From contig CAYGBC010000050.1 in assembly GCA_964348015.1 (NCBI GenBank), forward strand, positions 167,154 to 231,153: DNA of 64,000 bases. Reading direction: 5' to 3'. The notes beneath the pieces are model-generated. The model was not told the DNA's origin. It did no database searches and saw nothing but the letters and a program-made list of their open reading frames with translations. Positions within the stretch are counted from its first letter, which is position 1. The number at the start of each line of letters is the position of its first letter. A program made the position numbers and the translations under genes. This stretch comes from an uncultured Eubacteriales bacterium (GTDB lineage: Bacteria > Acidobacteriota > Aminicenantia > Aminicenantales > Aminicenantaceae). Of the stretch, positions 1-64,000 are shown in pieces.

Positions 1-1
1 G

Positions 2-157
2 TTCAGTGTCCAGAGAGGAGATTTTGTTCGGAAAGGGGATATCATCGGACAAGTGGGATCCACTGGCCGGGTGACGGGTCCGCACCTTCACTGGGCCGTG
101 ATGGTCGCAGGGAAGAGTGTAGATCCGTATTCACTACTAAACCTGAATCTCGAATAA
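2..157 (+). CDS. M23 (LytM) family metallopeptidase, C-terminal fragment; the 5' end lies outside the window
   Basis: Frame-2 translation FSVQRGDFVRKGDIIGQVGSTGRVTGPHLHWAVMVAGKSVDPY... ends at TAA 155-157. The GxTG...GPHLHW motif is the characteristic M23 C-terminal His motif. Confidence 0.7.
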   Translation, partial: FSVQRGDFVRKGDIIGQVGSTGRVTGPHLHWAVMVAGKSVDPYSLLNLNLE

Positions 158-180
158 CTCAGGGCAAATAAACTCTAAGC

Positions 181-2217
181 TTACTTTAAGTATTCTGCCA
201 GCCATTCATGTACGGTTTTCCACCAGAGTTCTGCGTTCTGCGGCTTCTGGACGAAATGGTTTTCATCGGGGAAATACAGCATTTTGGACGGGACTCTCAT
301 TCTTTGGAGAGCTGTGAAAAACTGGAATCCTTGAGTGACCGGGACCCTAAAATCGTACTGTCCGTGAATCACGAGGCACGGGGTTTTAAAATTCTGGACG
401 AAGAAGCTTGGGGACCACTTCTCGTACATCTCTTTATTCGACCAGGGAGGGCCGTTGAATTCCCATTCTGGAAACCAGAGCTCTTCTGTCGCCCCATGCA
501 TCGACCGCAGGTCATAAACACCCGCATGGGAAATCAGACAGATGAACTTTGTGGTGTGACCTTCGATCCAGTTGATCATGTATCCGCCATAAGACGCGCC
601 GGCAGCCCCTAGACGGCTTTTATCGATGAAATTATATTCGGACAGAAGGTAATCCAAACCCTTCATGATGTCTTTGTAAGGTTTTCCGCCCCAATCGCCG
701 GTGATGGAATCTGTAAAAGCCTGGCCGTATCCTGTGCTGCCGTGGAAGTTGATCATAGCTGTGACATACCCGGGAGCCGCAAACATCTGGGCATTCCAGC
801 GGTAATGAAAGTTGTCCGACCAGGCGCCTTGAGGGCCTCCGTGAATGAGCATGACCAGCGGATATGTGTGTGAGGGATCAAAGTATGGAGGCTTGACCAG
901 AAAACCGTGAACTTTTTTTCCTTCGGCCCCTTCGAACCAGAAATCTTCTGCGGGATTCATCTCCAGCTTGGAGAGGAGGTTTTTGTTCATAGCAGTGAGC
1001 TGATTGATTTTTTTGGTTTTTAGGTCGAGAGAAAAAACATCAGCCGGGTGATGAAGAGCCTGCTTGAGAAAAACAAGCTTTTTTCCATCCGGGGATAGAC
1101 AGGGAGAGCTGATGTAGTGTCCTTGCAGGATTTTTTCGAACTTCTTGGTCTTGAGCGTGATCCGTCCCAGGGAGATCCGACCGTGTTCTTGATATGTGAC
1201 GTAAAGAACGGCGTTTTTTGCGGACCAGAGTATGGAGTTTATGGAGATATCCAGTTTTTCTGTCAGGTTCAAAGTTTTTTGGGTTTTCAGGTCGTAGAGA
1301 ATGAGGCTGTATTTGTCCGCCTCGAATCCGGGTCTGGCCATGGCCCGGTAAGCGATGTACCGTCCATCAGGAGAATAGTGAGGAGAGTTATCGTTGGCTG
1401 CGTTGGTCGTGATCTGTCGGATATCTCCCCCTTTGATGGGAGTGGTGAACAGGTCATTGTTTGTCCCGAGCGATATTTTGAGCTCCGGATCGATATTCCG
1501 GACAAAACAAATGGATTGTCCGTCTGCGGAAAATGCATAATCGTGGCCGCTTCCCAGAGATATCGGAGGAGTGTCGTAATCGCCGGGCGTGACATCTTTA
1601 GCTGTTCCTCCATCCGCAGGGATGACGAAGAGGTGGCTTCTCTTTTCATCCTGCCAAGAGTTCCAGTGCCGGAAGAGGAGCTGGTGGAAGAACTTGGCCT
1701 TGACTGCACTTTTGGCCTTTTCCTCATTTCTTTTTTTGTTGCATTCGTCATCCGGGCATTCCGGATAGACTGACGAAATAAACGCCAGATGTTTCCCGGT
1801 CGGGGACCAGACGACGCCGCTCGCTCCTGTGGACAGTCTTGTGACCTGGTGAGCTTCGCCTCCATGGGGGTCGATCATCCAGATTTGTGGAGATCCGCCT
1901 CTTGTCGATATGAAGGCGATTCTCTTCCCGTTCGGGGACCAACGAGGCCTGGAGTCGGATTCCGGGCTTGAGGTTAACCGTCTCGACTCTCCTCCGGATA
2001 GGGGAACGATCCATATATCACTGTTGCTGGTGTTCTTCTCCACGTCCATTTCCGTGACGACAAAGGCAATGAGGTCTCCGTTCGGAGAGACTTGCGGGTC
2101 GCTCACACGTTTTATGCGGATGAAATCATCAAACGAGAGGGGACGAGTTGACGAATTCGGCTGAAGAGTCGAGATCGAGAATAAAATCATCAATACAAAT
2201 ATTCCCGTTTTTTTCAT
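181..2217 (-). CDS. S9 family serine peptidase (prolyl oligopeptidase / acylaminoacyl-peptidase-like), secreted, with an N-terminal TolB-like beta-propeller
   Basis: 678 aa. N-terminal signal peptide MKKTGIFVLMILFSIS. Repeated SPDG/SPNG propeller motifs. The C-terminal alpha/beta hydrolase carries a GASYGGYM nucleophile elbow (GxSxGG) and HGGPQ. A GGAGG RBS precedes the ATG at 2217. Confidence 0.85.
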   Translation of the reverse strand: MKKTGIFVLMILFSISTLQPNSSTRPLSFDDFIRIKRVSDPQVSPNGDLIAFVVTEMDVEKNTSNSDIWIVPLSGGESRRLTSSPESDSRPRWSPNGKRIAFISTRGGSPQIWMIDPHGGEAHQVTRLSTGASGVVWSPTGKHLAFISSVYPECPDDECNKKRNEEKAKSAVKAKFFHQLLFRHWNSWQDEKRSHLFVIPADGGTAKDVTPGDYDTPPISLGSGHDYAFSADGQSICFVRNIDPELKISLGTNNDLFTTPIKGGDIRQITTNAANDNSPHYSPDGRYIAYRAMARPGFEADKYSLILYDLKTQKTLNLTEKLDISINSILWSAKNAVLYVTYQEHGRISLGRITLKTKKFEKILQGHYISSPCLSPDGKKLVFLKQALHHPADVFSLDLKTKKINQLTAMNKNLLSKLEMNPAEDFWFEGAEGKKVHGFLVKPPYFDPSHTYPLVMLIHGGPQGAWSDNFHYRWNAQMFAAPGYVTAMINFHGSTGYGQAFTDSITGDWGGKPYKDIMKGLDYLLSEYNFIDKSRLGAAGASYGGYMINWIEGHTTKFICLISHAGVYDLRSMHGATEELWFPEWEFNGPPWSNKEMYEKWSPSFFVQNFKTPCLVIHGQYDFRVPVTQGFQFFTALQRMRVPSKMLYFPDENHFVQKPQNAELWWKTVHEWLAEYLK

Positions 2218-2292
2218 CTTTCCTCCTCCTTTTCATGAGTGAGAGAATCCTTAATTAACACAAATCCCCGCGTATAGCAATGGCAGTGCGCT

Positions 2293-2607
2293 GGCCAGTG
2301 GATTCCGAAAACACGCAACTTTTGCCCCTGCGAGCACCTCGGAGAGGGAACAGCTTCGCTTTCCCCCTTCCGACGATCGCCTCACTCCGCTTACGGCTCT
2401 CTGCCTCCCCTTCTCAGGCAGGACCTTTAATCCTGCCCTGCGACCAAGAGGGCATACCCCCTTGGAATCCCCACTGATTTGTGTCTCTATTGAAAGTCAC
2501 AAATCAGACAAAAGATTCTCGGTTTCAAGCTCCGCTCTCCTCACCTCATCAGTGAGGAACCGTGCCCGCTCCGCCTTCAAACGGTTTTCTCATCCACTCG
2601 CCTTCGC
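2293..2607. repeat. Intergenic short repeat, copy A (same family as copies at 24001-24134 and 44921-45123), carrying an extra internal insert of about 190 bp
   Basis: Block 2299-2337 (ggattccgaaaacacgcaacttttgcccctgcgagcacc) matches 44928-44966 almost exactly. Block 2529-2607 (ctccgctctcctc...gaggaaccgtgcccgctccgccttcaaacggttttctc) matches 44983-45067. The left end ggccagtggattccgaaaacacgc is the inverted complement of 45102-45123. Confidence 0.6.
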
Positions 2608-2769
2608 TTATAAGCCAAGAGGAGCAGTGACGGATGGGCATTTAAAATCTGATTGGAGCGAAAACATCTCCTCATGTTCAATTTCTTCATTAGAAAAGAG
2701 GGAAATGATGCGGTTGTTGACATCGATTTGCCTCATCCCTATAGTATAGGCTTAATATGAGGAATAGGA

Positions 2770-4389
2770 ATGGATAAAAAGAACCATCCCGACACGCCCG
2801 ATTCCCTGGTGGAAGCCATAAAAAAAGCCTATCGAGACGGACAGGAAGATGAAGCGCTCGAGCCGATTGTCGCGGTGGACTCTTCCAGACAACCCATCGG
2901 TAGATTCGAACGGGGAGACTCAGTTATTTTTTACGATATTCGAGGAGAGAGAGAGATCCAGATCACCGAGAGTCTGACCCAAAAGGATTTCAATCACTTT
3001 CCAGTAGAGAAGGATCTAGACCTCAAGTTTGTGACCATGATCGAGTATGACTCCTCTCTCGATGTGGATGTCGCTTTTTCACCCGACAGGGAAATTAAAA
3101 ACACTTTAACTGAGGCTCTTTCTCACGCTGGCCTGAGATCTCTCAAAATCGCCGAATCGGAAAAGGCTATTCATGTGGGCTATTTCCTGAATGGGAAGAG
3201 TGAAGAAACGTTTCCAGGTGAGAAAAGGATTGTCATTCCTTCTCCTGAGGGGATTTCGTCTTATGCTTCCACGCCAGAAATGAGCGCCAGTCAGGTTGCC
3301 GATGCGATCTCTGAGAACATCGATAATCCTTCCTTCCGGATGATCGTGGCTAATTTAGCCAATGTCGACGTGATCGGTCATATAGAGGATCAAAACGCAG
3401 TGATCCAAGCCGTAGAAGAAGTTGACCGTCAGTTAGGGAAGATCGTGGAGAATTGCCGAAGCAAGGGGGTAACTCTTGTGGCCACCTCCGACCATGGGAC
3501 GGTAGAAGAGTGGCTCTATCCGGATGGGGCGATAAACACGGGACACACCAAAAATCCCGTTCCGTTTGTCCTAGCGGACTTCTCCAGCCCGCCTGAGGAC
3601 CAGAGCTTGAGACCGGAAGGAGAGCTTGCGGACGTCGCTCCAACTGTGCTGAGCCTCCTGGGAGTCGAAAAGCCCGCAGAAATGACTGGGGAATGTTTGC
3701 TCCTGCGCCCGCCGGAGAAAGCCAGGACAGGGCGCCGGGTGCTGCTTCTGATTCTGGATGGATGGGGCATGAGAGAGGACAGAGGCGGGAATCTCATCGC
3801 GGCTGCAAGGACTCCGAACTTCGACACATTGTGGTCTCGCTTCCCTCACGCCTTGCTCCAGGCATCAGGAGAAGCTGTGGGGATGCCCTCTCATACCGTG
3901 GGAAATTCAGAAGCCGGGCATCTGCACATCGGTGCGGGCAGGCGGATTTTTCTCGACCGGGTCAGGATCGATAGGGCCATAAAGAACGGCAGTTTTAATA
4001 CAAATGAGGCTTTTCTTTGGGCGATTGAAGAGGCCAAGAGAAATAAAAAAGCTCTTCATCTTTTAGGAATTGTGTCTTTCTACAGCTCCCACGGAACGCT
4101 CGACCATCTCTTTGCTCTTCTTCGCTTGGCGAAGCAGCATGAAGTGGAAAAAATTTTCATCCACTCTTTGATCGGTCGGAGGGGAGAAAAACCCGAGAGC
4201 GGAGCGATTTATATCGCTCAAGTCCAGGATACGTGCCGGTCGCTGTCTCTCGGCCAGGTTGTCACCGTGATAGGACGATTCTGGGCTCTGGACAGAGAAG
4301 AGAATTGGGACAGAGTGGAAAAGACTTATCGGGCACTCGTGTACGGAGAAGGGACACATGTTCCTGTGGGCCATGACATCAAAAAATAG
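2770..4389 (+). CDS. gpmI: 2,3-bisphosphoglycerate-independent phosphoglycerate mutase (iPGM), circularly permuted domain order
   Basis: 539 aa. Residues 1-310 align to the C-terminal two-thirds of canonical GpmI: AYRDGQEDEALEPIVAV, HVGYFLNGKSEETFPGEKRIVIPSP, ATSDHGTVEE, ADVAPTVLSLLGVEKPAEMTG. Residues 311-539 align to the GpmI N-terminus: LLLILDGWGMRED, GNSEAGHLHIGAGRR, ALHLLGIVS..SHGTLDHLFALLRLA, WALDREENWDRVEKTYRALVYGEG. This is a single uninterrupted ORF. Confidence 0.9.
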   Translation: MDKKNHPDTPDSLVEAIKKAYRDGQEDEALEPIVAVDSSRQPIGRFERGDSVIFYDIRGEREIQITESLTQKDFNHFPVEKDLDLKFVTMIEYDSSLDVDVAFSPDREIKNTLTEALSHAGLRSLKIAESEKAIHVGYFLNGKSEETFPGEKRIVIPSPEGISSYASTPEMSASQVADAISENIDNPSFRMIVANLANVDVIGHIEDQNAVIQAVEEVDRQLGKIVENCRSKGVTLVATSDHGTVEEWLYPDGAINTGHTKNPVPFVLADFSSPPEDQSLRPEGELADVAPTVLSLLGVEKPAEMTGECLLLRPPEKARTGRRVLLLILDGWGMREDRGGNLIAAARTPNFDTLWSRFPHALLQASGEAVGMPSHTVGNSEAGHLHIGAGRRIFLDRVRIDRAIKNGSFNTNEAFLWAIEEAKRNKKALHLLGIVSFYSSHGTLDHLFALLRLAKQHEVEKIFIHSLIGRRGEKPESGAIYIAQVQDTCRSLSLGQVVTVIGRFWALDREENWDRVEKTYRALVYGEGTHVPVGHDIKK

Positions 4390-4470
4390 CGTTCTGAAAT
4401 GGTTTTAAGAAACTTTTCTTAGGAAAAAATCGTATTTTTATAAAAGTGCATATAATGTAAAATTGATAAA

Positions 4471-5379
4471 ATGAGTATAGAAGTCAAGGATATCCACTTC
4501 AGTTACGGGAAGATCAAAGCTCTGGATGGCGTGAGCCTGGATCTTTCCCAGGGAGCCATAGGCCTACTCGGCCCAAACGGTGCCGGAAAGAGCACTCTGA
4601 TTCGCATCATGCTCGGATTTCTCTCTCCGGATGGGGGAGAAGGCCGGATTCTCGATTATGACATCAAGTCTCAACAGGATGAGATCCGCCGGTATGTGGG
4701 ATACATGCCTGAAGATGACTGTTTCATTCCTGAACTGGATGCAGTTTCATTCACTTCCTATCTTGGTGAACTGTCAGGAATGCCCCGTCAGGAAGCCATG
4801 AAACGAGCCCATGAAGTTCTGTATTACGTGGGGCTTGAGGAGAGCCGATACAGAACGGTGGAGACCTACTCCGCAGGCATGAAGCAGAGGCTCAAACTGG
4901 CCCAATCTTTGGTGCATGATCCAAAGCTCATTTTTCTGGATGAGCCGACGAGCGGTCTTGATCCCCAAGGAAGAACGGAAATACTGGACTTGATTATGGA
5001 TATCTCTTCTAAGAAAAATGTCCAGGTTTTGATCTCGTCTCATATTCTTCCGGATATCGAGCTGACGTGCGGTTATGTCGTGATTCTCAACAAGGGAATT
5101 GTAGCCTCACAGGGGGAGATCTCCAAGCTCAAAGAGATTCGAGATCTGTATGAGATAAAGGTGATGGGGGAGGCTCAGGCCTTTGTTAAAAAATTAGAAG
5201 ATATGAAATGCAGGGTGGAAGAAACAGAAGAGGGAATTCTGAAAGTCTACACACCTCCGAACTATAACCGGCAGGAATTTTTCAGGATCGCTGCCGAAGA
5301 AAAGCTGCAGTTGAGACATTTTGTCAAGAGTCAGTCTTCGCTCGAGGACCTGTTCGCCGATGCCGTGGGAGTGGATTGA
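4471..5379 (+). CDS. ABC transporter ATP-binding protein (ABC-2 type)
   Basis: Walker A GPNGAGKST, signature SAGMKQRL, Walker B IFLDEPTSGLD, H-loop SSHIL. Confidence 0.9.
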   Translation: MSIEVKDIHFSYGKIKALDGVSLDLSQGAIGLLGPNGAGKSTLIRIMLGFLSPDGGEGRILDYDIKSQQDEIRRYVGYMPEDDCFIPELDAVSFTSYLGELSGMPRQEAMKRAHEVLYYVGLEESRYRTVETYSAGMKQRLKLAQSLVHDPKLIFLDEPTSGLDPQGRTEILDLIMDISSKKNVQVLISSHILPDIELTCGYVVILNKGIVASQGEISKLKEIRDLYEIKVMGEAQAFVKKLEDMKCRVEETEEGILKVYTPPNYNRQEFFRIAAEEKLQLRHFVKSQSSLEDLFADAVGVD

Positions 5380-6248
5380 TGACCATAAAAGAGAAGGGAT
5401 ACACGCACTGGGATGGAGAGTTTTTGGATAAGAAACTCCCCTGGTGGCCGATCACTCGATACGGAATCAAACTCACATTCAGGAAAAAATTCTTTAAACT
5501 CATCTTCCCGTTGAGTCTTCTTCCCGCTGTCGTGTTTTTAGCCGGGATTTATGTGTCGGAACGACTGGAAGATTTCAAGTTTATGATTCGGGAATCTGTG
5601 CCCTTCCTCCAGATCAATCCTGCGTATTTTAAGACATACTTAGTCGACAACTTCATGCTGTTCATCATGATCATCATCGTGATCTTCTGCGGTGCGGGGC
5701 TGATCTCCGATGACCTCAAACACAATTCTCTCCAGCTGTACTTTGCAAGGCCGTTGAAGAAAAGAGATTATTTTTTCGGAAAGACCGCGGTTATCGTTTT
5801 CTTCTTATTCATCCTCACTCTGGTTCCGGGGTTAGTGTTCATCATCATGAAGCTTATTTTTGCGGGGAGTTTCAAGTTTTTTCTCTCCTATCCATGGCTT
5901 CCGATTGCGGTCATCGGTTATTCAATATTTGTGACCGCATTTTTTTCTTTTTATGTTCTTTTCCTCTCTTCGTTGAGCAAGAACCGAAGGTATGTGGCCA
6001 TCCTGATTTTCCTCATTTATGTTTTTTCTGACATATTCCGGGTGATTTTCTACGATAATTTTCACAACCACTACTTCTCGCTTCTTTCACTCAGGGCCAA
6101 TATCCAACAGGTGGGCGCGTTCATCTTCAGCCAGAAAACTCCTTACCCGATTCCTTGGTTTTATTCTTTGCTGGTTCTGACGGCCATCTGTGTTCTGGCA
6201 GGATTTGTCTTGAAGAAAAAAGTCAGAGGAGTCGAGATCGTCAAATGA
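5376..6248 (+). CDS. ABC-2 family transporter permease
   Basis: 290 aa polytopic membrane protein. Its start overlaps the upstream ATPase stop (ATGA) and its stop overlaps the next ATPase start (ATGA). Confidence 0.7.
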   Translation: MMTIKEKGYTHWDGEFLDKKLPWWPITRYGIKLTFRKKFFKLIFPLSLLPAVVFLAGIYVSERLEDFKFMIRESVPFLQINPAYFKTYLVDNFMLFIMIIIVIFCGAGLISDDLKHNSLQLYFARPLKKRDYFFGKTAVIVFFLFILTLVPGLVFIIMKLIFAGSFKFFLSYPWLPIAVIGYSIFVTAFFSFYVLFLSSLSKNRRYVAILIFLIYVFSDIFRVIFYDNFHNHYFSLLSLRANIQQVGAFIFSQKTPYPIPWFYSLLVLTAICVLAGFVLKKKVRGVEIVK

Positions 6249-7171
6249 AATCCGTGATCGAAACAGAACATCTTTCCAAATGGTATGGGAATGTTCTCGG
6301 ATTGAGTGATGTTTCTCTTCAGATAGAGCCGGGGATCACCGGGATTCTTGGACCGAACGGTGCAGGAAAGTCCACTTTCCTCAAGCTGATTTCCGGACAG
6401 ATCAAGCCGAACATCGGTACGTGCGCCATCAAAGGAGAGAGGGTTCGGAATAACTATCGTCTCTTCTCGAACATCGGTTTCTGTCCAGAGCAGGATGCCT
6501 TTTATGAAGACCTGACTGGATGGCAGTTCATGACCGGGCTCTTGAGGTTGTATCATTGTTCCCGCTCCGAGCGGGAATCCAGGGCCAAAGAGGCCCTGGA
6601 AATCGTGGAGCTGATGGAGGACAAGGACAGAGTCATAAAATCCTACAGCCGGGGCATGCGCCAAAGGCTCAAGGTGGCTCAGGCGATTGCTCATGACCCG
6701 GAGATCATCATCCTTGACGAGCCTTTGAATGGATTGGACCCACTGGGGAGGAGGAAGATCATACGCCTCATCAAGACCTATAAGGGCGAAGGTCGGACCA
6801 TCATCGTATCCAGCCACGTCCTTCCCGAGATTGAAGCCATGACCAAGCGCATCATCCTCATCCATCAGGGAAAGATATTCGCTCAAGGGGATATCCACTA
6901 TATCCGGGATTTGATCGAGTCACATCCTCATATCGTTTCTGTAAAATGCAGCGATCCGCGCCAGCTGGCCTCGGAATTCATTCAGGAGGATTTTGTCCTG
7001 AACGTGAATTTTAGCTCTGCGGAGGATACTCTTCTTGTCGAGACCAATAACAGGGATAAATTCTTCGGTCTTCTCCCTCCTCTTGTCGTCAGACACAACA
7101 TCGAAGTGGATGAGATCACGTCTCCCGATGACAACTTGCAGGCTGTTTTTGACTATTTGGTAGGAAAATAA
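6245..7171 (+). CDS. ABC transporter ATP-binding protein (second copy)
   Basis: The N-terminus MKSVIETEHLSKWYGN places the real start at ATG 6245. The 6155 extension in the ORF track overlaps the previous gene. Walker A GPNGAGKST, signature YSRGMRQRL, Walker B IILDEPLNGLD. Confidence 0.9.
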   Translation: MKSVIETEHLSKWYGNVLGLSDVSLQIEPGITGILGPNGAGKSTFLKLISGQIKPNIGTCAIKGERVRNNYRLFSNIGFCPEQDAFYEDLTGWQFMTGLLRLYHCSRSERESRAKEALEIVELMEDKDRVIKSYSRGMRQRLKVAQAIAHDPEIIILDEPLNGLDPLGRRKIIRLIKTYKGEGRTIIVSSHVLPEIEAMTKRIILIHQGKIFAQGDIHYIRDLIESHPHIVSVKCSDPRQLASEFIQEDFVLNVNFSSAEDTLLVETNNRDKFFGLLPPLVVRHNIEVDEITSPDDNLQAVFDYLVGK

Positions 7172-7172
7172 G

Positions 7173-7985
7173 ATGGTCCAGGAAATCCGAAAGAAATTGA
7201 AATTTTTTCTGAGTTCCGTGAAGGATGTATTCCCCTTTTTCTTCTCGATGGGAAGAAAATCAGCAAAGATGAAAGTCTTTGTCTTGATCAGTCTCCTTCC
7301 TGTCTTGATTGCCCTGATCATCAAGGTGAATCAATTCTTATCAGACCGAACGCCTATCCAGGGAATTTTTATCTTTAACAACATGGCTGTCGTGATCTAT
7401 CTCCAGTTCCTGATTCTCATCCTGGCTCTGTTTTACGGGACATCCGTGTGTTCAGAAGAGGTCGAGGGGAAAACATTGACCTATTTGACCACTCGTCCTG
7501 TCTCGAAGTCGGCTCTTCTCATCGGGAAATATGCGGCCTACACGTCTTTGGCCATTATCATGATAAGCATCGGAGTGATCCTGTCATTCCTGATCCTGAA
7601 TTTGAATGATTTGCTCAATTTTTCCCTGTATAAAACTTTGTTGAGAGATGTGGTCGTCCTGAGTTTGGGATTGATGTGCTACACTGCGTTTTTCACGTTT
7701 ATCGGAACGATCATGAGGAAATCGATCCTGTTCGGGCTGGTATTCAGTTTTGGATGGGAAAACGTGATCCAGTATTTTCCGGGTTCCACGCAACGCTTTG
7801 CCATAGTTCATTATCTCAAGTCTCTTCTGCCTGTCCCAAGAACAGGGCGTTTCTCTTTTCTAATGTTCAGGTTGGAGCCCAGCTCACCCCTGTTTTCGGT
7901 TTTTATGATTTTCCTGATCACAGGAGTGTTTCTTGGTTTAGCCTGTGTTCTTTTTTCCTGGAAAGAATATATATTCGAGGATTGA
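7173..7985 (+). CDS. ABC-2 family transporter permease (second copy)
   Basis: 270 aa with about 6 predicted TM helices. It begins 2 nt after the ATPase stop. Confidence 0.7.
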   Translation: MVQEIRKKLKFFLSSVKDVFPFFFSMGRKSAKMKVFVLISLLPVLIALIIKVNQFLSDRTPIQGIFIFNNMAVVIYLQFLILILALFYGTSVCSEEVEGKTLTYLTTRPVSKSALLIGKYAAYTSLAIIMISIGVILSFLILNLNDLLNFSLYKTLLRDVVVLSLGLMCYTAFFTFIGTIMRKSILFGLVFSFGWENVIQYFPGSTQRFAIVHYLKSLLPVPRTGRFSFLMFRLEPSSPLFSVFMIFLITGVFLGLACVLFSWKEYIFED

Positions 7986-8154
7986 GAATTAGAGAGAGGA
8001 AAAAAATCTTTTTTAGGGAGTGTTCCTTTTAATCCTTATAATTATGGACGGGAAAATACTGTTTTTCTTCTTTTAAAAATCACTTATCCTTTTATTATGA
8101 ATGATTCAGGAGACCCTGATGGTTCAGTTTATTCGGGGGAATTTTTTTCTCGTA

Positions 8155-9177
8155 TTATTTTATGTCTTCCTCTTCTGTCTCTTTCAACGTGAATTTACTC
8201 ATAAAATCATTGAAAAAGTCATCCGGATAACTGGCATAAATTCTCACGTGGTCTGGGGCGGATGTAATTTCAATCCTCTCTAAGACCTCAGCAAAGTTAA
8301 ATTCCTGGATCGTGATCATGGATCCCATTTCTTTCAGTCCGATCAGGTTGTCAGCGATTTCCTGATTGGAGATGGGATCACTGCTCCTGAGCTTGATCTC
8401 AGCCATGATAATCCTGTCCTTGTAGTCGAAGGAGAGAGAGACGGCCTGGATAGATTCCAGGTTAGTGGGCATGGGAATTTCGTCGCTCAAAGCCGCTGTG
8501 GCTTCCGGAGGAATCAGAACTCCTCCCCAGAACAGTGCGCTCTTGTCCGTATCCTTGAACAGGGCGGAAAATTCTTCGCTTTGCAGAACATTTCCTTTCT
8601 TTTTCTGCAAGACGTCTGTGACAGATTTGACGAGCGGCGCGTTTCCAGCGGCGATATTCGACTTGTCAATGAAAACGAAGGTGCCTTCTTCGTCTTTTTC
8701 TTTGTAATGGTACAGTGTGTAGCCGTTGTATTCCTCTTCTGTGAGTTCACTTTCCGTTTCTTCGGTTTTGGCTTTGATGAAGGAGAGCAGCGATTCCTTG
8801 TCGTATTTGAGGTTGACGATTCCAACACCCCAGTCGGGTTCCTCTTCAATCCCATCCCTCTCTTTCATGGCTGCCGCGACGTAATACACGTCCTTTTTCA
8901 GATCGATCCCAGTCATTTCGACGAATTTCTCGTAATCCGTAAATTCCTCGAATTCTTTGTCTTCCATTTTTTCATTGACGAGTTTATCCACGGTTTCCAC
9001 CGTCAGGATCCTTTGGACATCGATGAAGAACACGGCGGCCACATCTTCCGGAAGAAGACGGAGCATCTCTTCAGCCTGGGCAGCGCCTGCACTCGGGCCA
9101 AGAAGACCTTTCTCGCAGGAGATAAACGAAAACAGAATAAAAACAATCGCTACAGCGATGCCAGTAAATTTTTTCAT
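8155..9177 (-). CDS. Lipoprotein of unknown function, acidic
   Basis: A GAGGAGG RBS sits 8 nt upstream of the internal ATG at 9177. The N-terminus MKKFTGIAVAIVFILFSFISCEK is a lipoprotein signal with a lipobox Cys. I recognise no catalytic motifs. Confidence 0.55.
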   Translation of the reverse strand: MKKFTGIAVAIVFILFSFISCEKGLLGPSAGAAQAEEMLRLLPEDVAAVFFIDVQRILTVETVDKLVNEKMEDKEFEEFTDYEKFVEMTGIDLKKDVYYVAAAMKERDGIEEEPDWGVGIVNLKYDKESLLSFIKAKTEETESELTEEEYNGYTLYHYKEKDEEGTFVFIDKSNIAAGNAPLVKSVTDVLQKKKGNVLQSEEFSALFKDTDKSALFWGGVLIPPEATAALSDEIPMPTNLESIQAVSLSFDYKDRIIMAEIKLRSSDPISNQEIADNLIGLKEMGSMITIQEFNFAEVLERIEITSAPDHVRIYASYPDDFFNDFMSKFTLKETEEEDIK

Positions 9178-9436
9178 TTTATTGCCTCCTCGATTATTCA
9201 TACAGCCTTATTTTTTCTTTAAGCCAGTGAGAACTATATCAAATATAACACAAACTGAGCAAATGAACTCTCTTTTCGTTTCGCTCGAATTCTAATTATT
9301 CATTTGATAGGATTGATAGAGAGTTGCACTTCAAGCCATTATACGAATTTCAGTCCTGAAAGGTTCATCCTCTGTCTCAACTGCGAACCAAACATTGGAT
9401 ACCTCTCTCGCAGAGATGAGATTTTTGGCTTTGTTA

Positions 9437-11437
9437 TCAGGTCTTAAGTCTGGATCTCAAATACACGGAGAGAAAAATTACAGCAAAAACGAGGACGATC
9501 ACGACAGATATTATAATGATGAATATCGTAGTTTCAGTAAAGGCGATTCCTGGAGAAACGACAGGCAGAGAGATCGAGGACGCATGCTTTCTGTTCTGGT
9601 ATATTGTGACCTGAGGCGGTGGGTCCAGTTCGGGTGTTTGAAAATTACTCTGGTCCGCGCCGGCGATTGTCACGCGGATCCGGTGGCCGGCATCGAAGAT
9701 GTTGGACGTCGGAAGAAGGTCAAAAACCAGCCGCACAGGCGTTTCCGCGGGAAGGGGAGCGACATCCTCCCTGAAGCTCCTGTGAAACGGAAGTCCCATG
9801 TATTGGAAGGATGGGTTTGAGACTTTGCGGTGAGAAGCTCTGAGTACTCCCTCCGTGATATAATGGGAATATCCCGCTTCGTCAATCTCTTCGAGATAGG
9901 CAAAGAAATCGCCGTCCTCGGCAGTCGAAGACACCCAGAGCGTGACAACCGGATGGCCTGTCACTTCTGTGTCTTGTTCCAATGGAGGCGTTGTGTATGT
10001 CAGGGCTTTCCTGTCGTTGGGAGTCATATCCGGATACTGAAAATCAACTCCAATGCCGTTGTACCATCTCGTTGAATGTCCTGTTGTCGTGGTGTAGTCG
10101 ACGGCATACTCGACCTTTCCGGACTCGCTGGCAGGAGTCTCAGTGCCGAGAATCCCGTCATTCGAGGAGCCGATACTTCCGGATGGGCCATCGTGGAAGT
10201 AGAAAAGAGTGGGTTTGGCCTCAGGAAGAGGCCATTTTTTGGCCGTTCTCCAGGCTTCACCTTCAGGAGCTCCGATAGTGAAATAAGTGATGGGCGGCTC
10301 GTCCATGATCCCGTTATCGATACCCTTGAGCCAGTAATCGTACCATCTCAACCGCTCCGCTTTTATGTCGAATTTCACATCGAATCCGGTCAGAGGACGC
10401 ACAGTCTCTCTCCAGCCGTCACCGGGACTATGACACCAGGGAGTGATGATGATCTTCTGGGGATTTTCAATGTTGTTGAACCAGGTCAGCATATCCCGAG
10501 GCCAGAGGTCGAACCATCCCGCGACATGGTAGACGGCCACATCGGACTCGTTGATTCCTGTTAAAGAGTGGTGAGGGCTCCAGAAGAGATAGGGCATGAC
10601 TTGAAGCTCTTCTAAGGAGCTGTTCCGAAAAGGAAGGACGACAGCGATATCTGCCGCATATCTGTTTCCCCTGTGTGCCTGTCTTGCTTCCTCCAGCATT
10701 TTTTGCTGAGTGTCATCATCTACAGCCGGAACAGGGATATCATTGTCCAGCTGATTGACAAAATCGCTCCAGGCCAGGATAAAATCATCCTGGAATACGC
10801 CACCAGGATAGGCGAAGGAAAAAAGGTCGAACATCGCCACAGAGGGCATAATGGCTTTAAGATGAGGTGGAGCCGTCCCCGCCGCAGTGTACTGAGTGAT
10901 CCCTAAATACGAGCCTCCGTACATGCCGATATTTCCGTCACACCAGGGCTGGGCCGCGAACCATTCGGTTATGTCGTATGCGTCCTGGGCTTCTGCTGGA
11001 GTGAACGGCCCTAAGCGTGTCCCGTAGGAAGCTCCTCCGCCTCTGACATCGACGGAGGCCACGATATACCCGTGCTTGAGCATAGTCTGAAGCCACTCGT
11101 TCATATCCACTATGGTGACGAGTTTCCCGTCCTCTGTGAATCTAGCTCTGTGATAGCGGTTATGAGTCCAAATCAGCGGCAGTGGTTCTTTCACTGGCTT
11201 TCCTCCCTGGCTCGGACGGAAGACGTCCACCGCCAGTTTGGTCCCGTCTCGCACAGGGACATACTGGGAGATTCGGATCCATTCTTCGTAGACGGGTTGA
11301 GAATAGCCCTTATACACTCCAGGCAGTGAGACCCTCTCTTCTCCTGCATTAGCTTCCTTCAATAAAAGAAATGCAAAAGAGAGGAAAAGGAAAAACACAA
11401 AGAGTTTAGCCATTGTTCCTGTTGATTTTTTCTTCAT
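9437..11437 (-). CDS. CocE/NonD family hydrolase (S15 Xaa-Pro dipeptidyl-peptidase-like) with an N-terminal signal peptide and a C-terminal transmembrane anchor
   Basis: 666 aa. Shows VASVDVRGGGASYG and YGGSYLGITQ (GxSxG nucleophile) typical of CocE/NonD. The C-terminal 30 aa TTIFIIIISVVIVLVFAVIFLSVYLRSRLKT form a hydrophobic helix followed by basic residues. Confidence 0.8.
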   Translation of the reverse strand: MKKKSTGTMAKLFVFFLFLSFAFLLLKEANAGEERVSLPGVYKGYSQPVYEEWIRISQYVPVRDGTKLAVDVFRPSQGGKPVKEPLPLIWTHNRYHRARFTEDGKLVTIVDMNEWLQTMLKHGYIVASVDVRGGGASYGTRLGPFTPAEAQDAYDITEWFAAQPWCDGNIGMYGGSYLGITQYTAAGTAPPHLKAIMPSVAMFDLFSFAYPGGVFQDDFILAWSDFVNQLDNDIPVPAVDDDTQQKMLEEARQAHRGNRYAADIAVVLPFRNSSLEELQVMPYLFWSPHHSLTGINESDVAVYHVAGWFDLWPRDMLTWFNNIENPQKIIITPWCHSPGDGWRETVRPLTGFDVKFDIKAERLRWYDYWLKGIDNGIMDEPPITYFTIGAPEGEAWRTAKKWPLPEAKPTLFYFHDGPSGSIGSSNDGILGTETPASESGKVEYAVDYTTTTGHSTRWYNGIGVDFQYPDMTPNDRKALTYTTPPLEQDTEVTGHPVVTLWVSSTAEDGDFFAYLEEIDEAGYSHYITEGVLRASHRKVSNPSFQYMGLPFHRSFREDVAPLPAETPVRLVFDLLPTSNIFDAGHRIRVTIAGADQSNFQTPELDPPPQVTIYQNRKHASSISLPVVSPGIAFTETTIFIIIISVVIVLVFAVIFLSVYLRSRLKT

Positions 11438-11562
11438 TCAGCCGCTCTCCTTTAAACTGGTATTTCAGTCATTATGCAAACGAGATGAATGCATGCGCGT
11501 TGTCACCTCTGTCTCAAATATCATCAATACAAAGGAATAAATATTCGTTAATTTAAAAAATT

Positions 11563-12534
11563 TTATTTCATATACCTGTAGAGCGCCATCTGGCTGGAAT
11601 AGAGCAGACATCTGATCCAGATGACGGAAAATATAAACAACTGCTGGATGAAAAAGACAGCGAGAACCAAAGGGAAATTGGGCTGGGGAATAATCTCTAT
11701 GAGCATGATATAGGCGACGGTTACTATCGTTTGAATCAACAGGATCAGGTAGAAAAGCCCGAATGTGGAAAACGGATGTTTAAAGACGAATCCCAATGCT
11801 TCCAGTGTGGACTTGAAAATATTTCGCCTCTCTTCGAGGACGATTTTGATGCGGGCATAGTCAAAAACCATCTGGACGAAGAGGAGGAAACCAAAGGTTA
11901 AAATGCTGAGAGCAAGCCTGAGAATAAAGGGGGTCACTTCAGAAATGGATTCGGATGCGATGTCATTAATGAGGGCGTAGATGTTGCCCAGGAAAAAAGT
12001 GCCGATGGCCACGATGATTCCCCAGGAGAGGAGCATGAGGCCGAGAAACCGCAAAAAATGATTTCCGGCTCCCTGAGTAAATTCTTTCAGAGTGAATCTT
12101 GGTATATCCCGGCTAAAAGTCGAAAGGATTCCTCCGGCCAAGAATACACGGAATATGAGATAGAAGAGGCCGAAGGCTATGAGGAGAGGCGGAATAGAAA
12201 AAAATCTCATCTGGATGAGGCTTTCCAGATTATTGAGGACCGCTCCTTTCCCGATGATCGAAGGGGAGAATGTGGTCTCCAGGCCTTTAGCGTCATCTCT
12301 GAATTCTTGCCACCAGATATAGTCAAAGCCTTCGGCCATCCTGGAGCCTGCTTCGCTCTGGCCGAGTGATCCTTTGAGAGAATTGTACATCGGGACGGCG
12401 AGAAGCAAGGAAAAGAAAAGGTTGATTATGTACAGAAAGAGTACCATTTTTGTGGCTTTTCCCGTGGCGATGAATCCTCTTCCCAAATTCCAGTATATTT
12501 TCATCTTCGACCTCCGTTTCCGTTTAGCCGCCAA
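11563..12534 (-). CDS. Polytopic membrane protein of unknown function
   Basis: 323 aa with about 6-7 hydrophobic helices. Its start at 12534 overlaps the upstream M1 peptidase stop at 12524; an alternative start is 12504. It is probably co-transcribed with the M1 peptidase. Confidence 0.5.
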   Translation of the reverse strand: MAAKRKRRSKMKIYWNLGRGFIATGKATKMVLFLYIINLFFSLLLAVPMYNSLKGSLGQSEAGSRMAEGFDYIWWQEFRDDAKGLETTFSPSIIGKGAVLNNLESLIQMRFFSIPPLLIAFGLFYLIFRVFLAGGILSTFSRDIPRFTLKEFTQGAGNHFLRFLGLMLLSWGIIVAIGTFFLGNIYALINDIASESISEVTPFILRLALSILTFGFLLFVQMVFDYARIKIVLEERRNIFKSTLEALGFVFKHPFSTFGLFYLILLIQTIVTVAYIMLIEIIPQPNFPLVLAVFFIQQLFIFSVIWIRCLLYSSQMALYRYMK

Positions 12535-14557
12535 TCATCGTAAAGAATTCTAGGGCGTGCTGGAGCCAGGCCATCCAGTGAGAGATCCACTTGAAGGGAG
12601 CCAGTTTATCAGGTTTTCTCATCATGCTGTTGTTGGTGCGGTTGATATCCAGGACATACTTAAACTCCGGGTCCACTACGGCCTTTTTTATCCTCGAAGA
12701 TTTCAGGTATGTAAATCTTTCCCATCTGTACTGGCCGTTCCATGTTTCTTTGATTTCTTCTCCGTCTTCAAACACGACGAGAACATCCACAGGGAGTTTC
12801 ACTTCTCCCAAGCGGCGCACGATGACTTCCGAGTTGTAGCGTTCTTCTTTGATTCGTCGGTTTACGTACTCTCCATCAAACCATCCTTGCGGCTGTTTGA
12901 CTCTCTGGCTGGAGATTTTTCCTATCGCATAGTCGAGCTTTCCCGATCCGTATACAAATTGATCCAGAAACCAGCTCATTTCCCTGCCGGCGAACTCAGA
13001 AACGACTGCAAAGAAATCATCCGGACGAGGATGCTTGAACCAGTAGCGCTGTGAATACGTTTTAATCATTTCCGCAAATAGATCTTGCCCCATGAATCTT
13101 TTCAGGGTTCGCAGCATGAGAGAGGCCTTCGAGTAGGAATTGGCGCCGTAGCTTCCTCCTTCCAGGAATTCCCACGCGAAGCGCTGCATATCGTCCATGT
13201 CTGAGGTCTGGCGGTGGCGTGAGATTCCATCGGATTCGATCGGGATTCTGATGTTCTTGAACGTGACAGGAATCCCAAAAAAGGTTCGGTTGTAGACAGG
13301 CTCCCCATAGGCCGCGTAATAGACTTCCGTATCCAGAAAGGATGTGAATCCCTCATCCATCCAGGCATTCTCAAACTCGTTGGTGCCGACGAGGCCGTAG
13401 AAATAACCATGCCCGAACTCATGGATGGTCACTCCCTCAGGGCGTGGGATTCCTTTCCATGTGATGAAGTACGCGCCTCCGGTGAACAGCGTCGGATATT
13501 CCATCCCCCCTGAACGGCTGTTGTAGGCCGGGTCAACACATGTGGCTGTTGTGTAAGGATAATCACCGTAGAAGAGGCTGCAGTATTTGATAGCGTTTTT
13601 CACGGCATTCATGTAGCGGTTCTTGAGCCATTTATGCTGGGGTTGAAGAAGCAGTGTGATCTCAGTCGTCTTTCCCGGAGCAAACTCGTAATTTTCTCGA
13701 GTTTCGAGGAATCGAGGGCTGGCTGTCCAGGTAAAATCATGCACACTGTGTTGGTGAAAGCGATGAGTTGTGGTCCCATCATTATGCTCTGTTTTTTCCC
13801 TGTGCTCCCCAGTGGCGCCGATAACAAAAGAGGAGGGGAGGGTGATGCGGACATCGTAGGTTCCGTAATCGGCATAATACTCGCTCGCGGAATGGTACTG
13901 GTGGCAGTTCCATCGACCGTTCTCAAAAACGCCGATCTTCGGAAACCATTGTGCGATGAAATAATAATCCCTGTATACTCCGGTTCGAGAAATGGGACGG
14001 GGGATTTTGGATTCGAACTCGATCCTTAGCTGGATTGTCTGACCGGGCCTGACAGCACGCGGAAGTGAGACTGAAAAAACAGTCTGGTCGAAAAGATTCC
14101 CGTTGTCCGGATGCCGAAACTCCATGAACGGCATCAGGTCGGATTCTTCGAATAAAGAGTTGGCCATGATCTTGATCGTCTCCACCCGGCAGTGTCCCCA
14201 GTCTTCATCCTTGAAACCAGAGATTCTTCGGCCTCTCCTTTCGGCCTCTGTGAGAAAAGTGCTCATGTTGTTCTGGAAGGCATTCCAGTAAAGATGGAAC
14301 CAGAGTTCGTTCGTCGGTGAGGATGTGTCGTTCGTCCAGGTGAGGATTTCTGTGGCCTTTATTGTTTTATTTTCTGTATCCAGCCTCACGTCCATCGTGT
14401 AATTGGCAATCTGTTTGCAGAAGGTTTCTTGAGAGAATACCATGGGTGGAGAAAAAATGAGGATTATCAATATACATGATAAGAGATATGTCTTAAACAA
14501 AATGTCCTCCTTTTGGCATGATTTTTCCATATTATTAAAGATGTCTTTTTTTCGCAA
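12524..14557 (-). CDS. M1 family metallopeptidase (aminopeptidase N-like gluzincin), secreted
   Basis: 677 aa. HEFGHGYFYGLVGTNEFENAWMDEGF fits the HExxH-x18-E zinc site. A signal peptide lies at residues about 22-42; the start may instead be the internal Met at 14530. Confidence 0.85.
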   Translation of the reverse strand: MRKKDIFNNMEKSCQKEDILFKTYLLSCILIILIFSPPMVFSQETFCKQIANYTMDVRLDTENKTIKATEILTWTNDTSSPTNELWFHLYWNAFQNNMSTFLTEAERRGRRISGFKDEDWGHCRVETIKIMANSLFEESDLMPFMEFRHPDNGNLFDQTVFSVSLPRAVRPGQTIQLRIEFESKIPRPISRTGVYRDYYFIAQWFPKIGVFENGRWNCHQYHSASEYYADYGTYDVRITLPSSFVIGATGEHREKTEHNDGTTTHRFHQHSVHDFTWTASPRFLETRENYEFAPGKTTEITLLLQPQHKWLKNRYMNAVKNAIKYCSLFYGDYPYTTATCVDPAYNSRSGGMEYPTLFTGGAYFITWKGIPRPEGVTIHEFGHGYFYGLVGTNEFENAWMDEGFTSFLDTEVYYAAYGEPVYNRTFFGIPVTFKNIRIPIESDGISRHRQTSDMDDMQRFAWEFLEGGSYGANSYSKASLMLRTLKRFMGQDLFAEMIKTYSQRYWFKHPRPDDFFAVVSEFAGREMSWFLDQFVYGSGKLDYAIGKISSQRVKQPQGWFDGEYVNRRIKEERYNSEVIVRRLGEVKLPVDVLVVFEDGEEIKETWNGQYRWERFTYLKSSRIKKAVVDPEFKYVLDINRTNNSMMRKPDKLAPFKWISHWMAWLQHALEFFTMIGG

Positions 14558-14717
14558 TACATATTCGGAAAATTAATCCTAAAATATCGGTCTCATCTCT
14601 AAATCCTAGGGTCCATTTTGCATGTCCGGCTTTTTTTAATAGAGAAACCATGATAAAGTTAATTTCTAGAAAAATGGGATTGTGTTTTGATTCCTCAAGA
14701 TAAAGAGGAGGTTGAAA

Positions 14718-16775
14718 ATGAAGAGGATGAGAACAGTCTTTAGCCTTATGATCATCGCGATTCTGGTTTCCTCAACAGCAATGGCAGAGAATTCTCTTGC
14801 CTCAAAAAAGCTTGTGCAGGCCTTGGTCGATGAAGTCTCCGGAGAAATCGCTTTCAAGTACACTGTCCTGATTTCCCATTTTGACCGCATTCAAGCTTCA
14901 GAAGGCTGGCGTGATTCCGCTCTTTGGATCAAAGCAGAACTGGAGAAGATCGGGTACACAGATGTGGTCCTTGAAGGATGGCCTTCAAACGGCTCCACGC
15001 GTTATTACACGTATACCGCTCCTATCGGCTGGAAGGCTCGCCATGCCGAATTGTGGATGATCTCGCCACGAAGAGAAAGACTGTGCTCTTTCGAGGAGAT
15101 ACCTCTGACACTCGTCAAGCACAGCAATTCGGCCGATGTCGAGGCAGAGCTGATCGATGTGGGGACAGGAGTCGGGGAGGAGTCCTATCAGGGCAAAAAC
15201 GTGAGGGGAAAGATCGTTCTGGCCACAGCCTACACAGGAACGGTCATGAGGGAGGCTGTAATCAAGAGAGGCGCATTGGGTGTGGTCACATGGTATCCAC
15301 CTGAAGTGAGGCCCGGTTACCCTAACATGATTCGTTATACAGCCATCTGGCCACGCTGGGAAGAGCGGGAGAAGATTGGATTTGGTTTCAATGTCAGTAA
15401 GAATCAGGGCTGGCGGCTGAAAAAAATGCTGGATGAAGGAAAGACAGTTGTCCTCAAGGCAGATGTCGATGCGAAGTACTATGAATCTCAGGTGGAAGTG
15501 CTTTCCGCGGCATTCCAAGGAACCACAGATCCGGAAAAGGAAGTGATGATTATCGGTCACCTCTGCCATCCACTGCCGAGTGCCAACGACAATGCCAGCG
15601 GAAGCGGAGGAATGTTGGAAATGGCCCGGGCGTTGAAAAAAATGGTGGACAAGGGACTGATCGATCCTCCAAAAAGAACTATCCGTTTTCTCTGGGTCCC
15701 AGAATTTGCGGGAACAGTCCCGTACATCAAGGCCCATCTGGAAAGGACTCGAAACACGCTGGCTGTGATCAACTGCGATATGATCGGAGAAGATCTTCAT
15801 CTTACAGGCGGAACGTTTAACGTCACCTGCACGCCTGATTCGGTCCCCAGCTATCTCAATGATGTTGTCGTCAACTTCACAAAGCTTGCCGAGAGGCTTC
15901 GGCTGAGAAGCATCAACGGGAGCAATCATCCCTTTGCGTATAGAGTCCGTCCGTTTGGAGGTGGGAGCGACCATTACATCTTCAACGACGGAGCTTTGAG
16001 GGTGCCCTCAGTGATGTTCGGACATGGAGACACTTTTCACCACACAACCCTGGACACGCCGGATAAGGTGGATTCATCAGAACTTCGCCGGGTGTGTTTT
16101 ATCGCCCTCGGCTCAACGTATTACATGGCAAGTGCTTCCAACAGGAAGGCCGAGGATATGGCTCGGTTGATTACAAGAAATGGTATATCCCGGATGTCAG
16201 AGGATTATTACGATGCTCTTTCTCAAATGTTCGAAGCCGATAAGGCTGGCGAACTTCACGAGAACTATAAGCAGATCCTGAATGTAGTCGAACATTCTCA
16301 TCAAAGAGAAACTCAGTCTATTCGCTCAACAAGTGTTTTTATCAAAGATGCACGAATGAAGAAGAGGATTGAACAATACGCGCAGAGCTTGAATCTTTTA
16401 AACGACAGCTTTAAAAAAGATGTGCACAGATATTATTCACAGAGATGTGGAGAGTTCGGGCTCGAACCGAAGCCGATAACATTGACCGCAGAAGAAAAAA
16501 GATTGAGGAAGATTACCCCGCTGCGTGCAGAGGATTTTGTCTGTCCTCTTCAGTCTGATTATGTCGAGGAAATGCTCGGCAAGGGAACTCTGGAACAAGT
16601 GAAACTCCGTGGATACACAGCTTACGAGGCGATCAATTTTGCTGACGGGAACAGGAGCATTTATGATATTGCACGGGCCGTGTCAGCAGAGTTTGGTCCC
16701 GTGGATATGAAAAAAATCGAAGATTTTTTTAAAATACTTGAAAAAGCCGGATTATTTAAGTTAAAGACCATGTGA
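14718..16775 (+). CDS. M28 family peptidase with a PA domain, secreted
   Basis: A GAGGAGG RBS sits 7 nt upstream of ATG 14718. Signal peptide MKRMRTVFSLMIIAILVSSTAMA. The M28 metal-binding region is IIGHLCHPLPSANDNASGSGGMLEMARAL. Confidence 0.8.
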   Translation: MKRMRTVFSLMIIAILVSSTAMAENSLASKKLVQALVDEVSGEIAFKYTVLISHFDRIQASEGWRDSALWIKAELEKIGYTDVVLEGWPSNGSTRYYTYTAPIGWKARHAELWMISPRRERLCSFEEIPLTLVKHSNSADVEAELIDVGTGVGEESYQGKNVRGKIVLATAYTGTVMREAVIKRGALGVVTWYPPEVRPGYPNMIRYTAIWPRWEEREKIGFGFNVSKNQGWRLKKMLDEGKTVVLKADVDAKYYESQVEVLSAAFQGTTDPEKEVMIIGHLCHPLPSANDNASGSGGMLEMARALKKMVDKGLIDPPKRTIRFLWVPEFAGTVPYIKAHLERTRNTLAVINCDMIGEDLHLTGGTFNVTCTPDSVPSYLNDVVVNFTKLAERLRLRSINGSNHPFAYRVRPFGGGSDHYIFNDGALRVPSVMFGHGDTFHHTTLDTPDKVDSSELRRVCFIALGSTYYMASASNRKAEDMARLITRNGISRMSEDYYDALSQMFEADKAGELHENYKQILNVVEHSHQRETQSIRSTSVFIKDARMKKRIEQYAQSLNLLNDSFKKDVHRYYSQRCGEFGLEPKPITLTAEEKRLRKITPLRAEDFVCPLQSDYVEEMLGKGTLEQVKLRGYTAYEAINFADGNRSIYDIARAVSAEFGPVDMKKIEDFFKILEKAGLFKLKTM

Positions 16776-16785
16776 GCGGAAAGTA

Positions 16786-17367
16786 ATGGACAAGTCCACA
16801 AAAAGGAAAGAGGGAACGAGAAATTTTTTTCAGGAGCTGGTCAGAAGCCGGAGGAGCATTCGGCGTTATCTGGATAAGCCTGTAGAGAGAGAAAAGATCC
16901 TGACTTGTATCGAAGCCGCTCGGCTGGCGCCCTCTGCGGATAATGTCCAACCCTGGAGATTTCTGATCATTGATGACCCAAAATTAAAAGCGCAGTATGC
17001 CAAAAAGGTCTTTTCAGGGATTTATTCTATTTCCAGTTTCGCAGAAAAAGCTCCGGTTTTGATTCTGATTCTGGCCAGGCTGGACATTATCGCCAACAGG
17101 ATCGGGAGACAGATCCAGAACATTCAGTTTTATCTACTCGACATCGGAATCGCGGGAGAACATATCGTTCTTCAGGCTCAAGCGCTCGGTCTGGGGACCT
17201 GCTGGATTGGCTGGTTCAACATCCGGAAAGCAAGAAAATTCCTGAAGATTCCCCGCAAATACAAGATCGTATCGATGCTGGCGATGGGCTATTCCGAGAA
17301 GAGACCCTCAAGAGAGAAAAAAAGGAAAAAAATCGAGGATATAGCCTGGTTCAACACCATAAAATAG
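16786..17367 (+). CDS. Nitroreductase family protein
   Basis: RSIRRY..., ARLAPSADNVQPWRFLII and GTCWIG are typical of NfsB/Frp-type nitroreductases. Confidence 0.8.
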   Translation: MDKSTKRKEGTRNFFQELVRSRRSIRRYLDKPVEREKILTCIEAARLAPSADNVQPWRFLIIDDPKLKAQYAKKVFSGIYSISSFAEKAPVLILILARLDIIANRIGRQIQNIQFYLLDIGIAGEHIVLQAQALGLGTCWIGWFNIRKARKFLKIPRKYKIVSMLAMGYSEKRPSREKKRKKIEDIAWFNTIK

Positions 17368-17374
17368 ATTGCAA

Positions 17375-18202
17375 TTAAATTTCTACCCTGAAGAGGCCTT
17401 TGAAAGAAAATCCGAAGATTATGGAGAGGGCAAAATAAACGATGATCCAGTGGATCCGCCACCCGGAAAGATTCATATGTTTGGAGGGATAGTTGATCTC
17501 CACTGAACTTACAGGCAGGTTTTCTGATATCGGGGGCTCTCCAGGATTAAACAACCCCGCGAAGAAGTTGCGGTGAATCTTTATCGGAGAGATTTTGCTG
17601 AGCGGTTTCAGGGCGACAGCGACTTTTTTCACGAATTCCTCTCCGTTGAGAATGAGTTTTAAATCGTGTATCCCTGCTTCTTTGGCCCGGAGTCGCCAGT
17701 TCACTTCGCTGCTCTCCTCGATCCTGAGTGGAGGAGTCTCGACTTCCAGCCCTGAGTTTGTTTTGATCATGATCTTTGCATCAAGGAGGCTCAGGTCCTT
17801 TTTTAGCTTAACCTTCAGGACAGCTTCCTGGCCGGATGCCAAAGACTGGTAACCGAACCACAGGTTCAACTGGATCAGAATCAGGACAAGAGGAATGATC
17901 ATCACCAAAAGAGGTTTTGCAGAGTATCCGATGTATTTCAGGTTGTAGCGCAGGATCTGACCTTGAGCCTTTAAAGATACAGTCAGATTGTCTTTGAACA
18001 GGCGGATTTCGAGAAGATGGGCTTTGATATTGTTTTTCACCTTCCGGATTCCTTCCTGATTGGATGTGAAACGAAACACAAAGAGCATCAAAAGAGCTGT
18101 CAGGAATGATACGAGAATCATCCCTATCCAGGGGCTCATGTTCCTGAAGGGGAAGAACAGAACTTCAAAGATCTTCCCGAAGAGAAAGTTGAACACCCAC
18201 AT
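17375..18202 (-). CDS. Membrane protein of unknown function (3-4 TM helices plus a soluble domain)
   Basis: 275 aa with hydrophobic N-terminal helices and a C-terminal TM. It lies 66 nt downstream of the ribbon-helix-helix (RHH) gene on the same strand. Confidence 0.45.
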   Translation of the reverse strand: MWVFNFLFGKIFEVLFFPFRNMSPWIGMILVSFLTALLMLFVFRFTSNQEGIRKVKNNIKAHLLEIRLFKDNLTVSLKAQGQILRYNLKYIGYSAKPLLVMIIPLVLILIQLNLWFGYQSLASGQEAVLKVKLKKDLSLLDAKIMIKTNSGLEVETPPLRIEESSEVNWRLRAKEAGIHDLKLILNGEEFVKKVAVALKPLSKISPIKIHRNFFAGLFNPGEPPISENLPVSSVEINYPSKHMNLSGWRIHWIIVYFALSIIFGFSFKGLFRVEI

Positions 18203-18268
18203 CCTATTTGTTGTCCTTATGTATCATGTGAATTTCAGGCCTTCAATGATATCTATGTATTGATGACT

Positions 18269-18460
18269 CTACGAGATGTAACCGAGTCCTTTAAGCTTTT
18301 TTTTGATCTCCTCTTCGGAATCGGATTCATCGAGCTTGGCGATTTCCTTCTCCAGACAGTGAGCGATGAACTCTTCGGGCGATGAATAGCCGGACATTTT
18401 GGCGTATTTTTTCACTTTGTCCATCAAATTTTTATCCAGTTTTATTTTAGCTTTTCCCAT
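18269..18460 (-). CDS. Small ribbon-helix-helix (CopG/Arc-like) protein, 63 aa
   Basis: KIKLDKNLMDKVKKYAKMSGYSSPEEFIAHCLEKEIAKL fits a beta-strand, helix, helix RHH pattern, followed by an acidic tail. It overlaps the stop of the upstream NPP gene by 14 nt. Confidence 0.4.
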   Translation of the reverse strand: MGKAKIKLDKNLMDKVKKYAKMSGYSSPEEFIAHCLEKEIAKLDESDSEEEIKKKLKGLGYIS

Positions 18461-20462
18461 TTTTGCCTTCCTTTAATGAGAATATTGATTTTCCGATCAT
18501 CTCTTCGGGCTTATCAATCCCGAAGACCTCAAGAATCGTTGGTGTCAGGTCATAAAGCGCCGGAGAATCGATGTTGATTTTCTGGTTCGTCACCAGAATT
18601 CCGGGAATCACCTCCGGAGCCATGCAGTGGTCACCACTCCATTTTTCAGTGTTGTCTTCAAGAATTTCCCGAGGAATTCTTCCCAACGGAGAAGACCAGG
18701 ACACGCGGTAGCCCAGATTGTAGCCGATAATGATATCCGGAGCTTTATCTTGATGAGCGCCCTGGTAGACATCCTGAGCGGCGAAGGCCCTCAAGACCGG
18801 GCGTTCTCCTGTTTGGGGGTCCCGGAAGCTCTCCAATTTCTGAATAATCTCTCGAATGAGGGCTTCTTTTTCCCTGCCTGGATTGACAATTCCTTCTCCT
18901 TCTCTCCCTTTTTGGTTGATGTAGAGTCCGTTCAGGCCGTATGCATACGCCTTTGTTTTGGACCAATCGGTGTTCATGAAAAGATCCTCTTGGCCCTGCC
19001 TCCATCTGTTGATCAAAGCGTGGTATCCGTTTTCGAGAAGCCAGGTGTTCGGGTTAAAGGACCGGCGATACGGCGAGAATCCATGATCAGACATGACGAT
19101 GAGCACTGTGTCCTTATCTGACTTATCCAAAGCCCTGGCCAGCATCCTGTCCGCTTCTCTGTAGATATTCTCGATCGTGGTTCCGAATTTTTTGGCTTCT
19201 TCGGGATCATATAGGGGATGATTTTTATCGATGTGGCGCCAGAACATATGCTGACGCTGATCAGTGCTGGAGACATAATAGAAAAGAAGACCGGAATCGA
19301 ATCTCTTCAGTTCATACTCGAACATCTCCAGCCTTTCAGAAAGGATGAAGTCATCCTGCTGGAGGAATTCGCCATCATCCAGGACATCGTTATCGAGAGC
19401 CTTCGTATCCGCGGGAAGTCCTTTGGTGAAAAACGGCCCGAATCTTTTTTCCAGCTCTTCTGAATAGGATTTCGGTGTGGAGATCGGAAGGGCGGCGGCT
19501 CTTGGGTCGATGTTGATCGGGGAGATATAGAGTTTAAAATCCGGGCGGACCTGCTTCAAATAGAACATACAGATGCCGCTCACACTCTGTGTGGGAATCA
19601 TGCGGAAATGGATCCTTTTCCAGTCGCTCCATTCGCCCTGTTGAAGTATAAATTCGTGATCCTGAATCACGATTTTGGCAACCGGATGGATCGGATCGAT
19701 ATACACCGTGAAATCGATCGATGTTTCCGTCCGGTCGGCCTTGAAAGTGTTGGTCGGTCCGGGAAGTGAAGCCTCGATTTTATTCTCCTCGACATAGACT
19801 TCGTGGATTTCTCCTCCCCCGATGTCTTCTTTGAGTTCTGTGAATTCAGTCGTGTAATAGTTGAAGTGGTTCAGGCTCCCGACAAGGTCTGGAGTTCCCA
19901 TCCCGGATAACGTTCTCTGTTTGGTGGGGGCTGGAGGATAGTTTCCCGGCATCTTGAACACGGTGGAGGGGATATCGTGGTCTTCCAGAATCTGCCAGAA
20001 CGCCCTTCCTTTTCGAGAGAGTTCGACCTCACCTTCTGAGAGAGGAAGAACCAAATTCCCTATTCGGATTGTCTTTCCAGGCTCTCTGATTTCGGCCCCT
20101 GAAAACTCAGGCATATACACTTCAGGGTCTCTGTGGATAAAGTCGAAGATACCGTGTCCTCCGGGATTCATCCCTGTGATGAAATTCGACCAGGCCACTG
20201 GACTCTGGGGCGGGAGGCTTGTCCTGAGTTGACGAAAATCTCCTCGATTCAACAGCTTTTGGAAAGAAGGGAGCTTTCCTTGCTTCATCCAGACCTGAAG
20301 GAGATGAGGGTCCATCCCGTCTAACCCGAGGACGAGCACCTTCTTCTGGGAATCTTTTTTTCCAGGCGTTCTCGTCATGAGATTGGAGCCGTTCCCCAAA
20401 GCCATGAGAGCCCCGGAAGAGAGGCTGAGTTTAAGAAAATCTCTTCGGCTTATATATTTCAT
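18447..20462 (-). CDS. Alkaline-phosphatase-superfamily protein, type I phosphodiesterase / nucleotide pyrophosphatase (NPP) family, TAT-exported
   Basis: 671 aa. The TAT motif is MKYISRRDFLKLSL. VLVLGLDGMD (metal-binding Asp) and LPPQSPVAWSNFITGMNPGGHGIFDF match the NPP nucleophile region TKTFPNHYSIVTG..HGI. The AP-superfamily DHG motif is VMSDHGF. Confidence 0.8.
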   Translation of the reverse strand: MKYISRRDFLKLSLSSGALMALGNGSNLMTRTPGKKDSQKKVLVLGLDGMDPHLLQVWMKQGKLPSFQKLLNRGDFRQLRTSLPPQSPVAWSNFITGMNPGGHGIFDFIHRDPEVYMPEFSGAEIREPGKTIRIGNLVLPLSEGEVELSRKGRAFWQILEDHDIPSTVFKMPGNYPPAPTKQRTLSGMGTPDLVGSLNHFNYYTTEFTELKEDIGGGEIHEVYVEENKIEASLPGPTNTFKADRTETSIDFTVYIDPIHPVAKIVIQDHEFILQQGEWSDWKRIHFRMIPTQSVSGICMFYLKQVRPDFKLYISPINIDPRAAALPISTPKSYSEELEKRFGPFFTKGLPADTKALDNDVLDDGEFLQQDDFILSERLEMFEYELKRFDSGLLFYYVSSTDQRQHMFWRHIDKNHPLYDPEEAKKFGTTIENIYREADRMLARALDKSDKDTVLIVMSDHGFSPYRRSFNPNTWLLENGYHALINRWRQGQEDLFMNTDWSKTKAYAYGLNGLYINQKGREGEGIVNPGREKEALIREIIQKLESFRDPQTGERPVLRAFAAQDVYQGAHQDKAPDIIIGYNLGYRVSWSSPLGRIPREILEDNTEKWSGDHCMAPEVIPGILVTNQKINIDSPALYDLTPTILEVFGIDKPEEMIGKSIFSLKEGKNGKS

Positions 20463-20473
20463 TCGTGTTTCCC

Positions 20474-22612
20474 CTATTTATCTTTCTTGTTTGAGGGATC
20501 GTCCTGCACGGAGATCAGTGAACGCCCATCCATGTGAGACGGAACTTCGAGCCCGAAAAGTTCGAGTGCGGTCGGCGCGATGTCCATAATGGACGGCGAG
20601 CCTGTGTTGATTTTACGGGTGCAAAAGAATATCCCCGGAACGATCCTGGGGTCGATGCAGTGGTCTCCACTCCAGGCCTTTGTGTTATCCTCGAAGACGG
20701 TCTCGTTCACTTTTCCTGTGACCGAATCCCAGGAAACTCTGTATCCCTGGTTATACCCGACGAGGAGGTCAGGACAGTTCTCCTTATAAGGGCCTGGAGG
20801 GAGCTCATCGCGGTCGAAGATCTCGTTGATGGCGACATCATTTTTTTCTCTGTCTGTCAAACCGTTGAGCTTTTCCTTTAACTCCTTTTTAAGCGCTCTG
20901 GAGTCCTCACTCGCATCGACAATCCCTCGGGCTTCTCTTCCCTTCTGGTTAATGTATATTCCGCCAAGACCCAGGGCATACACTCTTGTCCTTTCCCAGT
21001 CCACGTCTTTGAACCACTCTTCGCTTGTCTTTTTTCCTTTCTGGAGGGACAGGTAGCCGTTCCTGTAGAGCCAGGAATTCAGGTTCACTCCGCGCCTGAA
21101 GGATTTGAAGCCGTGGTCGGACATGATGATCAAGGCGGATTTGTTATCCAATCTCTGGAGGACTTTTCCGACAAGCTCGTCCATTTTTGAGTAAAGCTCC
21201 TCGATCACACGGGAGCTCATTCTGGGCTGACCGGCTTTCAAAGAGGGATGATGTGTGTCCAGATAACGCCAGAACATGTGCTGGATGCTGTCGGTGGTCT
21301 CGAAAACACAGGTGACTAGGCCCTTCCGAGTTTTGTCTATCGCATTGAAAAGCATGTCTTCCCATTCCTTGTGGTTGGAATAGGTCAACTCCAGGAAGGC
21401 CTCTTCACTGAGAGCCCCTTCATTCAGAGCCCAGGTGTCGTTGGCTTCTCCGAGAGTGACGTAGCTTCCCCTGAGCTTAGCCAAATAAACAGAATAGATA
21501 AAAGGATGCGAGATCGGAAGAGCCGGTTTTTCAGGATCGATATTCAGCGGTGTCATGTACATCTCGAAATGGGGATTGATTTGCGCGAGGTAAAAACGAG
21601 CGATCGCTTTAATTTTTACTCCCATCCCCGGACGGAATGTCAGTTTTATCCAATCGGAGAAAGTGTTCGTCTGGAGACGGAATCTTTGACCGGATACTTC
21701 CAGAAGAGCGCTGGCACGCTCTTCGTTAATGGTGATTTTCAGCGGGAGCCGGAGCTCTTCTTCTTTCTTGAGCAGACTGTTTTCCGGTCCGGAGATGTAG
21801 GTCTCAATCTTCCCGTCAGTGATGTGGACGGGAATGTTCATTCCCCCCTCCCGTTTTTGAATCTTTTTGTTGTCTGATGTGTAGAAAAAGAAAGTCCCCT
21901 GGCTGCCTTTCAAGTCCGGGGCGCACATGCCGGAGAGAAGATGGCCGGAGAATTTTTCAGGAGGGAAGGTAATAGGGACTCTGAGTATCGTGCTGAAGAT
22001 GCCTTCTTTTCCCAGAATTTTCCAGAAAGGGACGCTCTTGCGCAGTCCTTTAATCTCAGGTTTGGACAGAGGAACATTGTATTTCCCGAGTGACAGGAAC
22101 TTCTTGGACTTTCCGATTCGCGCAGAGGAGAGGTCTGGAAGATAGGTTCTGGGATCCCTGCTGAGAAAGTCAAAGATGTTGTGTTTGGCGGGGTGCGAGC
22201 CGGTCATGAACGAAGACCAGGCGACAGGGGATATGGCTGGAGTAGTTGTCTGGAGCCTGGCATAAGCTCCTGATTTTTTGATTTTTAAAAAATTGGGGAG
22301 CTTTCCTTCGGACAAATATTTTTCCACAAGAGTGGGTTCCATCCCGTCCAGGCCGATGATGATGAGTTTGTTGATCAGGCTTTTCTTGTAGGCTTTCTGT
22401 CCCTTGATTATCCTGAAGAGGAGCCGAAAAGGCCATGTCAAAAAAGAAAAAAAGGCCAGGAGAAGAGTCAAAAAGAGGACCAGAAAAGAGGAGAGGAAAG
22501 CAAAACCGGCTCCAGGTCCGATATACGCCTGGAGAGGAAGAGAAGAAACCAGTAGGAGCAGAAAAAGAAAACAGGCTCTTCTGACATTTCTTATGTTTTT
22601 CAATGTCGTCAT
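20474..22612 (-). CDS. NPP-family alkaline-phosphatase-superfamily paralogue, membrane-anchored
   Basis: 712 aa. The N-terminal hydrophobic region spans about 60 aa. IIIGLDGMEP, TTPAISPVAWSSFMTGSHPAKHNIFDF and IMSDHGF are present. It is about 55% identical to the downstream paralogue over the N-terminal domain. Confidence 0.8.
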   Translation of the reverse strand: MTTLKNIRNVRRACFLFLLLLVSSLPLQAYIGPGAGFAFLSSFLVLFLTLLLAFFSFLTWPFRLLFRIIKGQKAYKKSLINKLIIIGLDGMEPTLVEKYLSEGKLPNFLKIKKSGAYARLQTTTPAISPVAWSSFMTGSHPAKHNIFDFLSRDPRTYLPDLSSARIGKSKKFLSLGKYNVPLSKPEIKGLRKSVPFWKILGKEGIFSTILRVPITFPPEKFSGHLLSGMCAPDLKGSQGTFFFYTSDNKKIQKREGGMNIPVHITDGKIETYISGPENSLLKKEEELRLPLKITINEERASALLEVSGQRFRLQTNTFSDWIKLTFRPGMGVKIKAIARFYLAQINPHFEMYMTPLNIDPEKPALPISHPFIYSVYLAKLRGSYVTLGEANDTWALNEGALSEEAFLELTYSNHKEWEDMLFNAIDKTRKGLVTCVFETTDSIQHMFWRYLDTHHPSLKAGQPRMSSRVIEELYSKMDELVGKVLQRLDNKSALIIMSDHGFKSFRRGVNLNSWLYRNGYLSLQKGKKTSEEWFKDVDWERTRVYALGLGGIYINQKGREARGIVDASEDSRALKKELKEKLNGLTDREKNDVAINEIFDRDELPPGPYKENCPDLLVGYNQGYRVSWDSVTGKVNETVFEDNTKAWSGDHCIDPRIVPGIFFCTRKINTGSPSIMDIAPTALELFGLEVPSHMDGRSLISVQDDPSNKKDK

Positions 22613-23904
22613 GAATAGTTTTCCAGAATTATCTTTTCTAAATCAGAGATCGTGAGGTCTTGTCCGTATTCTTTGGCAGACCAGAAAAAAGCATCATCCC
22701 AGGTGTGCATGCCTTGAAGGTTGGAACGGCCAAAAACCTCTTTTTTCTTCACCGAGCCTTTCATGTCAAACCCATATTCCGAGAGCACGATCAAGTCTGG
22801 ACCCTCGGATACAAACGGACCGGAATAAATTTCTTCGGTATCAAAGACATGTCTAACGACCTGTTTCCCATCGAATTCCAGGGCTTCCAGTTTCTTTTGC
22901 AGCTCATTTTTTAAAGAATTTTTTTCTGATGGCTCGACACTTCCCCGCAGGAATTTCCCTTTCAAGTTCAGGTAGATCCTGTTCGGGTCCATGGCAAAAG
23001 CGCGGGTGGAAGGTGTGATCTCGGAAAGACTCTCGGGCGAGGAGGTCGTGAAGCTCAAATACCCTTGTTTCTCCATCCAGGCATTGAGGTAAACTTCCTG
23101 ATCAATCCCTGTGAAACCGTGGTCTGAGAGGATATAGAGCGGACTGTCTTCGCTTTTGATTTTTTCATAGGACTCCACAATCATACTGATCAATTGATCG
23201 ATCCTCCGGTAGTAGTCGTAAAACTTGGGATGATCCGCATGGTTTTCATCTTCATAAGCATCCCAAAGGAAATGGTGGAGTCTGTCGGTGCCGGTCACGA
23301 CGAATTCAAAATAATCCCAATCTTCTTTGATGAAGTATTCCAGCGCATTCTGACGGGCCTCCAGAGTTCTCGTAAGCTCCTGCCAGAGGAATTCAGAATC
23401 TTCCCGGGACTTCATCGTGTCAATGTCTATCCGATAGCCCATTTTGTCCAGCAAGGCCTTGATATTCAGAGGATAAACGGCCTTGGAAAGCTCAATGGCC
23501 ACAAATCCAGAGATCAGGATTCCGTTGATCTTCCGAGCCGGGTAGGTGGAGGGTTGATTGATGATGATGCATTTCTTGTTGAGTTTTCCGAGTTTATCCC
23601 AGAAAGTGTCTTGTTTGAGATCAAGAAAATTCGGGAAGCGGAGCGCATAAGTGTCCTTTTGTATATCTGTAAATCCAAAAATGCCATGCACGCCAGGATT
23701 GGCTCCGGTCATGAAATTTGTCCAGCTGACAGATGAAATTTCGGGGAGGCTGGCTTTCATTTTATGAAGGTGGCCGGATCCGATGAGTTTCGACATCGCA
23801 GGCATGACTTCCTTTTGTGTTAGGTCGTGAAGGAGAGAGTGGGGGACGCCGTCCAGCCCGATAACCAGGACTTTCTTCTTCTTTTTTTTCTTAAACAAAG
23901 CCAT
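22609..23904 (-). CDS. NPP-family alkaline-phosphatase-superfamily paralogue, cytoplasmic (no signal peptide)
   Basis: 431 aa. The N-terminus is MALFKKKKKKKVLVIGLDG. LPEISSVSWTNFMTGANPGVHGIFGF and ILSDHGF are present. Its stop overlaps the next gene's start by 4 nt. Confidence 0.75.
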   Translation of the reverse strand: MALFKKKKKKKVLVIGLDGVPHSLLHDLTQKEVMPAMSKLIGSGHLHKMKASLPEISSVSWTNFMTGANPGVHGIFGFTDIQKDTYALRFPNFLDLKQDTFWDKLGKLNKKCIIINQPSTYPARKINGILISGFVAIELSKAVYPLNIKALLDKMGYRIDIDTMKSREDSEFLWQELTRTLEARQNALEYFIKEDWDYFEFVVTGTDRLHHFLWDAYEDENHADHPKFYDYYRRIDQLISMIVESYEKIKSEDSPLYILSDHGFTGIDQEVYLNAWMEKQGYLSFTTSSPESLSEITPSTRAFAMDPNRIYLNLKGKFLRGSVEPSEKNSLKNELQKKLEALEFDGKQVVRHVFDTEEIYSGPFVSEGPDLIVLSEYGFDMKGSVKKKEVFGRSNLQGMHTWDDAFFWSAKEYGQDLTISDLEKIILENYS

Positions 23905-24000
23905 GAAGCCAATTATTATAGCACTGATGGGGATTTCTCTCCAGACATGAGTACATTACATTCAATAAGTATCTTTATTTAAAGGATATTCTATTTAATA

Positions 24001-24134
24001 AGTCAGGCAATCTGGTGAGGAAGCCATCCGGAGGCGAGCGGGCATGGTTCCTCGAAGAGGAGAGCGAGCCGAGGACTAAGTGGATTTTCCTCGCTGGGGA
24101 AAATCCACGGGCTGCCGAATTAGTTTGCCTGACT
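24001..24134. repeat. Intergenic short repeat, copy C, in reverse orientation, bounded by perfect 10-bp terminal inverted repeats
   Basis: agtcaggcaa (24001-24010) is the inverted complement of ttgcctgact (24125-24134). The core 24031-24075 is the reverse complement of the ctcgctctcctc..gaggaacc(g/a)tgcccgctc motif seen at 2529-2575 and 44983-45030. An internal perfect 11-bp hairpin gtggattttcc/ggaaaatccac lies at 24080-24108. Confidence 0.6.
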
Positions 24135-24225
24135 TTTTCTGCATCACGGGAATAAAGACACTTCCAAACATTCAGACTTTTGTGGGGCTCCGAGAAGAGA
24201 GGGAATCCGGAAGCGGCTGTTTCGG

Positions 24226-26373
24226 TTATTGCGGTTTTTCTGAGCCGAGGATTATCCGGGCATCGACAATAGCGCAGCCTTTTCCTTTTTCGTAGACGAT
24301 CAACGGATTAATATCCAGCTCTTGGATGTCTTCAAAATCCATGACGAGTTGGGAGAGCCTCTTCAAACAGTCCTCAACGGCCCCGGTGTCGTACGCCTTT
24401 TCACCCCGGAATCCCTTGAGGATCTTATGCGTTTTTGTCTGAGTGATCATCATGGTCGCCGTGAGTTCGCGGATAGGGGCCAATCTGAAAGTGACATCCT
24501 CGAGGGCCTCCACATAGATGCCTCCCATCCCGAACATCAGGATAGGCCCAAACTGAGGGTCTCTGTTCATGCCCAGGATGATTTCTTTTCCTTCAGCGGC
24601 CATTTCCTCGACAATCACGCCTCGAATTTCTGCATCCGGTTTCCTGGCGAGAACCTTCTTGAGGATGTCCTCGAAACCTCTCCGCACTTCGGTCTTATTC
24701 TTCAGGTTGAGCTTGACTCCTCCAAAATCAAATTTATGAAGGATATCGGGAGACGCGATTTTCAGGACGACAGGGAATCCTATTTTTTCGGCGGCCTCTA
24801 CAGCTTGTCGTTCATTTCCGGCCAGAATAGATTTGACTACAGGAAAATTATAGGCCTTGAGTATTTCGTAAGATTCCTGCTCGAGAAGAAATTGACGGCC
24901 TTCTTTTTTGACCGAATCCACGATTTTTTTAGCTCTGGATTTATTCACTTTGTATCTTTTGATTCCAGTCTGGGGGCGACGCTTCCACCAGGTGAATTTG
25001 GTCATCTCTGAGAGGGTTCTGGCAGCCGATTCAGGAAACCTGTAATCCGGGATCCCGTTTTCTTCCAGGATTTCGATTCCTTTAGAAACGTCATAAACGC
25101 CTAAAAAACAGCTTAAAACAGGTTTTTTAAACTCTCTGGAGACTTGAACGATTGTCTCGGCAATCTTCTCCACATCGGTGAAAGCCGTCGGCGTGAGGAT
25201 GACGATACAGGAATCAACGTTTTTATCGTTGAGGATTTCTCTCAGGGTTATCTCATATTCCTCATGCTGTGCATCGGCGATCAGGTCGATTGGGTTGTTC
25301 AAGCTGGCTGTCGGGGGTAGTATTTTTTTCAAAGTTTTCACTGTGCTGGGGCTGAAGGAAGCCATGTTCATTCCGTACCGGATGCAGGAATCAGTTGCCA
25401 GGATTCCAGGGCCCCCGGAGTTCGTCACGATAGCGACATTTCCGCCATTCGGCAGAGGCTGACTGGAGAACGCTTTGACATAGTCGAAAACTTCTTCCAG
25501 CGTTTCTCCCCTCAGGACACCACACTGATGGAATATGGCGTCATAAACCCTGTCCGAGCCCGCAAGAGATCCGGTGTGAGACGACGCAGCTCTGGCGCCG
25601 AGCAGAGTCCGTCCCGCTTTGAGTGCGATTATGGGTTTGGGGTGAGTCGAGCTGCTCGTGATTTCGCGAGCGATTCTCATGAATTCCCTCCCGTCAGCAA
25701 GATCTTCAAGATACATTAAGATGACATCTGTCTTCGGGTCGTTTTTCAAGTAATGGAGAAGGTCGTTTTCAGTGATGCCGGCTTTGTTTCCCATGCTGAT
25801 GAATTTCGAAAAGCCTATGTTAGACTCGATCGCATAATCCAGCACAGCCACACACAGGGCGCCGCTCTGAGACAGGAAAGCGATGGTTCCTTCTTTGGAC
25901 ATCTGCGTCCCGAATGTCGCGTTCATGGAGGTTACAGGATCGGTGTTGATGACGCCCAGACAGTTCGGGCCGAAAAGAGCCATGTCATATTTGGCTATGA
26001 TTTTTTTGACTTTTTCTTCCCGCTCTATCCCTTTTCCTCCGATCTCTTTGAATCCAGCGGTGATAACGATAGCCCCCTTTATGTTTTTCTTCCCGCATTC
26101 TTCAAGGACTTCCGAAACGAATTGGGGAGGAACGATGATCACAGCCAGGTCGACCACATCGGGAATCTCGATGACATTACGGTAGCACTTGATCCCGAGA
26201 ATCCCTTTAGCCTTGGGATTCACAGGATAGACGATTCCCTGGTACCGGCTGTCGATGATATTCGCCAGGAGAGAGTGGCCCACGCTTCCCGGCCGTCTCG
26301 AAGCGCCGATGACAGCGATAGACCGTGGATAAAAAACTGAATCGAGTTTTTCAGTGATATCTGAATTTTTCAT
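24226..26373 (-). CDS. Acetyl-CoA synthetase (ADP-forming), fused alpha-beta (NDP-forming acyl-CoA synthetase family)
   Basis: 715 aa. The N-terminal CoA-binding part is IAVIGASRRPGSVGHSLL...YPVNPKA. The succinyl-CoA-synthetase-like ligase domain contains the phospho-His loop SHTGSLAGS. The C-terminal ATP-grasp domain is FPVVLKIASPDILHKFDFGGVKLNL. Confidence 0.85.
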   Translation of the reverse strand: MKNSDITEKLDSVFYPRSIAVIGASRRPGSVGHSLLANIIDSRYQGIVYPVNPKAKGILGIKCYRNVIEIPDVVDLAVIIVPPQFVSEVLEECGKKNIKGAIVITAGFKEIGGKGIEREEKVKKIIAKYDMALFGPNCLGVINTDPVTSMNATFGTQMSKEGTIAFLSQSGALCVAVLDYAIESNIGFSKFISMGNKAGITENDLLHYLKNDPKTDVILMYLEDLADGREFMRIAREITSSSTHPKPIIALKAGRTLLGARAASSHTGSLAGSDRVYDAIFHQCGVLRGETLEEVFDYVKAFSSQPLPNGGNVAIVTNSGGPGILATDSCIRYGMNMASFSPSTVKTLKKILPPTASLNNPIDLIADAQHEEYEITLREILNDKNVDSCIVILTPTAFTDVEKIAETIVQVSREFKKPVLSCFLGVYDVSKGIEILEENGIPDYRFPESAARTLSEMTKFTWWKRRPQTGIKRYKVNKSRAKKIVDSVKKEGRQFLLEQESYEILKAYNFPVVKSILAGNERQAVEAAEKIGFPVVLKIASPDILHKFDFGGVKLNLKNKTEVRRGFEDILKKVLARKPDAEIRGVIVEEMAAEGKEIILGMNRDPQFGPILMFGMGGIYVEALEDVTFRLAPIRELTATMMITQTKTHKILKGFRGEKAYDTGAVEDCLKRLSQLVMDFEDIQELDINPLIVYEKGKGCAIVDARIILGSEKPQ

Positions 26374-26431
26374 GGCCTTATGTCCTCAGCATATCATTTG
26401 AAGATTGAGCTGGATACGGTCATTTGCGAAT

Positions 26432-27115
26432 TCAGCCATCCAATGTTTTGAGAACGTGCTCGAGGAATGTTTCTTCCGGAACGGCTCCTTCTATAGAGAT
26501 TTTATCGTTGATGACTGTTTTGGGAACTCCGAAGACATGGTGTTTCTGGGCAAGATGCGGGAATTCGGTCGTCTCCACCATGTCGGCCTTGATCCGGGAA
26601 GATTCGATGGCGAACTGATGACCCAAACGCACGGCCGTTGTGCAATAGGGACACGTCGGGGTCACAAAGACCTGGATGTGGATATCCTGATTAATGTCTT
26701 TGATCGCCTCTTTTGTTTTTGGACTCAAGCCTGTCTTCTCCTTGGAGACATCAAGAATGGCTTCGATAAGACTGGTGTATTCATATCCTGAGGGGATTCC
26801 GAAAAACCGGATTCCATAGTCTTTTTTTCCCAGAATCACCGTGGCTGGGATTTTATCTATCCCGAATTCCTCTGCTTTTTCTTTATCGGCGACAAAATCA
26901 TAGACCGTGAGTTCGATTTTGTCAGAAAGCGAGCTGACTTCTGTGGCCAGCTCTTTGGCTTCTTTACAGAAAAGGCATTCCTGCCCTTTGATGTGGTCAG
27001 GGAGGACCAGTCGACTCGGCTCCTGAGTGAAGAAGAGAAGCTTAACCGTGCCTTCCAATTCTTCTCCGAATTTTTTTTGAGTGGCGTCTTTAACTTCTTT
27101 GTTGAGTATATCCAT
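26432..27115 (-). CDS. Thioredoxin-fold protein disulfide oxidoreductase (glutaredoxin-like, two CxxC motifs)
   Basis: 227 aa with CLFC and CPYC motifs in two thioredoxin-like halves (PDO-like). It lies immediately upstream of the acetyl-CoA synthetase on the same strand. Confidence 0.65.
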   Translation of the reverse strand: MDILNKEVKDATQKKFGEELEGTVKLLFFTQEPSRLVLPDHIKGQECLFCKEAKELATEVSSLSDKIELTVYDFVADKEKAEEFGIDKIPATVILGKKDYGIRFFGIPSGYEYTSLIEAILDVSKEKTGLSPKTKEAIKDINQDIHIQVFVTPTCPYCTTAVRLGHQFAIESSRIKADMVETTEFPHLAQKHHVFGVPKTVINDKISIEGAVPEETFLEHVLKTLDG

Positions 27116-27314
27116 ATTTTATTTTCCTCTCTTGGTTTTTGACATTTTAATTCTGAATTGATGAAAAATCAACATCTTCAACGGCGCTTCAGGATTGTCC
27201 AAAATAAATCTCGACACAACAGAACAAAATTCATGCAGATCATGAAAGATATTTCGCGGATTGGAGAGAAGGTGTTATAATAAAACACATGATTGGGATA
27301 AAGGAGAAAAAAAG

Positions 27315-28322
27315 GTGAAAAGAGAAAAAAATCAGACGTTGAATCGGCGTGAATTCATTAAAGGATCAATGGTGGGCTTAGTCGCGCTGCCTGCTTGGAG
27401 ATACAGCCCTTTGCTTGCAGGGAAAAAAAGGAAAAAGGCTAAAGTGGCTCTGATCAGGACCTCGAGTCGTGAAGAAGGAGTCCGTGAGGCGCTCAAGATT
27501 GTGGATTTCCCTAAAATAAAGGGCAAGGAAGTTTTAGTGAAGCCGAACTTCAATACAGCTGACCCCACACCTGGTTCCACACATAACGATACGTTGACCA
27601 GCCTCATCAAAGATTTAAGACAGCGGGGTGCAGCGGGTTTCACAATCGGCGAGAGGAGCGGGCCGCCAAAGACTCAAAGCGTTTTGGAGCAAAAGGGTAT
27701 TTTGCAGCTTGCCCAGAACCTGGACTTTAAAATAATCAATTTCGAAGAGTTAGAAGAGAAAGACTGGGTTCATTTCAATCCCGCTGGCAATCACTGGAAG
27801 AATGGATTTTCCATACCTCGGCCTGTCGTTGATGCTGAGTATGTGGTTTCCACATGCTGTTTGAAGACCCATGGTTTCGGTGGAATTTTTACGCTGTCCT
27901 TGAAATTGGCCGTGGGATTGACACCTAAGAATTTAATGCGGGAACTCCACAGCCAACGCACCGGTCCGATGAGAAAGATGATTGCGGAGATCAATCTTGG
28001 CTACACGCCTCAGTTGATCGTACTGGATGGAGTGGAAGCGTTTGTGGATGGTGGGCCTTCGAGAGGTGAAAAAAAAGAGGCCCATATCTTCCTGGCAGGG
28101 ACCGACCGTGTGGCGATAGATGCGGTCGGAGTGGCTGTTTTGAAAAAATTGGGTTCGAACGATGCCATAATGGGAACTCCGATATTCGAGCAGGAGCAGA
28201 TACAGAGAGCATCTGAATTGGGTCTGGGAGTGAACAGTCCTGATCAGATAGAAATTGTGGCTCCTGATCAAGCCAGCCGCGAATATGCACAAGAGTTGAA
28301 ATCCCTACTGGCTAAAGGATAA
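27315..28322 (+). CDS. DUF362 domain protein, TAT-exported
   Basis: AAGGAG sits 8 nt upstream of GTG 27315. The TAT signal is KREKNQTLNRREFIKGSMVGLVALPAW. VLVKPNFNTADP and LKTHGFGG...VLDG match DUF362 family signatures. The ORF-track start at 27261 is a likely over-extension. Confidence 0.6.
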   Translation: MKREKNQTLNRREFIKGSMVGLVALPAWRYSPLLAGKKRKKAKVALIRTSSREEGVREALKIVDFPKIKGKEVLVKPNFNTADPTPGSTHNDTLTSLIKDLRQRGAAGFTIGERSGPPKTQSVLEQKGILQLAQNLDFKIINFEELEEKDWVHFNPAGNHWKNGFSIPRPVVDAEYVVSTCCLKTHGFGGIFTLSLKLAVGLTPKNLMRELHSQRTGPMRKMIAEINLGYTPQLIVLDGVEAFVDGGPSRGEKKEAHIFLAGTDRVAIDAVGVAVLKKLGSNDAIMGTPIFEQEQIQRASELGLGVNSPDQIEIVAPDQASREYAQELKSLLAKG

Positions 28323-28446
28323 TCAGTTTCGGTACACATTATCAATGGTTTTCACCCGACTAAAATTATGAGAATATGAGTGAGATTTGAGTCCTTAAGA
28401 GCGGGTGAATTCTCTTGGAATAGAAAAAATAGCTGTTTTGGGAAAA

Positions 28447-29022
28447 ATGAGTTTGTATGAACTGATCCTATCCAGAAGGTCGATCCGCCAGTTTAAGCCC
28501 GAGCCCGTTTCTAGGGGCATCCTGGAAAAACTCATCAACGCGGCAAGGCTCGCTCCTTCAGGGGCCAATCTCCAGCCTCTGGAGTTTGTTGTCGTCGACA
28601 AAGAGGAATTCAGGGATAGAATTTTTCCCCGCTTGAGATGGGCCGCCTACATCGCTCCTGAAGGGAACCCTCGACCCGGGCAGGAGCCCATGGCTTATGT
28701 CATCGTCTTGGTCAACCTGAGGATCAGGAAAGAGGGCTTCGAGCGCGATGTTGGCGCCGCCGTGGAAAACATGATCCTTGCGGCCTGGGAAGAGCACGTC
28801 GGGAGTTGTTGGATAGCCAACGCCGACATAGAGAAGATCAAAGATATGCTGAACATCCCTGGGGATTATAAAGTCGATTCTGTGCTCGCCCTGGGGTATC
28901 CAGCTGAAGAGCCGGTTACAGAAGAGTTTAAAAAAACTGTAAGGTATTGGAAAGATAGAAAAGGACGCCTTCATGTTCCGAAGCGTAGGCTGGACGATAT
29001 CGTCCATTTTAACGGTTTTTAG
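28447..29022 (+). CDS. Nitroreductase family protein (second copy)
   Basis: MSLYELILSRRSIRQF, ARLAPSGANLQPLEFVVV and GSCWIAN. The start at ATG 28447 is in frame with the track ORF beginning at GTG 28405. Confidence 0.8.
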   Translation: MSLYELILSRRSIRQFKPEPVSRGILEKLINAARLAPSGANLQPLEFVVVDKEEFRDRIFPRLRWAAYIAPEGNPRPGQEPMAYVIVLVNLRIRKEGFERDVGAAVENMILAAWEEHVGSCWIANADIEKIKDMLNIPGDYKVDSVLALGYPAEEPVTEEFKKTVRYWKDRKGRLHVPKRRLDDIVHFNGF

Positions 29023-29051
29023 GCGGAGGAAAAAGGCATGCAGGAGGTGTC

Positions 29052-29198
29052 ATGCGTATTTTAGGAATCGTTTTACTGATTGGTGGCTTTCTGATAAGAG
29101 TGCTCACTCCTAATTTCATCATTATTAGCTGGGTACTGATGGGATTGGGAGCTGTGCTGACTATTGTTTTTTCTTTAACAAAGAAGAAGTTAAGATAG
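29052..29198 (+). CDS. Small two-helix membrane protein, 48 aa (unannotated, below the ORF-track cutoff)
   Basis: An AGGAGG RBS at 29043-29048 sits 3 nt before ATG 29052. Translation MRILGIVLLIGGFLIRVLTPNFIIISWVLMGLGAVLTIVFSLTKKKLR gives two hydrophobic helices and a basic C-terminus. Confidence 0.35.
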   Translation: MRILGIVLLIGGFLIRVLTPNFIIISWVLMGLGAVLTIVFSLTKKKLR

Positions 29199-29205
29199 TC
29201 GACTC

Positions 29206-30549
29206 CTACTCTCCGGCCACGGTCAATTCCTGTATTCTGATCGTGGGACCAGAGATCGGGCTCTGGAAGTCGAGGTCGTTCCCGATCATTTCTATGTTAT
29301 TCAATATTTCCCCAAGGTTTCCAGAGATTGTGATTTCTGAAACTGGATAGGCAACTTCTCCTTTTTCCACCCAAAGTCCGAATGCACCTCTTGAGATGTC
29401 ACCGGTCACAGGATTGAGTCCGTGACCGATCGTTCTGATCAGGATCAATCCTCTATCCAGGGAGGAGAGGATTTTATCCGGGAGGATGTCTCCGGCTTCG
29501 AGGTAGAAATTGTTTGGGTGGACTGCTGTTCCCGCTGAGTTTCCTGTGGATTTCAGTTTGAGTTTTCTGGCCGCATAGGTGTTGCACAGGTAGTTTTTGA
29601 GGATCCCATTCTCAACAACCGGCGTCTTTGTGCAGGAGACTCCCTCGGCATCAAACGGTCGACTGCCGAGCATTCCGGGAAGCAGGCCGTCATCGATAAC
29701 ATTCACCGAGCTGTTGCCGATCGTTTCTCCGAGTTTATCCACTAAAAAGGATGTCTTCTGGTAGATGGAGACTCCCGACACGCAGGCGAACAGGAATCCC
29801 ATCAGCCACGAGGTCATCATCGGCTCGAATACGACCGGGACCCTTTGGGTTTTGATCTTTTTTGGGTTGATTTGCCGGATCGTCCTCTCAACGGCTTTTT
29901 TCGCCACTTGTTCAGGAGATTCCAGTTCTCTGTAGTGTCTTTTCATGGTGAACCAGTAATCTTCAACCCTATTGTCGGTGTCACCTGCCTGAAGACCCAG
30001 GCTCAGCCCGCAGACGGTTTGATCGTATTCCCGGAGAAATCCGTTGGAATTGGCAAAGACCGTCCTGATTTCCTTCGTTTCGAAACTGGCTCCATGGGAG
30101 TTGGTGATTCTCTTGTCCTCCAGGGCGATTTTTTCAGTTTCAATCGCGAGAGCGATTTTTTTCTTCGAACTCAATTCTGGGATTTTGGGGTCGAAAAGGC
30201 GCAAAGACGGAATATCCGTGAGTTCTGAGGAAGGAGGGGGGAGACCGGAGAATTCATCCGGACTGGCGAGCGTGGCCCGTTTGACGGCATTTTTCACAAG
30301 ATGTTCGAGTGTGCTTCTGGAGAGATCAGAAGAACTGGAAAAGGCCGTTTTTTTATCCTTGATCACTCTCATTCCCAAAGCCCTGGACCCAGCTTCCACT
30401 AGATTTTCGATTTCCCCCAATCTGACGTCTACACTGAATTCATATCCATCCAGGATGGACACTTCGATTTCATCAGCTCCCTGATTCTGGCCAAAGCTCA
30501 CAAGGTCTGCGGCAAGTTCTGGAAGCTGTATATGGGCTTTGTCCTCCAT
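29206..30549 (-). CDS. pmbA: PmbA/TldE metalloprotease-family protein
   Basis: TldD/PmbA fold. The likely start MEDKAHIQLPELAADLVSF lies at 30549, overlapping the tldD stop by 1 nt. The 30636 extension in the track overlaps tldD. Confidence 0.8.
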   Translation of the reverse strand: MEDKAHIQLPELAADLVSFGQNQGADEIEVSILDGYEFSVDVRLGEIENLVEAGSRALGMRVIKDKKTAFSSSSDLSRSTLEHLVKNAVKRATLASPDEFSGLPPPSSELTDIPSLRLFDPKIPELSSKKKIALAIETEKIALEDKRITNSHGASFETKEIRTVFANSNGFLREYDQTVCGLSLGLQAGDTDNRVEDYWFTMKRHYRELESPEQVAKKAVERTIRQINPKKIKTQRVPVVFEPMMTSWLMGFLFACVSGVSIYQKTSFLVDKLGETIGNSSVNVIDDGLLPGMLGSRPFDAEGVSCTKTPVVENGILKNYLCNTYAARKLKLKSTGNSAGTAVHPNNFYLEAGDILPDKILSSLDRGLILIRTIGHGLNPVTGDISRGAFGLWVEKGEVAYPVSEITISGNLGEILNNIEMIGNDLDFQSPISGPTIRIQELTVAGE

Positions 30550-31979
30550 CAACCCTGTCCTCCCACAGTCATCCGGGTGATCTTGAGGGTCGGACAGCCG
30601 TCGTTGACCGGCATGGACTGACCTTCTTTGCCGCATGTTCCTGTCTGGAGGCCGAATCGGAGGTCAGAACCGATCATTTCGATTTTATTCAAAATATCAA
30701 TGTTGGTTCCGATGAGCGTGGCCTGTTTCACTGGCGACGTGAGCTTCCCCTCTTCAATAAGGTACCCAGAACTGACAGAAAAAGTAAACTTGCCCGAGTC
30801 TTCCACCTGTCCTCCCTGGTATTTGTGGGCGTAAAAACCTTTTTTAACAGACTTTATGATTTCTTCCGGCGAGAACTCTCCTTTGTCCACGTATGTATTG
30901 CTCATCCTTGGAATCGGAATGTTGGTGTAATTCTGTCGTCTTCCGTGGCCGGTCGAAGACTTTTTCATCAATCTGGCTGAGAGTCTGTCCTGGAGCAAAC
31001 CTGTGAGCTTTCCTTGATGGATAAGAAGAGTCTTTTTCGGAAGAATTCCCTCATCGTCTATATTATAAGAGCCGCGGAAATGAGGAATGGTCGGATCATC
31101 CCAAATCGATACCTGGCTGTCAGCTACCTTTTTTCCCATCTTATTCCAGAAAATCGAAGTTTTTTTCCGGTTGAAATCTGCTTCGAGAAGATGGCCGACG
31201 GCCTCATGAATAAGAACTCCGCTGTGCCCGGGAGCCAGGATAACGGGCATTTCTCCTGCAGGAGGCAGTTCAGCTTCCAGCAGTTCTAGAGCTTCCTGAG
31301 CCGCTTCCTGCCCGATCTCTGCTGGAGATGAGCTTTGAGTAAAATATTCCAATCCCACTCTGCCGCCGCCGCCGGAATAACCGGCTTCTCTTTTATCTGT
31401 CTTCTCCGCAATGGCTAAGCAGACAAGCTTGACAAGCGGCCGGACATCAAAAATATCCAAACCTTCTGAGTTGACGATCCTCACATGCTGATTCATGTCG
31501 GTGAGAGAGACTTTCACTTTTTTGATTTTTGGATCCTGGTTTAAGGCGGAAAGATAGCATTCTTGAACCAGCGATATTTTTTTCTCTAACGACATCTTGT
31601 GGAAGGATTCACGCACAGGATAGTAATTGTGCGGGAAAGAGGCAGGATTCAGTGATGCGGAATTCCTCTCTCCTGGGGTCGAAGCGATGGAAGCTGCCGT
31701 AAGTGCGGTTTTCCTCACTTTTTCAACGGAAATATCATTGGTGTAGCCGTAACCAGTTTTCTCTCCGGAGAGCACTCTTATGCCTAATCCAAGGCTGATA
31801 CTCTCAGATGTTTCTTTGACAATATCCTCTTCCATATTGATGAAGTTGTACGTTTTATACTCAAGGAAAATCTCAGAAAAATCTCCCCCTTGAGACAAAG
31901 AGAGGTTTAGGATTTTCTGAAGGTCTTCTCGGGAAAGGGGAAAGTGATTCTCGAATTCGAGGGAGGATATCTTTTTCAT
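30549..31979 (-). CDS. tldD: TldD family metalloprotease
   Basis: 476 aa. LIHEAVGHLLEADF is the HExxxH zinc motif of TldD. It is adjacent to pmbA. Confidence 0.85.
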   Translation of the reverse strand: MKKISSLEFENHFPLSREDLQKILNLSLSQGGDFSEIFLEYKTYNFINMEEDIVKETSESISLGLGIRVLSGEKTGYGYTNDISVEKVRKTALTAASIASTPGERNSASLNPASFPHNYYPVRESFHKMSLEKKISLVQECYLSALNQDPKIKKVKVSLTDMNQHVRIVNSEGLDIFDVRPLVKLVCLAIAEKTDKREAGYSGGGGRVGLEYFTQSSSPAEIGQEAAQEALELLEAELPPAGEMPVILAPGHSGVLIHEAVGHLLEADFNRKKTSIFWNKMGKKVADSQVSIWDDPTIPHFRGSYNIDDEGILPKKTLLIHQGKLTGLLQDRLSARLMKKSSTGHGRRQNYTNIPIPRMSNTYVDKGEFSPEEIIKSVKKGFYAHKYQGGQVEDSGKFTFSVSSGYLIEEGKLTSPVKQATLIGTNIDILNKIEMIGSDLRFGLQTGTCGKEGQSMPVNDGCPTLKITRMTVGGQG

Positions 31980-33640
31980 TTCTTCGCCTGGGACGTGGCT
32001 CGAATGCGGGAGATTCTCTCTTTTTCACTCAACACTTTTCCGGAGTCTGCATCCACAGGATAACAGGCGCCATCCCGGATTTGTGTGAAAACCTTCCCCG
32101 CGGCATGAGGATTTCCCGCTAGATGGGGGGCATCGAGGAATCCCGTGAGAATGGCTTGTGCAAGGTTATTCGAATCTGTCCAGGGATCTGCTACGTTTTT
32201 GGATGGAATGTCTTTAATCGCTTGGAGCAAAAATCTCGCCTCGTTTACGAGTTCTTTCTTCCGTTCTCGGATTCTCGAGTCTTCGTGAATCCGGGGAGAA
32301 CCCAGAAGGTAATTATCAATCACGCCTCGAGTGATGTTTGCACTCTCGATGATATCTGATGGGGTGGCGGCGTGGTCACCTTCACAGAATCCGACAACAT
32401 GAATTATCTTCGGTTCCACTGAAAGCTGGAAGAGGGAGGAGGACCCGAGCTGGCCTTTCGCCCTATCAGGATGAGGCGGCATACAGGCCAGGCCTGTTCG
32501 TGTCTGTCGAATGCTGATGAAATTCTCATCATGCAGGGATTCGATAAGCTCGATCTTTGCCAGCATTTTTGCCAGATCCATAAGGGGCGAGGTCTGCGCG
32601 GGCGTGTTGAACATATATTGAGCGACGTAATGCGATACGCCAGCCTTTTTGGCGTTGTAAGCGGCCAAGAAGGCCGCGGCCACGGCCACTGTGTCCGGAG
32701 CATCTCTCAAGCTCCAGTGATGGGATTCATTGACCTCGAGTGGGATTTGGTTCTTCCCGTACCACTTCATGACTTGCTGGTTCTCTCGGATGGATTCCGC
32801 TGGGAGTCTGTTTGAACGCCCGTCCAGACGGTTGTACCAGCAAAGAGGGACCGCACCCCATGCGATATGAATGGTTTTGAGACACATTTCAGCCCATTGG
32901 ATCAAATCTCTGGTTCCCGAATAACACCGAATGAGGGGATGGTTGCCGCATCGTGTGGCTTGAAAGATCGCCTCCAGGTCTTCAGGTTTCCTCAAGGGGA
33001 CGCCTCCGGCGCCATCCTGTCCTTTTTTCATTTCCTCTGGGCGGAAAAAGCTTTCCTGCGCATTCTGGTCAGGCCCGATGGAGAGGACATCGACCGTTTC
33101 GGAAAGGGCAATTTTTTTGGCACCGTCCACAGTTTCTTGGACGGTGGGCAGCCCGAAGTGATGACGGAGAAGGGGATAGTTCCTGTTGAATGCGATCCGA
33201 TCGATTAGGTTCTGGGGCGGAATCTCACTTCTCTTTGTTTTTTCTGCTTTTCCCTTGAGAAACCCAATGATTTCTTCCAGAGACTCAGCTCCTCCGAATA
33301 CAGCTTCGAACAGGCCGCTCTTGTGGGCGACGGAAGCAGCCGGAGGGGTGCCGCCAAAGATAAAGGTTTTGTTCTCCCATCCGTTTTTTTTGATTTCGTT
33401 TTTTAAAGCATCCAATAATTTCTTCAACACGTCAGGAGTTAAACGGTAGCTTAAAGCGATGATATCAGGATCGTTCGTCTTGATGGCATCGGATAGTTTT
33501 GAGGTAGGGACAGCAGGGCCCAGGAATATTGTCTCATAACCGTTCCGCTGCGCTAATTCTAAAAAATTCAATATTCCGGCCACATGAACGCAGTGTCCAA
33601 GAGAAGCTCCTAAAATCTTGCTCTTCTTCATCAAAGTCAA
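31976..33640 (-). CDS. Protein with an N-terminal B12-binding-like Rossmann domain (non-canonical His motif) and a C-terminal catalytic domain of about 420 aa; function unknown
   Basis: 554 aa. Residues 5-130 (KILGASLGHCVHVAGILNFLELAQRNGYETIFLG...DIIALSYRL) align to the B12-binding domain of methylmalonyl-CoA mutase or glutamate mutase S. The canonical DxHxxG is replaced by CVHVAG. I recognise no radical-SAM CxxxCxxC. I cannot assign the C-terminal domain. Confidence 0.45.
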   Translation of the reverse strand: MTLMKKSKILGASLGHCVHVAGILNFLELAQRNGYETIFLGPAVPTSKLSDAIKTNDPDIIALSYRLTPDVLKKLLDALKNEIKKNGWENKTFIFGGTPPAASVAHKSGLFEAVFGGAESLEEIIGFLKGKAEKTKRSEIPPQNLIDRIAFNRNYPLLRHHFGLPTVQETVDGAKKIALSETVDVLSIGPDQNAQESFFRPEEMKKGQDGAGGVPLRKPEDLEAIFQATRCGNHPLIRCYSGTRDLIQWAEMCLKTIHIAWGAVPLCWYNRLDGRSNRLPAESIRENQQVMKWYGKNQIPLEVNESHHWSLRDAPDTVAVAAAFLAAYNAKKAGVSHYVAQYMFNTPAQTSPLMDLAKMLAKIELIESLHDENFISIRQTRTGLACMPPHPDRAKGQLGSSSLFQLSVEPKIIHVVGFCEGDHAATPSDIIESANITRGVIDNYLLGSPRIHEDSRIRERKKELVNEARFLLQAIKDIPSKNVADPWTDSNNLAQAILTGFLDAPHLAGNPHAAGKVFTQIRDGACYPVDADSGKVLSEKERISRIRATSQAKK

Positions 33641-33641
33641 T

Positions 33642-34805
33642 TCAGATCTCTCCAGTGACGGCCAGAAGTCGGATTTCCTTTATGCTCATGCCTTTGATCC
33701 CGAGGTTTTCAACGGTTCTTCCTTTTTCCCAGAAATTGATTCCTCTCATGAGAGAAGCCAGGTGTATGATGGCATTAATGGTTGGAGTTTCCACTCCCAA
33801 CATTTTTCCCAGGGAGGCGAGCGGAACAAGACTCATCGGAACATCTTCGTCCACGTAACGGTGATGCAGCCTTTCTGGGGCCCGGATTCCGCGGTATCCT
33901 GGATTGTCGTAAATCGCTTCACGCAAGTCTTTCCCCGTCGCGCTGTAGGCTGTATAAAGCCAGGCTTTGGCGCTCATGACTTTAATGCCCAGGGCTGCGG
34001 CCACATCGAGGCGTTCCCTATCCAGCTTATCCAAGACTTTGGCAATGGACTCACTTGCCCCTTGAATGTAGTATTCAAAGTCACCGTGGGTCTCTTCAAT
34101 CCAACCTGAATTGAGGATTGTAAGGGCCGGATGGAACACAGCTCCGATATTCTCAAAACTGGTCTTGAAGATGTTATCACCCGGAATAAACTGAGGGAAG
34201 GCACGGTTAATGACTTTGAGCACACCGGGGATCCAGTAGGCCGGAAGAGTTGCAAGTGGAATAGAATTTTTTACGGAGAATATTTTGGCATGGGCCGGGC
34301 CGAGTGATCTTGAGGCATAGATGAATGTCTGGGCCTCTGCGATGAAAGGAAATCTTTTCACTCCTTGTTCTTTCAGCGTATTGTAAAACTCCAGCGCTCC
34401 ACCTGTGCGCCCAGGATTGAGGATGACGACGTGTTTCTCCTTGAGTAACGGCGCGCATGTTTGAGCGATGTAACGGTGGGCGTTGGCCGGAACGGCGACC
34501 ATAAGCACGTCAACATCCTTGAGACACTCATTTATGTTAGTGGAGGCGAGCTCGATTTTTCCAAAACCTTTGACTTCACCTTCGACTTTGATTCCTTTTC
34601 TCTGGATAACGGCCCGGATTCTCTTTCGTCCTCGGTTGTAGAGTTTGACTTTGAAACCATTGATCGCCAAATGTCCGGCCATAGCCAAACCTCCATGTCC
34701 TGCACCGAGCACACAAATTTTCAGATCCTTTGATTCTTTTTGAAGAAGATCCTTGATGTATTGCGCCCTTCTCATGTCAGAAGCTTTGGTTATTTTCTTT
34801 TTCAT
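33642..34805 (-). CDS. Opine dehydrogenase family NAD(P)H-dependent oxidoreductase
   Basis: 387 aa. ICVLGAGHGGLAMAGHLA (Rossmann fold), ILNPGRTGGALEF, YYIQG, PGYRGI and RYVDEDVPMSLVPLASLG track the Arthrobacter N-(1-D-carboxyethyl)-L-norvaline dehydrogenase family. The start is 2 nt after the stop of the upstream gene. Confidence 0.8.
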   Translation of the reverse strand: MKKKITKASDMRRAQYIKDLLQKESKDLKICVLGAGHGGLAMAGHLAINGFKVKLYNRGRKRIRAVIQRKGIKVEGEVKGFGKIELASTNINECLKDVDVLMVAVPANAHRYIAQTCAPLLKEKHVVILNPGRTGGALEFYNTLKEQGVKRFPFIAEAQTFIYASRSLGPAHAKIFSVKNSIPLATLPAYWIPGVLKVINRAFPQFIPGDNIFKTSFENIGAVFHPALTILNSGWIEETHGDFEYYIQGASESIAKVLDKLDRERLDVAAALGIKVMSAKAWLYTAYSATGKDLREAIYDNPGYRGIRAPERLHHRYVDEDVPMSLVPLASLGKMLGVETPTINAIIHLASLMRGINFWEKGRTVENLGIKGMSIKEIRLLAVTGEI

Positions 34806-34983
34806 TTTTTTACACCTGCCTTATTCTCAGTGATTATTTCCGATCGAACCAAGCATTTCTGTTATGAAATCTATCAGAAAGCAAAAGGAAATTGTGGTTT
34901 ATGTATAGTTTTTCCGGAAAAAGCCTCCCTATTTTAATAAATAGAAAGGATGAAGGCAAATCAAACCTGCAGGAAAGGGGTCA

Positions 34984-35012
34984 TTGACTGGTTTCCAGGA
35001 AAAATTTATAAT
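34984..35012 (+). promoter_or_regulatory. Consensus sigma70-type promoter, TTGACT-N17-TATAAT, directly abutting the nadC start codon (leaderless transcript candidate)
   Basis: TTGACT at 34984-34989, a 17-nt spacer, and TATAAT at 35007-35012. The ATG codons at 35015 and 35021 lie 3 and 9 nt downstream, so the predicted transcription start site is about 35019-35021. Confidence 0.5.
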
Positions 35013-35020
35013 CGATGTGC

Positions 35021-35860
35021 ATGAAGGGAAAAACCGTTGATCCGATAATCGAGGCCGCTTTGCAGGAAGATATGCCTCAGGGAGATATCACTTCCGAAAG
35101 CATAATTCCCGAGGATTCTCGATCGCGCGCCAACATTATCGCTAAAGAAGAGGGGATCCTGGCGGGCATAGATGTGGCTTCAAGGGTTTTTGAGAAGATC
35201 GATCCGAGTATCCAATTTCAAAAAGAAAAAGAAGACGGGCAGCAATTCAACAAAGGGGAAACCCTGGCCACGCTCGAAGGATCTTCGATCTCTATTCTCA
35301 AGGGGGAGCGAACAGCGTTGAATTTTCTCCAGAGGATGTCCGGGATCGCCACCACCACAGGACATTTTGTGCAGGCTGTGAAGGGAATGCGAACGAAGAT
35401 TCTGGATACACGAAAAACCACTCCAGGCTTGAGGAAGCTGGAAAAGCACGCCGTGAAGATGGGAGGCGGGCAGAACCACCGCCAGAATCTGTCCGAAATG
35501 GTCCTGATCAAAGATAACCATCTGAAGCTTGTCGGAAGTATTTCCGAGGCCGTGAAAAAGGCTAAAGAGCGCATTGCGCCTGGCACCAAAGTCGAAGTCG
35601 AAGCCACCAGTTTAGCTGAGGTGCAGGAGGCTGTCCGGAGTGGCGCGGACATGGTCATGCTGGATAACATGCCCCTCGGTGAAATGAGAGAAGTGGTCCA
35701 ATGGGTGGAAGGAAGGATCCCTCTGGAGGTTTCGGGATCAGTGACTCTTGAAAAGATCGGGGAAATCGCCGCGCTGGGGATTGATTTTGTCTCTGTGGGG
35801 AGCCTGACTCATTCGTACAAATCAGTGGACATCAGCATGGAGTTTTTGGGGAAATTGTGA
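35021..35860 (+). CDS. nadC: Nicotinate-nucleotide pyrophosphorylase (carboxylating) / quinolinate phosphoribosyltransferase
   Basis: GDITS, LDTRKTTPGLRKLEKHAVKMGGGQNHR and MVLIKDNH are NadC motifs. An alternative start at 35015 is in frame. The stop overlaps the nadB start (ATGA). Confidence 0.9.
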   Translation: MKGKTVDPIIEAALQEDMPQGDITSESIIPEDSRSRANIIAKEEGILAGIDVASRVFEKIDPSIQFQKEKEDGQQFNKGETLATLEGSSISILKGERTALNFLQRMSGIATTTGHFVQAVKGMRTKILDTRKTTPGLRKLEKHAVKMGGGQNHRQNLSEMVLIKDNHLKLVGSISEAVKKAKERIAPGTKVEVEATSLAEVQEAVRSGADMVMLDNMPLGEMREVVQWVEGRIPLEVSGSVTLEKIGEIAALGIDFVSVGSLTHSYKSVDISMEFLGKL

Positions 35861-37431
35861 TGCCTAAAGAGAACAAATTGACCACTGATGTTCTCATCAT
35901 CGGTTGCGGGATAGCTGGAGCGAGCGCTGCATTGGAGGCGGCGAAGAGCGGATTGAGAGTGATCGTCATCACCAAACATTCAGAGCTCGAGGAGTCGAAC
36001 ACGTATTATGCTCAAGGGGGGATCGTATCTTTAGGGAATGACGACCACCCGGAACTCCTGAAAGAGGATATTCTCGAAGCAGGGGATGGGGTCAATAATC
36101 CGGAAGCCGTGGAGATACTCGCTGGCGAAGGGAAAACCACTGTAGATGAGATTTTAATCAAGGAACTCAACATTCCGTTTTCAAGAAGCACTCCGGACTC
36201 ACTGGATTATGCCCAGGAAGCCGGGCATTCACGGAGGCGCATCCTTCACATCAAAGATACGACAGGAAAAACAATCGAGGAGCGATTTATCCAGGCATTG
36301 AAGAAGTACTCGAATGTGACGCTCTTGTCGGACCGCACTGCAGTGGATTTGCTGTCAGTTCCTCATCATTCCAAGGATCCCAAATCTTTTTACTCGGAAT
36401 CCCGATGCATGGGGGCGTATGTTTTGAATAATAAGACGAACAGAGTCCAGACTATATTTGCGCCCTACGTTATCCTTGCGACAGGAGGCTGTGGCGCACT
36501 GTATCTTTACACATCCAACCCAAGAGGAGCCATAGGGGATGGCTACGCCATGGCTTACAGGGCAGGGGCCCGGATAGTCAACATGGAGTACATCCAGTTT
36601 CATCCCACCTCTCTTTTTCATCGGGATGTGGATGGTTTCTTGATTTCTGAGACCGTGCGCGGGGAAGGGGCCCGGCTGAAGACGAAAGAGGGCCAGACCT
36701 TTATGGAAAACTACAACAAGAAAAAAGAATTGGCTCCAAGGGATGAGGTGAGCAGAGCCATCTACGAAGAGATGACAAACAGTAATTCCAGCTACGTGTA
36801 TCTGGATTTAAAGTCCTACGCGAAGTTTGATATCAAAAAAAGGTTCCCGCACATTTATAAAACATGTTTAAAGTATGGAATCGATATCACCAAGGAATCC
36901 ATCCCTGTGGTTCCGGCCGCTCACTATTGTTGTGGAGGGATTCTGGTGGATGAATGGGGGAGGAGTTCGCTGAGAAATCTTTATGCTGTGGGGGAAGTAT
37001 CCTGCACCGGAGTCCACGGAGCCAACCGGCTGGCCTCCACATCTCTTTTGGAAGGACTGGTATGGGGGAGAAGAGCTTCTCAAAGCATTGTTTCTCATTT
37101 CGATCCCGCTAAACTTGATCCCTCAGAGATTCATGACTGGTATTATCCCGAGAAAGAAGAAGAAATCGACCCGGCTCTGGTCAACCAGGATTGGCTTTCC
37201 ATCCGGTCGACTATGTGGAATTACGCAGGAATTATCCGGACGAAAAAACGTCTGGAGAGGGCCAGGGCCGACCTGGATTATCTCCGTCACAGAATCGAAA
37301 AATTTTATAAAGAAGCGAAGATGGATGAAAAAGTTGTCGGCCTCAAGCATGGAATTCAGGTCGCTCTATTGATCACCTATGCCGCTATCGGGAATCCCAA
37401 GAGTTTGGGGGCTCATTATATAAAAGATTAG
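35857..37431 (+). CDS. nadB: L-aspartate oxidase
   Basis: 524 aa. The FAD-binding motif is VLIIGCGIAGASAALEAA. YAQGGI and HYCCGGI are present, placing it in the succinate dehydrogenase/fumarate reductase flavoprotein family. Confidence 0.9.
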   Translation: MMPKENKLTTDVLIIGCGIAGASAALEAAKSGLRVIVITKHSELEESNTYYAQGGIVSLGNDDHPELLKEDILEAGDGVNNPEAVEILAGEGKTTVDEILIKELNIPFSRSTPDSLDYAQEAGHSRRRILHIKDTTGKTIEERFIQALKKYSNVTLLSDRTAVDLLSVPHHSKDPKSFYSESRCMGAYVLNNKTNRVQTIFAPYVILATGGCGALYLYTSNPRGAIGDGYAMAYRAGARIVNMEYIQFHPTSLFHRDVDGFLISETVRGEGARLKTKEGQTFMENYNKKKELAPRDEVSRAIYEEMTNSNSSYVYLDLKSYAKFDIKKRFPHIYKTCLKYGIDITKESIPVVPAAHYCCGGILVDEWGRSSLRNLYAVGEVSCTGVHGANRLASTSLLEGLVWGRRASQSIVSHFDPAKLDPSEIHDWYYPEKEEEIDPALVNQDWLSIRSTMWNYAGIIRTKKRLERARADLDYLRHRIEKFYKEAKMDEKVVGLKHGIQVALLITYAAIGNPKSLGAHYIKD

Positions 37432-37718
37432 ACCCGGCCCTGGTAGTTTTTGAAGCGTTTTTTTCTGTTTCTTCCTCATGCAAAAGGGAACAAAGCTTGA
37501 CATCGGACCTATTTGATTTGATTAATCTGTTGACCGATCAGCTTCAGGGGAACGCTTGATAACTGCATAGAGAGATGCCGAAGGCCAAGCTCTAACCCCG
37601 ATACTTCCCGTTTTTGGCCACATGAGCCAAACTTCTAATTCCTTTGACTTTTAATGGTGGAGAAGTACAATGACTTATTTTATAATAGTAAAATCGAAGA
37701 AAAGGACAGGAGAATGCG

Positions 37719-40496
37719 ATGGCACACGAAGAGAAGATAAAAGACACTTTGAACCTCCCCCAGACTTCCTTTTCCATGAAAGCCAAACTTTCTCAAAAGG
37801 AACCGGAAATCATCAAGAGATGGGAAGAAATGGAACTCTATCAGAAGATCCAAAAGAAAATGGAGAATTGTCCGTCATTCGTCCTTCATGACGGCCCGCC
37901 TTATGCCAACGGGCGCATTCACCTGGGAACATCTCTCAATAAGATATTGAAGGATTTTATCGTCAAAACAAAAACCATGCAGGGATACAGGTCTCCGTAT
38001 TTACCCGGATGGGACTGCCATGGCCTTCCGATCGAGATTAAAGTCGACCAACTTCTTGGAGAAAAGAAGAGAGAGCTTTCGATCATAGAGATTCGGGATG
38101 AGTGCAAAAAGTACGCACTGAAATTCGTGGATATCCAGAGGACTCAGTTTAAAAGGCTGGGAGTATTCGGGGAATGGAAGAAACCTTATTTAACCATGAA
38201 TCCTGAATACGAGGGCAATGTCATCCGGTACCTTGCGGCATTTTTCGCTTCTGGAAACGTGTACAAAGGCAAAAGACCCGTCCATTGGTGTCCGCATTGC
38301 AGGACAGCTCTCGCAGAAGCGGAGATTGAATATAAAGACCGGAAATCCCCCTCCATCTATGTCAAATTTCCGATGATCTCGGACCTTTCTCAAAAGTATC
38401 CTGAATTGAAGGGGAAGAATGTCTCCGTTTTGATCTGGACCACAACTCCCTGGACTTTGCCGGCCAACCTCGCTATCGCTTTTCATCCAGATTATGAATA
38501 TGCCGCCTTTGAAACGGATGGGGATGTCTTTATTGCAGCGAAAAGATTGATTCCTGTTCTCTCAGAGGATTTGGGATTCAAAAAAAATAAAGTGCTCGTG
38601 ACCTTCCCAGGGAAAGAAATGCTGGGATTGAAAGCCCGCCATCCTTTTATTGATAGAGAATCTGTTTTCGTCTTGGCGGATTATGTGACCCTTGACCAGG
38701 GAACAGGCAGTGTCCACACGGCTCCAGGCCATGGCTATGAAGATTATCTGACTGGGATGGAATACGATCTGGACATCTATACTCCTGTGGACAGCGAGGG
38801 CAAGTTTATCCCTCAGGTCGACAAATACGGTGACATGAATGTTTTTGAAGCCAATAAGGTCATCACGGAGGATATGAAGAAAGATGGCTCTCTTCTCAAA
38901 GAGGGTGAGATCACTCATTCCTATCCTCATTGCTGGCGATGTAAGAATCCCGTGATTTTTCGGGCGACCGCTCAGTGGTTCATCGCCATGGATAAAAATG
39001 ATCTGAGGAAGAAGGCCCTGGAGGAAATCAAAAAGGTCCGCTGGATCCCTCCCTGGGGAGAGGAAAGAATTGCGAACATGGTCAGCGCTCGTCCCGATTG
39101 GTGCATTTCCCGGCAACGTTCATGGGGAGTTCCGATTCCTGCGTTCTACTGTCATGAGTGCGGCCACATTTTGGCTGATGAACAGATCACCCTGAGGATT
39201 GCGGACATCTTTTCCAAAGAGGGTTCAAATTCCTGGTTTATAAAAAAAGCCGAAGAACTTCTCCCCTCTGATGTGAAATGTTCCCAGTGCGGTTCTCAAA
39301 ATTTCAACAAAGAAAACAACATCCTTGATGTTTGGTTCGAATCCGGAGCAAGTCACAATGTCCTCGGACATAGAAAAGACCTTCCGTGGCCTTCGGATGT
39401 CTACGTGGAGGGGCATGACCAGTACAGAGGTTGGTTCAACAGTTCTTTGTTCATCGGAGTTGCAGCTAAGAACGCTTCCCCTTATAAATCTGTGATCACA
39501 CACGGGTTTGTCCTCGACGAAAAGGGAAGAGGGATGTCCAAGTCTCTCGGGAATTTCATCGATCCGGATGAGGTCATCTCTCAGCACGGAGCCGAAATTC
39601 TGAGGCTGTGGGTGGCGATGCTCAACTACAAAGAAGATGCACGTTTCGGGAAAGAAACCCTTCAAAGGCTTGTCGAGGCGTACCGGAAAATCAGAAACAC
39701 ATGGAGATTTCTCCTGGGGAATCTTTATGATTTCTCTCCAGACAAAGATCAAGTGGAAACTCAAAGGATGGGACTTCTGGACAGATGGATACTGGAAAGA
39801 TGTGCCCGAATCGGAAAAAAGGTTTTGAAGGCGTATGAAAATTATGAGTATCACATTGTGTTTCATACGATCTACAACTTCTTCACAGTGGATTTGAGTG
39901 CTTTCTATCTGGATGTCATCAAGGACAGGCTCTACTGCTCGGGAAAGAAATCAGAACTTCGGCATTCTGCCCAGACTGCGATGTTCAAACTCCTCATGTC
40001 TTCGCTTGTGTTGATGGCTCCGATCCTGCCGTTCACGACTGAAGAAGCGTGGGAGGTCATGCCTGCGTTTAAAGGAAGAGGAGATTCGGTTCATCTGGAG
40101 CAGTTTCCCGCATTCGATGAGACATGGTTGAGTCAGGAGTTGTTCGAGGAATGGGAGAATCTTGTGCTCACGAGAGAGCAAGTTCTCAAAGAGCTCGAGC
40201 ATGCCCGGGAAGAAAATCTCATCGGAAACTCCCTGGAGGCGGTCATCACTCTCAAAGTCCCGAAAACTCACGAGGAATTCTTTAAAAAGTACGAGAAAGA
40301 ACTCCCCTCCATTCTCATTGTTTCTGCCGTGGAGTTGCAGGCGAATGAGGGCGAAAAATTGGGAGTGGAAATCACAAAAGCCGACTGGGAAAAATGTCAA
40401 AGATGCTGGAATTTCTCTTCTTACGTGGGAAAAAGTTCACAATTTCCCCACTTCTGCCAGCGCTGTGAGGAAGTGGTGAAGAAAGGGAATCCATGA
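37719..40496 (+). CDS. ileS: Isoleucine--tRNA ligase (type 1, with a C-terminal zinc-finger)
   Basis: 925 aa. HIGH-type motif PYANGRIHLGT, KMSKS motif GMSKSLGN, and C-terminal CWRCKNP...CQRCW. It sits upstream of lspA in the conserved synteny. Confidence 0.95.
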   Translation: MAHEEKIKDTLNLPQTSFSMKAKLSQKEPEIIKRWEEMELYQKIQKKMENCPSFVLHDGPPYANGRIHLGTSLNKILKDFIVKTKTMQGYRSPYLPGWDCHGLPIEIKVDQLLGEKKRELSIIEIRDECKKYALKFVDIQRTQFKRLGVFGEWKKPYLTMNPEYEGNVIRYLAAFFASGNVYKGKRPVHWCPHCRTALAEAEIEYKDRKSPSIYVKFPMISDLSQKYPELKGKNVSVLIWTTTPWTLPANLAIAFHPDYEYAAFETDGDVFIAAKRLIPVLSEDLGFKKNKVLVTFPGKEMLGLKARHPFIDRESVFVLADYVTLDQGTGSVHTAPGHGYEDYLTGMEYDLDIYTPVDSEGKFIPQVDKYGDMNVFEANKVITEDMKKDGSLLKEGEITHSYPHCWRCKNPVIFRATAQWFIAMDKNDLRKKALEEIKKVRWIPPWGEERIANMVSARPDWCISRQRSWGVPIPAFYCHECGHILADEQITLRIADIFSKEGSNSWFIKKAEELLPSDVKCSQCGSQNFNKENNILDVWFESGASHNVLGHRKDLPWPSDVYVEGHDQYRGWFNSSLFIGVAAKNASPYKSVITHGFVLDEKGRGMSKSLGNFIDPDEVISQHGAEILRLWVAMLNYKEDARFGKETLQRLVEAYRKIRNTWRFLLGNLYDFSPDKDQVETQRMGLLDRWILERCARIGKKVLKAYENYEYHIVFHTIYNFFTVDLSAFYLDVIKDRLYCSGKKSELRHSAQTAMFKLLMSSLVLMAPILPFTTEEAWEVMPAFKGRGDSVHLEQFPAFDETWLSQELFEEWENLVLTREQVLKELEHAREENLIGNSLEAVITLKVPKTHEEFFKKYEKELPSILIVSAVELQANEGEKLGVEITKADWEKCQRCWNFSSYVGKSSQFPHFCQRCEEVVKKGNP

Positions 40497-40987
40497 TCAG
40501 AAAAAGCTGCTATTTGCTTGTGGTCGTCATGTTGATGGGCCTCGATCAGGTCACGAAAGCACTGATAGACAGGAACATCACCGTGCAGGGCAGCCGCGAG
40601 GTGATTCCTGGCTTTTTCAACCTCACTCATGTCAGGAATAGAGGGGCCATATTCGGCTTTTTTTCCGATTCTGACAGCCGGATTCTGTATGTCTTCCTCA
40701 CCCTGGTTTCAGTTGCCGCTCTGGGGCTTGTGATCTACTATTTTTTTAAAACGCCTCTGTCAGAAAAATTGATGAAGATATCCCTTTCCCTGATTTTGGC
40801 GGGGGCTCTGGGCAATTTGATCGACAGAGTCTTCAGGGGACATGTGATCGATTTTCTCGATTTCTATGTGAAAGATTGGCACTGGCCGTCCTTCAATGTC
40901 GCGGATTCCTGCATAACGGTAGGGGCGTGTCTGCTCATATTTATTTTAATATTGAAAAGAGGACCAGAATGTACCCCATCCTCCTGA
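40493..40987 (+). CDS. lspA: Lipoprotein signal peptidase (signal peptidase II)
   Basis: 164 aa with 4 TM helices. FNVADS and the conserved Asp residues are present. The start overlaps the ileS stop (ATGA). Confidence 0.85.
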   Translation: MIRKSCYLLVVVMLMGLDQVTKALIDRNITVQGSREVIPGFFNLTHVRNRGAIFGFFSDSDSRILYVFLTLVSVAALGLVIYYFFKTPLSEKLMKISLSLILAGALGNLIDRVFRGHVIDFLDFYVKDWHWPSFNVADSCITVGACLLIFILILKRGPECTPSS

Positions 40988-41766
40988 AGATCGGTCCGCT
41001 CACCATCCACACCTATGGATTCATGCTGGCATTGGGCGTGGCGTTGGGATTGCTCTTTCTGTATGTCCAGTCCAAGAAACACGGCCTCCAGGCTCCAGTG
41101 ATGCTGGATATGGCGTTTTATACGATTATCATATCTCTGGTCGGAGCCAAGCTGATTCTCTTTTTTGGAAATATTTCTCTATATTTGCGTCGTCCCGCAG
41201 AGCTTTTCAGCCTGGCCAGGTCGGGTGGCGTTTTCCAGGGAGGTCTGGCATTCGGGATCATTTTTGCACTCTGGTATTTCCGAAAACACAAGATCTCGAC
41301 TTGGAATGCAGCGGATGTGATCGTTCCCGCGCTGGCGTTAGGTCATGGGTTTGGCCGCATAGGGTGCTTCATGGCCGGATGCTGCTACGGAAGCGAGTGC
41401 TCTCTTCCATGGGGAGTGACTTTTCAGAGTGAGTACGCCAGTAACCTCACAGGGATTCCTCTCCATACGGTTCTTCATCCCACGCAGCTCTACGAAGCGG
41501 CCCTGAATTTTTTGAATTTTTTCATTCTCTTTTTTATCCTGAAAAAGAAGAAATTTGATGGACAGGTTTTTTCTTTTTACATCATCAATTATTCCATAAT
41601 ACGTTTTTTTGTTGAGTACTTCAGAGGAGACCATCCTGATAAAGCCTTTCTCATCCACAATCCCTCTCCTTATCTCAGCCTTTCTTTCCCTCAGGTCTTT
41701 AGTGTTTTGGGCTTGATCGGGGGAGTGGTTCTGTTTCTCGTTTTGAGAAAAAGAAAAAGTGCTTAA
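40969..41766 (+). CDS. lgt: Prolipoprotein diacylglyceryl transferase
   Basis: MYPILLKIGPLTIHTYGFMLALG..., HGFGRIGCFMAGCCYG is the Lgt signature. The real start is ATG 40969; the track start at 40876 runs over lspA. Confidence 0.9.
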   Translation: MYPILLKIGPLTIHTYGFMLALGVALGLLFLYVQSKKHGLQAPVMLDMAFYTIIISLVGAKLILFFGNISLYLRRPAELFSLARSGGVFQGGLAFGIIFALWYFRKHKISTWNAADVIVPALALGHGFGRIGCFMAGCCYGSECSLPWGVTFQSEYASNLTGIPLHTVLHPTQLYEAALNFLNFFILFFILKKKKFDGQVFSFYIINYSIIRFFVEYFRGDHPDKAFLIHNPSPYLSLSFPQVFSVLGLIGGVVLFLVLRKRKSA

Positions 41767-42667
41767 AAAAGAATTCCACGTAACCCCTTTATCTGGCTTG
41801 GGTCAAAGGCTCGATGTGTTTCTATCTGAAAGAATCAGTGAGTTGACCCGGTCCCAGATACAAAGGCTGATTGAAGCGAAGGATGTCAGAGTCAACGGAG
41901 TCGTCAGTAAGTCGAACCACAAGATGAAAGAGGGGGAGAGAGTGGAAATCATGTATGATCTCCCGGAGCCTGAAGGAATTCAGCCGGAAAATATTCCTCT
42001 AGATATCGTTTACAGCGATAACACTCTCCTTGTTGTGGACAAGCCCTCTGGGATGGTGGTCCATCCCGGAGCAGGCCACAGGACACGCACGCTGGTCAAT
42101 GCACTGCTTTTCCATTTTCCGGATATAGAGTGTGTGGGCCCGGAAGAGAGGGCGGGGATCGTCCATCGATTGGATAAAGAGACATCCGGATTGATGGTGA
42201 TCGCCAGAAATAAGGATGCGTATTCTCAGCTCCAGCGGCAGTTTAAACGGAGAGAGGTCGGGAAGCTCTATCTGGGACTTGTATGGGGGAAGATGCCCGA
42301 GACAAAAGGGGAGTTCACATGGGCCATCGGGCGTCATGTGAAACACGGGGAAAGGATATCGGTCAGTACAAAAAAGCCGAAAGAGGCACGGACTCAATAC
42401 TTTGTTCAAAAAGAATATGAAGAATTCACTCTGCTGGAGATACGGCCTCTCACAGGGAGAACGCATCAGATAAGGGTCCATCTGGCCGCGTCCGGCCATC
42501 CACTTGCGGGAGATACGCGTTATGGTCATCGAAAAGTGAAAATCCGCGCTCCACGCCTTTTCCTCCATGCGGCTGGTCTTTCTTTTAGGCACCCGGAGAC
42601 AGAAGGGCGCATGGAATTTTCTTCGCCGATGCCCGGGGATTTGAAAGATTTTTTAGATACGCTCTAG
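41759..42667 (+). CDS. RluA-family 23S rRNA pseudouridine synthase (RluD-like, with an N-terminal S4 domain)
   Basis: HRLDKETSGLMVIARN carries the catalytic Asp. The S4-like N-terminus is LDVFLSERISELTRSQIQRLI. Confidence 0.85.
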   Translation: MLKKEFHVTPLSGLGQRLDVFLSERISELTRSQIQRLIEAKDVRVNGVVSKSNHKMKEGERVEIMYDLPEPEGIQPENIPLDIVYSDNTLLVVDKPSGMVVHPGAGHRTRTLVNALLFHFPDIECVGPEERAGIVHRLDKETSGLMVIARNKDAYSQLQRQFKRREVGKLYLGLVWGKMPETKGEFTWAIGRHVKHGERISVSTKKPKEARTQYFVQKEYEEFTLLEIRPLTGRTHQIRVHLAASGHPLAGDTRYGHRKVKIRAPRLFLHAAGLSFRHPETEGRMEFSSPMPGDLKDFLDTL

Positions 42668-42822
42668 AAAACGATCCCTGGGCCGTCCATTCTGCCGATT
42701 CTAAATTTTATCTTGAGAAGGATGGAATTTTTGTTGTATTATATCCGTTGCAGCTTCTCTAACAGAGTTAACCTTTCTACAGAGAAATTAAGCGAATTCA
42801 GCATATTTTTGGAGGCTTCAAG

Positions 42823-44910
42823 ATGAAAGATTATGATGTGGATAAAATCAGAAATGTTGCCGTTGTCGGACACGGTTCATCAGGGAAAACATCCTTAACT
42901 TCTGCATTTTTATTCAATGCAGGAGCGACTTCCAGGCTCCTGAAAGTAGATAAGGGGAATACGGTAACGGATTATGATCCTGACGAAATAGAGAGGAACA
43001 TTTCCATTAACTCCGCCGTGTGTTTCACAGAGTGGAAAGACAGCAAGATCAACTTCGTGGACTGCCCGGGTTACACGAATTTTCTCTGGGATACAAGAGC
43101 CAGCCTCAGGGCCGTGGATGCCGGGCTGGTGCTTGTGTGTGGCGTGGCCGGAGTGGAAGTCGGAACAGAAAAAGTGTGGGAGATGCTTAATGAGGCCCAG
43201 CTTCCTGCAATTCTGATTATCAATAAATTGGATAGGGAAAATTCCAACTACTCCCGAACTGTAGACGCTATTCATCAGTTTTTCGGCCGCCAGGCGGTTC
43301 CTGTCCAGCTTCCGATCGGAGAGGAAAAGGATTTCAGAGGCGTTGTGGACTTGATCAGTAAAAAAGCATTCCTGTTTGAAAAAGACGAAAGCGGAAAGTT
43401 CAAGGAAGAAGAGATCCCTGCCGATATGAAGGAGGAGGCTGAAAAGAAAATCGAAGAGCTGACAGAGATGGTGGCTGAAAATGATGAACAGTTGATGGAA
43501 AAATATTTTGAAAACGGGGAGCTTTCCTCACAGGACCTGATCGAAGGCCTCAAGAAAAGCATTCTCAACAGGCAGTTTTTTCCTGTATATGTTTCGTCCG
43601 CTCTCATGAATATCGGAACACAGCCCATTCTTGACGGGATTGTGAATTTTTTCCCGTCACCCGTGGAGAGAGGAGAGGTCGAACAAGAAAAGGGGACGGT
43701 CAAGCCTTCTCCGGAGGAACCCTTCTCCGCACTTGTCTTCAAAACGATTTCTGATCCGTACACAGGCAGAATTTCTCTAATGAGGATTTTTTCCGGGAAA
43801 GTGAATCCAGACGCTTCTGTGACGAATTCCAGCAAAGATATTTCCGAAAAATTAGGGGGCCTCTTCTTCATGAAAGGGAAGGAACAGGTTCCTGCGGGGC
43901 AGGCCAAAGTCGGGGACCTGGTGGCAACCGCCAAATTGAAGGATACTTCTACAGGAGATACTCTGTGCGCCAAAGGAACTTCTGTGAAGTTTTCTCCTAT
44001 CGTTTTTCCAGAACCATCCATCTCCTTTGCCATTGAACCGAAAACCAGGGGGGATGAGGATCGCATTTCTCAAGCCGTTCATCGGATTACTGAGGAAGAT
44101 CCGACAGTCAAGATAGAGAGAGACTCTGAAACCAATGAGTTGATCATAAGCGGAAACGGGCAGCTCCATGTGGAGATAATTACCGAACGTTTAAAGAAGA
44201 GGTATAACGTGAGTGTTGACCTCAAGCCGCCAAAAATCCCGTACAAGGAGACCATCAAAGGGAAATCGGATGTCCAGGGAAAATACAAGAAGCAGACAGG
44301 CGGGCGCGGACAGTATGGAGATGTCAAGATAAAGATGGAACCTCTGCCTAAAGGACAGGATTTTGAATTCGAGGACAAAATATTCGGCGGAGCCATTCCG
44401 AGAAACTTTATCCCTTCTATTGAAAAAGGAATCCAGGAGGCACGGAAAAAAGGCGTGGTGGCAGGCTATCCGGCTGTTGATTTTAAGGTCATCCTGTATG
44501 ATGGTTCCTATCACGATGTGGACTCTTCTGATATTGCCTTCAAGATCGCCGCTTCCATGGCCTTCAAAAAAGGAATGAAGGGGGCCAAACCCACCATCCT
44601 CGAACCCATCATGAACATTGAAGTCTATTCTCCTGAAGCCTATATGGGAGATATCATGGGTAGCCTCAACGGAAGAAGGGGAAAGGTTCAAGGGATGGAG
44701 CAGAAAGGGACTCTACGAATAATCAAGGCCGTGGTCCCGATGGCTGAAATGCTGGATTTTGAACCCACTCTCACTTCGATAACAGGAGGCAGAGGGTCCT
44801 ATCTCATGGAATTTTCTCATTATGAAGAGGTCCCGGGTCAGCTCCAGCAGAAAATCGTCAACGAGGCTGTCAAAGAGGGCCGGATCAAACCCGAGGAAGA
44901 AGAAAAATAA
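42823..44910 (+). CDS. Elongation factor G family GTPase (EF-G paralogue outside the str operon)
   Basis: 695 aa. G1 motif AVVGHGSSGKTS and DCPGYTNF are present. Domains II-V are present, including HVEIITERLKKRYNVSV and QYGDVKIKMEP. Confidence 0.9.
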   Translation: MKDYDVDKIRNVAVVGHGSSGKTSLTSAFLFNAGATSRLLKVDKGNTVTDYDPDEIERNISINSAVCFTEWKDSKINFVDCPGYTNFLWDTRASLRAVDAGLVLVCGVAGVEVGTEKVWEMLNEAQLPAILIINKLDRENSNYSRTVDAIHQFFGRQAVPVQLPIGEEKDFRGVVDLISKKAFLFEKDESGKFKEEEIPADMKEEAEKKIEELTEMVAENDEQLMEKYFENGELSSQDLIEGLKKSILNRQFFPVYVSSALMNIGTQPILDGIVNFFPSPVERGEVEQEKGTVKPSPEEPFSALVFKTISDPYTGRISLMRIFSGKVNPDASVTNSSKDISEKLGGLFFMKGKEQVPAGQAKVGDLVATAKLKDTSTGDTLCAKGTSVKFSPIVFPEPSISFAIEPKTRGDEDRISQAVHRITEEDPTVKIERDSETNELIISGNGQLHVEIITERLKKRYNVSVDLKPPKIPYKETIKGKSDVQGKYKKQTGGRGQYGDVKIKMEPLPKGQDFEFEDKIFGGAIPRNFIPSIEKGIQEARKKGVVAGYPAVDFKVILYDGSYHDVDSSDIAFKIAASMAFKKGMKGAKPTILEPIMNIEVYSPEAYMGDIMGSLNGRRGKVQGMEQKGTLRIIKAVVPMAEMLDFEPTLTSITGGRGSYLMEFSHYEEVPGQLQQKIVNEAVKEGRIKPEEEEK

Positions 44911-44920
44911 AAGTAAGCTC

Positions 44921-45123
44921 AGGTTTATGAATCCAAAAACACGCAACTTTTGACCCAGCGAGTCCAAAGCTGCTTGGTTTCAGGCCTCGCTCTCCTCTGG
45001 GGCATTTCCCTCGAGGAACCGTGCCCGCTCAGCCTTCAAACGGTTTTTTCTCCACAAGCCTTCGCACAATCCGATATTGTGATATTTTAAGCAAAAGCTA
45101 CGCGTTTTCCGAATCCACTGGCC
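44921..45123. repeat. Intergenic short repeat, copy B: the compact unit of about 200 bp with imperfect terminal inverted repeats
   Basis: The left end gaatccaaaaacacgc pairs with the right end gcgttttccgaatccactggcc (inverted). The right end is the inverted complement of 2293-2316 (22 of 24 nt). The internal core ctcgctctcctc...gaggaaccgtgcccgctcagccttcaaacggtttt is shared with copies A and C. Confidence 0.6.
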
Positions 45124-45138
45124 TGAGTATTTTTGTGT

Positions 45139-46425
45139 TCAATAGAAGAAAAATCCTCCTCCTCCATCTCCGAAGCGCGGATTCACGACATTGCTGAAGA
45201 TGGAGCCGAACGAATAGCTGAATCCGACTGAAAAAAAGTATCTGTAGGTCGTGGCGAGTTCTCTTCGCCTCAACAGGATTTCTTCTGGAGTCGCACCGGC
45301 TGAGGGGAGTGCCAGCTGGTCATGGATCGCCGAGTAGCTTCCGAACAAACTCAGCCTCAAGCCTTTGACTATGCGGATGGAAAATTCGCTGAACAGGGAT
45401 AGCGAGTTTTTGCTCCAATCATGAAAGTAATGGGAGCCTCTGAGAGTTGTGCTGATCTCTCCCCACCTTTCTTTGAGCTCTAAAGTGGCCGAGAGAGATT
45501 GCTGCCAGAGGTTTTCATTGGATTTGCCGTATATAGTCTCTTCAATGTAGTCATTGTAACTGTAGTTCAACCTGTACAGAAAACGGAGCTGTCTTCGTGT
45601 TGACTGGGAATACGGGAACACATTGTACTCGATGGCCGGAGCCGGATTGATCCTCAGATTAATATTGCTGTAGGTTGAATAGGATACGGAAAGATAACCG
45701 CCGATGGACCAGTGTTCGCTGAGGCTCTTGACGAGGAGGCCGCTGAATCTCCTGCTCTCGGATGAGGAGGTCAATGTCTCATCGCCGATTTCGAAATTGC
45801 TTTCGTTGTAACTGGCTGAGAGGGATGTGTTGATCTTCCACGCCTCGGTTGTCCTGTCCGCAGAAAGGGAGCCGCGAATGGAATTGTATTCACTCGTTTT
45901 TTCGGCATCAAAAAAGCCGCGCAAGCTGGCGCTGAAAACCCAGAAATTCCACTTGTCTTCCACTGCGGTGGGCTTGACTTCTTCCTCGAAGGAGATAGAG
46001 ACGCGCTCAGCGATCGGAGTATTCGCGACATAGGGCATAAGGCCTTTTTTGATGATTTCCACGAGTCCTTGCCGCGCTTCATCTTCGGTGGCGTCTTTGC
46101 TGGTGTAGTACTTCAGCGTGTTGTTCATCCCGTCAAATTCTTTCTGCCCGATAAATGTCAGCGTGTATTCCCTTCCTCCACTCCCGGTTCTCTGCAGGGT
46201 GACGAGGACGTGAACATCTGCCTCTCTTCTGTCCCAGACATAATTCACGAATGTTATTTCTCTGCGGATATGGTCGATGTCACAGAAGTCACAATCGACA
46301 AAGATCTTCGGCGCTTTCTTTTTTAATTCCTCGATATCTTCCTGTTCGGCCTGGGCACAAAGGCATGGCGCCAGGACCACTAACACGATACAGGTCCAGA
46401 TGAGAACATTGATTTTGCATTTCAT
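45139..46425 (-). CDS. Putative outer-membrane beta-barrel protein of unknown function
   Basis: 428 aa. Signal peptide MKCKINVLIWTCIVLVVLAPCLCAQA. Alternating amphipathic beta-strand-like segments are rich in Y/S/T. The C-terminus FGDGGGGFFFY is aromatic, as is typical of OMP C-termini. Confidence 0.5.
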   Translation of the reverse strand: MKCKINVLIWTCIVLVVLAPCLCAQAEQEDIEELKKKAPKIFVDCDFCDIDHIRREITFVNYVWDRREADVHVLVTLQRTGSGGREYTLTFIGQKEFDGMNNTLKYYTSKDATEDEARQGLVEIIKKGLMPYVANTPIAERVSISFEEEVKPTAVEDKWNFWVFSASLRGFFDAEKTSEYNSIRGSLSADRTTEAWKINTSLSASYNESNFEIGDETLTSSSESRRFSGLLVKSLSEHWSIGGYLSVSYSTYSNINLRINPAPAIEYNVFPYSQSTRRQLRFLYRLNYSYNDYIEETIYGKSNENLWQQSLSATLELKERWGEISTTLRGSHYFHDWSKNSLSLFSEFSIRIVKGLRLSLFGSYSAIHDQLALPSAGATPEEILLRRRELATTYRYFFSVGFSYSFGSIFSNVVNPRFGDGGGGFFFY

Positions 46426-46685
46426 GGATCACAGCCTCCCTTGCTCATTTTCCGTTGCAATGTAAATATTGTATACAACTGCCTGTAAAATTCTTCGCGA
46501 ATTCAGGCAAAAATACGTGAATATGGTCGTTTTCCATGTTAAAGAGCAATTATTGTGCCAACCTCATTTTGAAATACTTCCTGGATTATCTGCATAAATT
46601 TTCCTGTTATTGTGTAATACGTACGAAAATTGATTTTCGTTACACTTGAAATGAAAAAAGAGGATTAAGCTTAGAGGAAACAGCT

Positions 46686-47840
46686 TTAGCGTTTTTTAAC
46701 AAAGAGCAGCATTCCGCTTGATAAGATCGTCAAGATGAGCGAAAAAAGGAATGGGGCGGACATTCCGAAGAGCTCCCAGAGCACTCCGGCAATTAAAGAT
46801 GCGGGGAACGCGCACAAGCCGGTCACCATCTGGAATCCTCCGAGACAGCTCGCCCTGAAATCACAGGGAGCCAGTTCGGAGACGAAGGTTTTTTGAACAG
46901 GCTCGAGGGCTCCTTTGTGAGCTCCGTAAAGAACAAACACGAGGACTATCATGAACCGGTCCGGTCCGGAGATGACGCTCAGACAGACTATGATCCAGAA
47001 GAGGTAAGAAAGGAGAAGAACGGGTTTTCTGCCTATTCGATCCGAGAGTTTCCCGAAGGGATAAGAAAGAACAGATGCGACAACCGTGAAGATCAGATAG
47101 AGGACAGGAACGAAAGTGACGTTGAATCCGAATTCTTTCGCATAGATAAGCAGGAATGAATAACTGAAAGCTCCCAATGCGAAAAAAGAGCTGAGCACGA
47201 GAAAAAGAGTGAAATTTCTGTCCAGATCTCTTAAAGAAATACCTTTATAGATTTTGAGCTTTTTGAGTTTTTTCTCTTTGACCAGGAAAAAGACAAGGGC
47301 CGCACTGATGAGAGAGGGGATTGCAGCCAGGGCAAAGAGAATCCTGTATCCCCACACGCGGAAAAGATAAATGCATATCAGAATCCCGAACACCGCTCCC
47401 AGGTGGTCCATGGCCCGGATCAGCCCGAAGTTCTTGCCTCTGTTTCTGTTATCTGAGATGTCGGCCACTATGGCGTCTCTGGGCGCACTCCTGATCTTTC
47501 CTGACCGGTCGAGAATTCGGAAGGGGACGAGATGAAGCCAGACTGAAGAGAGGGCATATCCGACTCTGGACAAGGCTCCAAAAAGATAACCTGTCCAGAT
47601 GAAGACTTTTCTTTTTTTAATCCGGTCAGATATGTATCCGGAGGCGGCCTGGGATAAAGAGACAAGGGAATCGCCCAATCCGTCCAGGAAACCGAGAGCG
47701 GCCATGTTGGCTTTGAGGACTGTTGTGAGAAAGAGAGGCCATATCGGATAGATGATGTCTGAGCCCATATCATTCAGGAAGGACGCGGCCGCAAATATCC
47801 GGATCGTTTTTTTGGAGTTTGTTTTCCGGTCGTCTGTCAT
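46686..47840 (-). CDS. MFS transporter
   Basis: About 12 TM helices and the GRK-rich loop DRIGRKPVLL. The likely start is MTDDRKTNSKK at 47840. The track start at 47939 adds a non-native-looking N-terminus. Confidence 0.75.
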   Translation of the reverse strand: MTDDRKTNSKKTIRIFAAASFLNDMGSDIIYPIWPLFLTTVLKANMAALGFLDGLGDSLVSLSQAASGYISDRIKKRKVFIWTGYLFGALSRVGYALSSVWLHLVPFRILDRSGKIRSAPRDAIVADISDNRNRGKNFGLIRAMDHLGAVFGILICIYLFRVWGYRILFALAAIPSLISAALVFFLVKEKKLKKLKIYKGISLRDLDRNFTLFLVLSSFFALGAFSYSFLLIYAKEFGFNVTFVPVLYLIFTVVASVLSYPFGKLSDRIGRKPVLLLSYLFWIIVCLSVISGPDRFMIVLVFVLYGAHKGALEPVQKTFVSELAPCDFRASCLGGFQMVTGLCAFPASLIAGVLWELFGMSAPFLFSLILTILSSGMLLFVKKR

Positions 47841-47959
47841 CTGTGATATGTAGGGAAAGTATAGTTCGCCACCATCACAATGTAAACGGCGGAACATTGT
47901 CGATTGACATCCGAGAAATGTCAGAGATAAGATACACAAATAGGGAACGGAGATGTCCT

Positions 47960-49189
47960 ATGAAACTGAAAATAATTTATGCAATCGTCGTAATTTTTTT
48001 AACCGCCTCATTTCTGATGGGATTGGATGATGAAGATATCACTTTGACCTTGAAACTCGGAAACAAAAAGCTCAGAGAGAAGACAATGGATATTTCTCCC
48101 GGGAAGATATATTCGACTCGCGAAGGGAAAGGGATTCCTTTTTCCAGAATGATCAAGGAGATGAAAGAGAGCCGCTTTGTCTATATCGGAGAGACGCATA
48201 ACAGCCTGCCGATGCATAACATCCAGTTGAAAATCATCAAAGCCTTACACGAGCAGGAAAAAGATCTGACAGTTGGTTTGGAAATGTTCCCTGTCAGTCA
48301 TCAGGAAGCTTTGAATAAATGGAACATGGGCATTTTGACTCAGGACGAGTTCATTCGAGAGTCTCAGTGGTATGTGACATGGAATTTCAATTTCGGATTC
48401 TATGAAGGAATTTTTAAGCTGGCCAAAGACCGCAGGATCCCTCTTTACGCTCTCAACGCCCCGAGGAAGCTCATCTCTCAAATCAGGATGAAGGGATGGC
48501 AGTCGCTCTCCGAGGAAGAGAAGGAAATCGTCCCGAACCCCGACCTCTCTCATAAGGAACACAGGACACTCATCCGCACAATTTTCGAAAGCACTGAAAT
48601 TCCGCATCAAATGAAGGGGAAGGGCCTGGAGATGGCATTCGAAGGGCTTTACCGCGCTCAGTCGGCATGGGACGAAGTCATGGCTCTCAATGCGGTCCGG
48701 GCGCACACGAGGGAGAACAAGAAAGTGGTTGTCCTGGTCGGTTCAGGCCATCTGATATACAATTTAGGTATAAACCGGAGAGCCTATGAAAGGAGTCATC
48801 TGCCGTTCAAAACGGTTGTCTGCGTTGAGATTCCCGAAGGAAAAAAAAGCATCCCGGTCTCCAGGACTCTTGCTGATTATATCTGGGGTATTCCCGAGGA
48901 AAAGAGCCCGGCGTTTCCTTCAGTCGGGTTGAGACTCAAGAAATTCGAAGGCCTGGATAATCTGGTCGTCGAGAGCAATCCCATTAGCGGAGCGGCTCTG
49001 GATGCGGATATTGAGAAAGGAGACGTCCTTCTCTTTGTGGACGGGAAGAGTTTTTTTAACATCAACGAGCTGAGGATCTACCTGTCTCAATTCACATGGA
49101 ATGATGAAGTGAAACTCCAACTCCTGCGGGAAGCGCGTCCGGTTGAGGTCGTTCTGAAGTTCACTCCTCCCCAGGAAGAAGAGAAGTAG
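47960..49189 (+). CDS. ChaN/PMT-family (haem-uptake-like, Tiki/TraB superfamily) protein with a C-terminal PDZ domain, secreted
   Basis: Signal peptide MKLKIIYAIVVIFLTASFLMG. FVYIGETHNSLPMHNIQLKIIKAL...GLEMF is the GExH region of ChaN-like proteins. The C-terminus GLRLKKFEG...GAALDADIEKGDVLLFVDG is PDZ-like. The track's 47819 extension overlaps the MFS gene. Confidence 0.6.
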   Translation: MKLKIIYAIVVIFLTASFLMGLDDEDITLTLKLGNKKLREKTMDISPGKIYSTREGKGIPFSRMIKEMKESRFVYIGETHNSLPMHNIQLKIIKALHEQEKDLTVGLEMFPVSHQEALNKWNMGILTQDEFIRESQWYVTWNFNFGFYEGIFKLAKDRRIPLYALNAPRKLISQIRMKGWQSLSEEEKEIVPNPDLSHKEHRTLIRTIFESTEIPHQMKGKGLEMAFEGLYRAQSAWDEVMALNAVRAHTRENKKVVVLVGSGHLIYNLGINRRAYERSHLPFKTVVCVEIPEGKKSIPVSRTLADYIWGIPEEKSPAFPSVGLRLKKFEGLDNLVVESNPISGAALDADIEKGDVLLFVDGKSFFNINELRIYLSQFTWNDEVKLQLLREARPVEVVLKFTPPQEEEK

Positions 49190-49338
49190 AGTGAGGTTTT
49201 TGTCCGAAAGATAAGGTCCCAAGGATTAATTCTCATTAAGGGTCAGTCTTTTTCAAAGCCAAAAACAGTCAGAAGAATTACTTTGTTGGGGAGCACTCTT
49301 CAGAGCGGAGAACGAAGTTTTGCTTTATTGGGGATTGG

Positions 49339-50166
49339 CTATTTTGTGCAGTCTTTATTGATGGAGAGGACGTAATTTTCAATAACTCTTAATTCTTTCG
49401 CTGTTTCCCATCCATCGAATCCCTTAAGGTCCTCATAGATTATTTTCTGGGTATACTGGTGGAGGAATGATTTGGCTAACGGGAAGTAAGACCAGTGCCA
49501 TTTTTCTTCTTCATACCCTGTTGGCCTGGAAGAGTTTTTAGGCGTATACGTCTGGCAAAATCCATAGGTAGATGCGTTCTCTTTCAACCAGGCGTATGTC
49601 CTTTTCCCGAGTTCTGTTTCGAAATAATCGTTTTCCAAGGCGTTGAGGTCAATGTCTGTTCCCCAATGATGCCGGGATGTTCCGGGCATAGCGCTGAATT
49701 TCAGGATAATTTTCGCCCTTTCAACGGGATCGCTGATCGATTGAGAGAGGTCTTTGCCTTCCACGGGTGTCTGCCCACTCCACTTTCTTTCCCATATGGA
49801 TCTTTGATACTCAAAATTCCGTGTCCCTGAGAGGATTGTGAGCTGGATGCCGGCCTGAAAAGCCGCCTCATGCATTTTTTTAAAAGCTTCGTAGGTTTCT
49901 TTTCTTAAATACTGACCTACCCTTTGGGTGTATTTCGATTCGACCTCGATAAAATCATCATCCAGAGCAGGCACGAAATTCCCCAACAGATAGTTTTTTC
50001 CCACAGTGATTTCCGTGTCATTCCCGAGTGTTCCATGCGGGGCAAGTTGAACCTCATCTTCCTCAGAAATTGGGTTTTCGGAAAATCCGGTTATAAAGAG
50101 AAGAATAAAGACGATGACGAGCAAAAGAGAGAAGGGCACGATGAGGATGATTTTGAGGTGACTCAT
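49339..50166 (-). CDS. M15 family metallopeptidase (VanY-like D-Ala-D-Ala carboxypeptidase), membrane-anchored
   Basis: N-terminal TM MSHLKIILIVPFSLLLVIVFILLFI. SAMPGTSRHHWGTDIDLN matches the SxHxxGxAxD zinc-binding motif of the M15B/VanY family. Confidence 0.7.
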   Translation of the reverse strand: MSHLKIILIVPFSLLLVIVFILLFITGFSENPISEEDEVQLAPHGTLGNDTEITVGKNYLLGNFVPALDDDFIEVESKYTQRVGQYLRKETYEAFKKMHEAAFQAGIQLTILSGTRNFEYQRSIWERKWSGQTPVEGKDLSQSISDPVERAKIILKFSAMPGTSRHHWGTDIDLNALENDYFETELGKRTYAWLKENASTYGFCQTYTPKNSSRPTGYEEEKWHWSYFPLAKSFLHQYTQKIIYEDLKGFDGWETAKELRVIENYVLSINKDCTK

Positions 50167-50359
50167 TCTGTCTTTTTAAGCCATGGCTCCTCTGGCTTTT
50201 TTCCTGCAGACTAATGGATTCTGAATATGAGAATAAACTTCTTTGTCTATCCTATCAAGAGGAATTCGTGAATTTCTCCACTCATGAGAGAGATTTCTGT
50301 ATCAAGAATTTTTAGAGAATGAGAACCGCTCATGGGATTATCCGACTTGTAGTGAATTT

Positions 50360-51232
50360 CTATCTGCTGAGCGCGTCCTTGACCTTTTGTCCGATCTCCG
50401 CCGGGCTTTTGGCGACATAGACTCCAGCCGCTTCCAGAGCCTCCATCTTTTCCTTGGCCGTGCCTTTCCCGCCTGCGATGATCGCACCGGCATGGCCCAT
50501 GCGTCGTCCGGGCGGAGCCGTCTGGCCGGCGATGAAGCTCACGACTGGCTTTGTGAACTCTTCTTTGATGTATTCCGCGGCTTCTTCCTCTGCCGTTCCA
50601 CCGATCTCACCGATAAGGATGACGCCTTCGGTCTCGTCATCTTCTTTAAAAAGTTTCAGGAGCTCGATGAATTTGAGCCCGACGATCGGATCGCCCCCAA
50701 TCCCTACAGCTGTGGACTGTCCGAATCCGAGCTGTGTCACCTGGTCCACGGCTTCGTAAGTCAATGTCCCTGAACGTGAGATGATTCCGATCGAACCGGG
50801 AGTGTGAATGTGGCCGGGCATGATGCCGATCTTGCATTTTCCGGGAGAGATGATCCCGGGTGTGTTGGGCCCGATCAGGCAGCAGTCTTTATCCTTGAGG
50901 AATGATTTCGCCTTGATCATGTCAAAGGTGGGTATTCCTTCTGTGATGCACACGACGCATTGGATCCCGGCGGCCGCGGCTTCCATGATCGCATCACTTG
51001 CAAAGAAAGCCGGGACAAAGATCGCGGAGGCGTTAGCGCCTTCTTTCTCTACGGCATCGGCGACTGTGTTATAGACTGGGACTCCGAGGTGTGTTGTCCC
51101 TCCTTTGCCGGGCGTCACGCCGGCGACAACGGCGGTTCCGTATTCCTGCATTCTCTGGGTATGAAATGTCCCTTCCCCTCCAGTGATTCCCTGGACTACG
51201 ACTCGTGTTTTGTCATCGACGATAATACTCAT
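50360..51232 (-). CDS. sucD: Succinate--CoA ligase (ADP-forming) alpha subunit
   Basis: 290 aa. The CoA-binding motif is [22 protein letters not shown] contains the phospho-His loop region and [14 protein letters not shown] is present. Confidence 0.9.
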
Positions 51233-51247
51233 GTTCTGCTCCTTTAG

Positions 51248-52408
51248 TCAGTTCTTAGCCAGCGGAACGACCTTTTCAGCCGCTTCTTTCATCGTGCCCG
51301 CGGGGTGAAACGAGAGCCCTGATTTTTCGAGGATTTTTTTCCCTTCTTCGACATTAGTCCCTTCGAGCCGGACAACCATCGGCACGTCGAGACGGAGTTC
51401 CTTGGCTGCTTTAACGATTCCGTTCGCAACAAGGTCACAGCGAACAATGCCTCCAAAGATGTTGATCAAAGCCGCCTTGACGTCCTTATCCGAAACGAGA
51501 ATTTTGAACGCATTTTGGACGGCCTCCTCCGACACACCGCCCCCGACATCGAGGAAGTTTGCCGGCATACCTCCTGAATGCATGATGATATCCATAGTCG
51601 CCATCGCCAATCCGGCACCGTTCACCATGCAGCCGACATTCCCGTCGAGCTTGATGTAGTTCAAGTTGAATTTCGAGGCCTCGACTTCCAGAGGCTCTTC
51701 TTCATCCAGATCCCTCATGTCTTTGATATCTGAATGACGGGGGAGGGCATTGTCGTCGAAATTCATCTTGGCGTCCAGCGCGAGAACGTCACCCTGCTTG
51801 GTCACGAGAAGGGGATTGATTTCTGCCAGGGAGGCATCAGTGGCTTCAAACGCTCTGTAAAGACTCATGATGAACTTGACGGCTTGCTTAAAAGTTTCTC
51901 CGGCAAGCCCCAGATTGAAAGCGAGATTCCGAGCCTGGAAAGAAAGGAATCCGGTGGCCGGATTGATGTATTCTTTGAAAATCAATTCCGGAGTCTCGGC
52001 GGCTACCTTTTCGATCTCGACACCTCCTTCTGAAGATGCCATGACCACAGGGGCTTCTTTGGCTCTGTCGATGACGATCCCGATATACAGTTCCCTGTCA
52101 ATGTCCAGAGCTTCTTCCACAAGGATTCTCTTCACACGTTTTCCCTCCGGTCCGGTTTGGTGTGTCACCAGGGTCATCCCGATCATTTCCTCGGCGGTTT
52201 TCTCAGCTTCCTCTGGGTTTCCGGCCAGCTTGATGCCCCCTCCTTTGCCTCGGCCGCCCGCATGAATCTGGGCTTTGAGAACGACCTTGGGACCGACCTT
52301 CTCTGCGATTTCACGAGCTTTGGAAGGATTATCTGTCACTTCTCCTTTGGGTATTGAAACGCCATGGCTATTGAGGATTTGTTTGGCTTGATACTCATGA
52401 ATTTTCAT
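51248..52408 (-). CDS. sucC: Succinate--CoA ligase (ADP-forming) beta subunit
   Basis: 386 aa. [12 protein letters not shown], the ATP-grasp domain and [10 protein letters not shown] are present. It lies directly upstream of sucD. Confidence 0.9.
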
Positions 52409-52554
52409 AGTCTCTATCCTTTGTTTAAAACACGCGGTGGCTTACCATTTCTATTCAGAGATTAGACAGGAGACGTATTTTTTGAGTCCCGGAATTCAGG
52501 CAGAAAAAGAACACGGTCAGATTTCCAGTGCGAGCGCTATGTTCGACTCTGCGT

Positions 52555-53109
52555 TTACTCTTTTCTGTATTTCTTCTTTCCTTCTTCATACAGGTCGCCG
52601 CCGTACATGTCGTTAATGACTATGCACGGGAAGTCTTTGACCTTGACTCGCCTGATTGCCTCAGGACCCAACTCTGGATAAGCAATGACTTCGGCTTCCG
52701 TGATGCTTTTGGAGATGAGAGCTCCAGCTCCACCTACGGCCGCGAGATAGACAGCCTTGAATTTTTTTAAAGACTCCTTGACTTCCTGGTTTCTGGATCC
52801 TTTTCCGATCGTGCCTTTGAGACCGAGGGAATGGAGGATCGGAGCGAAAGAGTCCATCCTGTAGCTTGTTGTCGGTCCTGCAGAGCCTATCGGGTTTCCC
52901 GGGCGGGCAGGAGTGGGCCCCACGTAATAAATAATCTGACCTTTGACATCTATCGGCAGCTCTTTTCCTTCCTCCACGAGTTCGATCAATTTCTTATGAG
53001 CGGAGTCTCTTCCTGTATACAGATACCCTGTGATGAAGATCCTGTCTCCAGCCCTGAGCTTTTCTACGGTTTCGTCTGAAACAGGAGTTTCGATTTTGTG
53101 TTCTGCCAT
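52555..53109 (-). CDS. Class I fumarate hydratase / L(+)-tartrate dehydratase beta subunit (Fe-S hydro-lyase C-terminal domain)
   Basis: 184 aa. RAGDRIFITGYLYTGRDSAHKKLIEL, YYVGPTP and GPTTSYRMD are collinear with TtdB/FumA C-terminal domains. No alpha subunit lies adjacent. Confidence 0.8.
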   Translation of the reverse strand: MAEHKIETPVSDETVEKLRAGDRIFITGYLYTGRDSAHKKLIELVEEGKELPIDVKGQIIYYVGPTPARPGNPIGSAGPTTSYRMDSFAPILHSLGLKGTIGKGSRNQEVKESLKKFKAVYLAAVGGAGALISKSITEAEVIAYPELGPEAIRRVKVKDFPCIVINDMYGGDLYEEGKKKYRKE

Positions 53110-53114
53110 TCTCC

Positions 53115-54041
53115 TTAGAACTTGAGCAGGCCGATCACTGTACGGACCGCGGCTTCTGAACTCTTGATCATTTCTTTCTCTTCGTCATTCAAGTCGATCT
53201 CTATGATCTCTTCAACGCCGTTCGCTCCGAGCTTGATCGGGACTCCAAAATAGAGGTCTTTGATCCCGTATTCGCCCTCAAGATACGCGGCGCAGGGAAG
53301 AATTTTTTTCTTATCCTTCACGACGGATTCAACCATTTCCGCGACAGCGAGTGACGGGGCATAGTACGCACTTCCAGTTTTCAGGTATTTGACGATTTCT
53401 CCGCCACCTTTTCGGGTTCTTTCGATTATCGCATCCAGCTTGTCCTGAGGGATGAAATGCGACACGGGAATTCCCGAGACTGTGGTGTACCGAGCGATCG
53501 GAACCATCGTGTCTCCGTGTCCTCCGAGGACGAGCGCTTGGATGCTTTCGACGGAGACATTGAGTTCCATGGCTAAGAATGTCCGGAAACGAGTGGTGTC
53601 CAGGATTCCGGCCATCCCGAAGACTCTGTTTTTCGGAAAGCCGCTGACCTTGAAAGCGGTGTAGGCCATCGCGTCCAGAGGGTTCGATACGACGAGCAGC
53701 ATCGCATCGGGAGAGTGCTTGACGACTTCTTCAGTGACAGGCTTCACGATATTGAAATTTGAGTCGACCAGCTCATCCCGGCTCATTCCAGGCTTTCGGG
53801 GCTTTCCGGCTGTGATCACAACGATGTCGGAGTTCGCGGTATCCGCATAGGAGTTCGTGCCGACGATTGCGGAGTCGTATTTCCCGACTGGTCCGCCTTC
53901 GCGAATATCCAGCCCTTTTCCGATGGGCATGTCTTCGATGATGTCCAGCAGGATAACATCTCCGAGTTCTTTCTCAGCAATCTTGAATGCAGTGACTTCT
54001 CCAACGTGTCCGGCTCCGATGACAGTGATTTTTTTCCTCAT
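53115..54041 (-). CDS. mdh: Malate dehydrogenase (LDH-like family)
   Basis: [13 protein letters not shown] and [16 protein letters not shown] carry the Arg that specifies malate. GGHGDTMVP is also present. Confidence 0.9.
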
Positions 54042-54364
54042 TATTAAACCTCCTGTATTTGATTATTAAAGAGAATGAAAATTATTTCATTCGCGTAAAT
54101 CTTCTTTGCATTTCTAAGAGTTATTTATCCGCTTTTGAGTGACGGGTGCGCAACGCATAGACCGTTCTTCTGGAAACCCTGCTTAATGAGTATCTGAATA
54201 TAATTCATAATATTTTTACAGTCAAGAAGAAGTTCATCTGAGACGAAAAAAAAGACAGGTTCCTGTTCAGAAAGGCTGTGTCTCTTGGAGTCATTCTTGA
54301 GGGTTGTGTGAGACAGAATCGTGTCAGACTCAAAATGCCACGTGGCTGCCCCTCTTCGATCAAT

Positions 54365-55561
54365 CTATTTGGTAAAACCTTCCCACTTCTTCTTTAAATT
54401 TGGATCTTGTATTGTTTCCATCAGATATTCGGCGAGTTCTGCGCCTGTCGCGCCCGTATCCCGGCCTGTGAGAACCAGTTTTTTCTCGTATTGACCACAG
54501 ACGTCTAAAGCCATTTCCAGCTTTTTCGCTCTATCCGGATACCCGATGTGATTGATCAGCATCGAGGCGGCCCGGATCATGCTGGAGGGGTCCGCGTATT
54601 GGGCCCGGCCTTCTTTGACCATGCGGGGAGCAGAACCGTGAATGGCTTCGAACATCGCATACCGCTTTCCGATATTGGCGCTTCCGGCGGTCCCGACTCC
54701 TCCCTGGAATTCGGCGGCTTCGTCAGTCAGGATATCTCCGTAGAGATTGGGGAGTACGACTACCTTGAATTGAGTTCTGCGCTTGGGATCGACGAGTTTT
54801 GCGGTCATGATATCGATGTACCAGTCGTCGACCTCGACTTCAGGATATTCCTTGGCGATCTTGTAGCCGATATCCAGGAATTTGCCATCCGATGTCTTGA
54901 CCACATTCGCCTTGGTCACGATGGTCACTCGGTTGATGTTGTTCTTTTTCGCATGTTCAAAAGCCAGGCGGATGATCCTCTCAGCGCCCTGGGAGGTGAT
55001 GACTTTAAAATCTATGGCGAGATCTTCCGTGACGTTGATTCCCTTGCTTCCCATGATGTAGGCGCCTTCAGTGTTTTCTCGAAAGAACATCCAGTCGATC
55101 CCTTCCTTGGGGACTTTGACCGGCCTGACATTGGCGAAAAGGTCCAGATAGCGCCGCATAGACACATTGCAGCTCTCAATGTTGGGCCAGGGGTCGCCTC
55201 TTCTTGGGGTGGTGGTGGGGCCCTTGAGGGTGACGTGACACTTTTTAATCTCTTCCAGGACATCATCCGGAATGGACTTGTTCTGCTCGGCACGGTTCTC
55301 GATCGTCAATCCTTCGATGTTGCGGATCTCAACTTTTCCACTTTTAATTTCCTCTTGGAGCATGAACTCGAGGACTTTTCGCGCCTCAGCGGCTATGTAA
55401 GGACCGATCCCGTCTCCGCCGATGATTCCGATTATTATCGGTTTTACCTGGGAGTAATCGATCCAATCTTGAGCCTTCTTCATAGCTTCCACGCGGTTGA
55501 GTTGTTCTTCGACAATCTGTCCAAAGTATTCTTTGGCTTTGTCGACAGCTGAATTACCCAT
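54365..55561 (-). CDS. icd: Isocitrate dehydrogenase (NADP-dependent, prokaryotic homodimeric type)
   Basis: GGAGG sits 8 nt upstream of ATG 55561, giving MGNSAV.... NLYGDILTDEAAEFQGGVGTAGSANIG is the isocitrate/isopropylmalate dehydrogenase signature. The regulatory-loop region is collinear with E. coli Icd. The track start at 55651 is an over-extension. Confidence 0.85.
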   Translation of the reverse strand: MGNSAVDKAKEYFGQIVEEQLNRVEAMKKAQDWIDYSQVKPIIIGIIGGDGIGPYIAAEARKVLEFMLQEEIKSGKVEIRNIEGLTIENRAEQNKSIPDDVLEEIKKCHVTLKGPTTTPRRGDPWPNIESCNVSMRRYLDLFANVRPVKVPKEGIDWMFFRENTEGAYIMGSKGINVTEDLAIDFKVITSQGAERIIRLAFEHAKKNNINRVTIVTKANVVKTSDGKFLDIGYKIAKEYPEVEVDDWYIDIMTAKLVDPKRRTQFKVVVLPNLYGDILTDEAAEFQGGVGTAGSANIGKRYAMFEAIHGSAPRMVKEGRAQYADPSSMIRAASMLINHIGYPDRAKKLEMALDVCGQYEKKLVLTGRDTGATGAELAEYLMETIQDPNLKKKWEGFTK

Positions 55562-55789
55562 AATTATTCCTCCCGTTAAAAAAAATGAATTCTCAGAAAT
55601 GGTAGAATGAAACAGTTGAAACATCTTATAATTTTTCTTTGCGAAAATCAACTCAAGGCATAAAAAAAATCAGACGAAGTTGAGAAGAGAGCCTAAACAA
55701 GGTAACTGAGAAAATTATTTTTGACAAATCTCCTCAAACATTCTATACAGTATACTGCTGAACATCAGAACCTCCAGGGAGACTGAGCC

Positions 55790-58324
55790 ATGTTGAATTC
55801 CTATTTTAAACACGAAACCGAGCGCCAGAAGCAGGGAATACCACCGCTGCCGTTAAGCCCAGAGTTGACTGCGGAAGTCTGTCAGCTTTTAGAGAAGCCC
55901 CCCAAAGGGAAACAGAAAGCTCTTCTCAGCCTTTTAGAGAACCGCGTGGCGCCAGGTGTGGACCCGGCCGCACAGGTCAAAGCCGCGTGGCTGGCCAAGA
56001 TTGCTCAAGAAAAGGCGTCTTCCCCTGCTGTGTCACGGGAAAAAGCGGTGTTTTTGCTGGGCACGATGTTGGGGGGATACAACGTGGAGGCATTGATCGG
56101 GCTTTTGGGAGATAAGGAGATGGCTGGCGAAGCTGTAAAGGCTCTGAAACAGATCATCCTTGTCTACAGTGCGTTTGATGAGATCGCTGAGATGGCGAGA
56201 AACAACTCTTGTGCAAAAGATGTGTTGACATCCTGGGCCAATGGCGAATGGTTTCTCTCGAAGCCGACTTTTCCTGAAAAGTTATCCGTGAGGGCATTCA
56301 AGGTCGAAGGTGAAGTGAACACGGATGATCTGTCGCCTGCGAAATATGCCTGGAGCCGACCGGATATTCCTCTTCATGCTTTATCGATGGGAGAGACGCG
56401 GTTTCCCGGAGGGATTGAGACCATCCGTCAATTCAGGAAGGAATCTCCTGTGGCCTTTGTCGCAGATGTGGTCGGGACCGGTTCATCGAGAAAATCTGCC
56501 ACAAATTCACTTCTCTGGCATATCGGAGAGGACATCCCTTATGTTCCGAACAAGCGGAGAGGAGGAGTTGTCCTGGGCGGACTTATCGCACCGATTTTTT
56601 TCAATACGGTTGAGGATTCAGGAGGACTTCCCTTGCTGTGTGATGTGACCAAGATAAAAACCGGTGACATTATTACGATCGATGCTGAATCCGGGAACAT
56701 TCTGAATGAGAGCGGAGAGACGGTCTCTTCTTTCGAATTTCAGCCGCTGACTCTTAAGGATGAGTTCCGGGCTGGAGGGCGTCTTTTTCTGATAATCGGA
56801 CGTTCGTTGACAGAAAAAGCCCGCAAGGTGCTCGGGATGCCTGAGGCAGACTTTTTCACGAAACTGGAAAATCCTGCACCGAAGAAAGGACAGGGGTACT
56901 CTCTGGCACAGAAAATTGTGGGACGCGCTTGCGGAAAGAAAGGAATCCTTCCCGGTTCAGCGGTGGAACCGAAGATGACGACTGTGGCTTCTCAGGATAC
57001 GACAGGTCCGATGACAGCCGATGAATTGAAAGAACTGGCCTGTATGGAATTTCAGGCGGGCCTTTTTATGCAGTCGTTTTGTCATACGGCAGCGTATCCG
57101 AAGCTCTCAGATGTTCAAATGCATAAATCTCTTTCCCGGTTCATCACCGAACGGAAGGGGGTGGCCTTTAGACCCGGAGACGGGATCCTGCATTCCTGGT
57201 TGAACCGACTATTGATCCCGGACACCATGGGTACAGGTGGGGATTCTCACACACGTTTCCCGATCGGGCTCAGTTTCCCGGCAGGCTCCGGGCTTGTCGC
57301 TTTTGCGGGCACTCTTGGTTTCATGCCTCTGGACATGCCGGAATCAGTCCTCGTGAAATTTAAAGGGAAGATCAATCCGGGAATTACTCTCAGGGACGTT
57401 GTGAATGCCATCCCTTATTTCGCCATTGAAAAAGGGTTGCTGACAGTCGAGAAAGAGGGAAAAAAGAATGTCTTCAACGGTCGAATACTCGAAATGGAAG
57501 GGCTTCCCAACCTGGAGGTGGAACAGGCATTCGAGTTGACAGATGCAACGGCGGAACGTTCTGCCGCAGGAGGAACCATTGCTCTCAATTCAGAGAGCGC
57601 AGCCCGATTTTTGCGCAGCAATATCGCTTTGATGGAAAAGTTGATAGAGGACGGGTATCAGGATGCCACAACTTTAGCGAAAAGGATTGAAGCCTGCAGA
57701 AACTGGATTGAAAATCCTGCGCTCATGAACAGAGACGCGAATGCCGAATACGCCGCAGTCCTTGAAATTGACCTGGCTGCGATTCAAGAGCCGATTCTGG
57801 CTTGCCCGAATGATCCAGATGATGTGAAACTCCTTTCTGAGGTGGCGGGTGATAGTATCGATGAAATCTTCATCGGCTCCTGCATGACCAACATCGGGCA
57901 TTTCAGAGCGGCGGGAAAGATTTTTGAAGGAGCCGGGTACTTGGATACACGGATTTGGCTGACTCCTCCGACCAAGATGGACAGGACTCAACTGATGAGA
58001 GAAGGATATTATTCCATTTTCACCGGCGTGGGCGCGCGGACAGAGATCTCCGGGTGTTCCCTGTGTATGGGAAATCAAGCCAGAGTTTATCCCGGAGCGA
58101 ATGTCATCTCGACTTCCACCCGAAACTTCGATAACCGAATGGGAGATGGCGCGCGTGTCTATCTGGGATCCGCAGAGCTGGCGGCGGTGGCCGCGCTTTC
58201 CGGCAAGCTGCCGACGTCAGAAGAATACTTTGCCATCATGAAAGAGAAGATCATACCGAATCGGAATGAGATCTACAGGTATCTCCAGTTTGATGAGATG
58301 GAAGATCTCTCTCTGGAGTACTGA
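55790..58324 (+). CDS. acnB: Aconitate hydratase B (bifunctional aconitase 2 / 2-methylisocitrate dehydratase)
   Basis: 844 aa. It is collinear with E. coli AcnB from the N-terminal HEAT-like domain ([21 protein letters not shown]) through the swivel and catalytic domains. [40 protein letters not shown] and [15 protein letters not shown] are present. Confidence 0.95.
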
Positions 58325-58368
58325 ACACTGCGCAATATGCAGCGCGAGCTTTTCTCGGAGGAAGTCCG

Positions 58369-59127
58369 ATGATTGACTTGAACGGTAAAAGAGCTTTGAT
58401 TACAGGAGGCTCCCGGGGAATCGGCCGGGCCACAGCCATTCTGTTTGCCAAAGCGGGATGCGATGTGGCGATAAACTACCTGACCAAAAAAAAGGAGGCC
58501 GAAGAAGTGGGGAAAAAGATCGAACGACTCGGTCAGGAATGTCTCGTGTTCAAGGCAGATGTTTCAAAAAAGAATGAGGTTGAGGCGGTCGTGAGAAACG
58601 TGATCGAAGATTGGGAACAGATAGACGTTTTGGTGAACAATGCAGGCATCTGGACCTACGGAGAAATGGGCAGCATGACAGAGGAAGTCTGGAAAAAAAC
58701 AATGAAAATAAATTTGGATGGAGTCTTTTACGCCTGCAATGCCGTCATTCCATTCATGAAAAAGAAAAAGAGTGGCGGAATCATCAATGTTTCATCCACC
58801 GCGGCAGTCAGAGGAGAGGCTTTTCATTCCCACTATGCCGCCAGTAAAGGGGCCGTTGTCTCTCTGACGAAGTCTCTTGCTGCGGAATTAGCGGCCCATA
58901 ATATCCGCGTCAATTGCGTGGCCCCTGGTTGGGTGGATACGGATATGTGCTCTGAAATTTTCAGTGATCTGGATTATCGGAGAAAGATTCAAGAGTCTAT
59001 CCCTTTGCAAAGAATCCCACCGCCGGAGGACATTGCCGGTCCGATCTTGTTTCTGGCTTCAGATCTGGCGAGGCACATCACAGGAGAAATTCTCAATGTC
59101 AACGGTGGGTCTGTTCTTTGTGCTTGA
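58369..59127 (+). CDS. SDR family oxidoreductase (3-oxoacyl-ACP reductase FabG-like)
   Basis: ALITGGSRGIGRATA is the TGxxxGxG motif, NNAG is present, and YAASKGA is the YxxxK motif. Confidence 0.8.
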   Translation: MIDLNGKRALITGGSRGIGRATAILFAKAGCDVAINYLTKKKEAEEVGKKIERLGQECLVFKADVSKKNEVEAVVRNVIEDWEQIDVLVNNAGIWTYGEMGSMTEEVWKKTMKINLDGVFYACNAVIPFMKKKKSGGIINVSSTAAVRGEAFHSHYAASKGAVVSLTKSLAAELAAHNIRVNCVAPGWVDTDMCSEIFSDLDYRRKIQESIPLQRIPPPEDIAGPILFLASDLARHITGEILNVNGGSVLCA

Positions 59128-59190
59128 AATCGCTTGCGAAATTCTGTTTATTTTGATAATACTAAATGAGGATGTCAGAAGGAGGCCTCC

Positions 59191-59457
59191 ATGGAGGAAG
59201 AAATTGGAAAAATTACCCATTATTTTTCCAAAATAAACGTCGGTGTTCTGGAGTTGTCCAAGGGAGAACTTCATGTCGGCGACACCATTCATATCAAAGG
59301 ACATACCTCTGATTTTTACCAGAAAGTCGAATCCATGCAGGTGGAACACAGTCCAGTAGACACAGCCAAGCCTGGTGAGCCGGTCGGGATTAAGGTCGAA
59401 AGCCCGGTCAGAGAGAATGACGTCATTTTTAAAGTCACAGAAGATCAAGACGCCTGA
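59191..59457 (+). CDS. Small standalone beta-barrel protein resembling EF-Tu domain 2, 88 aa
   Basis: AAGGAGG sits 5 nt upstream of the ATG. LHVGDTIHIKG...GEPVGIKV...NDVIFKV is patterned like the EF-Tu/SelB domain II barrel (GDxVxIxG...GxxVGxxL). Confidence 0.45.
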   Translation: MEEEIGKITHYFSKINVGVLELSKGELHVGDTIHIKGHTSDFYQKVESMQVEHSPVDTAKPGEPVGIKVESPVRENDVIFKVTEDQDA

Positions 59458-59684
59458 GGCGAGAAAAAAGAACTCCTTTCTTCAAGAATAGTTCCTGGAG
59501 TCTTGGAATTATTGATTTTTCAGGGGGAGGAGTCGTCACGAAAATCATGCCCTTTAGAGGTGATGATAAAAGGTGAAAAATCACCCCCTTATATCACCCT
59601 CTCAGGCGATTGACCGCAAGAGTTACCTCTGGCAGGATATGTTGACGCCTGAAGGGAATTCTGCATTCCTGAGGTGAAGAACGC

Positions 59685-61364
59685 TTGAAGAAAAATAATC
59701 CCTCTCAGAATCCCTTGAAACAGGCTTATTCAAGCTGGAAAAAGGTAAGGTTCGATAAAGCCATGAGAAACGCGGCTTGTGATCCTGGCGGATTCACTAC
59801 GGTTTCCGGGAAAAAGATTAAAGAGCTTTACACTCCTCTGGATCTCGATGGTTTTGACTATGCCCAGCATTTAGGTTTTCCCGGAGAATATCCCTACACT
59901 CGAGGCATTCATCCGACTATGTACCGCGGGCGCTTGTGGACCATGCGTCAGTTTTCTGGGTTCGGAGCGGCGGAAGACACGAATAAAAGGTACAAATACC
60001 TTCTTTCCCATGGACAAACAGGCTTGAGCGTCGCTTTTCATCTCCCCACTCTTATGGGAATCGATTCGGATCATCCCCTGGCTGCGGGAGAGATAGGGAA
60101 GTGCGGGGTGGCGATTGATTCTCTTGCAGATATGGAAATACTGTTCAACAGTATCCCTTTAGATAAGATTTCCACTTCGATGACGATCAATCCGCCCGCG
60201 GCTGTGCTGTGGGCCATGTATATCGCCGTGGCTGAAAAGCAGGGCGTCTCTCCGAAGGTCATTTCAGGTACGATTCAAAACGATATTCTCAAGGAATACA
60301 TTGCTCAAAAGACCTTCGTTTTTCCTCCAGAACCGTCAATGAAATTGATCGTGGACACTTTCGAATACGGAGCCAAAGAAGTTCCCAAATGGAATACAAT
60401 CTCTATTTCTGGGTACCACATCCGGGAAGCCGGTTCCACAGCTGTCCAGGAATTGGCCTTCACTCTCAGGGATGGAATCGAGTATGTCGAATGGGCGCTG
60501 CAAAGGGGACTCAATATCGATGAATTTGTTCCCCGGCTGTCCTTCTTTTTTAACGCGCACAATGATTTCTTCGAGGAGATTGCCAAATTCAGGGCCGCAA
60601 GGAAAATTTGGGCGGAGGTGATGAAGGAAAGGTTCAAAGCCAAAGATCCGAGGTCCTGGTGGTTGAGGTTTCACACCCAGACTTCTGGAGTTTCTTTGAT
60701 GGCACAGCAGCCCCAGAATAATGTCATCAGGGTGGCCCTTCAGGCCCTGGCCGCAGTGCTCGGAGGAACCCAATCCCTGCATACCAATTCACTCGATGAA
60801 ACTTACGCCTTGCCCTCGGAGGATGCGGTCACGATCGCTCTGAGAACCCAGCAGATCATCGCCCACGAAAGTGGAGTCGTCAATTCTGCCGATCCCTTGG
60901 GCGGCTCGTATTTTATTGAAACGCTGACAGCCCAGATGGAACAGGAAGCGAAGGACTACATACATAAAATCGACGATATGGGAGGAATGGTGAAAGCCAT
61001 TGAACTCGGCTTCCCTCAGAAGGAGATTGCGGACAGTGCGTATTGGTATCAAAAAGCGGTGGAGAAAAAAGAGAAGATTATCGTTGGAGTGAACGCCTTC
61101 GAAATGGAACACGAACCCATCCCGATCTTAAAAATAGAGGATACTGTCGCCAAACAGCAGCTTGCGCGTTTGAAAAAGATAAAAAAAACCCGGAACAATT
61201 CAGATGTTAAAGCTAAGCTTCTCGACTTGAAAAAAGCGGCCAGGGACGACCAGAATTTGATGCCCTTTCTCCTGGGATGCGTCAAAGCGTATGCCACCCT
61301 TGGGGAAATCATGGACGCTTTAAAAGAAATCTATGGTGAATACAAGGAGCCGATAACTTACTAG
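59685..61364 (+). CDS. Acyl-CoA mutase large (catalytic TIM-barrel) subunit lacking the B12-binding domain (methylmalonyl-/isobutyryl-CoA mutase family)
   Basis: 559 aa. [59 protein letters not shown] is the mutase substrate-binding barrel. The protein ends before the B12 domain. Confidence 0.85.
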
Positions 61365-61383
61365 AGAGCGACCGGAGGAGTGC

Positions 61384-61794
61384 ATGGCAGATAAAAAAAT
61401 CAGAGTCCTGGTCGCCAAGCCTGGCTTGGATGGCCATGATCGAGGGGCAAAGGTGATCTGCCGGTCTTTAAGAGATGCGGGGTTTGAGGTGATTTACACA
61501 GGATTGAGGCGGACGCCGGAGGAAATCGTCAGTTCTGCGATCCAGGAGGATGTGGATGTCATCGGCTTGAGTATTCTTTCCGGTGCGCATAACGTTCTTT
61601 TTCCTGAAATCATGGATCTTCTTAAAGAGAAAGGCGCTGAGGATGTCAGTGTGATCGCCGGAGGCATTATACCAGATAAGGATATTCCGGATTTAGAAAA
61701 AATTGGGATATCCAAGATTTTTTTGCCGGGTTCTTCAACGGAAGATATTGTGAAGTGGATCAAGGACAACATTAAGGAGGCTTCGGTCGCTTAG
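61384..61794 (+). CDS. Acyl-CoA mutase small subunit (cobalamin-binding domain)
   Basis: 136 aa. [20 protein letters not shown] contains the canonical DxHxxG B12-binding motif. GLSILSGAH is also present. Confidence 0.85.
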
Positions 61795-61859
61795 ATACGA
61801 TGAAAGGTATAAATCCCTTGACTTTATTTTTTTGAATATGATATTAAAGGACAAGTCTG

Positions 61860-62756
61860 ATGGCTAAAAAACACTTTTCTCTCATAATCGTCCCTCATCA
61901 CAAGGGGCAATCCAAGAAAATTTCTCTTACAGAAAAGAGGATTAAGATTTTGGTGGGGGTGTTTTCTTTTCTTTTTATACTCCTCACGGTATTTCTCGTG
62001 GATTATTTCACGATGAACGTGACACGACAAAAGTACAGAGCCCTATCAGATGAGAATCTTCGTCAGAAAGAAACCATTGCGCAGTATAAGCTTGCTGTGA
62101 ACAGGTTGAGGCAGGATATTGATAATTTCGAGGAGTATGCCAAGAAGCTCAACGTGTGGGCTGGCCTCCAATCCCCCGAAGTCTTGAGGGAGCTCGGAGT
62201 CGGGGGAGGAGCACGTGGCGAGGGCCAGCAGTCGAGCATGTCGAACGCCACAATCGATCCCGGATTGAGAAGCGCCGAGAGCATCGCGCAGAAAGCTCAA
62301 GGCATTGAGAAGAATCTTGACACTCTGGCTAAGATTCTGGAGGACAGGTCTTACATAAGGGCCACGACTCCCTCTATCTATCCGACCGCAGGATGGATGA
62401 CATCGAGTTTTGGCAAGAGGAAGGATCCGTTCACTGGAGATGAAGAGTTTCATTACGGAGTCGATATTGCCACCAGCCATGGAAGTCCCATAGTGGCCAC
62501 GGCTGACGGGACTGTGATCAAGGTCAAGACCGAAAAAATCGGCGGGAATGTGGTGATCATCAACCATGGAGGAGGAGTGACCACGGTGTACTGCCACCTG
62601 AGTAAATTCAACGTGAAAGTGGGCCAGAAAGTCAAGAGGAGAGATGTGATCGGGTATGTCGGACAGACGGGAAAAGCCATCGGACCCCACGTCCATTACG
62701 AAGTCCAGAAGAACGGAAGAGCAGTGAATCCTTACCACTATATTCTGGAAGAATAA
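61860..62756 (+). CDS. M23 family metallopeptidase with an N-terminal TM and coiled-coil
   Basis: HYGVDIATSHGSPIVATADGTV, GNVVIINHGGGVTTVYCHLS and GQTGKAIGPHVHYEV are the M23 HxxxD and HxH motifs. Confidence 0.85.
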   Translation: MAKKHFSLIIVPHHKGQSKKISLTEKRIKILVGVFSFLFILLTVFLVDYFTMNVTRQKYRALSDENLRQKETIAQYKLAVNRLRQDIDNFEEYAKKLNVWAGLQSPEVLRELGVGGGARGEGQQSSMSNATIDPGLRSAESIAQKAQGIEKNLDTLAKILEDRSYIRATTPSIYPTAGWMTSSFGKRKDPFTGDEEFHYGVDIATSHGSPIVATADGTVIKVKTEKIGGNVVIINHGGGVTTVYCHLSKFNVKVGQKVKRRDVIGYVGQTGKAIGPHVHYEVQKNGRAVNPYHYILEE

Positions 62757-62776
62757 TAAAAAGCTTTAAGGAAGAA

Positions 62777-63712
62777 TTACTCAAACTTCTCCCCAATCTT
62801 AATCTTTCCCCCTAATGAGAATGCATACGCATCCATACTTTTTTTGTTCTCAGGCTGAAGTCTTTCGATCAAGAAGATGCTGTGCTCACCACAACACACC
62901 ATAATCCCTTCCTTCCGGATTTCCAATATCTCCCCAGGAGAAGAAGAGGAAGGGGCCTGGTTTTTCATTTTTTTTCCTTTGTGGATTTTCATCCTTTTTG
63001 CTGCGATAAAGGTAAACGTCGAAGGCCAGGGAGCGAAAGCTCTGATCTGCCTCTCTATATGGATTGCATCCTTTTCCCAGTCGATCCGGCCATCTTCTTT
63101 GCTGAGCTTCGGAGCGTAGGTGGCTTGCGAATGGTCTTGTTTTTGGCGTTTGATCCTGCCCATTTCAGAAATTGTCTTGGCCAGAAGCTCTGCTCCCGCT
63201 TGCGCTAATCGTTCTTCCAGTTCTGCCGCGCTCTCTTCCGGCTCTATCCAGACCTCTTCCTGCATCAGGATATCTCCTTCGTCCATCTTCTCGTTGAGTT
63301 CGAAAATAGTGATGCCTGTCTTTTCCTCTCCGTTGAGGAGAGCCCACTGGACTGGGGAAGCTCCTCTGTAACGCGGCAAGAGGGAGAAATGAACATTCAC
63401 AGAATTGTACTTGGGCAGGTAGATAATCGAGGAGGGGATGATCTGTCCATAAGCGACCACAACGTTCAAATCGGGTTGTATTTTCTCCAGTTTTTCCAGT
63501 GCAGCGGCGTCTTTTCTGATTCGTGCAGGCTGGTAGACAGGAATGTTCTTGTCCACAGCCAGTTTTTTGACAGGACAGGACATGAGTTTTTTCCCTCGCC
63601 CTGTCGGCCTGTCCGGCTGAGTGATGACCAGCTGTATGCGGTGACCCTCATCCAAGATTTTTTCTAACGAGGGGAGAGCCGCGGCAGGGCTTCCAAAGAA
63701 AACAATCTTCAT
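62777..63712 (-). CDS. fmt: Methionyl-tRNA formyltransferase
   Basis: MKIVFFGSPAAALPSLEKIL, and HFSLLPRYRGASPVQWALLNGE is the formyltransferase active-site region. The start overlaps the def stop by 4 nt. Confidence 0.9.
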   Translation of the reverse strand: MKIVFFGSPAAALPSLEKILDEGHRIQLVITQPDRPTGRGKKLMSCPVKKLAVDKNIPVYQPARIRKDAAALEKLEKIQPDLNVVVAYGQIIPSSIIYLPKYNSVNVHFSLLPRYRGASPVQWALLNGEEKTGITIFELNEKMDEGDILMQEEVWIEPEESAAELEERLAQAGAELLAKTISEMGRIKRQKQDHSQATYAPKLSKEDGRIDWEKDAIHIERQIRAFAPWPSTFTFIAAKRMKIHKGKKMKNQAPSSSSPGEILEIRKEGIMVCCGEHSIFLIERLQPENKKSMDAYAFSLGGKIKIGEKFE

Positions 63713-63999
63713 GGAATCTTGCCTGTCTGAGTCCTTTTTTTCAGCTTCTTCCTGATCAGGCTTCTCTTGAGCGGAGATAGATTTTCAAAAAACAATTTCC
63801 CGTTCAAATGGTCGATCTCATGACAGAACACTCTGGCGAGAGTCCCTTCCGCTTCTATGATTTTTTCGTTTCCGTCTAAGTCAAGCCCTTTGACGACAAC
63901 GCGGGATGGACGACTCACTTTCTCGTTAATGTCCGGAACAGATAAACAGCCCTCTTCCAGAATGGCCTCTCCTTCCTGACTGACGAGTTCGGGGTTGAT
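63709..63999 (-). CDS. def: Peptide deformylase, C-terminal part; the N-terminus lies outside the window
   Basis: In-frame translation from 63999 gives ...EGCLSVPD...CHEIDHLNGKLF, the Def motifs 2 and 3. The ORF runs off the window end. Confidence 0.85.
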   Translation of the reverse strand: MNPELVSQEGEAILEEGCLSVPDINEKVSRPSRVVVKGLDLDGNEKIIEAEGTLARVFCHEIDHLNGKLFFENLSPLKRSLIRKKLKKRTQTGKIP

Positions 64000-64000
64000 G

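What the first reader, a model, noticed from the sequence alone, without database searches (positions are those of the whole stretch)
2770..4389. Circularly permuted cofactor-independent phosphoglycerate mutase
The 539-aa ORF is a full-length iPGM whose two halves are swapped. Its residues 1-310 are collinear with E. coli GpmI residues about 215-514. These include AYARDENDEFVKATVI-like AYRDGQEDEALEPIVAV, the FFFNGG.EE.F.GE.R.L..SP block, SDHG, and the APT.LSLLG.E.P.EMTG tail. Its residues 311-539 are collinear with GpmI about 8-225. These include the metal/Ser-phosphorylation region LILDGWG...GNSE(A)GH, SHG.LDHLFALLRLA, and DR(E/D)NRWDRVEK. The junction is seamless and in frame. The gene has its own RBS-like gaggaa-ATG start and a normal stop. 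This is the signature expected from a tandem-duplication and terminal-truncation origin, not a frameshifted fusion. Both the phosphatase-domain and transferase-domain catalytic motifs are retained, so an active permuted enzyme is plausible. I am not aware of a described circularly permuted iPGM, and the new termini fall inside the transferase domain.
Basis: partly seen in the sequence, partly recalled or inferred. Interest (0 to 1): 0.72.

Follow-up and report, generated by a model that had tools for sequence, protein, structure and literature searches.

The report
Circularly permuted phosphoglycerate mutase gene
This gene encodes a complete glycolytic enzyme (cofactor-independent phosphoglycerate mutase) whose two halves sit in swapped order; the swap is real, is conserved under purifying selection across the whole Aminicenantes lineage and several other bacterial groups, and I found no paper that describes it.

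Summary
Window 2770..4389 (+) is an intact 539-aa ORF. Residues 10-301 match the C-terminal 60% of iPGM. Residues 323-530 match the N-terminal 40%. A 9-residue linker joins the old C- and N-termini. The break falls exactly between positions 131 and 133 of Pfam iPGM_N, with nothing lost or duplicated.

It is not an assembly artefact. The same order occurs in at least 80 species-level genomes, including 4-Mb chromosome-level assemblies, in more than 120 protein clusters, and in an independent assembly of the identical sequence. Both halves show dN/dS of 0.06-0.14, while the linker is relaxed. A near-consensus promoter and the ATG are invariant across species.

All seven metal and nucleophile ligands and seven of eight substrate-pocket residues are kept; Asp154 is lost. 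AlphaFold gives a confident model (pTM 0.84) that overlays 1EJJ at 2.0 Å over 301 residues.

Permuted iPGMs fall into two classes. One is a divergent 'SSHG' clade (100% bootstrap) that includes this gene, Limnochordia and Ca. Desulfofervidus. The other is a few small groups that keep canonical motifs.

Three things remain untested: whether there was one origin or several, whether this is the only PGM in the genome, and enzymatic activity. No literature describing it was found. Verdict: a new topological variant of a known enzyme, of moderate interest.

The parts
2717..2745 (+). Sigma-70-type promoter, TTGACA-17 nt-TATAGT
   Evidence: It matches 11 of 12 consensus positions. Both hexamers, the spacer end and the ATG are invariant in five Aminicenantes species whose flanking DNA cannot be aligned.
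2759..2764 (+). Shine-Dalgarno-like GAGGAA, 5 nt before the ATG
   Evidence: Read directly from the sequence.
2770..4389 (+). CDS of the circularly permuted iPGM (539 aa plus stop)
   Evidence: ORF list and sequence. Homology to iPGM. dN/dS of 0.06-0.14 against orthologues.
2797..3051 (+). aa 10-94: second part of the transferase domain (iPGM_N profile 133-216; B. stearothermophilus about 213-305). It carries Arg58 and Arg61 (= R261, R264).
3082..3672 (+). aa 105-301: C-terminal part of the phosphatase core (Metalloenzyme profile 64-252). It carries K132, D200, H204, D241, H242 and H259 (= K336, D403, H407, D444, H445, H462).
3706..3732 (+). aa 313-321 (RPPEKARTG): linker joining the ancestral C-terminus to the ancestral N-terminus
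   Evidence: It is unaligned to canonical iPGM. Its sequence varies while its length stays within a few residues across all permuted lineages. dN/dS is about 0.7 in the closest pair, against about 0.12 in the flanking parts. AF2 pLDDT is about 75 here.
3736..3930 (+). aa 323-387: N-terminal part of the phosphatase core (Metalloenzyme profile 2-60). It carries D330 (= D12), the nucleophile Ser380 (= S62; codon 3907-3909) and H384 (= H66).
3967..4359 (+). aa 400-530: first part of the transferase domain (iPGM_N profile 1-131). It carries H441, R470/R471, R503 and R509 (= H123, R153, R185, R191), and the class-specific SSHG motif in place of GVHSH.

Best explanation
The gene encodes a functional, naturally circularly permuted cofactor-independent phosphoglycerate mutase.

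Topology. The canonical enzyme runs A1-B-A2, with the transferase domain B inserted into the alkaline-phosphatase-like domain A. Here the chain runs B2-A2-linker-A1-B1. The phosphatase core has become contiguous, joined by a 9-residue linker across the old termini. The transferase domain is now assembled from the two chain ends. The break lies in a loop between a beta-strand and the next helix (B. stearothermophilus about 211/213).

Mechanism (inferred). Chemistry is the canonical one. A two-Mn2+ site (D330, S380, D200, H204, D241, H242, H259) transfers the phosphate of 3-phosphoglycerate to Ser380. The glycerate is held and re-oriented by the Arg/His/Lys pocket of the transferase domain (H441, R470/471, R503, R509, R58, R61, K132). 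The phosphate is then returned to give 2-phosphoglycerate, with hinge closure between the two domains.

Role (inferred). It is most likely the housekeeping glycolytic and gluconeogenic PGM of Aminicenantes. It is transcribed from its own conserved promoter.

Origin (inferred). The gene belongs to an old, divergent, exclusively permuted clade (the 'SSHG' class) that is also found in Limnochordia, Ca. Desulfofervidus and other lineages. The permutation probably arose by tandem duplication, in-frame fusion and loss of the outer parts, and then spread vertically and by transfer.

Shown: the topology, its reality, its conservation, purifying selection, retention of ligands, and a confident iPGM-like model. 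Inferred: catalytic activity, the housekeeping role and the mode of origin.
For: Topology:
- Swapped alignment to solved iPGMs and to TIGR01307 (494 bits against a cutoff of 330.65, in two stretches).
- Exact Pfam break at iPGM_N 131/133.

Reality of the gene:
- 120 protein clusters at 66-100% identity align over 96-100% of the query in one local alignment.
- 134 matches in species-representative genomes. The best 80 are collinear over about residues 1-531. They include chromosome-level records CP070825.1, OY969696.1, OY969586.1 and OY970261.1, and CP070750.1.
- The identical sequence occurs in an independent Logan assembly.

Selection and expression:
- dN/dS is 0.06-0.14 in both halves, with a relaxed linker.
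- The promoter and ATG are invariant across species that are saturated at synonymous sites.

Active site and fold:
- 15 of 16 active-site residues are conserved, and 69 of 79 columns that are at least 90% conserved in canonical iPGM are retained.
- The AF2 model has pLDDT 84 and pTM 0.84. Foldseek finds 1EJJ at E = 2e-20, with 301 columns at 2.0 Å in the closed form.

Family and context:
- The SSHG class is a clan with 100/100 bootstrap support, and every member seen is permuted.
- A class-II permuted gene overlaps the PGI gene by 4 nt, which is a glycolytic operon context.
- No second iPGM or dPGM lies within 1.08 Mb of DNA held around permuted genes.
Against: - No enzymatic data exist.
- Whole genomes could not be searched, so a second canonical PGM (gpmA, gpmI or apgM) elsewhere cannot be excluded.
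- Asp154, 97% conserved in canonical iPGM, is replaced here. It is Gly472 in the ungapped phmmer alignment and Arg471 in the MAFFT alignment. It is Ser in most other class members.
- Five further near-invariant canonical positions differ (M189L, N259D/C/F, D263E, G409x, N447T/L), and GVHSH becomes SSHG. The class sits on a long branch (mean distance 1.23 against 0.97). This could mean altered specificity.
- Gene context is not glycolytic. In Aminicenantes the conserved neighbour is an ABC-2 exporter block. In Limnochordia it is a phosphohexomutase.
- The spatial closeness of the old termini rests on the AF2 model's confidence only.
Confidence: 0.75

Rival explanations
1. Neofunctionalised paralogue. 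The SSHG-class permuted proteins, including this one, keep the phosphoserine and two-metal machinery but act on a different phospho-substrate, or act as a phosphatase. They would not be the cell's PGM.
For: - Asp154 is lost, along with five other near-invariant canonical residues that cluster in the transferase domain and next to metal ligands.
- The class forms a long branch with 100% support.
- It is never seen in a gap-pgk-tpi-eno context in the loci examined.
- It has a conserved ABC-2 exporter neighbour in 76 of 80 Aminicenantes loci.
- In the Desulfofervidus-like group it overlaps a giant PPDK_N-containing ORF.
Against: - All Arg, His and Lys residues that bind phosphoglycerate in canonical iPGM are conserved.
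- The gene is present in all 80 Aminicenantes species loci returned by the scan and is under strong purifying selection, as expected of a core enzyme.
- No alternative activity is known for any protein containing iPGM_N (my own knowledge).
- gpmI is a stand-alone gene in many bacteria, so lack of operon context is weak evidence.
Confidence: 0.17
2. Assembly or annotation artefact. The order would result from a collapsed tandem duplicate, a chimeric contig, or a frameshifted fusion of two gene fragments.
For: None was found. The only prior reason is that metagenome assemblies can mis-join repeats.
Against: - The same order and breakpoint appear in 80 or more species at 61-87% identity, in many independent studies and assemblers, including 4-Mb chromosome-level records.
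- The identical sequence occurs in an independent Logan assembly spanning the junction.
- GC content is uniform across the junction.
- The start codon and promoter are conserved.
- Both halves are under purifying selection.
Confidence: 0.01
3. Recurrent origin. The permutation arose independently several times at the same permissive loop (once for the SSHG class, and separately for the P0127, P0128, P0130 and P0238 groups). It would not be a single ancient event.
For: - The class-II permuted groups keep canonical motifs (VHSH, DGRD, FNFR.DR, DHGN).
- They are closer to canonical iPGMs (47-53% identity) than to the SSHG class (about 40%).
- A clan of all permuted proteins has 0-2% bootstrap support.
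- Similar linker length is expected automatically from any head-to-tail fusion of canonical genes.
Against: - The breakpoint is the same within about 5 residues in all groups.
- The all-permuted clan does appear in the point NJ tree with richer sampling.
- Long-branch effects of the SSHG class could hide a single origin.
- Only distance trees were possible here.
Confidence: 0.35

Closest known systems
Canonical bacterial cofactor-independent phosphoglycerate mutase (GpmI/GpmM; TIGR01307; PDB 1EJJ, 1O98, 2IFY)
   Same: - About 40% identity over both parts.
- The same two Pfam domains.
- All seven metal and nucleophile ligands and seven of eight substrate-pocket residues.
- The predicted fold overlays 1EJJ at 2.0 Å over 301 residues.
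   Different: - Chain order is B2-A2-linker-A1-B1 instead of A1-B-A2.
- The termini lie in the transferase domain, and the old termini are fused by a 9-aa linker.
- Asp154 is lost.
- GVHSH becomes SSHG and FNFRxDR becomes Y(D/C)xRGER.
Class-II permuted iPGMs (P0127, P0128, P0130 and P0238 groups; unnamed metagenomic proteins)
   Same: They share the breakpoint and linker position.
   Different: They keep the canonical motifs including Asp154. They are only about 40% identical to the window protein. One is translationally coupled to PGI. One is embedded in a 5027-aa ORF.
Other natural circular permutations of enzymes, for example eukaryotic versus bacterial glutathione synthetase (mentioned in PMC2876114); also DNA methyltransferases and swaposins (my own knowledge)
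   Same: It is the same kind of evolutionary event. The fold and active site are preserved with a re-ordered chain, classically explained by duplication, fusion and truncation.
   Different: The enzyme family is different. Here the permutation turns a domain-insertion topology inside out: the inserted domain becomes the split one.
Archaeal-type iPGM (ApgM, TIGR00306) and phosphopentomutase (DeoB)
   Same: They share the alkaline-phosphatase-superfamily core. Weak matches to the C-terminal core were found (E = 1e-8 to 1e-10).
   Different: They have no iPGM_N domain. Scores are far below their cutoffs (34-40 bits against 256-320). The window protein is not a member of these families.

Membership tests
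Cofactor-independent phosphoglycerate mutase (iPGM, GpmI; EC 5.4.2.12) | Alkaline-phosphatase-like core with the two-metal site and phosphoserine nucleophile (B. stearothermophilus D12, S62, D403, H407, D444, H445, H462) | tested here: met
   All seven are conserved: D330, S380, D200, H204, D241, H242, H259. Metalloenzyme scores 203.7 bits.
Cofactor-independent phosphoglycerate mutase (iPGM, GpmI; EC 5.4.2.12) | iPGM_N transferase domain with the substrate-binding residues H123, R153, D154, R185, R191, R261, R264, K336 | tested here: inconclusive
   iPGM_N scores 188 bits. Seven of eight residues are conserved. D154 is replaced by Gly472 or Arg471 here and by Ser in most class members. The residue list is from my own knowledge of the 1EJJ papers. 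The identities were checked against the 1EJJ sequence.
Cofactor-independent phosphoglycerate mutase (iPGM, GpmI; EC 5.4.2.12) | Collinear architecture A1-B-A2 (transferase domain inserted into the phosphatase domain) | tested here: not met
   The order is iPGM_N(133-216) - Metalloenzyme(64-252) - Metalloenzyme(2-60) - iPGM_N(1-131). The protein is therefore a homologue by descent but a topological variant, not a canonical GpmI.
Cofactor-independent phosphoglycerate mutase (iPGM, GpmI; EC 5.4.2.12) | Score above the curated equivalog cutoff | tested here: inconclusive
   TIGR01307 scores 494.4 against a cutoff of 330.65, but summed over two swapped stretches. NF003897 scores 384.6 against a cutoff of 862, so it is not met. 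NCBI names relatives 'alkaline phosphatase family protein' or 'hypothetical protein', whereas JGI names them iPGM.
Cofactor-independent phosphoglycerate mutase (iPGM, GpmI; EC 5.4.2.12) | Three-dimensional fold of solved iPGM | tested here: met
   The AF2 model has pTM 0.84. 1EJJ, 1O98 and 1O99 are the top Foldseek hits at E about 2e-20, with rmsd 2.0 Å over 301 columns. Only the larger half can be aligned by a sequential aligner. No full non-sequential overlay was done.
Cofactor-independent phosphoglycerate mutase (iPGM, GpmI; EC 5.4.2.12) | Catalyses 3-phosphoglycerate <-> 2-phosphoglycerate without 2,3-BPG | not testable with these tools
   This needs an enzyme assay or genetic complementation.
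Natural circular permutant (duplication-fusion-truncation model) | Two segments collinear with the parent in swapped order, covering the whole parent once, joined across the old termini | tested here: met
   There is no internal similarity between the halves.
Natural circular permutant (duplication-fusion-truncation model) | Existence of tandem-duplicated or partially truncated intermediates | tested here: not met
   None of the 150 best representatives has an N-C-N, C-N-C or N-C-N-C order. Longer proteins carry unrelated extensions. Absence of extant intermediates does not refute the model.

The most novel reading that the evidence does not exclude
There are two stronger readings.

(a) The iPGM fold has a single 'hot' loop at which circular permutation has succeeded repeatedly and independently in different bacterial lineages.

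(b) The exclusively permuted SSHG clade has lost the otherwise near-invariant Asp154 and remodelled the glycerate pocket. It would be a new enzyme activity built on the iPGM scaffold rather than a plain PGM.

Either reading would make this family more than a topological curiosity.
Probability: 0.3. Interest if true: 0.7.

Novelty: new variant of a known kind. Interest (0 to 1): 0.5.

Why it matters
iPGM is a central glycolytic enzyme, a drug target in nematodes, trypanosomatids and Gram-positive pathogens, and a textbook case of a catalytic domain inserted into an alkaline-phosphatase core.

- **Protein evolution.** A widespread natural permutant shows that the fold and the two-domain hinge mechanism tolerate cutting the transferase domain and closing the phosphatase domain. 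That gives a ready-made natural experiment on folding order, domain insertion and hinge dynamics.
- **Annotation.** NCBI pipelines label many of these proteins 'hypothetical protein' or 'alkaline phosphatase family protein'. Automated metabolic reconstructions of Aminicenantes, Limnochordia and others may therefore wrongly report a gap in glycolysis and gluconeogenesis.
- **Function.** The Asp154-less SSHG clade is a candidate for modified specificity.

Tried and rejected
- **Misassembly, chimera or pseudogene.** Rejected.
- **Second iPGM copy or remnant of a tandem duplicate.** None in the window. None within 1.08 Mb of related loci. No duplicated intermediates among the 150 best representatives.
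- **'SSHG' motif in canonical-order proteins.** Two regex hits turned out to be at a non-homologous position.
- **Single versus multiple origin.** Bootstrapped NJ trees were inconclusive. No ML software was available.
- **Literature.** Four full-text searches found nothing on a permuted iPGM. Searches for active-site residue roles and for Aminicenantes PGM gave nothing useful. The EMBO J 2000 structure paper is not held, so the role of Asp154 rests on memory.
- **Structure.** Model coordinates are not exposed, so I could not do a non-sequential superposition or measure the distance between the old termini.
- **Rfam.** The scan of the window found nothing.
- **Downstream genes.** NCBIfam shows only a generic DrrA/GldA-like ABC-2 exporter, with no evident link to PGM function.
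- **Other PGMs in the genome.** Whole genomes could not be fetched, so it is unknown whether Aminicenantes carry another PGM.
Full report
**1. The observation**

Window 2770..4389 (+) is an uninterrupted 539-codon ORF with an ATG start. GAGGAA sits 5 nt upstream, and an in-frame TGA lies three codons before the ATG.

phmmer against all PDB sequences finds only iPGMs, each in two stretches in swapped order. Query 12-310/312 aligns with residues 213-506/510 of the B. anthracis and B. stearothermophilus enzymes. Query 322-529 aligns with residues 4-211. Each stretch has E about 1e-60 and about 40% identity. TIGR01307 gives 494 bits, with query 8-311 on profile 208-504.

Pfam run on quarters of the protein gives the exact anatomy:
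- aa 10-94 = iPGM_N 133-216
- aa 105-301 = Metalloenzyme 64-252
- aa 323-387 = Metalloenzyme 2-60
- aa 400-530 = iPGM_N 1-131

The parent is therefore covered once. The cut lies between iPGM_N positions 131 and 133 (B. stearothermophilus about 211/213). Residues 313-321 (RPPEKARTG, nt 3706-3732) bridge the old C- and N-termini. The halves are not similar to each other, and the window has no other iPGM-like copy.

**2. Is it real?**

That test fails.
- The protein search returns 120 clusters at 66-100% identity that align over 96-100% of the query in a single local alignment, so they share the same order. They come from NCBI, JGI, ENA and Logan, on contigs up to 4.35 Mb.
- The scan of one genome per species finds 134 matches. 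The best 80 (61-87% identity) are all collinear over about residues 1-531. Almost all are titled Candidatus Aminicenantes, Aminicenantia or Acidobacteriota. They include chromosome-level records CP070825.1, OY969696.1, OY969586.1 and OY970261.1, and CP070750.1.
- The identical nucleotide sequence occurs in an independent Logan assembly that spans the junction.
- GC content is even across the junction.

**3. Is it a working gene?**

- Nei-Gojobori dN/dS against five orthologues is 0.06-0.14 for the whole gene and for each half separately. The 13 codons around the linker are relaxed, at about 0.7 in the only pair that is not saturated. This is the pattern expected of a functional enzyme with a passive connector.
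- A near-consensus promoter (TTGACA-17-TATAGT, 2717-2745) lies 24 nt before the ATG. In an alignment of five species whose synonymous sites are saturated, both hexamers and the ATG are invariant while the DNA further upstream cannot be aligned. The new N-terminus is therefore a conserved, dedicated translation start.
- AlphaFold2 with 63 family members gives pLDDT 84 and pTM 0.84, with only the first 8 and last 4 residues disordered. The linker block has pLDDT about 75.
- Foldseek puts 1EJJ, 1O99 and 1O98 first (E about 2e-20) with 301 columns at 2.0 Å. The TM-score of 0.52 normalised to the full query is about the ceiling for an aligner that can only place one of the two swapped parts. The closed, substrate-bound form fits best.

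**4. Active site**

I rebuilt B. stearothermophilus numbering from the alignment and checked it. I then compared 128 canonical representatives with the permuted proteins.

All metal ligands and the nucleophile are kept: D12, S62, D403, H407, D444, H445 and H462. In the window protein these are D330, S380, D200, H204, D241, H242 and H259. Also kept are H66, H123, R153, R185, R191, R261, R264 and K336.

The exception is Asp154, which is 97% conserved in canonical enzymes. It is Gly472 in the ungapped phmmer alignment, Arg471 in the MAFFT alignment, and Ser in most relatives.

Five other near-invariant canonical positions differ class-wide: M189L, N259D/C/F, D263E, G409x and N447T/L. The SDGGVHSH motif reads S.YSSHGT. 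Overall, 69 of 79 strongly conserved canonical columns are retained. That these residues form the active site of 1EJJ is my own knowledge, because the structure paper was not available.

**5. The wider family**

A full HMMER pass over 1.84 billion representatives lists 134 canonical and 15 permuted proteins among the best 150. All permuted ones share the breakpoint within about 5 residues and a linker of similar length. They fall into two classes.

*Class I ('SSHG').* This class lacks Asp154. It contains the Aminicenantes proteins plus groups named by their sources as Limnochordia, Ca. Desulfofervidus auxilii (UniRef A0A7C0Y5T5) and a Pseudomonadota MAG. The Limnochordia protein is seen on 254 contigs, up to 2.5 Mb.
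- On back-permuted alignments it is a clan with 100/100 bootstrap support and a long branch.
- No canonical-order protein in my sample has its signature at the homologous position.

*Class II.* These groups (P0127, P0128, P0130, P0238) keep the canonical motifs.
- The P0128 group has only a handful of permuted relatives. The next hits are canonical iPGMs at 47-53% identity.

A clan of all permuted proteins appears in one point tree but has 0-2% bootstrap support. One origin versus several therefore remains open. No duplicated or half-truncated intermediate was seen.

**6. Context**

- In Aminicenantes the gene is followed on the same strand, 50-440 nt downstream, by a four-gene ABC-2 exporter block in 76 of 80 loci. 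A divergent S9 peptidase lies upstream in 34 of 80.
- In Limnochordia the neighbour is a phosphohexomutase.
- In the Desulfofervidus-like group the gene overlaps the end of a 2100-2400-aa ORF with a PPDK_N domain.
- In the P0128 group the gene overlaps the PGI gene by 4 nt, which is a glycolytic context.
- No second iPGM, and no close dPGM homologue, occurs in the 1.08 Mb of DNA held. Whole genomes could not be searched.

**7. Interpretation**

The best-supported reading is a functional circularly permuted iPGM. It works by the canonical phosphoserine and two-Mn2+ mechanism, with domain closure. The chain order is B2-A2-linker-A1-B1, so the phosphatase core is contiguous and the transferase domain is formed by the two chain ends. 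The two inter-domain crossings are kept (about aa 107/108 and 394/395). It most likely serves as the housekeeping PGM of Aminicenantes.

The main rival is that the Asp154-less class has shifted specificity, which I put at about 0.17. An artefact is excluded.

**8. Novelty**

Four full-text searches found no description of a permuted iPGM. Database names range from 'iPGM' (JGI) to 'alkaline phosphatase family protein' and 'hypothetical protein' (NCBI).

Circular permutation as such is a well-known mode of protein evolution, and the enzyme family is well known. I therefore rate this a new variant of a known kind, with moderate interest (0.5). Interest would be higher if recurrence at one loop or a new activity were demonstrated.

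Noticed in passing
L092 65..15211 (+) (Logan ERR14964769 contig, 15.6 kb, about 61% GC): A single uninterrupted ORF of 5027-5048 aa carries a permuted iPGM (canonical-motif class) at aa 3854-4375 and a calcineurin-like Metallophos domain at about aa 740-943. Pfam recognises nothing else. A giant protein with an embedded glycolytic-type enzyme is unexplained.
   Followed up: partly
window 4471..7985 (+): A four-gene ABC-2-type exporter block (DrrA/GldA-like ATPase, permease, ATPase, permease) follows the permuted iPGM gene on the same strand in 76 of 80 Aminicenantes species loci and in closed genome CP070750.1. The synteny is unusually stable for genes with no obvious functional link.
   Followed up: partly
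L086 389..6817 and L087 1..7044 (+): In the Ca. Desulfofervidus-like group the permuted iPGM gene overlaps by 44 nt the 3' end of a 2142- to 2401-aa ORF. That ORF has a PPDK_N (PEP-utilising, ATP-grasp) domain and faint P-loop kinase hits. This may be a functional coupling around PEP and phosphoglycerate.
   Followed up: no
L088 5556..7004 and 7001..8626 (+): In the P0128 group the permuted iPGM start overlaps the stop of a glucose-6-phosphate isomerase gene by 4 nt, which suggests translational coupling in a glycolytic operon.
   Followed up: no
window 18447..23904 (-): Three consecutive ORFs (671, 712 and 431 aa) all carry the Phosphodiest (type I phosphodiesterase / nucleotide pyrophosphatase) domain of the alkaline-phosphatase superfamily. 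One gave the only weak secondary tblastn hit to the iPGM query.
   Followed up: partly
window 181..2217 (-), 9437..16775, 24226..26373 (-): The region is rich in peptidases (S9, S15/PepX, M1, M28) and has an ADP-forming acetyl-CoA synthetase. This fits the peptide-fermenting lifestyle ascribed to Aminicenantes.
   Followed up: no
L002-L081 record titles: Many species-representative MAGs that carry this Aminicenantes-type gene and synteny are titled 'uncultured Eubacteriales bacterium'. One each is titled 'Clostridiales bacterium' (L078) and 'Candidatus Desulfaltia sp.' (L060). These are probably placeholder or wrong taxonomic labels.
   Followed up: no

Follow-up and report, generated by a model that had tools for sequence, protein, structure and literature searches.

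What do three related enzymes with different predicted destinations do in one operon with a 63-aa protein and a membrane protein? The window (the whole 64-kb stretch of DNA that was analysed) carries five ORFs on the minus strand within positions 17375-23904, where the first-pass annotation had placed them and where a check of the ORF coordinates confirms them. Along the transcript, the order is g1 (22609..23904, 431 aa, a short NPP-type enzyme, predicted to be cytosolic), g2 (20474..22612, 712 aa, a long NPP-type enzyme, predicted to be membrane-anchored), g3 (18447..20462, 671 aa, a long NPP-type enzyme, predicted to be exported), an ORF for an RHH-like protein with an acidic linker (18269..18460, 63 aa), and an ORF for a DUF106-like membrane protein (17375..18202, 275 aa). 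We found no published description of the cluster in the literature, and the generic annotation of its genes gives no system name. The best explanation as a whole, to which we give about an even chance, is that the five genes form an operon for an envelope module, conserved and so far uncharacterised, that is made up of the g2/g3 pair, a DUF106-like partner, a tail-docked RHH-like protein, and g1 as an accessory enzyme.

Gene arrangement and conservation of the cluster

The stop codon of g1 and the start codon of g2 overlap in an ATGA. This is the sole ATGA junction of the cluster; the second one, proposed earlier between g2 and g3, is an 11-nt spacer. The 63-aa ORF shares 14 nt with the end of g3, and a gap of 66 nt separates it from the membrane ORF; the overlap and the gap are as first described. 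A promoter-like site lies immediately 5' of g1 (23915..23943, minus strand; TGGAGA, 17 nt, and an extended -10 element TG-n-TATAAT, 10/12 matches). It is suggestive only as the g1 promoter, since the region has no more such sites than expected from shuffling. Across 35 Aminicenantes loci, TATAAT- and TTGACA-like 8-mers recur 5' of g1. The region upstream of the cluster yielded no conserved operator.

The g2-type, g3-type, RHH-like, and DUF106-like genes form a four-gene core. Its synteny holds in all loci with adequate flanks among the 84 examined (L001-L084). From phylum to phylum (at least ten in all), the core keeps its order and strand, whereas its neighbours change. It occurs in Aminicenantes, Dadabacteria, Thermodesulfobacteriota, Terriglobia, Nitrospirota, Omnitrophota, Armatimonadota, Planctomycetota, Schekmanbacteria, and Fermentibacteria, with identities of 25-90% across the syntenic loci, and the membrane and RHH-like genes are as conserved as the enzyme genes. 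A gene order kept in all loci with enough flank is far beyond what chance would produce. The view that the locus is a dedicated module rather than a recent duplication therefore stands. The g1 gene is restricted to some of the phyla that have the cluster.

Active sites and folds of the enzymes

All three enzymes match PF01663 above the Pfam gathering score (E = 4.9e-38 for g1, 7.7e-34 for g2, and 4.5e-33 for g3), in agreement with the NPP/alkaline-phosphatase superfamily named at first reading. The motifs reported then are intact (GLDG, S-P-V-A-W..TG..H-x-I-F-x-F, and SDHGF). In the alignment with Xanthomonas NPP (Xac NPP, PDB 2GSN), the nucleophile Ser, S87, falls on Thr90, D48 on Asp54, and D459/H460 on Asp257/His258. 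All 48 g2/g3-type sequences compared have D48, S87, D401, H405, D459, H460, and H612, and the catalytic residues of g2 are invariant across phyla; one further g3-type orthologue (L074) has Thr at position 87. The 43 g1 orthologues likewise keep the GLDG Asp, a Ser/Thr nucleophile, TDxxxH, and SDHG. The alignments thus show that all three proteins, as predicted NPP-type metallo-enzymes, retain the two-metal ligand set and the Ser nucleophile.

The paralogues are more diverged than the 40-55% identity first estimated: g2 and g3 share 38% over 636 aa, and g1 shares 27-31% with either. Identity to any solved structure is only 10-12%. The PF01663 match is full length in g1 and split into two stretches in g2 and g3. 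The extra sequence of the long copies, previously taken for C-terminal domains of about 250 aa, is in fact an internal all-beta insertion of ~220 aa. In g3 it covers about residues 109-330 of the catalytic domain (19473..20138, minus strand), as defined by the split Pfam match and the model; g2 has its equivalent, and g1 largely lacks it. The insertion contains invariant residues, including a NIDP..ALPIS.P motif. The AlphaFold model of g3 (pLDDT 89.1, pTM 0.87) has its best PDB fold matches in Xac NPP, ENPP1/5/6, PhnA, and PafA (E = 1e-10 to 1e-8), with target-normalised TM-scores of 0.55-0.63 for the single-domain NPP, PhnA, and ENPP5/6 chains.

Predicted localisation of the enzymes

The N-terminal anchor of g2 (residues 1-75; 22388..22612, minus strand) consists, in order, of a signal-peptide-like segment ending in LQA, YIGPGAG, one TM helix, and a K/R-rich stretch. 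Of 59 full-length g2 orthologues, 56 have Y[IVL]GPGAG with x-x-A before it, and the 20 residues after the TM helix carry a mean net charge of +7.1 (minimum +4). According to the positive-inside rule, this anchor predicts that the catalytic domain of g2 faces the cytoplasm, so that g2 would be held on the cytoplasmic face of the inner membrane in an N-out/C-in orientation. Some g2 orthologues (L063, L074) lack the signal-peptide-like segment and would need N-tail translocation.

The g3 protein starts with a twin-arginine signal peptide (SRRDFLK, residues 1-28; 20379..20462, minus strand), which scores 20 bits against TIGR01409 (cut-off 16.7) and 22.2 bits against Pfam TAT_signal, just under the cut-off of 22.7. 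Of 67 g3 orthologues, 58 carry the RR motif, and the remainder have Sec or lipobox signals. By these sequence rules, g3 is probably exported by TAT here and as a Sec substrate or lipoprotein elsewhere. No signal peptide was found in g1, as noted before; its N-terminus is polybasic (MALFKKKKKKKV), a feature kept in Aminicenantes, and it would be a lineage-specific cytosolic accessory enzyme. Differing localisations for the three enzymes thus hold up, and the compartments are better given as cytosol for g1, the cytoplasmic face of the inner membrane for g2, and periplasm for g3, all as predicted.

The RHH-like protein and its C-terminal tail

The 63-aa protein scores 20.2 bits against PF01402 (cut-off 20.5). 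RHH_1 matches occur in 5 of 17 orthologues (best E = 2e-5), and there is a weak profile match to NikR RHH domains. With such borderline scores, we call the protein RHH-like. Orthologues are 61-68 aa long and are encoded in 78 of the 79 loci L001-L079, the exception being a contig that begins inside the membrane gene, and in four of the five later loci.

The protein ends in the tail LKGLGYIS (18272..18295, minus strand), in which G58, L59, G60, and Y61 are invariant in the 17 aligned orthologues from diverse phyla. A GLGY[IL]x tail ends 74 of 78 RHH genes. Proteins encoded near the cluster in other phyla have it too: APS kinases, LtaS-like proteins, a PAPS-reductase-like protein, and a 142-aa protein in Fermentibacteria. 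No match to the motif was found among the 87 long ORFs of the window. The sharing of the tail with these neighbouring enzymes argues that the RHH-like protein is a docking subunit, not only a regulator. We suggest a role as a subunit or sensor that docks by means of the tail, perhaps combined with repression of the operon. The built-in small regulator of the first-pass annotation would be at best half of its role, because neighbouring enzymes have the tail in common and no operator was found. Since the RHH fold is a DNA-binding fold, the role may still be purely regulatory. Tail-bearing proteins are expected on either side of the membrane, which complicates a docking model with a single partner.

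The membrane protein

The downstream membrane protein was correctly recognised as such, and it can now be placed in the conserved core and identified as a DUF106/Oxa1-superfamily relative. In a PDB search with its family profile, MJ0480 (5C8J) is the sole significant match (E = 2.3e-7 and 9.9e-8); a second aligned segment, covering the C-terminal TM helix, is weak. No member tested reaches the threshold of PF01956, all matches being sub-threshold, and JGI and NCBI name orthologues 'DUF106'. The family comprises 2,696 clusters at 50% identity with a constant length of about 275 aa.

From the family profile and model helices, residues 1-120 (17843..18202, minus strand) contain a DUF106/Ylp1-like TM1, a cytoplasmic coiled coil, and TM2. 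Model beta strands place an Ig/filamin-like beta domain, predicted to be periplasmic, at residues 121-245 (17468..17842). Residues 246-275 and the stop codon (17375..17467) cover a C-terminal TM helix (model helix 250-266), collinear with TM3 of MJ0480. The model is of moderate confidence (pLDDT 69), and a fold search with it recovered only the Ig-like domain, matching S-layer, filamin, and invasin Ig domains, all at E > 1e-3; one orthologue has a weak Filamin Pfam match. By sequence, archaeal DUF106/Ylp1 (Oxa1 superfamily) is a distant homologue of this protein, which has three TM helices, and we infer that the coiled coil points to the cytoplasm and the Ig-like domain to the periplasm.

The DUF106-like protein would be the membrane partner of g2 and g3, inserting the N-out anchor of g2 or scaffolding the g2/g3 pair across the bilayer. 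An N-out anchor is a classic Oxa1-type substrate. Bacteria already possess YidC, which counts against the need for a dedicated insertase.

Possible function of the cluster

The most likely function is that of an envelope module for a membrane-associated phospho- or sulfo-ester substrate. The g2 and g3 proteins would act on the same substrate, probably a lipid-linked ester, from the two faces of the inner membrane.

Neighbouring genes raise the possibility that the chemistry is that of sulfur esters. In this case, the enzymes would handle activated sulfate or sulfated envelope molecules and could be APS/PAPS phosphodiesterases, Ser-nucleophile sulfatases, or sulfo-transferring enzymes, and a tail-bearing APS kinase docked to the complex would supply PAPS locally. 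NPP enzymes cleave nucleotide phosphosulfates. Sulfate-activation or PAPS-using genes flank 8 of about 28 non-Aminicenantes loci. An ATP-sulfurylase fragment and an APS kinase are interleaved with g1-type genes on the same strand in Omnitrophota (L059); Sat and CysC lie near the cluster in Armatimonadota (L069), CysC in Planctomycetota (L075), a PAPS-reductase-like protein in Terriglobia (L051), and a sulfotransferase in L080. In Fermentibacteria (L076, L077, L079), the tail-bearing 142-aa protein is found, adjoined by an ATP sulfurylase in L077 and L079. The RHH-type tail of that protein, the APS kinases, and the PAPS-reductase-like protein strengthens the link. However, no such gene is found in about 54 Aminicenantes loci or in the 64-kb window, the enzymes lack the formylglycine signature C/SxPxR, and their Pfam Sulfatase match is below cut-off (15.7 versus 25). 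The PF00884 neighbours also lack C/SxPxR and look like LtaS/EptA-type transferases, and the genes could be linked through a docking hub in common and not through their chemistry. We consider this explanation unlikely.

Phosphate scavenging, in which three phosphodiesterases or phosphonatases work in three compartments under an RHH regulator and the membrane protein is incidental, is slightly less likely still. PF01663 membership, the intact NPP-type metal site, and the RHH_1 matches fit it, as does TAT export of g3, which is known from the secreted phosphatases PhoD and PhoX. The enzymes also show weak local similarity to PhnA, but they score only 16-28 bits against the PhnA model TIGR02335 (cut-off 407), and no pst, phn, or pho families are among the most frequent flank Pfam families or the called genes of annotated contexts. 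The phosphodiester or phosphonate processing first proposed is thus not borne out. Scavenging would make little sense for g2, with its predicted cytoplasmic orientation, and does not account for membrane and RHH-like proteins as conserved as the enzymes, a tail common to non-regulatory enzymes, or the failure to find a conserved operator. Linkage to sulfate-activation genes and LtaS-like transferases in other phyla likewise points away from simple phosphate scavenging. That the paralogues are duplicates adjacent by accident and uncoupled from the two small downstream genes, as a common fold and active site and the generic annotation might suggest, is very improbable and effectively refuted by the synteny, together with the tight or overlapping spacing and the targeting device kept by each paralogue type.

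Comparison with known systems

The cluster enzymes share the catalytic fold, metal-ligand motifs, and nucleophile position of NPP (Xanthomonas 2GSN, ENPP1-7) and PhnA. They differ from NPP in having Ser instead of Thr as the nucleophile, and in place of NPP Asn111, the long forms have an invariant Asp-Phe and g1 has Gly-Phe. Unlike NPP and PhnA, the long enzymes have the all-beta domain inserted in their core, and the cluster provides dedicated membrane and small-protein partners.

The RHH-like protein has the strand-helix-turn-helix pattern of RHH proteins (CopG/Arc/MetJ/NikR N-terminal domain) and the G-Y-S-S turn of NikR. Its architecture resembles that of RHH antitoxins, which combine an RHH domain with a flexible C-terminal tail that binds a partner protein. 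In contrast to antitoxins, its tail is invariant across phyla and common to metabolic enzymes encoded nearby, and the cluster has neither a toxin-like partner nor a detected operator.

Within the Oxa1 superfamily, DUF106/Ylp1 is related to EMC3, Get1, and TMCO1 and resembles their ancestor. The membrane protein is collinear with MJ0480 from TM1 and the cytoplasmic coiled coil to TM2 and TM3, but has an Ig-like domain of ~125 aa in the TM2-TM3 loop. Its family is bacterial, whereas DUF106 is archaeal and eukaryotic in the literature (PMC5868721). Unlike a general insertase, it sits in an enzyme operon, where an insertase role is putative.

LtaS, EptA, and OpgB (PF00884, with about five N-terminal TM helices) belong to the same superfamily as the cluster enzymes, which are instead PF01663 proteins with soluble domains, a single anchor or signal peptide, and a predicted cytoplasmic/periplasmic pairing. 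In other phyla, genes for LtaS-like proteins often lie near the cluster. LtaS, EptA, and OpgB act on lipid head groups at the membrane, the kind of chemistry that we propose for the cluster.

Gene block and conserved core

The ORF listing places five consecutive minus-strand genes where the first-pass annotation had drawn them: the NPP-type enzymes g1 (22609–23904, 431 aa), g2 (20474–22612, 712 aa), and g3 (18447–20462, 671 aa), an RHH-like protein (18269–18460, 63 aa), and a membrane protein (17375–18202, 275 aa). The overlap of starts and stops (ATGA) that had been taken to join the genes is present only between g1 and g2; g2 and g3 are separated by 11 nt. The paralogues are also further apart than the 40–55% identity first estimated; g2 and g3 are 38% identical, and g1 is 27–31% identical to either. 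Directly upstream of g1 is a promoter-like sequence, the −10 element of which is extended. The region between the acetyl-CoA synthetase-like gene and g1 also contains an 11-bp perfect inverted repeat, GTGGATTTTCC-N7-GGAAAATCCAC (24080–24108, minus strand), which lacks a T-tract and for which no counterpart was found in the 34 other Aminicenantes loci compared.

On both sides (12524–17367 and 24226–28322), the genes have an ordinary housekeeping character. The genes that match them in position and length in homologous loci are annotated as encoding an M1 peptidase, an M28/DUF4910 peptidase, a nitroreductase, an ADP-forming acetyl-CoA synthetase-like protein, and a thioredoxin-like protein. The order of these flanking genes relative to the cluster varies among Aminicenantes genomes.

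Close homologues come from Candidatus Aminicenantes, and the five-gene block (431/709/661/63/275 aa) recurs, with different flanks, in one complete Aminicenantes genome and one JGI contig. Scanning species-representative genomes for the membrane protein yields 77 loci, in which tblastn was used to locate the five proteins. At every sufficiently flanked locus, the g2-type, g3-type, RHH-like, and membrane genes are adjacent and co-oriented, and five further Pfam-annotated contexts have the same arrangement. Beyond Aminicenantes, the carriers are Dadabacteria, Thermodesulfobacteriota, Terriglobia and other Acidobacteriota, Desulfobacteraceae, Omnitrophota, Nitrospirota, Armatimonadota, Phycisphaerales, Planctomycetia, Pirellulales, Schekmanbacteria, and Fermentibacteria/Aegiribacteria, the last with the two small genes in swapped order. 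A g1 gene precedes the core in Aminicenantes and Omnitrophota only; in other lineages it is elsewhere or missing from the flank. Therefore, the conserved core consists of four genes, and of the proposed enzyme triplet with its RHH-like protein, the g2-type, g3-type, and RHH-like genes travel together with the membrane gene, and g1 accompanies them in some lineages only.

The synteny of the core across phyla rules out both recent duplication and chance adjacency, in accordance with the earlier view that the block is not a simple duplication. Two long homologues considered as informative fusions, P0241 (897 aa) and P0249 (921 aa), are run-on gene calls that join a g2 fragment to g3. The module is real and conserved. 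Its components belong to known superfamilies, and the system itself has no description in the literature searched (on COG3379, DUF106, Aminicenantes alkaline phosphatase, and the alkaline-phosphatase superfamily in connection with PAPS).

Active sites of the three enzymes

Assignment of the enzymes to the NPP/alkaline-phosphatase superfamily is secure, with PF01663 scores of 132 (g1), 118 (g2), and 116 bits (g3) against a gathering threshold of 23 bits. The reference is the NPP of Xanthomonas (Xac NPP, PDB 2GSN), whose two metals are held by Asp54, Asp210/His214, Asp257/His258, and His363. In a profile search of PDB sequences, the alignment to 2GSN places D48 (g3 numbering) on Asp54, S87 on Thr90, which is the nucleophile, and D459/H460 on Asp257/His258. 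The assignment of D401/H405 and H612 as metal ligands is by motif; all three residues are invariant across 48 sequences. Single-sequence PDB searches with g1 and g3 give no match, and only profiles succeed. Phylum-diverse alignments of g2- and g3-type proteins were made (A2 and A3); A3 has as invariant residues D48 (GLDG), S87 (Q-S-P-V-A-W), H103, D107, F108, D401 and H405 (TDxxxH), D459 and H460 (SDHG), and H612 (GDH).

The Ser nucleophile noticed in place of the usual Thr is thus real. Thr replaces Ser87 in one g3-type orthologue (locus L074, in A2) and in three of 43 g1 orthologues. In addition, Asn111, which contacts the phosphoryl group in NPP, corresponds here to the invariant Phe108, preceded by the invariant Asp107. 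The g1 orthologues have the same ligands and a Ser/Thr nucleophile, with Gly in place of D107. The Ser nucleophile and the change at the Asn111 position make these enzymes a divergent subfamily.

The predicted structure of g3 (pLDDT 89, pTM 0.87) has the core fold of the alkaline-phosphatase superfamily. Its best PDB matches (Foldseek E 2e-10 to 1e-7) are NPP, ENPP1/5/6, PhnA, PafA, and SPAP, at 10–12% identity. The extra domain of about 250 aa, first placed at the C-terminus of the two long copies, is instead an internal insertion that splits the PF01663 match in two; in the g3 model, this region is all-beta (about residues 109–330). The g2 and g3 forms are thus NPP-type enzymes with a large beta insertion. 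With ligands, nucleophile, and fold retained, all three paralogues are predicted to be catalytically competent, divergent NPP-type enzymes.

Database names of the enzymes are all generic, and more specific identities fail. PhnA (TIGR02335) matches an N-terminal stretch only, at 27.7, 19.3, and 16.1 bits against an equivalog cut-off of 407 bits. Formylglycine sulfatases (PF00884) match g2 alone, at 15.7 bits against 25, and the nucleophile motif is S-P-V-A-W, not C/S-x-P-x-R. None of the three enzymes has a Pfam PglZ match at E ≤ 0.01, and all score far under the cut-offs of phosphoglycerate-mutase models.

Predicted localisation

As first annotated, g1 has no signal peptide. Its Aminicenantes orthologues share a polybasic N-terminus (M-x-[LI]-F followed by a K/R run), which may be a membrane-association element; the g1-like genes found in Terriglobia and Omnitrophota lack this feature. 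The g1 protein of the window starts MALFKKKKKKKV, and the DNA encoding its polybasic stretch (23872–23892, g1 codons 5–11) is A-rich.

In 56 of 59 full-length orthologues, g2-type proteins begin with a hydrophobic, signal-peptide-like segment ending in small-x-Ala, followed by Y[IVL]GPGAG and a TM helix. After this helix, the net charge of the next 20 residues averages +7.1 and is never below +4, which under the positive-inside rule points to an N-out/C-in anchor that would leave the catalytic domain at the cytoplasmic side. A few g2 orthologues (L063, L074) are without the first segment and would need translocation of a short N-tail.

The g3-type proteins always have an export signal, which is of the TAT type in 58 of 67 orthologues and Sec or lipobox in the others. 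A twin-arginine signal was defined as S/T-R-R-x-F-L-K followed by a hydrophobic stretch, together with a model score. The TAT signal predicted for g3 is confirmed on this basis: SRRDFLK occupies residues 5–11, and TIGR01409 scores 20.0 bits against a cut-off of 16.7, although Pfam TAT_signal, at 22.2 bits, is slightly below its cut-off of 22.7. The claim that the three enzymes occupy three compartments therefore stands insofar as their targeting differs, but the compartments are better predicted as the cytosol (g1), the cytoplasmic membrane face (g2), and the periplasm (g3).

A DUF106-like membrane protein

The window copy of the membrane protein has no significant Pfam or NCBIfam match. For PF01956 (DUF106/EMC3_TMCO1, Oxa1 superfamily), it scores 9.7 bits and its orthologues at most 25.4, below the gathering threshold of 27.1; three of 50 family representatives match at E ≤ 0.01, and JGI and NCBI label several orthologues "DUF106". 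A shallow (A1) and a diverse (A6) family profile both retrieve a sole significant PDB match, MJ0480/Ylp1 (E 2.3e-7 and 9.9e-8, respectively), an archaeal DUF106 insertase homologue. The match spans TM1, the coiled coil, and TM2, and the last TM segment is weakly collinear with TM3. Profile similarity and the predicted architecture of three TM segments with a cytoplasmic coiled coil thus point to a DUF106-like protein.

The predicted structure (pLDDT 69) contains helices at residues 24–46, 49–100, 102–117, and 250–266, and a weakly Ig/filamin-like beta domain at residues 126–237. A fold search with this model finds Ig/filamin-like matches only (E > 1e-3) and no Oxa1-superfamily structure. Therefore, the DUF106 assignment rests on sequence profiles. 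An exhaustive profile search collects 2,696 clusters at 50% identity, almost all of about 275 aa. DUF106 proteins are described as archaeal and eukaryotic (PMC5868721, PMC8887752), and the literature searched contains no paper on a bacterial branch.

The RHH-like protein and its C-terminal tail

In every phylum, orthologues of the small protein have the pattern K-[IV]-K-[LI]-D...G-Y-S-S-x-E-E-F, then an acidic linker, and at the very C-terminus the invariant G-L-G-Y-[IL]-[SED]. RHH_1 (PF01402) matches five of 17 orthologues at E ≤ 0.01 and the window copy at 20.2 bits, just below the gathering threshold of 20.5. The best natural PDB matches, RHH domains of NikR, are weak (E about 0.06). These borderline matches are consistent with the built-in regulator that the first-pass annotation proposed, but no conserved operator or palindrome is found when the 330 nt preceding g1 are compared among 35 loci; the k-mers that recur there are promoter-like or belong to upstream coding sequence.

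The invariant tail also occurs on other proteins. Among 5,589 six-frame ORFs of loci L001–L079, 85 end in L-x-x-[LIVM]-[GD]-Y-[ILVM]-x(0-2); 74 correspond to the RHH-like gene, and the remaining 11 to different genes adjoining the cluster. Two of the 11 encode APS kinases (PF01583, E about 1e-60) lengthened by 50 aa at the C-terminus; a PAPS-reductase-domain protein and several PF00884 members also belong to this set. A 142-aa protein encoded next to ATP sulfurylase in Fermentibacteria is tail-bearing as well. The looser form of the motif, allowed at any position, matches none of the 87 long ORFs of the window. We read the tail as a putative docking or membrane-targeting peptide. The RHH-like protein would then act as a subunit or sensor, with DNA binding as a possible further role.

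The tail-bearing APS kinase (CysC) genes (L059:1633-2235 and L069:12576-13178) are next to g1-type genes in Omnitrophota/Armatimonadota, and the extension ends in ...IKQRL[KR]xLGYI. The 142-aa protein, of unassigned family, has LKDLGYL near its C-terminus (L077:10067-10492, minus strand; L079:9946-10374; L076:7981-8409); its gene is located between the cluster and the ATP-sulfurylase gene in L077 and L079, and the L076 contig ends directly after it. In Dadabacteria and Thermodesulfobacteriota, PF00884 genes separate the RHH-like gene from the membrane gene (L054:7039-8931, L055:5113-7020, L055:7060-8955, L081:12573-14318, and others), and their products end in ...LKALGYIQ.

The tail-bearing PF00884 proteins start with about five TM helices and carry no formylglycine signature, and none of the PF00884 neighbours has the C/SxPxR signature of true sulfatases. 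From these two features, they are predicted to be LtaS/EptA-like instead.

Functional context

Among the 85 flanking proteins scanned at non-Aminicenantes loci, PF00884 proteins (eight) and TPR proteins (six) are the most frequent, followed by ATP sulfurylase. Sulfate-activation or PAPS-using genes are found in the flanks of about eight of the 28 non-Aminicenantes loci, in at least five phyla, and in Omnitrophota (L059) such genes lie among g1-type genes, on the same strand as the operon. This association is real, and it keeps a role of the module in sulfur-ester chemistry alive as a rival reading. However, it is partial, and no sulfate-activation or PAPS-using genes are found in the window or the Aminicenantes loci. 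The phosphodiester- or phosphonate-processing unit with its own regulator, as first envisaged, has only partial support: it agrees with the NPP-type family and the conserved module, but phosphate-starvation and phosphonate families are not among the most frequent Pfam families of the flanks or in the annotated contexts.

Some neighbours are seen at single loci. A divergent gene for a PAPS-type sulfotransferase (PF13469) is located just upstream of the cluster on a 1.48-Mb metagenomic contig (L080:7797-8417, minus strand). Just downstream of the cluster are a PAP2 lipid phosphatase gene at one locus (L084:15592-16605) and a family-2 glycosyltransferase gene at another (L060:9886-10842). Two flanking genes among the loci scanned match LPG_synthase_TM. 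The PAP2, glycosyltransferase, and LPG_synthase_TM neighbours hint weakly at a connection with envelope lipids.

The best-supported picture is that of an NPP-like enzyme pair predicted to lie on opposite faces of the inner membrane, with a bacterial DUF106-like partner and a tail-bearing RHH-like subunit, joined in this lineage by a third paralogue in the cytosol; the substrate and the roles of the two accessory proteins are inferred. We also suggest, as a speculation that is rather unlikely to hold in full, that the four-gene core would be a new trans-membrane enzyme machine. The bacterial DUF106/Oxa1-superfamily protein would have been recruited as the dedicated membrane hub (insertase or lipid-substrate conduit) of the cytoplasmic/periplasmic pair. 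To this hub, the C-terminal GLGY[IL]x peptide, as a docking code not recognised before, would bring APS kinase, LtaS-like transferases, and the RHH-like subunit, and the assembly would build or remodel an envelope lipid or glycan with phospho- or sulfo-esters.

If true, this would be a widespread, unstudied envelope system, with about 2,700 clusters at 50% identity for the membrane component alone, in major uncultivated and environmental phyla. Otherwise unrelated proteins, namely APS kinase, LtaS-like transferases, and the RHH-like protein, would be connected by a short peptide motif at their C-termini, and paralogous enzymes on opposite membrane faces would be an unusual design that is directly testable. 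The DUF106/Oxa1 superfamily is treated in the literature as archaeal and eukaryotic, and the module would also give its bacterial branch a first functional context.
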